Source: a virus (lineage: Duplodnaviria > Heunggongvirae > Uroviricota > Caudoviricetes). From it: a stretch of 32,213 nucleotides of DNA. This document shows positions 1 to 32,213 of the stretch, one piece after another (position 1 is the stretch's first letter; each line of letters begins with the position of its first letter). The position numbers and the translations under genes are program-made. Location of the stretch: the IMG/VR virus record IMGVR_UViG_2541047852_000002. The stretch is one strand, 5' to 3'. Under the pieces are notes generated by a model. It did not search any database. It was not told where the DNA came from and worked only from the letters and a program-made list of their open reading frames with translations.

Positions 1-9218: not shown

Positions 9219-10424
9219 ATGGCGGTTGATATTAAAGATGTCGAACAGGTCGCGCAGGAGCTGCAGCAGAAGTTTGACGACTTCAAAGCAAAGAACGACA
9301 AGCGCGTGGATGCGATTGAGCAGGAAAAAGGCAAACTTGCCGGGCAGGTGGAAACCCTGAACGGGAAACTCAGCGAGCTGGAAAACCTCAAAAGCGATCT
9401 TGAAAAAGAGCTGCTTGAGCTGAAACGTCCGGCAGGTGGTGCGCAAAATAAACTGGCCACCGAGCATAAAGAAGCGTTTGTGGGCTTCCTGCGTAAAGGC
9501 CGTGAAGATGGTCTGCGCGATCTGGAGCGCAAGGCATTGCAGGTGGGCACCGATGAAGACGGCGGCTATGCCGTGCCGGAAGCACTGGATCGCAACATTC
9601 TCACCCTGCTGAAAGATGAAGTGGTGATGCGCCAGGAAGCCACGGTGATCACCGTTGGTGGTTCCGACTACAAAAAACTGGTGAATCTGGGCGGCACGGC
9701 TTCCGGATGGGTTGGCGAGACTGACGCGCGCTCCCAGACTGCCACCTCAAAACTGGGCCTGATTGAACCTTTCATGGGGGAAATCTACGGTAACCCGCAG
9801 GCCACCCAGAAAATGCTGGATGATGCCTTTTTCAACGTGGAAGCATGGATCAACAGCGAGCTGGCAACCGAATTTGCCGAACAGGAAGAAATTGCCTTTA
9901 CCACCGGCGATGGTACCAAGAAGCCGAAAGGGTTCCTGGCGTATGAATCCACTGATGAAACCGATAAGGTCCGGGCGTTCGGCAAACTTCAGCATATTGT
10001 ATCCGGCGAAGCGACGGCGGTGACCGCAGACGCCATTATCAAACTGATTTACACGCTGCGTAAGGCACACCGCACTGGCGCGAAGTTCATGATGAACAAC
10101 AACAGCCTGTTTGCCATCCGTCTGCTTAAAGACAGCGAGGGTAACTATCTGTGGCGTCCGGGGCTGGAACTGGGGCAGCCGTCCTCTCTGGCGGGTTACG
10201 GTATCGCTGAAAACGAACAGATGCCGGATATCGCCGCTGATGCGAAAGCCATTGCATTTGGTAACTTCAAACGGGGTTACACCATCGTTGACCGTATCGG
10301 CACCCGCATTCTGCGTGACCCGTACACCAATAAACCGTTTGTCGGTTTTTATACCACCAAGCGCACCGGCGGGATGCTGGTCGATTCGCAGGCCATCAAA
10401 CTGCTGAAGATTGCAGCGGCGTAA
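9219..10424 (+). CDS. major capsid protein (HK97 fold) with N-terminal coiled-coil scaffold domain
   Basis: 401 aa; heptad-repeat N-terminus then capsid domain; SD present. Confidence 0.9.
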   Translation: MAVDIKDVEQVAQELQQKFDDFKAKNDKRVDAIEQEKGKLAGQVETLNGKLSELENLKSDLEKELLELKRPAGGAQNKLATEHKEAFVGFLRKGREDGLRDLERKALQVGTDEDGGYAVPEALDRNILTLLKDEVVMRQEATVITVGGSDYKKLVNLGGTASGWVGETDARSQTATSKLGLIEPFMGEIYGNPQATQKMLDDAFFNVEAWINSELATEFAEQEEIAFTTGDGTKKPKGFLAYESTDETDKVRAFGKLQHIVSGEATAVTADAIIKLIYTLRKAHRTGAKFMMNNNSLFAIRLLKDSEGNYLWRPGLELGQPSSLAGYGIAENEQMPDIAADAKAIAFGNFKRGYTIVDRIGTRILRDPYTNKPFVGFYTTKRTGGMLVDSQAIKLLKIAAA

Positions 10425-10473
10425 TCACTCAGGGGCGCGGAACCGCGCCCCCTGTTCTGACGGGTGAAGAATC

Positions 10474-10674
10474 ATGATCCTGAAACAAGATCTGAAATGG
10501 TCACCGGACGGTATGCGTGTTGAGGTCATTCGGGCCGGTGAGTATGACGATGGGGCGCTTCCTGCCCGGGTGCAGGAGATTGCACTTCAGGCCGGGTTAG
10601 CAGAGCGCGGAATCAGTGCAAAAAGCAGTAAAGCGGCAAAAGAGAAAAAAGCCACGACCAGTAAAGAGGGCTGA
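10474..10674 (+). CDS. hypothetical small head-associated protein
   Basis: 66-aa ORF between capsid and connector genes. Confidence 0.45.
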   Translation: MILKQDLKWSPDGMRVEVIRAGEYDDGALPARVQEIALQAGLAERGISAKSSKAAKEKKATTSKEG

Positions 10675-10676
10675 GT

Positions 10677-11000
10677 ATGCTTCTGACAATGGAAGAGATT
10701 AAAGCCCAACTCCGGCTGGATGAGGATTTCGATGCTGATGACCGCCATCTGCAACTGCTGGCCTGTGCGGCACAAAAGCGGACGGAAACGTATCTGAACC
10801 GGAAGCTCTATGCACCGGATGAAACCATTCCGGACAGCGATCCGGACGGGCTGCACCTGCCGGATGATATTCGTCTGGGGATGCTGATGCTTATCAGCCA
10901 TTTTTACGAAAACCGCTCGTCGGTTACGGAAGTGGAGAAACTCGACATGCCGCAGAGTTTTGGCTGGCTTGTCGGCCCGTACAGGTACTTTCCGCAATGA
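10677..11000 (+). CDS. head-tail connector protein (gp6-like)
   Basis: N-terminal EEIKAQLRLDEDFDADD motif typical of this family. Confidence 0.75.
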   Translation: MLLTMEEIKAQLRLDEDFDADDRHLQLLACAAQKRTETYLNRKLYAPDETIPDSDPDGLHLPDDIRLGMLMLISHFYENRSSVTEVEKLDMPQSFGWLVGPYRYFPQ

Positions 11001-11407
11001 AAATTCGTCAGGCGCAGACCAGCGCAACCTACATTCTGCCGGACCCCGGTGAACTGAATAAACGCGTCCTGATCCGCCTGCGGGTGGATATGCCCGCGGA
11101 TAACTTTGGCGTGGAGCCTCAATACCTGATTACGTTCCGGACATGGGCGAAGGTTATCCAGACCAGTGCCACCACCTGGCAGGAAACCGCGCAGACCGGG
11201 GACGCCATCACCCATTACATCACCATTCGTTACCGCCGGGGGATTACCGCTGATTATGAGGTGGTCTGCGGTGACAGTGTGTACCGGGTGAAACGTCAGC
11301 GCGATCTGAACGGGGCGCGGCGCTTTCTGCTGCTGGAGTGTACGGAGCTGGGCGAATGTAGGCAGAGTCACGGAGGCAACAATGACGACTTCCTTTTTGC
11401 ACGTTGA
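10997..11407 (+). CDS. head closure / head-tail adaptor protein
   Basis: Size and position in the connector module; overlapping stop/start. Confidence 0.6.
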   Translation: MKIRQAQTSATYILPDPGELNKRVLIRLRVDMPADNFGVEPQYLITFRTWAKVIQTSATTWQETAQTGDAITHYITIRYRRGITADYEVVCGDSVYRVKRQRDLNGARRFLLLECTELGECRQSHGGNNDDFLFAR

Positions 11408-11888
11408 TTTTCAGCAGCCCGCGGAGATGCGCTTTAACCGCGCCCGTGTCCGGCGGGCGTTTGTCACGATTGGTCAGCGTCATATGCGTGATGCCCGTCG
11501 GCTGGTGATGCGCCGTGCGCGGTCGGCACCGGGTGAAAACCCCGGTTATCAGACCGGACGCCTGGCTCGTTCGATTGGTTACATGGTACCCAGAGCCAGT
11601 AAACATCGCCCTGGTTTTATGGCACGTATAGCCCCTAACCAGCGTAATGGAGAGGGAAACCGCCGTATCACCGGTGATTTTTATCCGGCTTTTTTGTTCT
11701 ATGGCGTGAGGCGAGGGGCAAAGCGTCGTCGCAGCCATCATCGTGGTGCATCCGGTGGCAGCGGCTGGCGACTGGCTCCACGTAATAACTTTATGGTGGA
11801 AACGCTTGAAAAGAACCGCAGCTGGACACGCTATTTTCTGGCGCGGGAATTACGTAAATCACTGAAGCCGGAGCGACGACGCAGATGA
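11382..11888 (+). CDS. virion morphogenesis (neck) protein, Arg-rich
   Basis: Position between head-closure and tail genes. Confidence 0.55.
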   Translation: MTTSFLHVDFQQPAEMRFNRARVRRAFVTIGQRHMRDARRLVMRRARSAPGENPGYQTGRLARSIGYMVPRASKHRPGFMARIAPNQRNGEGNRRITGDFYPAFLFYGVRRGAKRRRSHHRGASGGSGWRLAPRNNFMVETLEKNRSWTRYFLARELRKSLKPERRRR

Positions 11889-12445
11889 AACTGACGCCTG
11901 TTATTGCTGCGCTGCGTGCCCGCTGCCCGTATTTTGAAAACCGGGTGGCAGGCGCGGCACAGTTCAAAAATCTGCCGGAGGTCGGAAAGCTGAGACTCCC
12001 GGCGGCATATGTGGTACCGGGTGATGACTCTCCGGGAGAAAACAAAAGCCAGACCGACTACTGGCAGGAGCTGAAAGAGGGCTTCTCCGTGGTTGTCATA
12101 CTGAGTAACGGACGTGATGAGCGCGGTCAGTTTGCCTCGTATGATGTGGTGGACGATGTCCGGCAGATGCTCTTTAAGGCCCTGCTGGGCTGGAACCCGG
12201 AAGCGTGCGGTAACCCGATTACCTATGACGGCGGCACGCTGCTGGATCTGAATCGTCATGAGCTGATTTATCAGTTCGATTTTTCGGTCATCAGAGAGCT
12301 GACCGAAGACGATACCCGCCAGCAGGATGACCTGAACAGTCTGGATGAACTGCGAACGCTGGCGATTGATGTTGATTATCTCGATCCCGGTAACGGGTCT
12401 GACGGCGATATCGAACATCACACCGAAATACCCCTTCCTTCCTGA
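11885..12445 (+). CDS. tail-associated protein (neck/tail terminator candidate)
   Basis: Position immediately upstream of sheath module. Confidence 0.5.
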   Translation: MKLTPVIAALRARCPYFENRVAGAAQFKNLPEVGKLRLPAAYVVPGDDSPGENKSQTDYWQELKEGFSVVVILSNGRDERGQFASYDVVDDVRQMLFKALLGWNPEACGNPITYDGGTLLDLNRHELIYQFDFSVIRELTEDDTRQQDDLNSLDELRTLAIDVDYLDPGNGSDGDIEHHTEIPLPS

Positions 12446-12453
12446 GGATCATC

Positions 12454-12624
12454 ATGTTTGTGAAACCTGTTAAAGGGCGGTCAGTGCCTGACCCTGCCCG
12501 CGGCGACCTTTTGCCCGCCGAAGGGCGAAATGTTGATGAGAACAACTACTGGCTGCGCCGTGAAGCAGCGGGTGATATCCGGCGCGTGAATAAAAAGGTG
12601 AACACCGATGACGATAAGCTTTAA
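12454..12624 (+). CDS. small conserved-position ORF upstream of and overlapping the sheath gene (56 aa)
   Basis: SD GAGGA upstream of ATG 12454; below the ORF-track size cutoff. Confidence 0.35.
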   Translation: MFVKPVKGRSVPDPARGDLLPAEGRNVDENNYWLRREAAGDIRRVNKKVNTDDDKL

Positions 12625-14104
12625 CACCATTCCGTCGAATACGCTGGTTCCGCTGTTTTATGCGGAAATGGATAACCAGGCTGCGAATACTGCACAGGAC
12701 AGCGGAGCATCGCTGCTGATTGGTCATGCCAATAACGGTGCAGAGATTGTTGCCAACAGTCTGGTACTGATGCCGTCGGCAGACTATGCACGCCAGATTT
12801 GTGGTGCGGGAAGTCAGCTGGCGCGTATGGTCGAGGCTTATCGCCAGACTGACCCGTTTGGCGAGCTGTATGTGATTGCCGTTCCTGAATCCACAGGCGC
12901 GGCGGCAACGGTTACGCTGACGGTGACCGGGGCGGCAACCGAAACCGGCACGGTGAATGTGTATGTGGGACGTACCCGCGTGCAGGTACCGGTGACTAAC
13001 GGCGATAACGTTACGATGATTGCCAGCAGTATCCAGGATGCCATCAATGCCGTTCCGACCCTGCCGTTTACGGCTTCATCTTCGGCAGGCGTGGTCACAC
13101 TGACCGCGCGTCATAAGGGGCTTTGCGGGAATGAAATTCCTGTCAGCCTCAATTACTACGGCTTTGGTGGGGGCGAAGTGCTGCCAGCGGGCGTACAGAT
13201 TGCCGTGGTGACGGGTACCGCCGGAACGGGTGCTCCGGTTCTCACCGGCGCTGTGGCTGCAATGGCGGATGAGCCGTTTGATTATATCGGCCTGCCGTTC
13301 AACGACACGGCCTCCGTTAACACGCTGGTGACCGAGATGAACGATACCAGCGGTCGCTGGAGCTATGCGCGTCAGCTGTATGGTCATGTGTATACGGCAA
13401 AGACCGGCACGCTGTCAGAACTGGTGACCGCAGGTGACCAGTTTAACCAGCAGCACATTACCCTGGCGGGGTACGAAAAAGACACCCAGACGCCTGCCGA
13501 CGAGCTGGCGGCAAGCCGTACCGCCCGCGCAGCGGTGTTTATCCGCAACGATCCGGCACGTCCCACGCAGACCGGTGAGCTGGTGGGTATGCTGCCTGCG
13601 CCGAAGGGGAAACGGTTCACGATGACCGAACAAAAGACCCTGCTGTCTCATGGCGTGGCAACGGCGTATGTCGAAAGCGGGGTACTGCGCATTCAGCGTG
13701 ATGTCACCACGTACAGGAAAAACGCTTACGGGGTTGCGGATAACAGCTACCTCGACAGCGAGACGCTGCATACCAGTGCGTATGTACTGCGCAAACTGAA
13801 ATCCGTCATTACCAGTAAGTACGGGCGTCACAAGCTTGCCAGCGACGGTACCCGCTTTGGTCCCGGTCAGGCGATTGTCACCCCGGCGGTGATCAAAGGG
13901 GAACTGCTGGCAACCTACCGTCAGCTTGAGCGTGCGGGGATCGTGGAAAACTACGAACTTTTTAAGCAGTACCTGGTTGTGGAGCGTGATGCCAGCGATC
14001 CGAACCGCCTGAACACGCTGTTCCCGCCTGACTATGTTAACCAGTTGCGTGTCTTTGCCGTGGTTAACCAGTTCCGTCTTCAGTATTCAGAGGAGTCCGC
14101 ATAA
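12608..14104 (+). CDS. contractile tail sheath protein
   Basis: 498 aa, followed by a 118-aa tube gene, as in Mu-like tails. Confidence 0.88.
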   Translation: MTISFNTIPSNTLVPLFYAEMDNQAANTAQDSGASLLIGHANNGAEIVANSLVLMPSADYARQICGAGSQLARMVEAYRQTDPFGELYVIAVPESTGAAATVTLTVTGAATETGTVNVYVGRTRVQVPVTNGDNVTMIASSIQDAINAVPTLPFTASSSAGVVTLTARHKGLCGNEIPVSLNYYGFGGGEVLPAGVQIAVVTGTAGTGAPVLTGAVAAMADEPFDYIGLPFNDTASVNTLVTEMNDTSGRWSYARQLYGHVYTAKTGTLSELVTAGDQFNQQHITLAGYEKDTQTPADELAASRTARAAVFIRNDPARPTQTGELVGMLPAPKGKRFTMTEQKTLLSHGVATAYVESGVLRIQRDVTTYRKNAYGVADNSYLDSETLHTSAYVLRKLKSVITSKYGRHKLASDGTRFGPGQAIVTPAVIKGELLATYRQLERAGIVENYELFKQYLVVERDASDPNRLNTLFPPDYVNQLRVFAVVNQFRLQYSEESA

Positions 14105-14460
14105 TGGCCCGTATCGGGGGAACCTGTTATTTCAAAATTGACGGTCAGCAGCTATCGCTGACCGGCGGCATTGAGGTGCCCATGAACAGGACGGTCAATG
14201 ATGACATCATCGGCCTGGACGGTTCAGTGGACCGCAAGGAAACTCACCGTGCGCCTTATGTTAAAGGGACCTTCAAGGTGCCGAAGAATTTTCCGGTGAG
14301 CAAAATCACCTCGTCTGATGAGATGACCATCACTGCCGAGCTGGCGAACGGTCAGGTCTATGTACTGTCGTCTGCCTGGCTGCACGGCGAAGCGAACCAT
14401 AATGCCGAAGAAGGGACGGTTGATCTTGAGTTCCACGGTGAAGAAGGGGATTACCAGTAA
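14104..14460 (+). CDS. tail tube protein
   Basis: 118 aa directly after sheath with overlapping stop/start. Confidence 0.85.
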   Translation: MARIGGTCYFKIDGQQLSLTGGIEVPMNRTVNDDIIGLDGSVDRKETHRAPYVKGTFKVPKNFPVSKITSSDEMTITAELANGQVYVLSSAWLHGEANHNAEEGTVDLEFHGEEGDYQ

Positions 14461-14729
14461 TGAAAGAGCTTGAGTTAAAGAAACCGATTACCGCTCATGG
14501 CGAGACACTCTCCGTACTGGAGTTTGATGAGCCCACCGGGAAAGATGTCCGCGAGCTGGGGTATCCCTACCAGATGAATCAGGATGAGTCCGTCAGACTT
14601 CTGGCGCATGTGGTATCGAAATACATTGTGCGGCTGGCGAAAGTGCCGCAAAACTCTGTCGACCAGATGTCTCCGGCAGACCTGAATGCTGCGGCGTGGC
14701 TTGTGGCTGGTTTTTTCCTCCAGGCCTGA
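14460..14729 (+). CDS. tail assembly chaperone (G-like)
   Basis: Small ORF before tape measure; ends just past a slippery heptamer. Confidence 0.75.
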   Translation: MKELELKKPITAHGETLSVLEFDEPTGKDVRELGYPYQMNQDESVRLLAHVVSKYIVRLAKVPQNSVDQMSPADLNAAAWLVAGFFLQA

Positions 14730-14878
14730 CGGCTGAATACCTCACTGATCGCTTCTTTGACTGCGCCAGCTACTGGCGCATTAATCCCTTCGAATTGCTG
14801 AATATGCCGATCAGTGAAATTCCCTTGCTGGTCAGTCAGGCAAACAGGATAGAGCAGGAGAAACGCACACATGGCTGA
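14696..14878 (+). CDS. -1 frame extension of tail assembly chaperone (GT-like product)
   Basis: ORF in -1 frame relative to 14460-14729, overlapping the slippery site and running to the tape-measure start. Confidence 0.6.
   Translation: MACGWFFPPGLTAEYLTDRFFDCASYWRINPFELLNMPISEIPLLVSQANRIEQEKRTHG
14711..14717 (+). promoter_or_regulatory. programmed -1 ribosomal frameshift slippery heptamer T TTT TTC
   Basis: Seen in sequence, in frame with the chaperone codons GGT TTT TTC. Confidence 0.6.
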
Positions 14879-16706
14879 ATTTGAGCTTAAGGCGTTGATC
14901 ACCGGTGTCGACAGGCTTTCTCCCGCGCTGTCGAAAATGCAAAAGAAAATCCGGGGATTTAAACGCCAGGCGGAAGAAGCGTCACAGGGTGGGCTGGCGC
15001 TTGGTGGCGGACTGGCTGCGGGTCTGACGCTTTCCCTGAAATCTTATGCCGATCAGGAAAACGCCGCCACCGGGCTGAAAGTTGCCATGATGGATGCGAA
15101 CGGTGAGGTCGGAAAGCGCTTTCAGGACATCAATAAACTGGCTATTGGTCTGGGTAACCAGCTACCCGGTACAACGGCTGATTTCCAGAACATGATGCAG
15201 ATGCTGGTGCGTCAGGGGATCCCGGCAGAAAACATTCTTGGCGGTGTGGGTAAAGCGACAGCTTATCTTGCGGTACAACTGAAAAAAACACCGGAAGCGG
15301 CTGCCGAGTTTGCCGCAAAGATGCAGGATGCTACCGGAACGGCGTCAGAAGACATGATGGGGCTGTTCGACACTATCCAGAAGGCGTTTTATCTGGGCGT
15401 TGACGATACCAACATGTTGTCCTTCTTCACTAAAACCAGCTCTGTTCTGAAGATGGTGAACAAGGACGGTCTTCAGGCTGCACAGAGCCTTGCCCCCATC
15501 AGCGTCATGATGGATCAGATGGGGATGAACGGGGAGTCGGCAGGTAACGCCCTGCGAAAAGTTATCCAGTCCGGATTAAGCGTTAAGAAAATCAGGGACG
15601 TCAATAAAGTCATGGCCCGCCAGAAACTCGGGGTACAGCTCGATTTTACTGACGGCAAAGGGAGTTTTGGCGGTCTTGATAACATGTTCAGGCAACTGGC
15701 AAAGCTGCGAAAACTGACCGACGTTAAGCGAACTGGTGTACTTAAGGCAATATTTGGTGATGATGCCGAAACCCTTCAGGTGGTCAATGCACTAATCGAT
15801 AAAGGAAAGGATGGCTACGACCAGATCCAGCAGAAGATGAATAAACAGGCCAGTCTGAATAAACGTGTTCAGGCACAGCTTGGTACGCTGTCCAACCTGT
15901 GGGAGGCAATGACAGGGACCGCAACTAACGGCCTTGCGGCTATTGGCGGCGCATTTTCTGGTGACGCTAAAAATATCACGCAATGGCTGGGGGAGTTGGG
16001 GGAGAAATTCACGAAGTTTGCGGATGAAAATCCCCGGGTTATTCGCGGCGTCGTCGGGCTTGCTGCCGGTCTTGCGATTCTGAAACTGGGATTGATGGGC
16101 GTTGGCGGTGCCATCAGTATTGTCAGCAGGATCATGTCGATGACGCCGATTGGCATGATTGCGACGGCGATAGCCCTGGCTGCGGGATTAATTATCACTA
16201 ACTGGGATGTTGTCGGACCTTATTTCAAGAAGCTCTGGGAAACCATTGGTCCTTATTTTGAGGCTGGCCGGGAACTTCTGAAGAAGGTTTTTGCCTGGTC
16301 GCCGCTGGGGATGGTAATCAATAACTGGGGACCGGTTGTTAAGTGGTTTCAGGATATGTGGGACAAGCTGAAGCCAATTATTGAGTGGTTTACCGACAGT
16401 TCCGGTGACACGGTCGATGCCATTAACTCTGCGCAGTGGGGCGCGGGTGCTTATGATGCTTATGGGACGGGAATACCGGCACGGGGATACACACCTTATC
16501 AGGCGGTGGATCCGGCTCAGTCAAACAACGCCTCCGGTGCCACAGGCCCGAATCCCTTCATGATTAACAAAGCTTCTGCGCCAAAAGTTGATGGTGAGAT
16601 CAAGGTCTCTTTTGTGAATTCACCTCCGGGTATGCGGGTTATGGAAACGCGATCCAGCGGTTTTGATGTCAGCCATGATGTTGGCTATACGCGCTTTGGC
16701 AGGTAA
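14871..16706 (+). CDS. tail tape measure protein
   Basis: 611 aa, Ala/Gly-rich helical with hydrophobic segments; after chaperone. Confidence 0.88.
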   Translation: MAEFELKALITGVDRLSPALSKMQKKIRGFKRQAEEASQGGLALGGGLAAGLTLSLKSYADQENAATGLKVAMMDANGEVGKRFQDINKLAIGLGNQLPGTTADFQNMMQMLVRQGIPAENILGGVGKATAYLAVQLKKTPEAAAEFAAKMQDATGTASEDMMGLFDTIQKAFYLGVDDTNMLSFFTKTSSVLKMVNKDGLQAAQSLAPISVMMDQMGMNGESAGNALRKVIQSGLSVKKIRDVNKVMARQKLGVQLDFTDGKGSFGGLDNMFRQLAKLRKLTDVKRTGVLKAIFGDDAETLQVVNALIDKGKDGYDQIQQKMNKQASLNKRVQAQLGTLSNLWEAMTGTATNGLAAIGGAFSGDAKNITQWLGELGEKFTKFADENPRVIRGVVGLAAGLAILKLGLMGVGGAISIVSRIMSMTPIGMIATAIALAAGLIITNWDVVGPYFKKLWETIGPYFEAGRELLKKVFAWSPLGMVINNWGPVVKWFQDMWDKLKPIIEWFTDSSGDTVDAINSAQWGAGAYDAYGTGIPARGYTPYQAVDPAQSNNASGATGPNPFMINKASAPKVDGEIKVSFVNSPPGMRVMETRSSGFDVSHDVGYTRFGR

Positions 16707-16724
16707 TGAAAAATTAATCTGTTA

Positions 16725-17690
16725 ATGAGTCCCACTCCGGTGGGATTTTTTATGTACGGAGTTTATATGACGTGGAAAGACAGACTTCAGGACGCGTCAT
16801 TTCGCGGTGTGCCGTTTAAGGTTGAAGAAGAAAGTGCGGGAACCGGTCGTCGTGTGGAAACGCACGAATACCCGAACCGCGACAAACCCTATACCGAAGA
16901 CCTGGGGAAAATCACTTTCCGCCCGTCCATCACAGCTTATGTGGTGGGAGATGACTGCTTTGACCAGCGCGATCGCCTGATTGACGCGCTGAATAAACCC
17001 GGTCCCGGCACGCTTGTCCATCCGACTTACGGTGAGCTGAAAGTCTGTGTTGACGGGGAAGTTCGGGTCAGCACATCGAAGAGTGAAGGGCGTATTGTCC
17101 GCTTTGACCTGAAGTTTGTCGAAGCGGGAGAACTCTCTTACCCCACTTCAGGTGCGGCGACGGCGCAGACGCTGATGTCATCCTGTTCTGCACTGGATGA
17201 CTGCATCAGTGACAGCTTCAGTGGTTTCAGTATCGATGGCGTGGCAGATTTTGTGCAGAACGACGTCGTCGGTAATGCCAGCACAATGCTTGGGTATGTT
17301 TCTGATGCGATGAAAGTGGTGGATTCTGCCGTATCGGATGCCGCCAGGCTGTTGCAGGGGGATATCTCGGTACTTCTGCCGCCGCCATCGTCAGGCAAAA
17401 ATTTCGTTGAGCAGGTGCAGAAAATGTGGCGTACCGGGAAACGCCTTTATGGTAACGCCAGCGACCTGGTCACCATGATCAAAACGCTTTCCGGTGTCAG
17501 CCTCGGCAGCGATCTGCAACCGCGCGGCGTCTGGAAAACGGACAGTAAAACCACCGCCACGGCGACGCAGCAGCGTAACGTGGTTGCCAGCACCCTTCGT
17601 ACGACCGCAATCAGCGAAGCGGCGTATGCCGTCACACGATTGCCTGCGCCCACAACTTCCGCGGTGATGCAGAATGCCACAGTGGGGTAG
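16725..17690 (+). CDS. DNA circularisation protein (Mu N-like), N-terminal part ending at an in-frame TAG
   Basis: ASFRGVPF and HEYP motifs recalled as typical of the family; likely start ATG 16767 with GGAG upstream. Confidence 0.75.
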   Translation: MSPTPVGFFMYGVYMTWKDRLQDASFRGVPFKVEEESAGTGRRVETHEYPNRDKPYTEDLGKITFRPSITAYVVGDDCFDQRDRLIDALNKPGPGTLVHPTYGELKVCVDGEVRVSTSKSEGRIVRFDLKFVEAGELSYPTSGAATAQTLMSSCSALDDCISDSFSGFSIDGVADFVQNDVVGNASTMLGYVSDAMKVVDSAVSDAARLLQGDISVLLPPPSSGKNFVEQVQKMWRTGKRLYGNASDLVTMIKTLSGVSLGSDLQPRGVWKTDSKTTATATQQRNVVASTLRTTAISEAAYAVTRLPAPTTSAVMQNATVG

Positions 17691-17759
17691 TCAACAACAC
17701 CCGCGCAGAGCACCGGCTGGCCTTCTGTCACGCATCCGGCACTGAACAATGCACCGGCG

Positions 17760-18095
17760 GTGAAAAACACGGTTGACCTGCCAACGTGGGAAGAACTGAC
17801 CGACATTCGCGACACACTGAATACGGCAATTGATAAGGAGTTGTCCCGTACAACCAGTGATGTGCTGTTTCTGGCGCTGCGCCGGGTGAAAGCAGATCTG
17901 AATGCGGATATCAACACGCGCCTTGAACAGTCTGCACGGATCATTCAGCGCACACCGGATGAGGTTTTACCCGCGCTGGTGCTGGCGGCGACCTGGTTTG
18001 ATAACGCGGCGCGTGACGCGGACATTATCCGGCGTAATGCCATTACGCATCCCGGCTTTGTGCCGGTGATCCCTCTGAAGGTGCCAGTGCAATGA
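17760..18095 (+). CDS. probable C-terminal part of the DNA circularisation protein (same frame, downstream of amber codon)
   Basis: Same frame as 16725-17690 with no stop between 17691 and 17759. Confidence 0.5.
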   Translation: MKNTVDLPTWEELTDIRDTLNTAIDKELSRTTSDVLFLALRRVKADLNADINTRLEQSARIIQRTPDEVLPALVLAATWFDNAARDADIIRRNAITHPGFVPVIPLKVPVQ

Positions 18096-19171
18096 ACGAT
18101 AACGTCACGCTACGGGTAAATGGCCGGGAGTGGAATGGCTGGACATCGGTGCGCATCGGTGCCGGTATTGAACGGCTGGCGCGGGATTTCAGTGTGGAGA
18201 TCACCCGCCAGTGGCCGGGTGATGAGGGTATCACCACGCTTCAGCCGCGCATTAAAAACGGTTCAAAAGTGGAGGTGCTGATTGGTGATGAGCTGGTGAT
18301 CACCGGCTGGGTGGAGGCGACGCCCGTTCGTTACGATGCCCGTTCGGTCAGCACCGGTATTGCCGGACGCAGTCTGACCGCTGACCTGATTGACTGTGCA
18401 GCCGAACCGACACAGTTTAACGGACGATCGCTGGTACAGATTGCGCAGGCGCTTGCTGCGCCTTTCGGCATTGAGGTGGTGAACAACGGTGCGCCGTCGG
18501 GTGTTATTCCTGACGTCCAGCCCGATCACGGTGAAACGGTGATTGAGGTAATCAACAAAATACTCGGTCAGCAGCAGGCACTGGCTTACGACGACCCACA
18601 CGGCAGGCTGGTGATTGGCGGTATTGGCTCAACGCGGGCACATACTGCGCTGGTACTCGGGGAAAACATCCTTTCCTGCGATACGGAGAAGAGTATCCGG
18701 GAGCGGTTTTCTGTTTACCAGGTGGCGGGGCAGCGTGCTGGAAACGACGATGATTTCGGTGAGGCCACCACCAGCGCGCTGCGGGCCCGCACAGAGGACG
18801 CATTTATTGCCCGTTACCGTCCGATGTATATCAGGCAGACAGGGCAGGCTACGGGGGCAGGCTGTATTGCGCGTGCTGACTTTGAAGCCCGACAACGGGC
18901 GGCGCGGACGGATGAAACCACCTATGTGGTGCAGGGCTGGCGACAGGGTAACGGTACGCTGTGGCAGCCCAACCAGCGGGTGATTGTCTTCGATCCGGTC
19001 TGTGGTTTCGACAATACCGAACTGCTTGTCTCGGAAGTCACGTTTACTCAGGACCAGAACGGCACCCTGACGGAAATCCGTGTCGGCCCACCTGATGCTT
19101 ATCTGCCTGAACCCGAAGCCCCCGGCGCGCGGAAAAAGAAAAAAGCCAGAGTACAGGAGGACCCGTTCTGA
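18092..19171 (+). CDS. baseplate hub protein (Mu P / P2 gpD-like)
   Basis: 359 aa, position after circularisation protein. Confidence 0.75.
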   Translation: MNDNVTLRVNGREWNGWTSVRIGAGIERLARDFSVEITRQWPGDEGITTLQPRIKNGSKVEVLIGDELVITGWVEATPVRYDARSVSTGIAGRSLTADLIDCAAEPTQFNGRSLVQIAQALAAPFGIEVVNNGAPSGVIPDVQPDHGETVIEVINKILGQQQALAYDDPHGRLVIGGIGSTRAHTALVLGENILSCDTEKSIRERFSVYQVAGQRAGNDDDFGEATTSALRARTEDAFIARYRPMYIRQTGQATGAGCIARADFEARQRAARTDETTYVVQGWRQGNGTLWQPNQRVIVFDPVCGFDNTELLVSEVTFTQDQNGTLTEIRVGPPDAYLPEPEAPGARKKKKARVQEDPF

Positions 19172-19719
19172 TGAGTACGATTGAAGCCATGCAGCGACAA
19201 CTCCTCGGCCTGATTGGGCGGGCAGTGGTGAAAAGCATCAGTGCCGCCACGAAATGTCAGACCGTGGATGTGTCCCTGATTGCCGGTGAACCCAAAGCCG
19301 GGGTTGAACATCTTGAACCCTACGGTTTTACCGCAAGGGCAAACAGCGGTGCGGAAGCGGTGGTGTTGTTTCCGGATGGTGACCGTTCTCATGCGGTGGT
19401 TGTTACGGTGTCGGACCGGCGCTACCGCCTGAAAGGGCTGCAGACGGGTGAGGTGGCGGTCTATGACGATCAGGGGCAGTCTGTGACGCTGACCCGGGAG
19501 GGGATCGTGGTGGACGGTGCAGGTAAAACGATCACGTTTCGCAATGCACCTGAAGCACGTTTTGAAATGGACCTGGAAGTGACAGGACAGGTGAAAGACC
19601 TGTGCGACTCCAGCGGCACCACCATGTCAGCGATGCGGCTTGCCTATAACGGGCATCGTCACAGAGAGAACGGTCAGGGCAGTAACACCGACAAACCTGA
19701 TAAAGCGATGGAGGCATGA
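19171..19719 (+). CDS. baseplate assembly / spike protein V-like
   Basis: 182 aa, position. Confidence 0.7.
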   Translation: MSTIEAMQRQLLGLIGRAVVKSISAATKCQTVDVSLIAGEPKAGVEHLEPYGFTARANSGAEAVVLFPDGDRSHAVVVTVSDRRYRLKGLQTGEVAVYDDQGQSVTLTREGIVVDGAGKTITFRNAPEARFEMDLEVTGQVKDLCDSSGTTMSAMRLAYNGHRHRENGQGSNTDKPDKAMEA

Positions 19720-20144
19720 TGGAACTGTGGCTGACGGTGAACGGTAAACGCACCTGCGCCAGCGCACCGCTGGATCCGCTGACCCGCGCCGTGGTGATTT
19801 CCCTGTTTACCTGGCGGCGGGCGGAGCCTGATGACAACGCCGACGTCCCGATGGGATGGTGGGGGGATACCTGGCCTGCGGTACAGAATGACCGTTACGG
19901 CTCCCGACTGTGGCTGCTTCAGCGCAGCAAACTGACCAATCAGCTGGTGCAGACGGTAAGGGGGTATATCCGCGAATGCCTGCAATGGATGATTGATGAC
20001 GGCGTGGTGTCCCGTATTGATCTGGATATCCTCCGCACCGGGATTAATGAACTGGGTAACAGTATCACTCTCTGGCGTCGTGACGGACCGGTAATGATTT
20101 CTTTAGATGATCTGTGGAGTGCGATAACGCATGGCGGACAGTGA
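19716..20144 (+). CDS. baseplate wedge protein (GPW/gp25 family)
   Basis: 142 aa, position. Confidence 0.7.
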   Translation: MMELWLTVNGKRTCASAPLDPLTRAVVISLFTWRRAEPDDNADVPMGWWGDTWPAVQNDRYGSRLWLLQRSKLTNQLVQTVRGYIRECLQWMIDDGVVSRIDLDILRTGINELGNSITLWRRDGPVMISLDDLWSAITHGGQ

Positions 20145-21189
20145 ATTTCAGCGCCCGACGCTGGCAGAAAATATCAGTATGCTCCGTAACGATTTATTCG
20201 CCAGGCTGGACGTCAGCGACACGCTCCGGCGCATGGATGAAGACGTGCGGGCAAAGGTGTATGCGGCGGCGCTGCATACGGTTTACGGGTACATCGATTA
20301 TCTGGCAATGAACATGCTGCCTGACCTGTGCGATGAGTCCTGGCTGGCGCGACATGCTGCGATGAAACGGTGTCCGCGCAAGGGGGCCACGACTGCCAGC
20401 GGGTATATGCGCTGGGAAGGCGTCAGCGATGGCCTGAAGGTGACCGCCGGGAGTGTTATTCAGCGCGATGACCTGATTCAGTACACGGCAACTGCCGATG
20501 CAACCAGCGCCGGTGGTGTCCTGCGCGTGCCGATCGCCTGCTCAAGTGCAGGCGCGGTCGGTAACGCTGACGACGGTACGTCATTAATCCTGGTCACGCC
20601 GGTTAATGGTCTGCCGTCTTCCGGCGTGGCAGACACTCTGACAGGTGGATTTGATACTGAAGAGCTGGAAACGTGGCGCGCCCGCGTCATTGAGCGGTAT
20701 TACTGGACGCCTCAGGGCGGGGCTGACGGGGACTATGTTGTCTGGGCTAAAGAATTGCCCGGCATTACCCGCGCATGGGCATACCGTCACTGGATGGGAA
20801 CGGGGACTGTCGGTGTGATGATTGCCAGCAGTGACCTGATTAATCCCATTCCGGAAGAATCAACGGAAACGGCGGCAAGACAACATATCGGGCCACTGGC
20901 CCCGGTGGCAGGCTCTGATTTGTATGTGTTCAGGCCGGTGGCGCATACGGTGGATTTTCATATCCGTGTGACGCCGGATACACCGGAAATACGGGCTGCC
21001 ATCACCGCGGAGTTGCGTTCGTTCCTGCTGCGTGATGGTTATCCGCAGGGAGAACTGAAGGTGTCGCGTATCAGTGAAGCGATTTCCGGTGCGAACGGGG
21101 AATACAGCCATCAATTGCTTGCACCGGCGGAAAATATCTCCATTGCAAAAAATGAACTGGCGGTTCTGGGGACGATTTCATGGGCGTGA
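20131..21189 (+). CDS. baseplate J-like protein
   Basis: 352 aa, position. Confidence 0.75.
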
Positions 21190-21764
21190 CAAACGATGAT
21201 TACATCCGTCTGTTGTCGGCACTGCTGCCGCCCGGTCCGGCGTGGTCAGCCAGCGATCCGGCGATTGCCGGTGCGGCACAGTCATTAACCCGCGTTCATC
21301 AGCGTGCGGATGCCCTGATGCGGGAGCTGGATCCGCGCACCACCACCGAACTGATAAATCGCTGGGAGCGTCTGTGCGGCCTGCCGGATGAATGTATTCC
21401 CGCAGGAACACAGACCCTTCGCCAGCGTCAGCAACGACTGGATGCGAAGGTTAACCTGGCGGGCGGCATCAATGAGGATTTTTACCTTGCACAGCTTGCT
21501 GCCCTGGGCAGACCAGACGCCACCATCACGCGATACGACAAAAGCACGTTCACCTGCTCATCGGCCTGTACTGACGCGGTGAATGCGCCGGAATGGCGGT
21601 ATTACTGGCAGGTCAACATGCCAGCCGCCACCAACAGCACCTGGATGACATGTGGCGATCCCTGTGATTCCGCGCTGCGTATCTGGGGCGACACCGTCGT
21701 CGAATGTGTGCTTAACAAACTCTGCCCTTCGCATACCTACGTAATTTTTAAATATCCGGAGTAA
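21180..21764 (+). CDS. tail protein, Mu gp48 / e14 YmfQ-like (DUF2313)
   Basis: 194 aa, same length as e14 YmfQ as recalled; position before tail fibre. Confidence 0.65.
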
Positions 21765-21767
21765 TCC

Positions 21768-22511
21768 ATGCATCGTATAGACACGAAAACCGCGCAGAAG
21801 GATAAGTTCGGCGCGGGTAAGAACGGTTTTACCCGTGGTAACCCCCAGACAGGCACGCCTGCCACCGATCTGGATGATGACTACTTTGACATGTTGCAGG
21901 AAGAACTCTGCAGCGTGGTGGAGGCATCCGGTGCCAGTCTGGAGAAGGCGCGGCACGACCAGCTGCTTACCGCGCTTCGTGCGCTGCTGTTAAGCCGCAA
22001 GAATCCGTTTAGCGATATCAAATCGGACGGCACGGTGAAAACGGCTCTCGAAAACCTTGGTTTGGGAGAAGGCTCTGCATTACCTGTTGGTGTGCCTGTT
22101 CCATGGCCTTCAGCCACACCGCCAACAGGCTGGCTGAAATGCAACGGTGCGGCTTTTTCTGCTGAAGAATACCCGGAACTGGCAAAGGCTTATCCGACAA
22201 ATAAATTGCCTGATTTACGTGGTGAGTTTATTCGTGGCTGGGATGATGGGCGCGGCGTTGATTCAAGGCGTGCGGTGCTGTCAACACAAGAGCCAACTGT
22301 AGGTACTTTTTATGTGGAGCTAGCTATCATCTCGGGAACTTTGAGCGGCTCAGGTGCTAAATTTACCGATTCAGTAGGGATTGGATCAACCAGTAGTAAC
22401 ATTACCGTTAGCAACGGTAATGACCAGTCCGTGTCGGGTACAGTGGCCGTTAACCCCGTCGATACCCGTCCACGCAACATTGCATTTAACTATATCGTGA
22501 GAGCAGCATAA
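21768..22511 (+). CDS. tail fibre protein; constant N-terminus fused to invertible C-terminal segment at the crossover site near 22057
   Basis: Crossover site encodes LENLGLGEG in frame. Confidence 0.85.
22045..22070 (+). repeat. Gin/Pin/Hin-type 26-bp recombination site, left
   Basis: Imperfect palindrome CTCTCGAAAACC-TT-GGTTTGGGAGAA; shares the 15-mer TTGGTTTGGGAGAAG in inverted orientation with 23971-23985. Confidence 0.75.
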
Positions 22512-23113
22512 TGGATAAAGCAATATTAAATAGTGGACTTGTTGCTACAAAGGCAGGGGATATTACCGTTTATAACTATGATGGTGAAACTCGGGAATAT
22601 ATTTCCACTTCAAGTGAATATCTTGCCGTTGGTGTTGGTATCCCGGCATATTCCTGTCTGGATGCACCAGGTATACATAAGGCGGGTTATGCTATCTGTC
22701 GTTCTGTGAATTTAAATTCATGGGAATATGTGCCAGACCATCGCGGTGAAATCGTCTATAACACCGAAACGGGAGAATCAAAACAAATCACAGCACCGGG
22801 TGATTACCCCGAAAATACAACCACTATTGCCCCATTAACGCCATACGATAAATGGGATGGTGAGAAATGGGTGACCGATACTGAGGCACAGCATAGCGCC
22901 GCAGTAGACGCGGCAGAAGCACAGCGTCAGTCACTGATTGATGCTGCAATGGCTTCCATCGGTCTGATTCAGCTGAAATTACAGGCCGGACGGAAGCTGA
23001 TGCAGGCAGAAACAACCCGGCTTAACGCTGTGCTGGATTACATTGACGCGGTGACGGCAACAAATACCAGCACAGCGCCGGATGTCATCTGGCCTGAACT
23101 GCCGGAGGCGTAG
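22511..23113 (+). CDS. tail fibre assembly protein (currently expressed orientation)
   Basis: 200 aa, follows fibre gene. Confidence 0.85.
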   Translation: MDKAILNSGLVATKAGDITVYNYDGETREYISTSSEYLAVGVGIPAYSCLDAPGIHKAGYAICRSVNLNSWEYVPDHRGEIVYNTETGESKQITAPGDYPENTTTIAPLTPYDKWDGEKWVTDTEAQHSAAVDAAEAQRQSLIDAAMASIGLIQLKLQAGRKLMQAETTRLNAVLDYIDAVTATNTSTAPDVIWPELPEA

Positions 23114-23528
23114 GCCATTCAATATCTGGCGCACAGGAAGTATCGACCAGTTCCAGTGCGTCCAGATAATCCAGCCACGAATTATATTGCGCCAGTTCCT
23201 CGCCTTTCAGACGACCAATAGCAGCTTTGCCAGGCCACTGATGGGTATTGATGTAGGTATTGACTTCTGAAACCAAAGATATTTTTTTCATTTCAGCCGT
23301 CAACACCTCATCCTCTTTTGAAGGGGGTGGGGAATTAATCCATACTGGCCGTCCTGAACTGTCAGCGCCAATTTCTTTCCCTTCTGGATGCAGACCAAGA
23401 AATTGCTCATATGTTTCTCTGGTAATTTCAATAACATCATCAGGAAGCGTTCCCGCATCCTCATATTCTGGAAACAATTCTTGCAGATAAAAACTTTTAC
23501 TTCCGGGTGAAAAGAATACTGAGTTCAT
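23085..23528 (-). CDS. alternative tail fibre assembly protein (silent orientation)
   Basis: Convergent with the expressed copy inside the invertible segment. Confidence 0.8.
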   Translation of the reverse strand: MNSVFFSPGSKSFYLQELFPEYEDAGTLPDDVIEITRETYEQFLGLHPEGKEIGADSSGRPVWINSPPPSKEDEVLTAEMKKISLVSEVNTYINTHQWPGKAAIGRLKGEELAQYNSWLDYLDALELVDTSCAPDIEWPTPPAVQAR

Positions 23529-23530
23529 TA

Positions 23531-23984
23531 TTACCGTCCAATGATTAACGCTGAGACGCTGGTATCTGAAGGAAAGGCTGCATTCAGTGGTTTGTCGACT
23601 TTGAACACAATCGTATTATTCCCCCTGACAGCGGCAAAAGAACAAACCGCCGTCGCGTATGAACCTGTAATATTACTGGATACACCACCATAAGCTGTTG
23701 TTGATACCAGAGGGATAACGCCCAGCACCTTATTAGGAAATACAAAGGGCAATGTGGCTGTGGCAATATAAGACTTATTAGAACCTGTGATGGCATAAGC
23801 ATTATCAGTCATTCCATTCATCGCCACTGGGCCGCTTATACTTACAGTAACCATCTGAATGATTAGCCCGTCAGGTTGACGAATCACAAAATTTCCATTG
23901 CCACCAGTAACCGTCCAGAAAGACATATCAGGGATTTGGTTTTCCCCGTTGCCCACATTCCGTTTTGCCGCTTCTCCCAAACCA
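23531..23984 (-). CDS. alternative tail fibre C-terminal segment (no own start; fused to constant region after inversion)
   Basis: Reads in frame through the second crossover site as NVGLGEAAK. Confidence 0.75.
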
Positions 23985-23997
23985 ACGTTTATGAAAA
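23972..23997 (-). repeat. Gin/Pin/Hin-type 26-bp recombination site, right (inverted)
   Basis: Inverted copy of the left site; just upstream of the invertase gene remnant. Confidence 0.75.
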
Positions 23998-24051
23998 TGC
24001 AGAAATAACGAGCAAATGGCATCATTCCTGCTTTTGTCAGGGAGATCTACC

Positions 24052-24180
24052 ATGCTTATTGGCTATGTACGTGTGTCAACAAATGACCAGAACACAGATC
24101 TACAACGTAATGCGCTGAACTGTGCAGGATGCGAGCTGATTTTTGAAGACAAGATAAGCGGTACAAAGTCCGAGACCTAG
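24052..24180 (+). pseudogene. pin: DNA invertase (serine recombinase, Pin/Gin/Hin family), truncated after 42 codons
   Basis: MLIGYVRVSTNDQNTDLQRNAL... is the conserved invertase N-terminus including the catalytic Ser region; frame ends at TAG 24178-24180 where similarity stops. Confidence 0.85.
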
Positions 24181-24275
24181 GGCTGACACTGCTGTTCTTG
24201 ATGCAAATTAAAGTATTTAATAGTGAGTAGCGGCCTTACTAATGTAAGGCCACTATAATCATTTTATTAATTGCA

Positions 24276-26168
24276 TTAATCGTGTTTTGGCCATACTTTC
24301 AATGCAATTTCCCCCAACTTTTTACCCCGCTCCAGGATTTCATCCTCATCCCATTTATCCTTAACTATAAGTGGAATGTTCAGTCGTAGATTGGTGTGGA
24401 CGATGAGAGCATCACGTTTTTTCAGAAATACAGCATTCTGAACAGAACGGTTTACGCTAAGGTTAAGCAAAGTTAGATTTCCCAAAGTAGATATCGCTTG
24501 TTGCCGTTTCCTTACCAGTAGCTGTTCAGGGGTAAGATCGGTTCCAGACAGAACAATTTGGTTCAATACCGTAGCATCTGAATTTGTCACCATACGACCA
24601 TTTTCGAGAGGCCAACAGGAATACCAACTTTGAGGCATAAGATGATCGATATCGAGATTAGAAAGATTTGGAACATCAGGCTTTTCTGTCTTTACTTGGC
24701 GACAAAGTTCTCTTTCAAGTTCCGTTAACATTGAGCGCATTTTCGGTGCGTCGAGCCTGCCAGGATAAAGTGGAGCATTGATGCAAGCGTTGAGAAATTC
24801 TGAGTCACCAGGCCAACGTGAGGCTTCGCCATTTAAGTTATTGAGGATATTACGTAACTCAACACTGGAAATTTCCGTTTTAGCCAAGTGCCGCAATACA
24901 TTCATAAATACATTGTTGTAATTCTTTGGCGTCAGGCCACATACGGCTCTTCGTACTACGTAGGAGACAAGATCATTATACATGGCTGCTTTCTCATCAT
25001 CAGCGATGTTAGCTATCGAAATGAACAAAGCAAGCGGATAAAGTGTCGTCACATCATAGTCTGCGATGCGATATCCAAAGTGTGAGATGGGGGTTGTGCC
25101 AAAACCATCAACCAATTCTTTATATTGTGATGCATATTGTTTGAGGCGCTTTACTTGCAGATCTGCTCGTTGTGAAGACAAGTCCTTACTTACATAATCA
25201 CGATACTCATTGTAAAGGCGAGACAGATCAATTTCACGTTGCCTTTCTGATTGCAATGTCGCATGTACTAGCCACTCCATGCGTGGTTTATTAATACGTC
25301 CACGGCGTTGTTTTTCCGACCAGTATTTATCTTCAAAGCTCTTCCACTCATTTTCATATAATTCAATAGCATTAATATTTTCATGCTCAGCGCACATAAA
25401 GATATAGTTGCGAATAAGATCCGTAGCATGAAGTTCCGCCCCTCGCCCATTTAATGTTTCAAAAATTATTTGGGCATCATCTTCAGCTTCGAGAAATATG
25501 CTTACCAGTTTCAGATCTGTTAAGACAGCCTCAATTAGAGCTACAGCATTTTCTTGTGGTGAGTGGTTTTCTATTTTAATCCATTTTATAAAGGCTTCAG
25601 TAAAAAAACATAATGCTTCTAGTGATGGCGGGTGATTAAAATGCTTACGCAACGTACCATGCTGCGTGAAACTATCAGAGAATACGTCCCGGAGATCGTC
25701 AATATTTTCAACATTAAAACTTTGAATAAAATGAGTTTGATCCCGAAAAGTTGGCCACAGTTTGAAGCGTTCTACTTCTTTATTTCGCATTGTGTCTTCG
25801 TTTGAGTTTTTCAGGCAAGGCGAAATGAGAGCCTCTAAGCTGGAAAGATCCGTAGCACGTAATGCTAATCGGATGGATGCCAGAACATATTGAAGAGTGG
25901 TCAATCGTTGCTGACCATCAATAATATGTATGGAATCTACACCTAATAATCCTTTTTTTGATTGAGGTTCCAGTACAACCGCACCAAGGAAATGGGGAGT
26001 TGGTTTTGTACCCGAGAGCCGGGATTGTACTTTCTCTAGGATATCCTCCAGTAGAGCTGACCACTGGTCTTGCTGAGTCCATACATAGGCACGTTGATAG
26101 AATGGAACACAGTATTGTCGGCGGTCTTGAAAAAGTTGTTGGACAGTTAGCGTCTCGGATTTCATGGT
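24276..26168 (-). CDS. GmrSD-like type IV (modification-dependent) restriction endonuclease, DUF262 + DUF1524
   Basis: N-terminal DUF262 motifs (FYQRAYVW, DGQQRLTTL); C-terminal His-Me finger motifs (DIDHLMPQS, GNLTLLNLSVNRSVQN). Likely start ATG at 26168; track ORF extends to 26225. Confidence 0.85.
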   Translation of the reverse strand, partial: TMKSETLTVQQLFQDRRQYCVPFYQRAYVWTQQDQWSALLEDILEKVQSRLSGTKPTPHFLGAVVLEPQSKKGLLGVDSIHIIDGQQRLTTLQYVLASIRLALRATDLSSLEALISPCLKNSNEDTMRNKEVERFKLWPTFRDQTHFIQSFNVENIDDLRDVFSDSFTQHGTLRKHFNHPPSLEALCFFTEAFIKWIKIENHSPQENAVALIEAVLTDLKLVSIFLEAEDDAQIIFETLNGRGAELHATDLIRNYIFMCAEHENINAIELYENEWKSFEDKYWSEKQRRGRINKPRMEWLVHATLQSERQREIDLSRLYNEYRDYVSKDLSSQRADLQVKRLKQYASQYKELVDGFGTTPISHFGYRIADYDVTTLYPLALFISIANIADDEKAAMYNDLVSYVVRRAVCGLTPKNYNNVFMNVLRHLAKTEISSVELRNILNNLNGEASRWPGDSEFLNACINAPLYPGRLDAPKMRSMLTELERELCRQVKTEKPDVPNLSNLDIDHLMPQSWYSCWPLENGRMVTNSDATVLNQIVLSGTDLTPEQLLVRKRQQAISTLGNLTLLNLSVNRSVQNAVFLKKRDALIVHTNLRLNIPLIVKDKWDEDEILERGKKLGEIALKVWPKHD

Positions 26169-26520
26169 ATACCTGTAAGCGACATTGTACAAAAGTGAGG
26201 AGTTAATCTGATTTAGAACAATCATTTTATTTTGCTATGATACAACGTATTTGTTACCGATTAAGTAAAAAACGCGTCTGAACGCTGACGTTTTAGGGCT
26301 TTACTGGTTATTCTTTCTTATCTCTTCATCATCCCATCGGCATCCTGTCGAGGTTGTTGACTTGTTGTTATTTATTTTGTCTAGGCGCTGTTTAATTATT
26401 ATTGATAGAATTGATGGTGAGAGGTGATTGAAACCGTAGGCACGTCGTTTGCAAGGACGTGCTACGACTGGCTGGTGAACTTCCGATAGTGCGAGTATTG
26501 AATGATTTCCTACGTGCTAA

Positions 26521-26768
26521 CTAGTGAACAAACAACTCTTCAGTAGACTCTCAGGTATCATTCAGAGTTTCCTGAACGAAAGTTTTAGCTCAATCTTTAT
26601 CTGCAGTATGTCTAACTGAAAAACTATCGTTGCTGGTGGCTTTTACGATCATCTCCACATCGTCATAACGCTTGCCAATGTGTTGGGTTAATTCTTCCTT
26701 TAACGCGTCCACAGCGCCGTTTGGCATTTGGTCATTTTGTCTTTGGCTATGGAGATCTCAATACGCAT
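26521..26768 (-). pseudogene. dinI-family (DNA-damage-inducible protein I-like) pseudogene
   Basis: [14 protein letters not shown] then, after a 1-nt shift, [45 protein letters not shown], an in-frame TGA, AKTFVQETLNDT and a second TGA; matches the DinI pattern recalled from memory. Confidence 0.6.
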
Positions 26769-26968
26769 AACACTTCTTTTGTACTGCGTTTGTAGACAGT
26801 ATTATTCTTATCTGTGTAAATAAACAGTATCAAGACTTCGTTTTAGCTGCATAAGAAAAAAGAGATGGATACATTCGGAAAGATTTTGATGGTGGTAGGC
26901 TAAGTGAATAGCCTAAAGGTGTTTTACCCCAATTATTCCCCGGTATTTCTCCGCATAAAAAACAATCA

Positions 26969-26995
26969 TAAAAAAACCAGCCATAATAGGCTGGT
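26969..26995 (-). terminator. rho-independent terminator immediately 3' of the tRNA-Pro fragment
   Basis: Minus-strand stem ACCAGCC/GGCTGGT with loop TATTAT followed by T7. Confidence 0.65.
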
Positions 26996-27009
26996 TCTTA
27001 AGGGATTTT

Positions 27010-27055
27010 TGGTCGGCACGAGAGGATTTGAACCTCCGCCCCCCGACACCCCATG
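27010..27055 (-). other. 3' fragment (about 45 nt, T-arm to CCA) of a tRNA-Pro (proL-like) gene; probable integration-site core (att junction)
   Basis: Minus strand reads CATGGGGTGTCGGGGGGCGGAGGTTCAAATCCTCTCGTGCCGACCA; the 5' half is degenerate and cannot form an acceptor stem or D-arm. proL sequence recalled from memory. Confidence 0.65.
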
Positions 27056-27165
27056 ATGGCGAGCTACGATCTTAAGGGCTGTTATGTGCCAGAAACAGAG
27101 ATTTTTATATTCCTCACTCTGGAAATCATAATGCTAACTAGTAGGGATTATAAGTTGTCAATTGA

Positions 27166-27990
<825 letters not shown>

Positions 27991-28200
27991 TTTCGGAATG
28001 GAACTGGATTTCATATTGTGGTCAATTTTCGCACATGATGAGAGAGAGCCCGCGATAGTTGGCTCTTTTGTGCAAAGTCTGACCAATATTTATTCCCCTC
28101 ACTGGACGTTACACTCAGACTATCCACTGCTGACATGCCAGTGATTTAAAAGGAATGCTGCTGATTTAAATAGCGAAAACTTCACTAAAGAGGATGTAAA

Positions 28201-28494
28201 ATGACACTACCCAAGTTCAGGAATGACCTACAAGTTGAAGCTAATTACTCTATCAATCAAGCCCGTGAAATGGTTGGGAAAACGGTGAAATCTGTCCAGA
28301 TTGGTTTTCAGAAAACTGGAGTACAGGTTCATCAGACTGAAATGCTAATCATCACGTTTACAGATGACACTCAACTTGCCATCTCAACAGGTTCAAACGT
28401 TGTAAACATAACGTCGTTAATTGGGCGTGGTGGCAGTTGCGAGCTTAAGCCTGCGGATTTTCACGTAGATTTTGATTTGACCTGGCAAAGATGA
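28201..28494 (+). CDS. hypothetical small protein (97 aa)
   Basis: Strong SD (AAAGAGGA) upstream of ATG; followed by hairpin terminator. Confidence 0.6.
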   Translation: MTLPKFRNDLQVEANYSINQAREMVGKTVKSVQIGFQKTGVQVHQTEMLIITFTDDTQLAISTGSNVVNITSLIGRGGSCELKPADFHVDFDLTWQR

Positions 28495-28500
28495 CAAATC

Positions 28501-28556
28501 CGGCCGTGCCAGCGGCCTTTTTCATGCTCGTCCTGCTGGCACGGCCGCAAACCTAA
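28501..28556. terminator. bidirectional terminator between convergent genes
   Basis: GGCCG/CGGCC hairpin plus T5 on the plus strand; longer inverted repeat CGGCCGTGCCAGC/GCTGGCACGGCCG serving the minus strand. Confidence 0.6.
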
Positions 28557-28757
28557 TCCTGTAAGGTGACACTTAAGCGTGTCAGAACTGCGCAATAACA
28601 ACCTTCACTTTTCCTTCCGCGTCTTTAGATTCCAGATCGGTTTTCACGCCCAAAGGATTATTTATGTAGCAATCCGGGTCATATACAAACAAGATCAACG
28701 TATTGAACCGCCCCGGGAATCCTGGAGACTAAACTTCCTGAGAAAGAGGTAAACAGG

Positions 28758-29084
28758 ATGACTAAAAATACTCGTTTTTCCCCCGAAGTCCGTCAACGGG
28801 CAGTCCGTATGGTTCTGGAAAGTCAGAGCGAATATGACTCACAATGGGCGACAATTTGTTCCATTGCTCCAAAGATTGGCTGTACGCCGGAGACTCTGCG
28901 TGTCTGGGTTCGCCAGCATGAGCGGGATACCGGGGGCGGTGATGGAGGGCTCACCACCGCTGAACGTCAGCGTCTGAAAGAGCTGGAACGTGAAAATCGT
29001 GAACTGCGCCGCAGTAACGATATCCTTCGCCAGGCTTCCGCTTATTTTGCGAAGGCGGAGTTCGACCGCCTCTGGAAAAAATGA
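28758..29084 (+). CDS. IS3-family transposase OrfA
   Basis: Identical to 888-1214. Confidence 0.93.
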
Positions 29085-29971
29085 TGCCACTGCTGGATAA
29101 GCTGCGTGAGCAGTACGGGGTCGGACCGCTATGCAGCGAACTGCATATTGCCCCGTCAACGTATTACCACTGTCAGCAACAGCGACATCATCCGGATAAA
29201 CGCAGTGCCCGTGCGCAGCGCGATGACTGGCTGAAGAAAGAGATACAGCGCGTATACGATGAAAATCACAAGGTATACGGTGTGCGTAAAGTCTGGCGTC
29301 AGTTGTTACGGGAAGGTATCAGAGTGGCCAGATGCACTGTGGCACGTCTCATGGCGGTTATGGGACTTGCCGGTGTTCTCCGGGGTAAAAAGGTCCGTAC
29401 GACCATCAGCCGGAAAGCCGTTGCCGCAGGCGACCGCGTAAACCGTCAGTTCGTGGCAGAACGACCTGACCAGCTGTGGGTGGCTGATTTTACTTACGTC
29501 AGCACATGGCGGGGCTTCGTCTATGTGGCGTTCATCATTGATGTGTTTGCCGGATACATCGTGGGGTGGCGGGTCTCATCGTCCATGGAAACGACATTCG
29601 TGCTGGATGCACTGGAGCAGGCGTTATGGGCCCGTCGACCGTCCGGCACGGTCCATCACAGTGATAAAGGTTCTCAGTATGTATCGCTGGCCTACACACA
29701 GCGGCTTAAGGAAGCCGGATTACTGGCATCAACAGGAAGTACAGGCGACTCGTATGACAACGCGATGGCGGAGAGCATCAATGGTCTTTACAAAGCGGAG
29801 GTAATACACCGTAAGAGCTGGAAAAACCGTGCAGAAGTGGAACTGGCCACACTCACGTGGGTGGACTGGTATAACAATCGACGATTGCTGGAAAGGCTGG
29901 GCCATACTCCTCCGGCAGAAGCAGAAAAAGCTTATTATGCTTCCATCGGAAACGATGATCTGGCAGCCTGA
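29081..29971 (+). CDS. IS3-family transposase OrfB
   Basis: Identical to 1-891; A6 run at 29076-29081 at the OrfA/OrfB overlap. Confidence 0.93.

Positions 29972-32213: not shown

Follow-up and report, generated by a model that had tools for sequence, protein, structure and literature searches.

In the 32,213-nt stretch of phage-derived DNA analysed here (hereafter the window), two open reading frames, at 16725-17690 and 17760-18095, lie in the same frame and are separated by a single stop codon. Does this codon mark one gene broken by mutation, one gene that still functions in a particular host, or two genes? A first-pass annotation of the sequence had proposed either a nonsense mutation that splits a Mu N-like DNA circularisation gene and leaves the prophage tail-defective or a gene that works only in an amber-suppressor host, and had added chance in-frame continuity as a further alternative. 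We consider it highly probable that a nonsense mutation (Gln308, CAG to TAG), recent and passed on clonally, has interrupted the single-copy tail-tube initiator gene of an SfV/SfI-like prophage. The first of the earlier proposals fits the evidence, namely the CAG codons of homologues and the internal stop recorded by PGAP.

The in-frame TAG at 17688-17690 and the 23 sense codons that follow it (17691-17759), with no other stop between the two open reading frames, had been correctly described and can be read directly from the sequence. The 5' boundary of the gene had been placed at 16725, where we differ: ATG 16725 sits within a terminator-like hairpin, and the PGAP annotation of the E. coli SCU-116 record starts the gene at ATG 16767, 5 nt downstream of a GGAG ribosome-binding site seen in the sequence at 16758-16761. 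The phage SfV and SfI records place the start at the equivalent of ATG 16752, 15 nt further upstream, which yields 447 aa. Because the start is at 16767 (or 16752) and not at 16725, the read-through product comprises 442 aa (or 447 aa) rather than the approximately 456 aa first estimated, while its Mu N-like identity stands. The interrupted gene spans 16767-18095 on the plus strand, i.e. 442 codons when TAG is counted as Gln, and in the SCU-116 record, which is 100% identical, it is annotated as a CDS for a 'DNA circularization protein' flagged as pseudo with the note 'internal stop'. Its translatable N-terminal fragment (16767-17687; 307 aa) holds the tube-like DNA_circ_N domain (aa 7-93; nt 16785-17045). 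The orphaned C-terminal coding remnant (17691-18095) comprises 134 codons and a TGA stop; all 134 codons past the TAG remain open, and they run into the following gene through an ATGA overlap.

The genes on either side are encoded on the same strand. Upstream is the tail tape-measure gene (14871-16706), intact in the PGAP annotation of SCU-116, and downstream is a Mu P/gp44-like baseplate hub gene (18092-19171). Since the ATG of the hub gene overlaps the stop codon of the N homologue, the two are probably translationally coupled. A terminator scan located a hairpin and T-run on the plus strand at 16727-16751 (hairpin 16727-16748), between the tape-measure and N genes and within the late operon, where it overlaps ATG 16725. 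In the SfII phage record, a 'terminator' feature is annotated at the matching place, and in the intact phage the hairpin is presumably read through under Q antitermination. Further upstream, a 141-nt unannotated gap (14730-14870) separates the tail assembly chaperone gene (14460-14729) from the tape measure; in long-tailed phages the gap before the tape measure is the usual site of a frameshift-extended chaperone product.

Homologues, both close and distant, were drawn from phage, E. coli, and PDB collections. The N-terminal domain (aa 7-93) matches Pfam PF07157 (DNA_circ_N) at 117.9 bits against a cutoff of 21 (E 2.8e-34 for the N-terminal fragment, with values from about 1e-34 to 6.5e-34), and the protein with Gln at codon 308 matches PHROG 184 along its whole length (E 1.8e-145; profile positions 3-408 of 411). 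The 134-codon C-terminal piece on its own matches both PHROG 184 (E 2.7e-37) and PHROG 17109 (E 9.8e-73). A full-length homologue in one piece was found in 35 phage records, with identities among those sampled ranging from 99.5% to 27%, and a single gene of 442-447 aa is annotated in SfI, SfV, SKA5, vB_EcoM-689R6, and UTI89. The gene region is matched by all 12 of 12 close phage records at 96.7-98.9% identity. When TAG is read as Gln, residues 10-433 of the protein align with residues 26-485 of Mu N (PDB 9ki1). According to PGAP and the phage annotations, the gene occupies the position between the tape-measure and Mu P/gp44-like hub genes in a contractile-tail module. The domain, collinearity, and gene position of a Mu N/gp43-type protein are thus all present, and the reading frame is interrupted by the TAG at codon 308. 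By these sequence comparisons, the window gene belongs to the Mu N/gp43 family as a pseudogene carried in an SfV-like prophage.

The closest relative is the UTI89 'DNA circularization protein' (WP_001350765.1; 442 aa), whose region is the same as the window over 2,461 nt bar one base. Like the window gene it lies between tape-measure and Mu P-like hub genes of the same ssrA-glaH prophage; unlike the window gene it has CAG at codon 308 and an uninterrupted reading frame, and its prophage retains the integrase, excisionase region, repressor and early region, and Q antiterminator. SfV orf15, SfI gp17, and the SfII tail/DNA circulation protein have the same flanking genes and 96.7-98.9% nucleotide identity. 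These belong to sequenced phages in which a single intact gene is present, and they too differ from the window in having CAG at the site. Mu N/gp43 is related only distantly (phmmer E 4.3e-14), and the low-complexity middle part aligns poorly. The two proteins have in common the N-terminal DNA_circ_N domain and the place in the tail gene order, and they are collinear, including in a well-conserved C-terminal segment (...LPALV...RRNAITHPGFVP against ...LPAMV...RRNGISNPLFVP). Mu N is 495 aa long, against 442 aa for the intact protein here, and the window copy stops at residue 307.

At the nucleotide level, the premature amber codon (17688-17690, plus strand) is accounted for by a C-to-T transition at 17688. 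T in the window against C in UTI89 at this position is the one difference over the 2,461 nt around the gene. UTI89 has CAG at this codon, as do the five phage records compared (SfI, SfV, SKA5, and vB_EcoM-689R6 among them), while base-level comparison gave TAG in SCU-116, BEN5202, and NCTC11151. Alignment with intact homologues, a check that the first-pass annotation had suggested, gave a single protein across the junction with Gln (CAG) in place of the TAG. Along its entire 32,213 nt, the window matches E. coli SCU-116 (NZ_CP051719.1) at 100% identity. Across 27,435 shared nt, one synonymous SNP separates it from NCTC11151, and three SNPs and one poly-T indel separate it from UTI89. The transition is very recent. 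The poly-T tract in question, at 4178, has one T more than in UTI89 and lies in a minus-strand ORF of 146 aa (3898-4338) that PGAP annotates in SCU-116, NCTC11151, BEN5202, and E10 and does not annotate in UTI89.

The gene region is present in about 1,097 of 5,426 complete E. coli genomes, and the T allele in exactly eight of the 5,426. These eight were recovered with a 31-mer search able to match only T-bearing sequences, and they were also the only exact matches of a 61-mer search. The carriers are SCU-116, FY26, MS20673, APEC E12053 (O2:K1:H4), E10, BEN5202, NCTC11151, and Eco_23-2678, and their sources include a human rectal swab (USA), human cerebrospinal fluid (Australia), a laying hen (France), poultry (USA), an NCTC strain, and an African green monkey, among others. 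PGAP records an 'internal stop' pseudogene in four of the four carriers inspected (SCU-116, BEN5202, NCTC11151, and E10).

What the truncation would do can be approximated from Mu, in which gp43/N was identified by a 2025 cryo-EM study as the hexameric tail-tube initiator (PMC11915804). Mu gp43 pairs an N-terminal tube-like beta-barrel domain with a helix-rich C-terminal one that contains a LysM module; this helix-rich domain reaches downward, sits between neighbouring three-helix bundles of the wedges, and strengthens the wedge-hub connection (PMC11915804). Incorporation into the virion and the binding and circularisation of injected DNA are known for Mu only, from literature cited by that study (PMC11915804). 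In the window, translation ends after 307 of 442 residues, such that the tube-like domain is kept and the conserved C-terminal ~135 residues are lost. By analogy with Mu, the lost part would correspond to the wedge-contacting helix-rich/LysM domain. As a point against the preferred reading, the surroundings of residue 308 are low-complexity and linker-like and align poorly with Mu N. The LysM assignment rests on the Mu structure paper and on the alignment to Mu N, because Pfam returned no LysM match in the C-terminal piece at E values up to 10, where the sole match was a spurious one to NleF. Modelled with AlphaFold2 from its single sequence, the stretch of 134 C-terminal aa gave a poor structure (mean pLDDT 51; pTM 0.36). 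Failure or instability of baseplate and tail assembly, or failed DNA delivery, would be the expected outcome, leaving the prophage non-infective. In addition, given that the hub ATG overlaps the N stop as ATGA, a premature stop 405 nt upstream may weaken translation of the hub gene by uncoupling.

In wild-type E. coli, near-cognate tRNA-Gln(CUG) reads through UAG and inserts Gln at roughly 0.01-1%. As Gln readthrough would restore the exact wild-type protein at a low level, the defect in otherwise intact carriers such as E10 could be leaky, either by this route or through nucleation of tubes by the 307-aa fragment; we regard this as improbable. Were it so, few or aberrant particles rather than none would be produced, i.e. 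the carrier would be a naturally attenuated phage or a producer of tail-like particles. For the strain from which the window derives the matter is moot, its integrase-to-Q region being deleted. A search of titles and abstracts for published induction of the SfV-like prophage of UTI89 found nothing directly relevant.

Somewhat less probable again, and in our view very unlikely, is that the locus is a functional split gene in which an N-terminal tube-initiator fragment acts together with a separate C-terminal polypeptide translated from GTG 17760. Such an arrangement has precedents: some contractile-tail phages encode the tube initiator in one gene and a small LysM or BH1a protein in another, and split tube-initiator architectures exist in other myophages (PMC11915804). 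PHROGs likewise contains families confined to the N-terminal part (phrog_16855 and phrog_20901) and one confined to the C-terminal half (phrog_17109). The C-terminal piece of the window gene, however, has no in-frame ATG anywhere across 17691-18095, and no Shine-Dalgarno sequence precedes GTG 17760, its first and only start-like codon. The earlier annotation had named homologous phages with two separate genes as grounds against a mutation; the relatives opened, namely UTI89 and five phage records (including SfI, SfV, SKA5, and vB_EcoM-689R6), each have a single gene. A second gene was rejected on these two grounds, i.e. the lack of a downstream ATG or Shine-Dalgarno sequence and the single gene of the relatives opened. 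The allele is, moreover, one base from the intact gene and confined to eight near-identical genomes, which would have left no time for adaptation as a split gene.

PHROG 17109 itself, a 204-position profile, matches only aa 237-442 of the protein (approximately 17475-18092 of the window; E 4.6e-111). Some phage genomes in PHROGs must therefore annotate a piece that covers just the C-terminal part of a very similar gene, and the members of this family may be other split or mis-called copies.

A third possibility, to which we give less credence still, is that the amber codon is tolerated through a host amber-suppressor tRNA and that full-length protein is made. The supE allele (glnV-CUA) would restore exactly the ancestral Gln, and it occurs in 155 genomes of the 5,426-genome collection; the first 12 of the 155 listed, however, belong to the laboratory K-12 family, C600, DH5alpha, DH1, and J53 among them. 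The survey of suppressors covered glnV and glnX in one carrier and tyrT/V, serU, and leuX across the collection. The carrier in question, MS20673, has the same junction between insertion sequence and Q as the window and is 100% identical to it over a 1,651-nt region around the gene; both its glnV and its glnX have CTG anticodons. Across the 5,426 genomes, a tyrT/V-CTA (supF-type) allele was found in none, a serU-CTA (supD) allele in the non-carrier DSM 498 alone, and no full-length leuX-CTA (supP) allele. The search for host suppressor alleles that the first-pass annotation had called for was thus carried out: the tyrT/V, serU, and leuX types are absent from all carriers, and glnV and glnX of MS20673 are wild type. 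No tRNA gene was found in the window itself. A readthrough gene would be expected to have its stop conserved among relatives, and this TAG occurs in eight near-identical genomes only. The suggestion of a gene functional in an amber-suppressor host is left unsupported, with no suppressor allele found in carriers within the coverage given above, and suppression is not needed to explain the data.

That T at 17688 is a sequencing or assembly error, a caveat already attached to the first-pass annotation and one that its status as a single-base departure from the majority allele might favour, is hardly credible, because the same T is present in eight separate complete assemblies of strains that differ in host and country and because the site lies outside any homopolymer run. 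Chance continuity of the frame, also raised at the outset, is excluded by the homology of the codons after the TAG, which encode a piece that matches the same family and is collinear with single-gene homologues.

With an inherited nonsense mutation in a single gene as the preferred reading, the remaining question is where this lesion stands in the history of the prophage. The late genes run in the order holin, endolysin, HNH, small and large terminase, portal, HK97 protease, and major capsid, followed by sheath, tube, tape measure, N, and Mu P-, gp45-, gp46-, and J-like baseplate genes, and then by tail fibres, cargo genes, and ssrA. A collinear late region, together with 96.7-98.9% identity across the region to SfI, SfII, SfV, and SfIV (Shigella/Enterobacteria phages), assigns the element to the SfV-type prophages, in which the head is HK97-type and the contractile tail Mu-type; it lies between ssrA and glaH.

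Two further regions of the element deserve description. Tail-fibre and fibre-assembly genes on the plus strand (21768-23113) face an alternative set on the minus strand (23085-24022), and of the invertase gene only a 123-nt remnant is present (24052-24174), a PGAP pseudogene that is a pseudogene in UTI89 as well; the interval 21768-24174 looks like a frozen tail-fibre switching module. Beyond it, cargo or defence-like genes occupy 24276-27990 next to ssrA, and include a DUF262 protein (24276-26165, minus strand), a DinI-like pseudogene (26551-26768), and a LEM-3-like GIY-YIG nuclease-domain protein (27217-27990).

Three IS3-family elements are present in the window (1-1269, 28704-30013, and 30727-32051). 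Two are IS629-like copies, of which one runs off the start of the window and borders a truncated Q and the other, complete at 1,310 bp, sits in a PD-(D/E)XK/hypothetical gene; its flanks overlap by 3 bp in UTI89, indicating a target-site duplication. The third element is of a different type and measures 1,325 bp.

At the left end of the window, the IS629-like element cut by the window edge (1-1269) is followed by a 3' remnant of antiterminator Q (1271-1594), the two together occupying 1-1594 and marking where the early region of the prophage (integrase to Q) was deleted. This junction was found in three genomes only (SCU-116, MS20673, and Eco_23-2678), all of them TAG carriers, in which the region from integrase to Q is gone and host genes (glaH) lie beyond the insertion sequence. 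Q is intact in UTI89, E10, BEN5202, and NCTC11151, and the upstream early region is present in those inspected for it (UTI89, NCTC11151, and BEN5202). In E10, the amber codon is the sole lesion, beyond those also found in UTI89, in the approximately 40 kb inspected. In BEN5202 (locus 23532-23969), a deletion has removed ymfQ completely and truncated baseplate J at its 3' end, and the integrase is intact, while in NCTC11151 (locus 7689-10174), FY26, and E12053 an IS629-like insertion splits the integrase gene. Neither junction, integrase::IS or IS/Q, was found among CAG genomes.

Because the amber codon is common to all eight carriers, it is probably the earliest lesion of this small clade. Under the order that we propose, the amber mutation would have come first and would have been followed by the IS629-like insertion in the integrase, the J/ymfQ deletion, and, in the sublineage of the window, loss of the integrase-to-Q region. 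This order is drawn from eight genomes, however, and clonal descent by itself could account for it, with no easing of selection once the amber codon had arisen.

In the strain of the window, an IS-associated deletion has removed everything from the integrase to antiterminator Q. Its prophage has accordingly lost the ability to excise and to replicate, and late transcription probably cannot be activated, there being no intact Q. Owing to this IS-mediated loss, the prophage is dead irrespective of the amber codon, which in this strain would have no further phenotypic consequence and is one scar among several in a dead remnant.

Taken as a whole, the locus is a case of ordinary prophage decay that involves no new mechanism, and the lesion is already recorded as a pseudogene in public NCBI annotation, such that its importance beyond annotation is small. 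It does provide a dated decay step for a prophage that is widespread in E. coli, in which a nonsense SNP found in eight genomes was followed by insertions and deletions that differ by sublineage. The T allele could serve as a clonal marker for its sublineage, and E10 offers a natural example of a complete-looking prophage disabled by one base.

Follow-up and report, generated by a model that had tools for sequence, protein, structure and literature searches.

The stretch of DNA analysed here (the window, 32,213 nucleotides) is part of an Escherichia coli prophage that combines an HK97-like head with a Mu-like tail, adjoins ssrA and resides in B2 strains of the UTI89 type; in UTI89 itself, the prophage adjoins ssrA as well. 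The ssrA attachment region lies just outside the window. ARAGORN detected neither a tRNA nor a tmRNA gene in the window, and the only Rfam matches in it are two ALIL frameshift elements that stem from IS3-family copies. Downstream of a gene resembling Mu gp48 and YmfQ (21180-21764), which directly precedes the fibre gene, the window contains the features that are compiled in Table 1: a constant fibre N-terminal part (Sc) remains outside an invertible segment, and the segment itself holds two opposed cassettes, each consisting of a fibre C-terminus and a Caudo_TAP assembly chaperone. This is the layout known for the host-range cassettes of the Mu G, P1 C and e14 P segments. The sequence-only reading of the locus had already proposed an expressed fibre C-terminus and an alternative one on the opposite strand, each with its own assembly gene, and both the open reading frames and the Pfam assignments agree with this proposal. 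For the alternative C-terminus (Sv'), the score against Pfam Gp53-like_C is 24.6 bits, slightly below the cutoff of 24.9, and its relatives in RefSeq are named "gp53-like domain-containing protein". The prediction that the alternative C-terminus can be read in frame through the crossover site also proved correct: upon in-silico inversion, the constant N-terminus (...ALENLGLGE) is joined in frame to AAKRNVGNGENQ...IIGR (stop), and RefSeq annotates a fibre of 247 aa for both orientations.

Table 1. Features of the tail fibre locus (positions refer to the window).
Feature	Position	Strand	Remarks
Constant fibre N-terminal part (Sc)	21768-22056	+	outside the invertible segment; ORF 21768-22511
Left crossover site	22045-22070		12-2-12: CTCTCGAAAACC / TT / GGTTTGGGAGAA; within the fibre reading frame
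Invertible segment	22057-23985		1929 bp core to core; exact reverse complement present in IHE3034, APEC O1 and GN06489
Variable fibre C-terminus, currently expressed (Sv, phage tail collar domain)	22071-22511	+	Pfam Collar PF07484, E 1.2e-15
Sv tail-fibre assembly chaperone, tfaE-like	22511-23113	+	Pfam Caudo_TAP, E 4e-30; RefSeq name tfaE
Alternative tail-fibre assembly chaperone	23085-23528	-	Pfam Caudo_TAP, E 6e-28
Alternative variable fibre C-terminus (Sv', gp53-like)	23531-23983	-	
Right crossover site	23972-23997		12-2-12: TTCTCCCAAACC / AA / CGTTTATGAAAA
Truncated serine invertase gene (pin stub)	24052-24180	+	42 codons plus stop at 24178-24180
Putative Fis-dependent recombinational enhancer	24073-24136		within the pin stub; assigned by homology and position
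GmrSD-family (DUF262/DUF1524) type IV restriction gene	24276-26225	-	Pfam GmrSD_N, E 7e-34; GmrSD_C, E 4e-20

The segment is framed by inverted-repeat arms of 20 nt (22052-22071 and 23971-23990) that are 95% complementary and have 1899 nt between them. Their 15-mer core TTGGTTTGGGAGAAG is found once per strand, at 22057-22071 (+) and at 23971-23985 (-); in shuffled sequences, chance matches to this 15-mer amounted to 0.07 with two mismatches allowed, and at least two matches were obtained in none of 100 shuffles. The two 26-bp inverted sites around about 1.9 kb are present exactly where they had been predicted. Each of them consists of imperfect 12-bp inverted half-sites that flank a 2-bp core, and the sites are inverted relative to each other, as in the systems of the Hin/Gin/Cin/Pin (Din) group. 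The cores TT and AA are complementary, thus satisfying the requirement for inversion. The half-sites match YTYTCNNAAACS, as do those of Mu gixR and of the P2-like site of strain NU14, the published repeat of the e14 P segment, TTGGTTTGGGAGAAGG, is found within the left site (PMC12529663), and the right site is identical to the site located 5' of intact pinE (e14 of strain KE58) and of the P2-like invertase gene of GDAR2-2.

The invertase gene next to the right site had been described as ending after 42 codons, and three observations support this description. First, the open reading frame, which begins with MLIGYVRVSTNDQ..., stops there. Second, its product aligns with only positions 2-48 of the 145 positions of Pfam Resolvase. 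Finally, RefSeq lists the gene of UTI89 as a pseudogene ("recombinase family protein, incomplete, missing C-terminus"). Next to the crossover site, no functional small serine invertase of about 180-200 aa is encoded; the stub lacks the remaining catalytic domain and the DNA-binding domain. We have considered and rejected the idea that the stub is still active: although the YVRVST motif with the catalytic serine is retained, the catalytic domain is short of some 100 residues and the DNA-binding domain is completely missing. The homology to intact pinE stops at about 24173, and pin ends prematurely because a GmrSD restriction cassette took the place of its 3' part. The junction between truncated pin and GmrSD was found in none of the deposited phage genomes, in which every match ends at 24173 or earlier. 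Within E. coli, the identical junction recurs in numerous divergent lineages, with identities of 93-99%.

The stub may nevertheless carry a functional element. Sequence homologous to a recombinational enhancer is complete and confined to the 85 nt at the 5' end of the stub: its length is 64 bp, both of its ends are formed by a G-N13-C 15-mer, TAATG is located between the 15-mers, and the centre of the proximal 15-mer is 95 bp away from the centre of the crossover site. This geometry agrees with that described for the Hin enhancer, which measures 65 bp and lies about 100 bp away from hixL. Moreover, the flanking blocks in this region are invariant in an alignment of e14 pinE, two P2-like invertase genes and Mu gin. 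Based on the Hin description, the Mu gin alignment and general knowledge, we regard the stretch as a putative enhancer, and its homology suggests that Fis may bind to the stub.

The locus shares many properties with the e14 P segment and its invertase PinE. The genes are arranged in the order ymfQ, fibre, tfa, tfa', Sv', pin, as in the e14 prophage of KE58. No difference is found in the repeat core, the right site or the pin leader, and over the first 122 nt of pin there is a single mismatch to KE58 pinE. However, pin of the window is cut after codon 41, GmrSD is located where KE58 e14 carries mcrA, the KE58 prophage is integrated at icd whereas the element studied here lies beside ssrA, and it belongs to a near-complete 30-kb late region as compared to the 15-kb remnant of e14. 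Lacking both the icd integration and the pinE-mcrA right end, the element is a relative of e14 rather than e14 proper. As in the Mu G segment with Gin (and the P1 C segment with Cin), the locus is preceded by a Mu-like baseplate module (gp47, gp48). With Mu G, the locus shares the plan of a constant Sc part and alternative Sv/U and Sv'/U' cassettes, 26-bp sites with the half-site pattern TTCTC..AAACC, and the position of the invertase gene just beyond the right site with a conserved putative enhancer region. It differs from Mu G in the core (TT/AA versus GA), in the length of the fibre (247 versus 504 aa) and in being devoid of a functional invertase.

In view of the truncated invertase, the switch had been judged to be probably locked unless complemented in trans. 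For the lineage, our data do not agree with a locked switch. The identical truncation is shared by 131 complete genomes (at least 99% identity, identical pin/GmrSD junction), of which 108 have the window orientation and 23 carry exactly the form obtained by in-silico inversion; if all identity levels are considered, the right junction of the window is found beside the stub in 99 genomes and the inverted junction in 68. The segments of IHE3034, APEC O1 and GN06489 exhibit no internal difference apart from the reversal, and IHE3034 differs from UTI89 by two SNPs over 40,727 bp and the precise inversion of window positions 22057-23985. Three derived SNPs are common to GN06489 (inverted) and GN02100 (window form), and a second SNP haplotype likewise contains both orientations. 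The presence of both orientations on each of two SNP haplotypes demonstrates at least two independent flips. Flipping is deduced here from comparisons between genome assemblies; assembly error as the cause of the different orientations was rejected, as the 20-bp repeats are far below read length and the flip is base-perfect in both Sanger-era and long-read assemblies. Thus, the segment occurs in both orientations, with the exchange at the core as in other Din-type systems. In the case of the window's own genome, the idea of a switch that is locked at present is plausible: no second chromosomal invertase was detected in its strain type (SCU-116, MS20673), and this copy may be static now. All four UTI89 records, which are equal in length and perhaps not independent of each other, have the window orientation despite a second chromosomal PinE/Gin-like match in UTI89.

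Both orientations might also be encountered if the switch were a fossil that has been locked since the truncation, and if related prophages of already different orientation had exchanged either the segment or the stub together with its GmrSD flank by homologous recombination or horizontal transfer. The spread of one junction over lineages as divergent as described above indicates that the region is mobile or old, potential donors are common in the form of e14-type prophages that have similar cassettes and an intact pinE, and the strain type of the window fits a locked state. However, a segment acquired from a diverged donor would bring its own SNPs, and the genomes with opposite orientations are identical within the segment after in-silico flipping and differ by only 0-6 SNPs over the 40.7-kb flanks. 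Together with the occurrence of both orientations on each haplotype, this makes a fossil switch very unlikely.

If the segment is still flipped, the enzyme would probably come from elsewhere in the cell, as the sequence-only reading had allowed for. In many carriers of the truncated pin gene, UTI89, NU14 and IHE3034 among them, a P2-like prophage harbours an intact invertase gene; in NU14, such a prophage at serS encodes an intact invertase of 199 aa with an invertible segment of its own. A second PinE/Gin-like gene was detected in 7 of 10 or 15 of 23 inverted genomes in two surveys, as compared to 15 of 46 strains with the window orientation, an enrichment (Fisher p = 0.04 and 0.02, respectively) that is not corrected for phylogeny. 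In the remaining 8 of the 23 inverted genomes, nucleotide BLAST revealed no second PinE/Gin-like gene on the chromosome, and neither a PinE/Gin-like nor a PinQ-like gene was detectable in the inverted genomes GN06489, GN06758 and PMV-1. For GN06489, nucleotide queries identified neither type of gene on the chromosome beyond the stub, and annotation and tblastn searches found no serine invertase on its two plasmids (plasmid 1 except for the last 7.4 kb). The chromosome of GN02100, which represents the sister haplotype with the opposite orientation, is likewise devoid of detectable second PinE/Gin-like and PinQ-like genes. Invertase detection was based on nucleotide BLAST, which distant recombinases would escape.

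The inverted genomes with no detectable invertase, GN06489 with its plasmids among them, are what one would expect if the segment were inverted slowly and independently of any invertase, as a result of rare recombination by the host, or of slippage during replication, at the 20-bp inverted repeats. Moreover, wherever in the 15-20 bp of identical repeat the exchange took place, its product would not differ from that of site-specific recombination. On the other hand, RecA usually requires more than 20 bp for efficient recombination, and the inverted orientation is enriched where a second invertase is present. Finally, pinE and pinE pinQ mutants of K-12 have been reported to have a locked e14 P segment (PMC12529663). 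We therefore consider invertase-free inversion unlikely.

In contrast, the enhancer homology has been kept, and intact P2-like invertases are present in many carriers; action in trans is thus the likely mechanism, and the segment is likely flipped by the invertases of other prophages. The reservation that the switch might be complemented in trans has therefore turned into the likely explanation. There are precedents for this scenario: PinQ inverts the e14 P segment (PMC12529663), and the Salmonella H segment is inverted in the absence of Hin by Fin of prophage Fels-2 (PMC4122451). As with Fin/Fels-2 and PinQ/Qin, the invertase would come from a different prophage, and the candidate donor is P2-like here as well. 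However, the cognate Hin and PinE are normally intact so that the foreign enzyme is redundant, whereas the cognate enzyme of the switch studied here is gone in all carriers found. The switch would thus depend fully on foreign enzymes.

Taken together, we are fairly confident that the locus is a tail-fibre-tip inversion switch of the e14/Mu-G type that was orphaned by the loss of pin and is flipped by an invertase supplied in trans. A serine invertase of the Hin/Gin/Pin family would introduce its cuts in the 2-bp cores of both 26-bp sites, and the 1929-bp segment would then be turned around. The constant N-terminus would thereby obtain either the collar-type C-terminus, as in the window, or the gp53-like one, and each of the two is accompanied by a chaperone gene. 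The loss of cognate pin presumably goes back to a single event, in which the GmrSD cassette replaced everything after codon 41, and the cis elements, i.e. both crossover sites and the enhancer-homologous sequence in the stub, survived this event. The segment would then be an orphan substrate that can no longer flip by itself and that flips whenever a related invertase arrives in trans, with P2-like prophages such as the one at serS in NU14, other Pin-type prophages or P1-like plasmids as candidate donors. Both the use of Fis and the enhancer and the identity of the flipping enzyme are inferred.

The inversion could also matter for a product other than the virion fibre. A leaderless open reading frame on the minus strand (23531-24025) starts with an ATG at 24025 within the pin leader, crosses the right site and is annotated by RefSeq in both orientations (WP_001115559, WP_001115587). 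As has been suggested for StfE2 of the K-12 e14 prophage, the inversion might determine which free fibre tip is made by the cell, and this tip would block other phages at the cell surface; such an anti-phage surface-block function has been reported for the e14 inversion in K-12 (PMC12529663). The collar-type cassette and its counterpart in K-12 e14 share about 95% identity. Moreover, the prophage in the window's strain is decaying (nonsense mutation, IS insertions), and the virion role may thus have been lost. However, a promoter scan of positions 23850-24350 revealed no sigma-70-like promoter on either strand and thus lends no support to separate expression of the leaderless frame, and the same read-through open reading frame is present in Mu as a by-product of the site geometry. 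We regard this function as highly improbable.

It is tempting to speculate, although we deem it quite unlikely, that the 42-codon stub persists across many E. coli lineages since, owing to the enhancer within the stub, foreign invertases can still flip the segment. In this case, the orphan switch would respond to resident or incoming prophages or plasmids and toggle the fibre tip, either as a host-range determinant of the virion or as a leaderless StfE2-like surface decoy. If this were true, the inverted genomes without a detectable invertase would suggest that the donor had been present only transiently, or that these sites are used by a recombinase for which such an activity has not yet been recognised.

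The trans-flipped orphan switch that we favour belongs to a known class of elements with a modest twist, and the locus is already annotated as a tail-fibre locus with a pseudogene. In a lineage of clinical importance (the group of UTI89, IHE3034, APEC O1 and S88), it provides a clean natural example of a phase-variable segment that is still switched without a recombinase of its own, and the state of the segment thus depends on the rest of the mobilome. An invertase that is called a pseudogene does not imply that the neighbouring inverton is fixed. If the anti-phage role of K-12 e14 applies here as well, the orientation could alter the phage susceptibility of ExPEC strains. Moreover, the flip will give spurious differences when fibre or "hypothetical" proteins are compared among ExPEC genomes.

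The switch proposed by the sequence-only reading, with its two sites, opposed fibre cassettes, in-frame alternative C-terminus and cut invertase, is present in full, each part where that reading had placed it. The best inverted repeat of the region has 20-nt arms that are 95% complementary and 1899 nt apart, and the 15-mer TTGGTTTGGGAGAAG, common to both sites, occurs once per strand (shuffle control, 0.07 matches with two mismatches permitted). The fibre gene contains the left site, which encodes ...ENLGLGE. In the segment, the plus strand encodes a collar-domain C-terminus together with a Caudo_TAP chaperone, and the minus strand a gp53-like C-terminus together with another Caudo_TAP protein; in-silico inversion yields a 247-aa fibre that runs without a break into the alternative C-terminus. 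The invertase ORF starts at 24052 and ends after 42 codons; this pin stub matches only positions 2-48 of 145 of the Resolvase domain and is flagged incomplete in RefSeq.

Features of the inversion element and its surroundings (window positions unless a locus is named)
Feature	Position	Strand	Sequence (half-site, core, half-site)
Left site, 12-2-12 reading	22045-22070		CTCTCGAAAACC-TT-GGTTTGGGAGAA
Right site, 12-2-12 reading	23972-23997		TTCTCCCAAACC-AA-CGTTTATGAAAA
Inverted-repeat arms	22052-22071 / 23971-23990
Invertible segment	22057-23985
Fibre gene	21768-22511
Leaderless ORF	23531-24025	-
Enhancer-like stretch	24073-24136
GmrSD-family gene	24276-26225	-
Cargo after the GmrSD gene (LEM-3-like GIY-YIG nuclease region)	27184-27990	+
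Mu-N-like gene	16767-18095	+
IS3-family copy, left (clipped by window start)	1-1268	-
IS3-family copy, right	28704-29971	+
ALIL frameshift pseudoknots of the two copies	817-933 / 29039-29155
Further IS3-family insertion	30727-32051	-
NU14 inversion system	L004 (NU14 locus) 3818-8439		TTATCGAATACC-TC-GGTTTACAGGAA; TTCTCGTAAACC-GA-GGTTTTAAATAA

The inversion product (21700-24300 with the segment reverse-complemented) was searched against 5,426 complete E. coli genomes. At ≥99% identity, 108 genomes had the window form, and 23, IHE3034 and APEC O1 among them, had the inverted form at 100% coverage, joined to the same stub/GmrSD junction (22 at 100.0% identity and PMV-1 at 99.2%); together these are all 131 records with the junction at ≥99% identity. 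With 615-nt probes spanning the right junction and the stub/GmrSD junction, both of which were required, 99 genomes had the window form and 68 the inverted one. The 40,727 bp compared between IHE3034 and UTI89 contain two SNPs besides the inversion, and in-silico flipping leaves zero differences inside the segment. Among six loci compared for haplotype, three derived SNPs are common to GN06489 (inverted) and GN02100 (window form) and absent from UTI89 and E16002 (window form) and from IHE3034 and APEC O1 (inverted). Since each haplotype occurs in both orientations, at least two independent inversions must have followed the truncation. Import of the segment from diverged donors fits these data poorly because it would have brought extra SNPs along. 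A SNP in the constant fibre N-terminus (position 17708 of the GN06489 and GN02100 loci, window ~21881) marks the sub-lineage of these two strains and gives its fibres different protein accessions whatever the orientation.

For the lineage, therefore, the proposal that the switch is probably locked finds no support, since 108 and 23 genomes share one junction in opposite orientations and at least two flips are required. The copy of the window's strain type may well be static today: the chromosomes of SCU-116 and MS20673, B2-type E. coli that are 100% identical to the window, were searched for another serine invertase and no second chromosomal one was detected. UTI89, S88, APEC O18 and the type strain ATCC 11775 are near-identical to the window.

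The proviso that the switch might be complemented in trans is the likely explanation. At the nucleotide level, homologues of the 3' part of pinE occur in 4,647 of the 5,426 genomes, and the UTI89 chromosome has a second PinE/Gin-like match. In NU14, a P2-like prophage at serS has both an invertible fibre segment of its own and an intact invertase of 199 aa. There are precedents: PinQ acts in trans on the e14 P segment (PMC12529663), as does Fels-2 Fin on the Salmonella H segment (PMC4122451). Inverted genomes have a second PinE/Gin-like gene more often (7/10 in one count, 15/23 in another) than window-orientation strains do (15/46), an enrichment (Fisher p 0.04 and 0.02, respectively) that is only suggestive of a link to flipping because the strains are related. 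Against complementation stand eight of the 23 inverted genomes, in which no second PinE/Gin-like chromosomal gene was found; in GN06489 and GN06758 a PinQ-like gene was not found either, and GN06489's two plasmids yielded no serine invertase. In such genomes the donor may since have been lost, a transient phage or plasmid may have supplied the enzyme, or nucleotide BLAST may have missed a distant recombinase; another possibility is that the 20-bp repeat occasionally recombines without an invertase.

What the element has kept in cis is best seen beside its relatives. Hin, Gin and Cin each have their enhancer within the 5' end of the cognate invertase gene. The Hin enhancer measures 65 bp, lies about 100 bp from hixL and has Fis sites at both ends (PMC3798978). 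The window has a 64-bp stretch with a G-N13-C 15-mer at either end, a proximal centre 95 bp from the site centre, and TAATG, a motif reported between the Hin Fis sites; it lies wholly within the retained stub, 37 bp before the breakpoint. e14 pinE, Mu gin and two P2-like invertase genes all conserve the blocks GT(G/A)TCAACAAATGACCAGAA, invariant but for one R position, and TG(T/C)GC(A/G)GGATG(C/T)GA. The sites and this putative enhancer suggest that the cis requirements are all present and that the enzyme alone is missing.

A true e14 prophage, at icd in KE58, has its genes in the same order as the window and includes an intact 184-aa pinE, followed by mcrA. Its right site and pin leader are identical to the window's and the first 122 nt of pin differ by one base, but the similarity stops at ~24173. 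Beyond this point, unrelated sequence runs for ~100 bp up to a convergent GmrSD-family gene of 649 aa (GmrSD_N and GmrSD_C), a type IV restriction cassette in the position of mcrA, itself another modification-dependent nuclease; arrival of this cassette, or a linked deletion, removed pin codons 42 onward. The truncation is old or mobile, and stable, because it recurs in more divergent lineages (93-99% identity) and beside other gp53-like cassettes. The published e14 P-segment repeats, TTGGTTTGGGAGAAGG and CCTTCTCCCAAACCAA (PMC12529663), match the window sites save one flanking base in the right copy, and the half-sites of Mu gixR and of the P2-like prophage site also align, although the core is GA there and TT/AA here. 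The anatomy works like that of the e14 P and Mu G segments, and the element is clearly a relative of both. It departs from the Din family in one defining trait, a functional invertase, and from e14 in integration site and mcrA, and is best described as an orphaned e14-type inversion switch. This kind of element and cross-complementation among Din invertases are well known; our modest additions are that flipping has gone on naturally and repeatedly since the cognate enzyme was lost, that a stub bearing the putative enhancer is retained, and that some flipped genomes have no visible enzyme. The NU14 prophage represents a second, complete system in the same lineage, with a 716-aa fibre, two opposed chaperone genes, an Sv' fragment, the intact invertase and GA-core sites.

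The leaderless ORF begins outside the segment, at an ATG in the pin leader, and continues across the right site into the C-terminal cassette that happens to face it; the two versions have separate RefSeq protein entries, WP_001115559 (UTI89) and WP_001115587 (IHE3034). No promoter-like site was found near it. Its K-12 counterpart, stfE/StfE2, has recently been claimed to block phage T2 adsorption, and an anti-phage function of the leaderless StfE2 fibre tip was proposed for K-12 (PMC12529663). A mobilome-responsive switch of an anti-phage, StfE2-like fibre tip would be a more adventurous, and unlikely, reading of the element here.

Beyond the GmrSD gene, annotated as frameshifted in APEC O1, lie a DinI-like pseudogene and the LEM-3-like nuclease gene, and this prophage family seems to keep an exchangeable slot for defence cargo at its end. 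In MLI105 (L006 4986-5195) all that is left is the GmrSD gene and the final ~68 nt of the pin stub, beside an integrase fragment and other phage debris, which shows stepwise erosion of the locus.

The window holds mostly the late region of a prophage, in the order terminase, portal, HK97-type protease and capsid, Mu-like contractile tail and baseplate, with a YmfQ/Mu-gp48-like gene last; in UTI89, ssrA adjoins the element. In the window's strain type this prophage is decaying, with a nonsense mutation and several IS insertions. A single C>T at 17688 (CAG to TAG), the sole difference from UTI89 across 12700-28703, cuts the Mu-N-like DNA circularisation/tail protein at codon 308 of 443; since five other genomes compared at this position agree with UTI89, the tail module is probably defective. 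Two 100% identical IS3-family copies in inverted orientation bracket 27.4 kb, including the whole late region and the invertible segment, and recombination between them could invert the whole block. The right copy is absent in UTI89, and the left lies outside the compared UTI89 stretch. The further IS3-family insertion (HTH_Tnp_1 and rve ORFs), not in UTI89, is placed between the prophage cargo region and ssrA.

Follow-up and report, generated by a model that had tools for sequence, protein, structure and literature searches.

The restriction gene in the window (the whole 32,213-nt stretch of viral DNA analyzed here) is the already characterized EcoUTI89GmrSD, a known enzyme sitting in a known kind of prophage defense hotspot. 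Taken as a whole, the following account is very probably right: EcoUTI89GmrSD is prophage cargo, one acquisition clipped the neighboring invertase gene, the resulting unit spread by recombination, the slot that it occupies is a defense hotspot, and the adjoining tail-fiber switch is now inverted in trans. The window itself would include the attachment-site-proximal cargo region of an e14/SfII-like contractile-tail prophage at ssrA in an ST95-type E. coli, and it contains the following features.

21768..22511, plus strand: tail-fiber gene as now assembled, 247 aa (open reading frame; Pfam Collar domain; annotated in UTI89 as phage tail protein)
22052..23990, unstranded: invertible P-type segment, bounded by 20-nt pix inverted repeats at 22052-22071 and 23971-23990
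22511..23113, plus strand: tail-fiber assembly gene (tfaE-like), partner of the expressed fiber (Pfam Caudo_TAP, 4e-30; UTI89 annotation)
23085..23528, minus strand: alternative tail-fiber assembly gene, in the silent orientation (Pfam Caudo_TAP, 6e-28; UTI89 annotation)
23531..24025, minus strand: alternative fiber C-terminal cassette, silent here (Pfam Gp53-like_C, E = 5e-05, at 24.2 bits slightly below the 24.9-bit Pfam cutoff)
24052..24180, plus strand: pin', what is left of a serine invertase gene of the Pin/Gin family (40 Pin codons followed by Thr and a stop)
24173..24275, unstranded: junction and spacer from pin' to the gmrSD 3' end, 103 nt, where homology to e14 pinE stops
24276..26165, minus strand: gmrSD, a single-chain type IV modification-dependent restriction enzyme, 629 aa (UTI89_C2960; WP_000834402.1)
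26166..26509, unstranded: upstream (promoter) region traveling with gmrSD (homology between gmrSD copies)
26551..26768, minus strand: DinI-like pseudogene with a frameshift and an internal stop (UTI89 annotation; DinI matches)
27217..27990, plus strand: PD-T4-3, a GIY-YIG single-gene anti-T-even defense (PADLOC PD-T4-3, 8.6e-137, full length; Pfam LEM-3_GIY-YIG)

A reading made earlier from the sequence alone had called a GmrSD-like DUF262/DUF1524 gene here, and the call is confirmed: the gene is intact, the DNA of the window from 21700 to 28600, gmrSD included, is 100% identical to that of UTI89, and the protein matches Pfam GmrSD_N (PF03235, DUF262; 7.2e-34, residues 28-276 of the 649-aa open reading frame), Pfam GmrSD_C (PF07510, DUF1524; 3.8e-20), and, end to end, the PADLOC mREase_IV model (1415 bits). 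Only the gene end given at that time, 26168, needs moving by 3 nt, to 26165; an in-frame ATG further upstream, at 26225, is an alternative start and gives the 649-aa form. The DGQQR nucleotide-binding motif of the GmrSD family lies at residue 83 of the 629-aa protein, and D507, H508, and N522 (the DH...N residues of a His-Me-finger nuclease) are all present, at the positions that the retrieved passages of PMC4437046 report as essential in Eco94GmrSD. Among solved structures, a search with the protein returned one distant DUF262 protein (9jfl, 3.5e-08).

The same passages (PMC4437046) describe UTI89_C2960 as a fused GmrSD, 93% identical to Eco94GmrSD, that is prophage-borne directly after tail-fiber genes and that restricts T2, T6, and other T-even-like phages, not T4, with IPI* having no effect on it. 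The activity on modified DNA that had been anticipated for the window gene is thus already documented, in so far as those passages go, by an identical protein that restricts T2 and T6. Judging from the published work on EcoUTI89GmrSD and the 93%-identical Eco94GmrSD, the product would be an NTP-stimulated His-Me-finger nuclease that cuts hydroxymethyl- or glucosyl-hydroxymethyl-cytosine DNA, which would account for T-even exclusion (T2 and T6, not T4). The observation, a known enzyme carried as defense cargo by an e14-like prophage at its end, is correct but largely ordinary, and since the enzyme, its activity, and its prophage location beside tail-fiber genes are already published, little changes on that side. 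At the DNA level, gmrSD was found in 0 records of a 50,697-genome phage collection, in which the DinI-like part alone was matched.

The invertase gene beside it is a stub. pin' runs from an ATG at 24052 to a TAG at 24178-24180, and codons 1-40 of its 42 are identical to K-12 PinE; its match to Pfam Resolvase (2.9e-09) spans profile positions 2-48 of 145, a PinE tblastn query recovers residues 1-44 only, and RefSeq labels the locus a recombinase pseudogene with a missing C terminus. A complete serine invertase has a catalytic domain of ~140 aa and a C-terminal helix-turn-helix, of which residues 1-40 are left here, so that two earlier statements, that the invertase had been cut to 42 codons and that the switch has no cis-encoded recombinase, both stand. 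Over its first 121 nt, pin' matches intact pinE genes of three other prophages, at their 5' end, with 100% identity. Alignment with e14 locates the breakpoint, as had been suggested: homology to pinE DNA stops at window position 24173 (pin nt 122) and, in the F344 copy, at pin nt 136. In the PT62 and F344 copies, which lack the frameshift, possible residual invertase homology past codon 41 came to 5 matches in 20 residues and was judged insignificant, which places the junction at pin nt 122-136.

What was replaced can be read from F344, whose pin'-gmrSD unit belongs to a prophage located at icd, the e14 site. Because homology to K-12 e14 is lost at pin nt 136 and picked up again at the icd attR, the replaced interval is exactly the pin 3' end plus mcrA, which bears out the proposal that gmrSD occupies the slot held by mcrA in e14. 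In alignment, one and the same pin'/gmrSD junction is shared by the window, PT62, F344, and S1-INA in differing neighborhoods; the spacer is 95% identical in all four prophage contexts, the gmrSD modules diverge by up to 10% at the DNA level, and the window protein is 93% identical to the Eco94GmrSD-type variants of F344 and PT62. Homology upstream of gmrSD extends to 26376 in comparison with F344 and to 26509 in comparison with PT62 and S1-INA, and pin' and gmrSD occur together as one place in 296 genomes. The spacer also contains a 10-bp stem-loop (24230-24253) that can be read from the sequence and that a terminator scan did not call.

This pattern points to a single acquisition. In a single illegitimate event, gmrSD would have come into the phage family and displaced the part of the invertase gene that follows about codon 41-45, and the pin'-spacer-gmrSD unit would then have spread among related prophages through homologous recombination, with its left crossover in the conserved pin 5' end, the pix site, or the tail-fiber region. 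The clipping of pin thus appears to be an old, shared event, and the idea that acquisition clipped the invertase survives in amended form: the common junction and the intact pin genes beside other cargo favor it as a description of the ancestor, not of something that happened in this prophage. It could be argued instead that the truncation was an unrelated deletion that came after gmrSD was already in place, in which case the acquisition clipped nothing, and acquisition and deletion are indeed inseparable in present-day sequences, since every copy descends from the clipped form. We consider a later deletion improbable, because the intermediate that it predicts, an intact pin followed by the same gene (the arrangement named beforehand as counting against the proposal), was found in 0 of 5,426 complete E. 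coli genomes when the pinE 3' end joined to the gmrSD 3' end was used as the query; because all four contexts have the junction and the 103-nt spacer in common; and because every sampled relative with other cargo (10 of 10) has an intact pin.

The borders of the element bear on whether gmrSD is phage cargo at all. In UTI89, a 43-kb island is flanked by two copies of a repeat made up of the ssrA 3' end and ~150 nt more, with the integrase at the far end. PD-T4-3 is a second cargo gene in the end region of the window, and its family also lies directly after an intact pinE in the prophages of O157, M8, and STS63-1-E. PADLOC gave no match for two low-GC open reading frames in the left part of the window or, in UTI89, for the three genes that separate the integrase from the far attachment site, and Rfam and tRNA scans of the region returned nothing above threshold. 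A 3' fragment of tRNA-Pro is present at about 27011-27062, which indicates that the cargo region is itself mosaic and that parts of it may derive from another element.

That fragment could also be taken to mean that gmrSD and its neighbors are the remains of a separate ssrA-adjacent island that merely abuts the prophage, as could the absence of an integrase on the gmrSD side, the low GC content (38-46%, versus 54-59% in the structural genes), and a homolog in Enterobacteriaceae bacterium B14 (78% identical) that lies near mltC and an integrase fragment without a pin remnant. A separate island is nevertheless very improbable, as the entire interval falls between the direct repeats of ssrA at the borders of the 43-kb element, and as the fusion of gmrSD to pin' recurs without exception in three further prophage contexts, one of them the icd-bounded e14-type prophage of F344.

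With gmrSD read as prophage cargo, the slot can be compared among relatives. In a sample of 14 loci (a sample, not a census, with defense assignments by PADLOC), it holds mcrA (twice), PD-T4-3 (four times), a PD-T4-6-like kinase, Ppl, PDC-S15, PDC-M66AB, gmrSD, or, in one case, nothing. A single position between conserved phage genes is thus filled with unrelated genes that mostly match defense models, in agreement with the earlier suggestion of a cargo hotspot where defense genes are swapped. The interval from the invertase gene to the phage end would then be a general defense-cargo hotspot of the e14/SfII-like phage family. The papers searched contain no description of a slot between the tail-fiber invertase gene and the attachment site; as a defined hotspot, it can be mined across the ~2,400 E. 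coli genomes that carry pin.

The tail-fiber switch to the left of the slot has its two inverted crossover sites in place around alternative fiber/chaperone cassettes. The 247-aa fiber gene consists of a constant N-terminal part up to pixL and a C-terminal part within the invertible segment, and the 15-nt pix core common to the repeats, TTGGTTTGGGAGAAG, recurs unchanged in e14 and in those sampled relatives that were scanned, and it matches the published repeat of the e14 P segment (PMC12529663). Strain IHE3034 differs from the window solely by an exact inversion, with flanks 100% identical; each repeat arm has a polymorphic base that remains with the flank outside it, which puts the breakpoints within the pix core. 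The flipped IHE3034 locus uses the 23531..24025 cassette as the 3' part of its fiber gene and so assembles an alternative 247-aa fiber, both versions being intact. Orientation is polymorphic within lineages: in the ST95 lineage (at least 99.8% identity), 78 genomes have the window orientation and 23 are flipped, and in the F344-type lineage, the orientations split into 23 genomes (99.8-100% among the matches listed) and 5 genomes (99.5-100%).

The switch thus appears, from these comparisons, to go on flipping without a recombinase of its own in two pin'-gmrSD lineages. The contrary view, that it is dead and that the orientations are old polymorphisms, assembly artifacts, or rare RecA events, can take comfort from the DNA search that found no intact invertase in several carrier chromosomes, yet it is very unlikely, since the truncation is older than the split of the gmrSD lineages while both orientations occur in each of two lineages at 99.5-100% identity, O1:K1:H7-labeled ST95 strains differ among themselves (APEC O1 is flipped, APEC E16002 and E18006 are not), the breakpoints fall exactly in a 15-nt core too short for efficient RecA recombination, and each state is found in both Sanger-era and long-read genomes.

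A living switch needs a source of invertase, and near-identical loci in both orientations within pin'-gmrSD lineages, with the crossover in the pix core, imply one acting in trans. Inversion would occur occasionally, by a Pin-family invertase from another prophage or an incoming phage. E. coli has many genes of this family, two types of which were counted in 1,146 and 863 genomes. Trans inversion has been seen with the e14 P segment, which PinQ flips while sharing just 38% identity with PinE (PMC12529663), and in CEA212U an intact invertase is encoded by a P2-like prophage that sits in tandem at ssrA. The sequence-only reading had called for a search of the genome for such an enzyme, and with blastn for pin-like DNA this search came back empty for the SCU-116 and MS20673 chromosomes, examined as the window's own genome type, which show the pin' remnant only; some flipped strains, e.g., PMV-1 and GN06489, likewise gave no pin-like DNA besides pin'. 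With a chimeric query (the pin'+gmrSD anchor plus the pinE 3' end), which counts places and conveys neither location nor integrity, one pin-like place per chromosome was found in SCU-116, MS20673, S88, and PMV-1 and two in UTI89 and IHE3034. A pin fragment in N51 was set aside as uninformative, being just a 168-nt internal remnant in another island.

The stub may matter to the switch as DNA. In the Hin system, the Fis enhancer lies ~100 bp from the hix site (PMC3798978), and pin' spans +68 to +189 from the center of pixR, covering the position expected from that geometry, so it would be expected to include the region of the predicted enhancer. The switch retains both pix sites, both fiber and chaperone cassettes, and the pin 5' part, which would carry the putative Fis enhancer. 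In a per-segment comparison across lineages, identity is 92.6-95.9% for pin', 95% for the spacer, and 93-97% for gmrSD; pin' is conserved no better than the other two, so the sequences give no evidence of its retention by selection. We regard as unlikely the more ambitious proposal that the stub amounts to a retained pixR plus Fis enhancer, leaving an orphan switch that only the invertases of co-resident or superinfecting phages can flip, possibly as part of a three-layer anti-T-even island. In e14, inversion yields a chimeric Stf protein that blocks T2 adsorption. If the proposal were true and the Stf block applied here, the three layers would be receptor block, GmrSD, and PD-T4-3, the first of them triggered by foreign recombinases. 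A switch that changes orientation in natural populations without its own recombinase would in any event be a natural case of reliance on trans invertases, and such dependence bears on host-range switching and on the recently reported Stf-based block of T2 adsorption.

Among known systems, the window protein is the same as the UTI89 enzyme, with no protein difference, and shares the DUF262 NTPase and DUF1524 HNH domains of EcoUTI89GmrSD, Eco94GmrSD, and CT596 GmrS/GmrD. A search of PMC4437046 found the word "invertase" nowhere, and its retrieved passages do not touch on the clipping of the invertase gene, on the correspondence to the mcrA slot, or on the adjoining PD-T4-3. K-12 e14 (pinE-mcrA) has the same inversion module and pix core, a pin gene whose 5' 121 nt are 97.5% identical to those of the window, and likewise, in the interval from the invertase gene to the phage end, a type IV HNH restriction gene. 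It differs in that McrA belongs to an unrelated family, targets 5-methylcytosine, and is transcribed in the same direction as pin, whereas gmrSD in the window converges on pin; in that the window pin has lost everything after about codon 41; and in its attachment site, icd for e14 versus ssrA for the window prophage. The gin-mom right end of phage Mu likewise places an accessory gene for DNA modification/restriction between the tail-fiber invertase gene and the genome end, although in Mu gin is intact and Mom modifies DNA to counter restriction.

The P2 and P4 hotspots (Rousset 2022, Vassallo 2022) likewise show differing defense systems at a fixed position with conserved phage flanks in related prophages; here the phage family is e14/SfII-like, and the slot lies between the tail-fiber invertase gene and the attachment site. 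The closest parallel to the proposed trans inversion is the flipping of the e14 P segment, which has the same repeat core, by PinQ, an invertase from another prophage (Kirigo et al., NAR 2025; PMC12529663). K-12, however, also has a cis-encoded PinE; the window prophage has lost the cis gene and would have to rely wholly on foreign invertases for inversion.

An intact GmrSD-like gene does lie beside a clipped invertase, as the sequence-only reading had noticed: the ORF listing, Pfam, the comparison with PinE, and the inverted repeats all confirm it, the gene being as described except that it starts at 26165 and not at 26168.

Features of the window
1780-2115, plus strand: low-GC (~35%) ORF of 111 aa in the late region; matches phrog_13663, function unknown
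3898-4401, minus strand: low-GC (~35%) ORF of 167 aa in the late region, on the opposite strand between the lysis and HNH/terminase genes
18092-24025: baseplate and tail-fibre block of Mu/e14 type (ORF listing and Pfam scans)
24052-24180, plus strand: pin', an ORF of 42 codons matching the N-terminal end of the Resolvase domain
24276-26165, minus strand: gmrSD, with GmrSD_N (DUF262) and GmrSD_C (DUF1524) domains (Pfam)
26551-26768, minus strand: DinI-like pseudogene with a frameshift and an internal stop, directly upstream of gmrSD
~27011-27062, minus strand: tRNA-Pro-like 3' fragment of ~50 nt, between the dinI pseudogene and PD-T4-3
27217-27990, plus strand: full-length PD-T4-3 (GIY-YIG) gene (PADLOC, 8.6e-137)
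28201-28494, plus strand: ORF of 97 aa between PD-T4-3 and the nuclease-domain gene
28582-28703 and 30014-30683: DpnII/MboI-like nuclease-domain gene, split by an inserted IS3-family element
28704-30013: the IS3-family element, which splits the 3' end of that gene and is absent from the UTI89 arrangement
30727-32051: IS2, ~35-45 nt upstream of the start of the nuclease-domain gene, an insertion relative to UTI89

The gene at 24276-26165 is an already characterised enzyme, given that its protein matches the PADLOC model mREase_IV end to end (1415 bits), carries the motifs DGQQR at residue 83 and D507-H508-N522, and corresponds to UTI89_C2960 of He et al. (2015). That paper (PMC4437046) describes a single-chain GmrSD with 93% identity to Eco94GmrSD that is not inhibited by the T4 inhibitor IPI* and restricts T2 and T6 along with other T-even-like phages, T4 excepted; it also places Eco94GmrSD, UTI89GmrSD, and the APEC O1 homologue in prophages, directly after tail-fibre genes. 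UTI89 has only one close copy of gmrSD, and the gene is present in about 300 of the 5,426 complete E. coli genomes.

Between 21700 and 28600 the window agrees at 100% identity with ST95-type E. coli genomes, among them UTI89, S88, and NU14, and its right end, with the two IS insertions, exactly matches strains SCU-116, MS20673, and Eco_23-2678. The structural genes have a GC content of 54-59%, which drops to 38-46% from ~22500 on. The UTI89 copy of the element is a prophage of 43 kb whose two ends carry a direct repeat made of the ssrA 3' end and ~150 further nt. Its integrase lies at the far end, and genes for head, tail, and lysis form a complete set in between, which makes the stretch between pin' and ssrA the cargo region next to the attachment site. 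Between the UTI89 integrase and the far ssrA repeat (42614-44484 of the UTI89 locus) are three further genes, one of them encoding a STAS-like domain, which puts cargo on both sides of the attachment site; PADLOC gave no match for them. The two low-GC late-region ORFs, for which Pfam and PADLOC likewise gave no match, may be uncharacterised morons, and the UTI89 RefSeq record has no CDS at the position of the one at 3898-4401.

Residues 1-40 of pin' are identical to K-12 PinE and are followed by Thr and a stop. Alignment of the window with K-12 e14 gave 95% identity from pixR, the right crossover site of the tail-fibre switch (23971-23990), to pin nucleotide 122, with no homology beyond. The junction and its 103-nt spacer recur in three further contexts: PT62, where the pin'-gmrSD unit adjoins a P4-like integrase; S1-INA-02-B, which has lost the left part of the switch through IS1; and F344, where the prophage carrying the unit occupies the icd site of e14. 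A deletion of 1 nt, by comparison with PT62 and F344, ends the ORF of the window at 42 codons; the pin' frames of those two continue for ~20 unrelated codons. Homology between F344 and K-12 e14 ends at pin nucleotide 136 and restarts exactly at the icd attR, so that the interval replaced is precisely the pin 3' end plus mcrA; this bears out the proposal that gmrSD occupies the mcrA slot. The junction is old, since the gmrSD modules sharing it differ by 3-10% in DNA and 4-7% in protein among the four contexts.

The truncation would be an unrelated deletion if relatives carried an intact pin followed by the same gene. A query joining the 3' 429 nt of pinE, the spacer, and the 3' end of gmrSD found the pinE and gmrSD parts adjacent in 0 of 5,426 complete E. 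coli genomes (best coverage, 55%), and pin' plus gmrSD occurs as a single contiguous place in 296 of them. The parsimonious reading, though not a provable one, is that gmrSD arrived and pin was clipped in a single event.

The switch itself is not frozen. The 20-nt inverted repeats at 22052-22071 and 23971-23990 flank two opposed sets of fibre C-terminus and chaperone genes, as expected of a Pin-type invertible segment spanning 22052-23990, and each fibre version is an intact ORF of 247 aa. When the sequence expected after inversion was built and matched to genomes, 23 carried it at full length with 99.8-99.9% identity (including IHE3034, APEC O1, and PMV-1), against 78 in the window orientation. 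IHE3034 is 100% identical to the window in both flanks and differs solely by the exact inversion of the segment; the lone base that differs between the repeat arms keeps to the outer flank, which places the crossover inside the 15-nt core TTGGTTTGGGAGAAG, the published repeat of the e14 P segment (PMC12529663). This core is invariant among the relatives scanned. Both orientations also occur in the F344-type lineage, with 23 genomes versus 5 (identities among the matches listed, 99.8-100% and 99.5-100%, respectively). Because the truncation is older than the ST95 and F344-type lineages, their flips occurred without a cis-encoded Pin.

The enhancers of Hin, Gin, and Cin lie in the first ~100 coding nucleotides. 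The pin' stub spans +68 to +189 from the centre of pixR and covers the enhancer position of Hin, ~100 bp from the hix site (PMC3798978); it may thus contain a Fis enhancer and might have been kept because of it. The stub of the window matches the 5' end of live pinE genes at 100% identity; compared between lineages, it is conserved no more highly than the spacer, a pattern that recombination in the region would fit as well as selection.

A precedent for action in trans is the inversion of the e14 segment by PinQ (PMC12529663), which has only 38% identity to PinE, and Pin-family invertase genes are common in E. coli. In the genome type of the window, blastn, which would miss an invertase as distant as PinQ, found no pin-like DNA other than pin' in the chromosome records of SCU-116 and MS20673, plasmids being filed as separate records. 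In CEA212U, a P2-like prophage in tandem at ssrA (7500-11049 of the CEA212U locus), adjoining the same e14-like prophage, has an intact Pin-family invertase next to its tail-fibre genes, a natural candidate for the trans-acting source.

The cargo of the window comprises gmrSD, the dinI pseudogene, PD-T4-3, and the nuclease-domain gene. PD-T4-3, a validated anti-T-even defence gene, is two positions from gmrSD, which sets two independent anti-T-even systems side by side; in CEA212U it is truncated by an IS3-family element. Many Stx and lambdoid phages have intact dinI genes at similar end positions. The nuclease-domain gene, which also matches the PADLOC Aga_Helical-REase model (7e-21), is probably inactivated in this strain because two IS elements have hit it, and Pfam, PHROGs, and PADLOC all gave no match for the 97-aa ORF. 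The tRNA-Pro-like fragment, which we take to be proM-like, received no tRNA call from ARAGORN; PT62 and S1-INA have a stretch 74% similar to it just past their gmrSD modules, and the fragment may be the scar of an old attachment site, a sign that the cargo region is mosaic.

The slot between pin and the phage end was sampled in ten e14-like prophages with intact pinE by reading the genes directly downstream, with defence assignments by PADLOC.

Genes directly 3' of intact pinE
K-12 and JB2: mcrA
Two O157:H7 prophages, M8, and STS63-1-E: PD-T4-3 GIY-YIG gene, followed in M8 by a PD-T4-6-like kinase
TOE3: FRG-domain protein matching PDC-S15
UPEC_U013: split Ppl (PHP + ATPase)
UTAK-5: HipA-like kinase and DUF3037 pair matching PDC-M66AB
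FDAARGOS_1287: slot empty

These differing contents, together with those of the window, support the proposal that defence genes are swapped here. In the O157:H7, M8, and STS63-1-E prophages the PD-T4-3 family gene is oriented opposite to that of the window.

In sum, the initial observation is confirmed and its interpretation supported. Both the enzyme at its centre and the kind of location are already known. What our results add is modest: the shared junction, the exact equivalence to mcrA in the e14 site, a hotspot for defence genes after pin, and an orphan switch that still flips. The slot after pin is a further example of the same kind as the prophage hotspots of P2 and P4 (PMC9519451).
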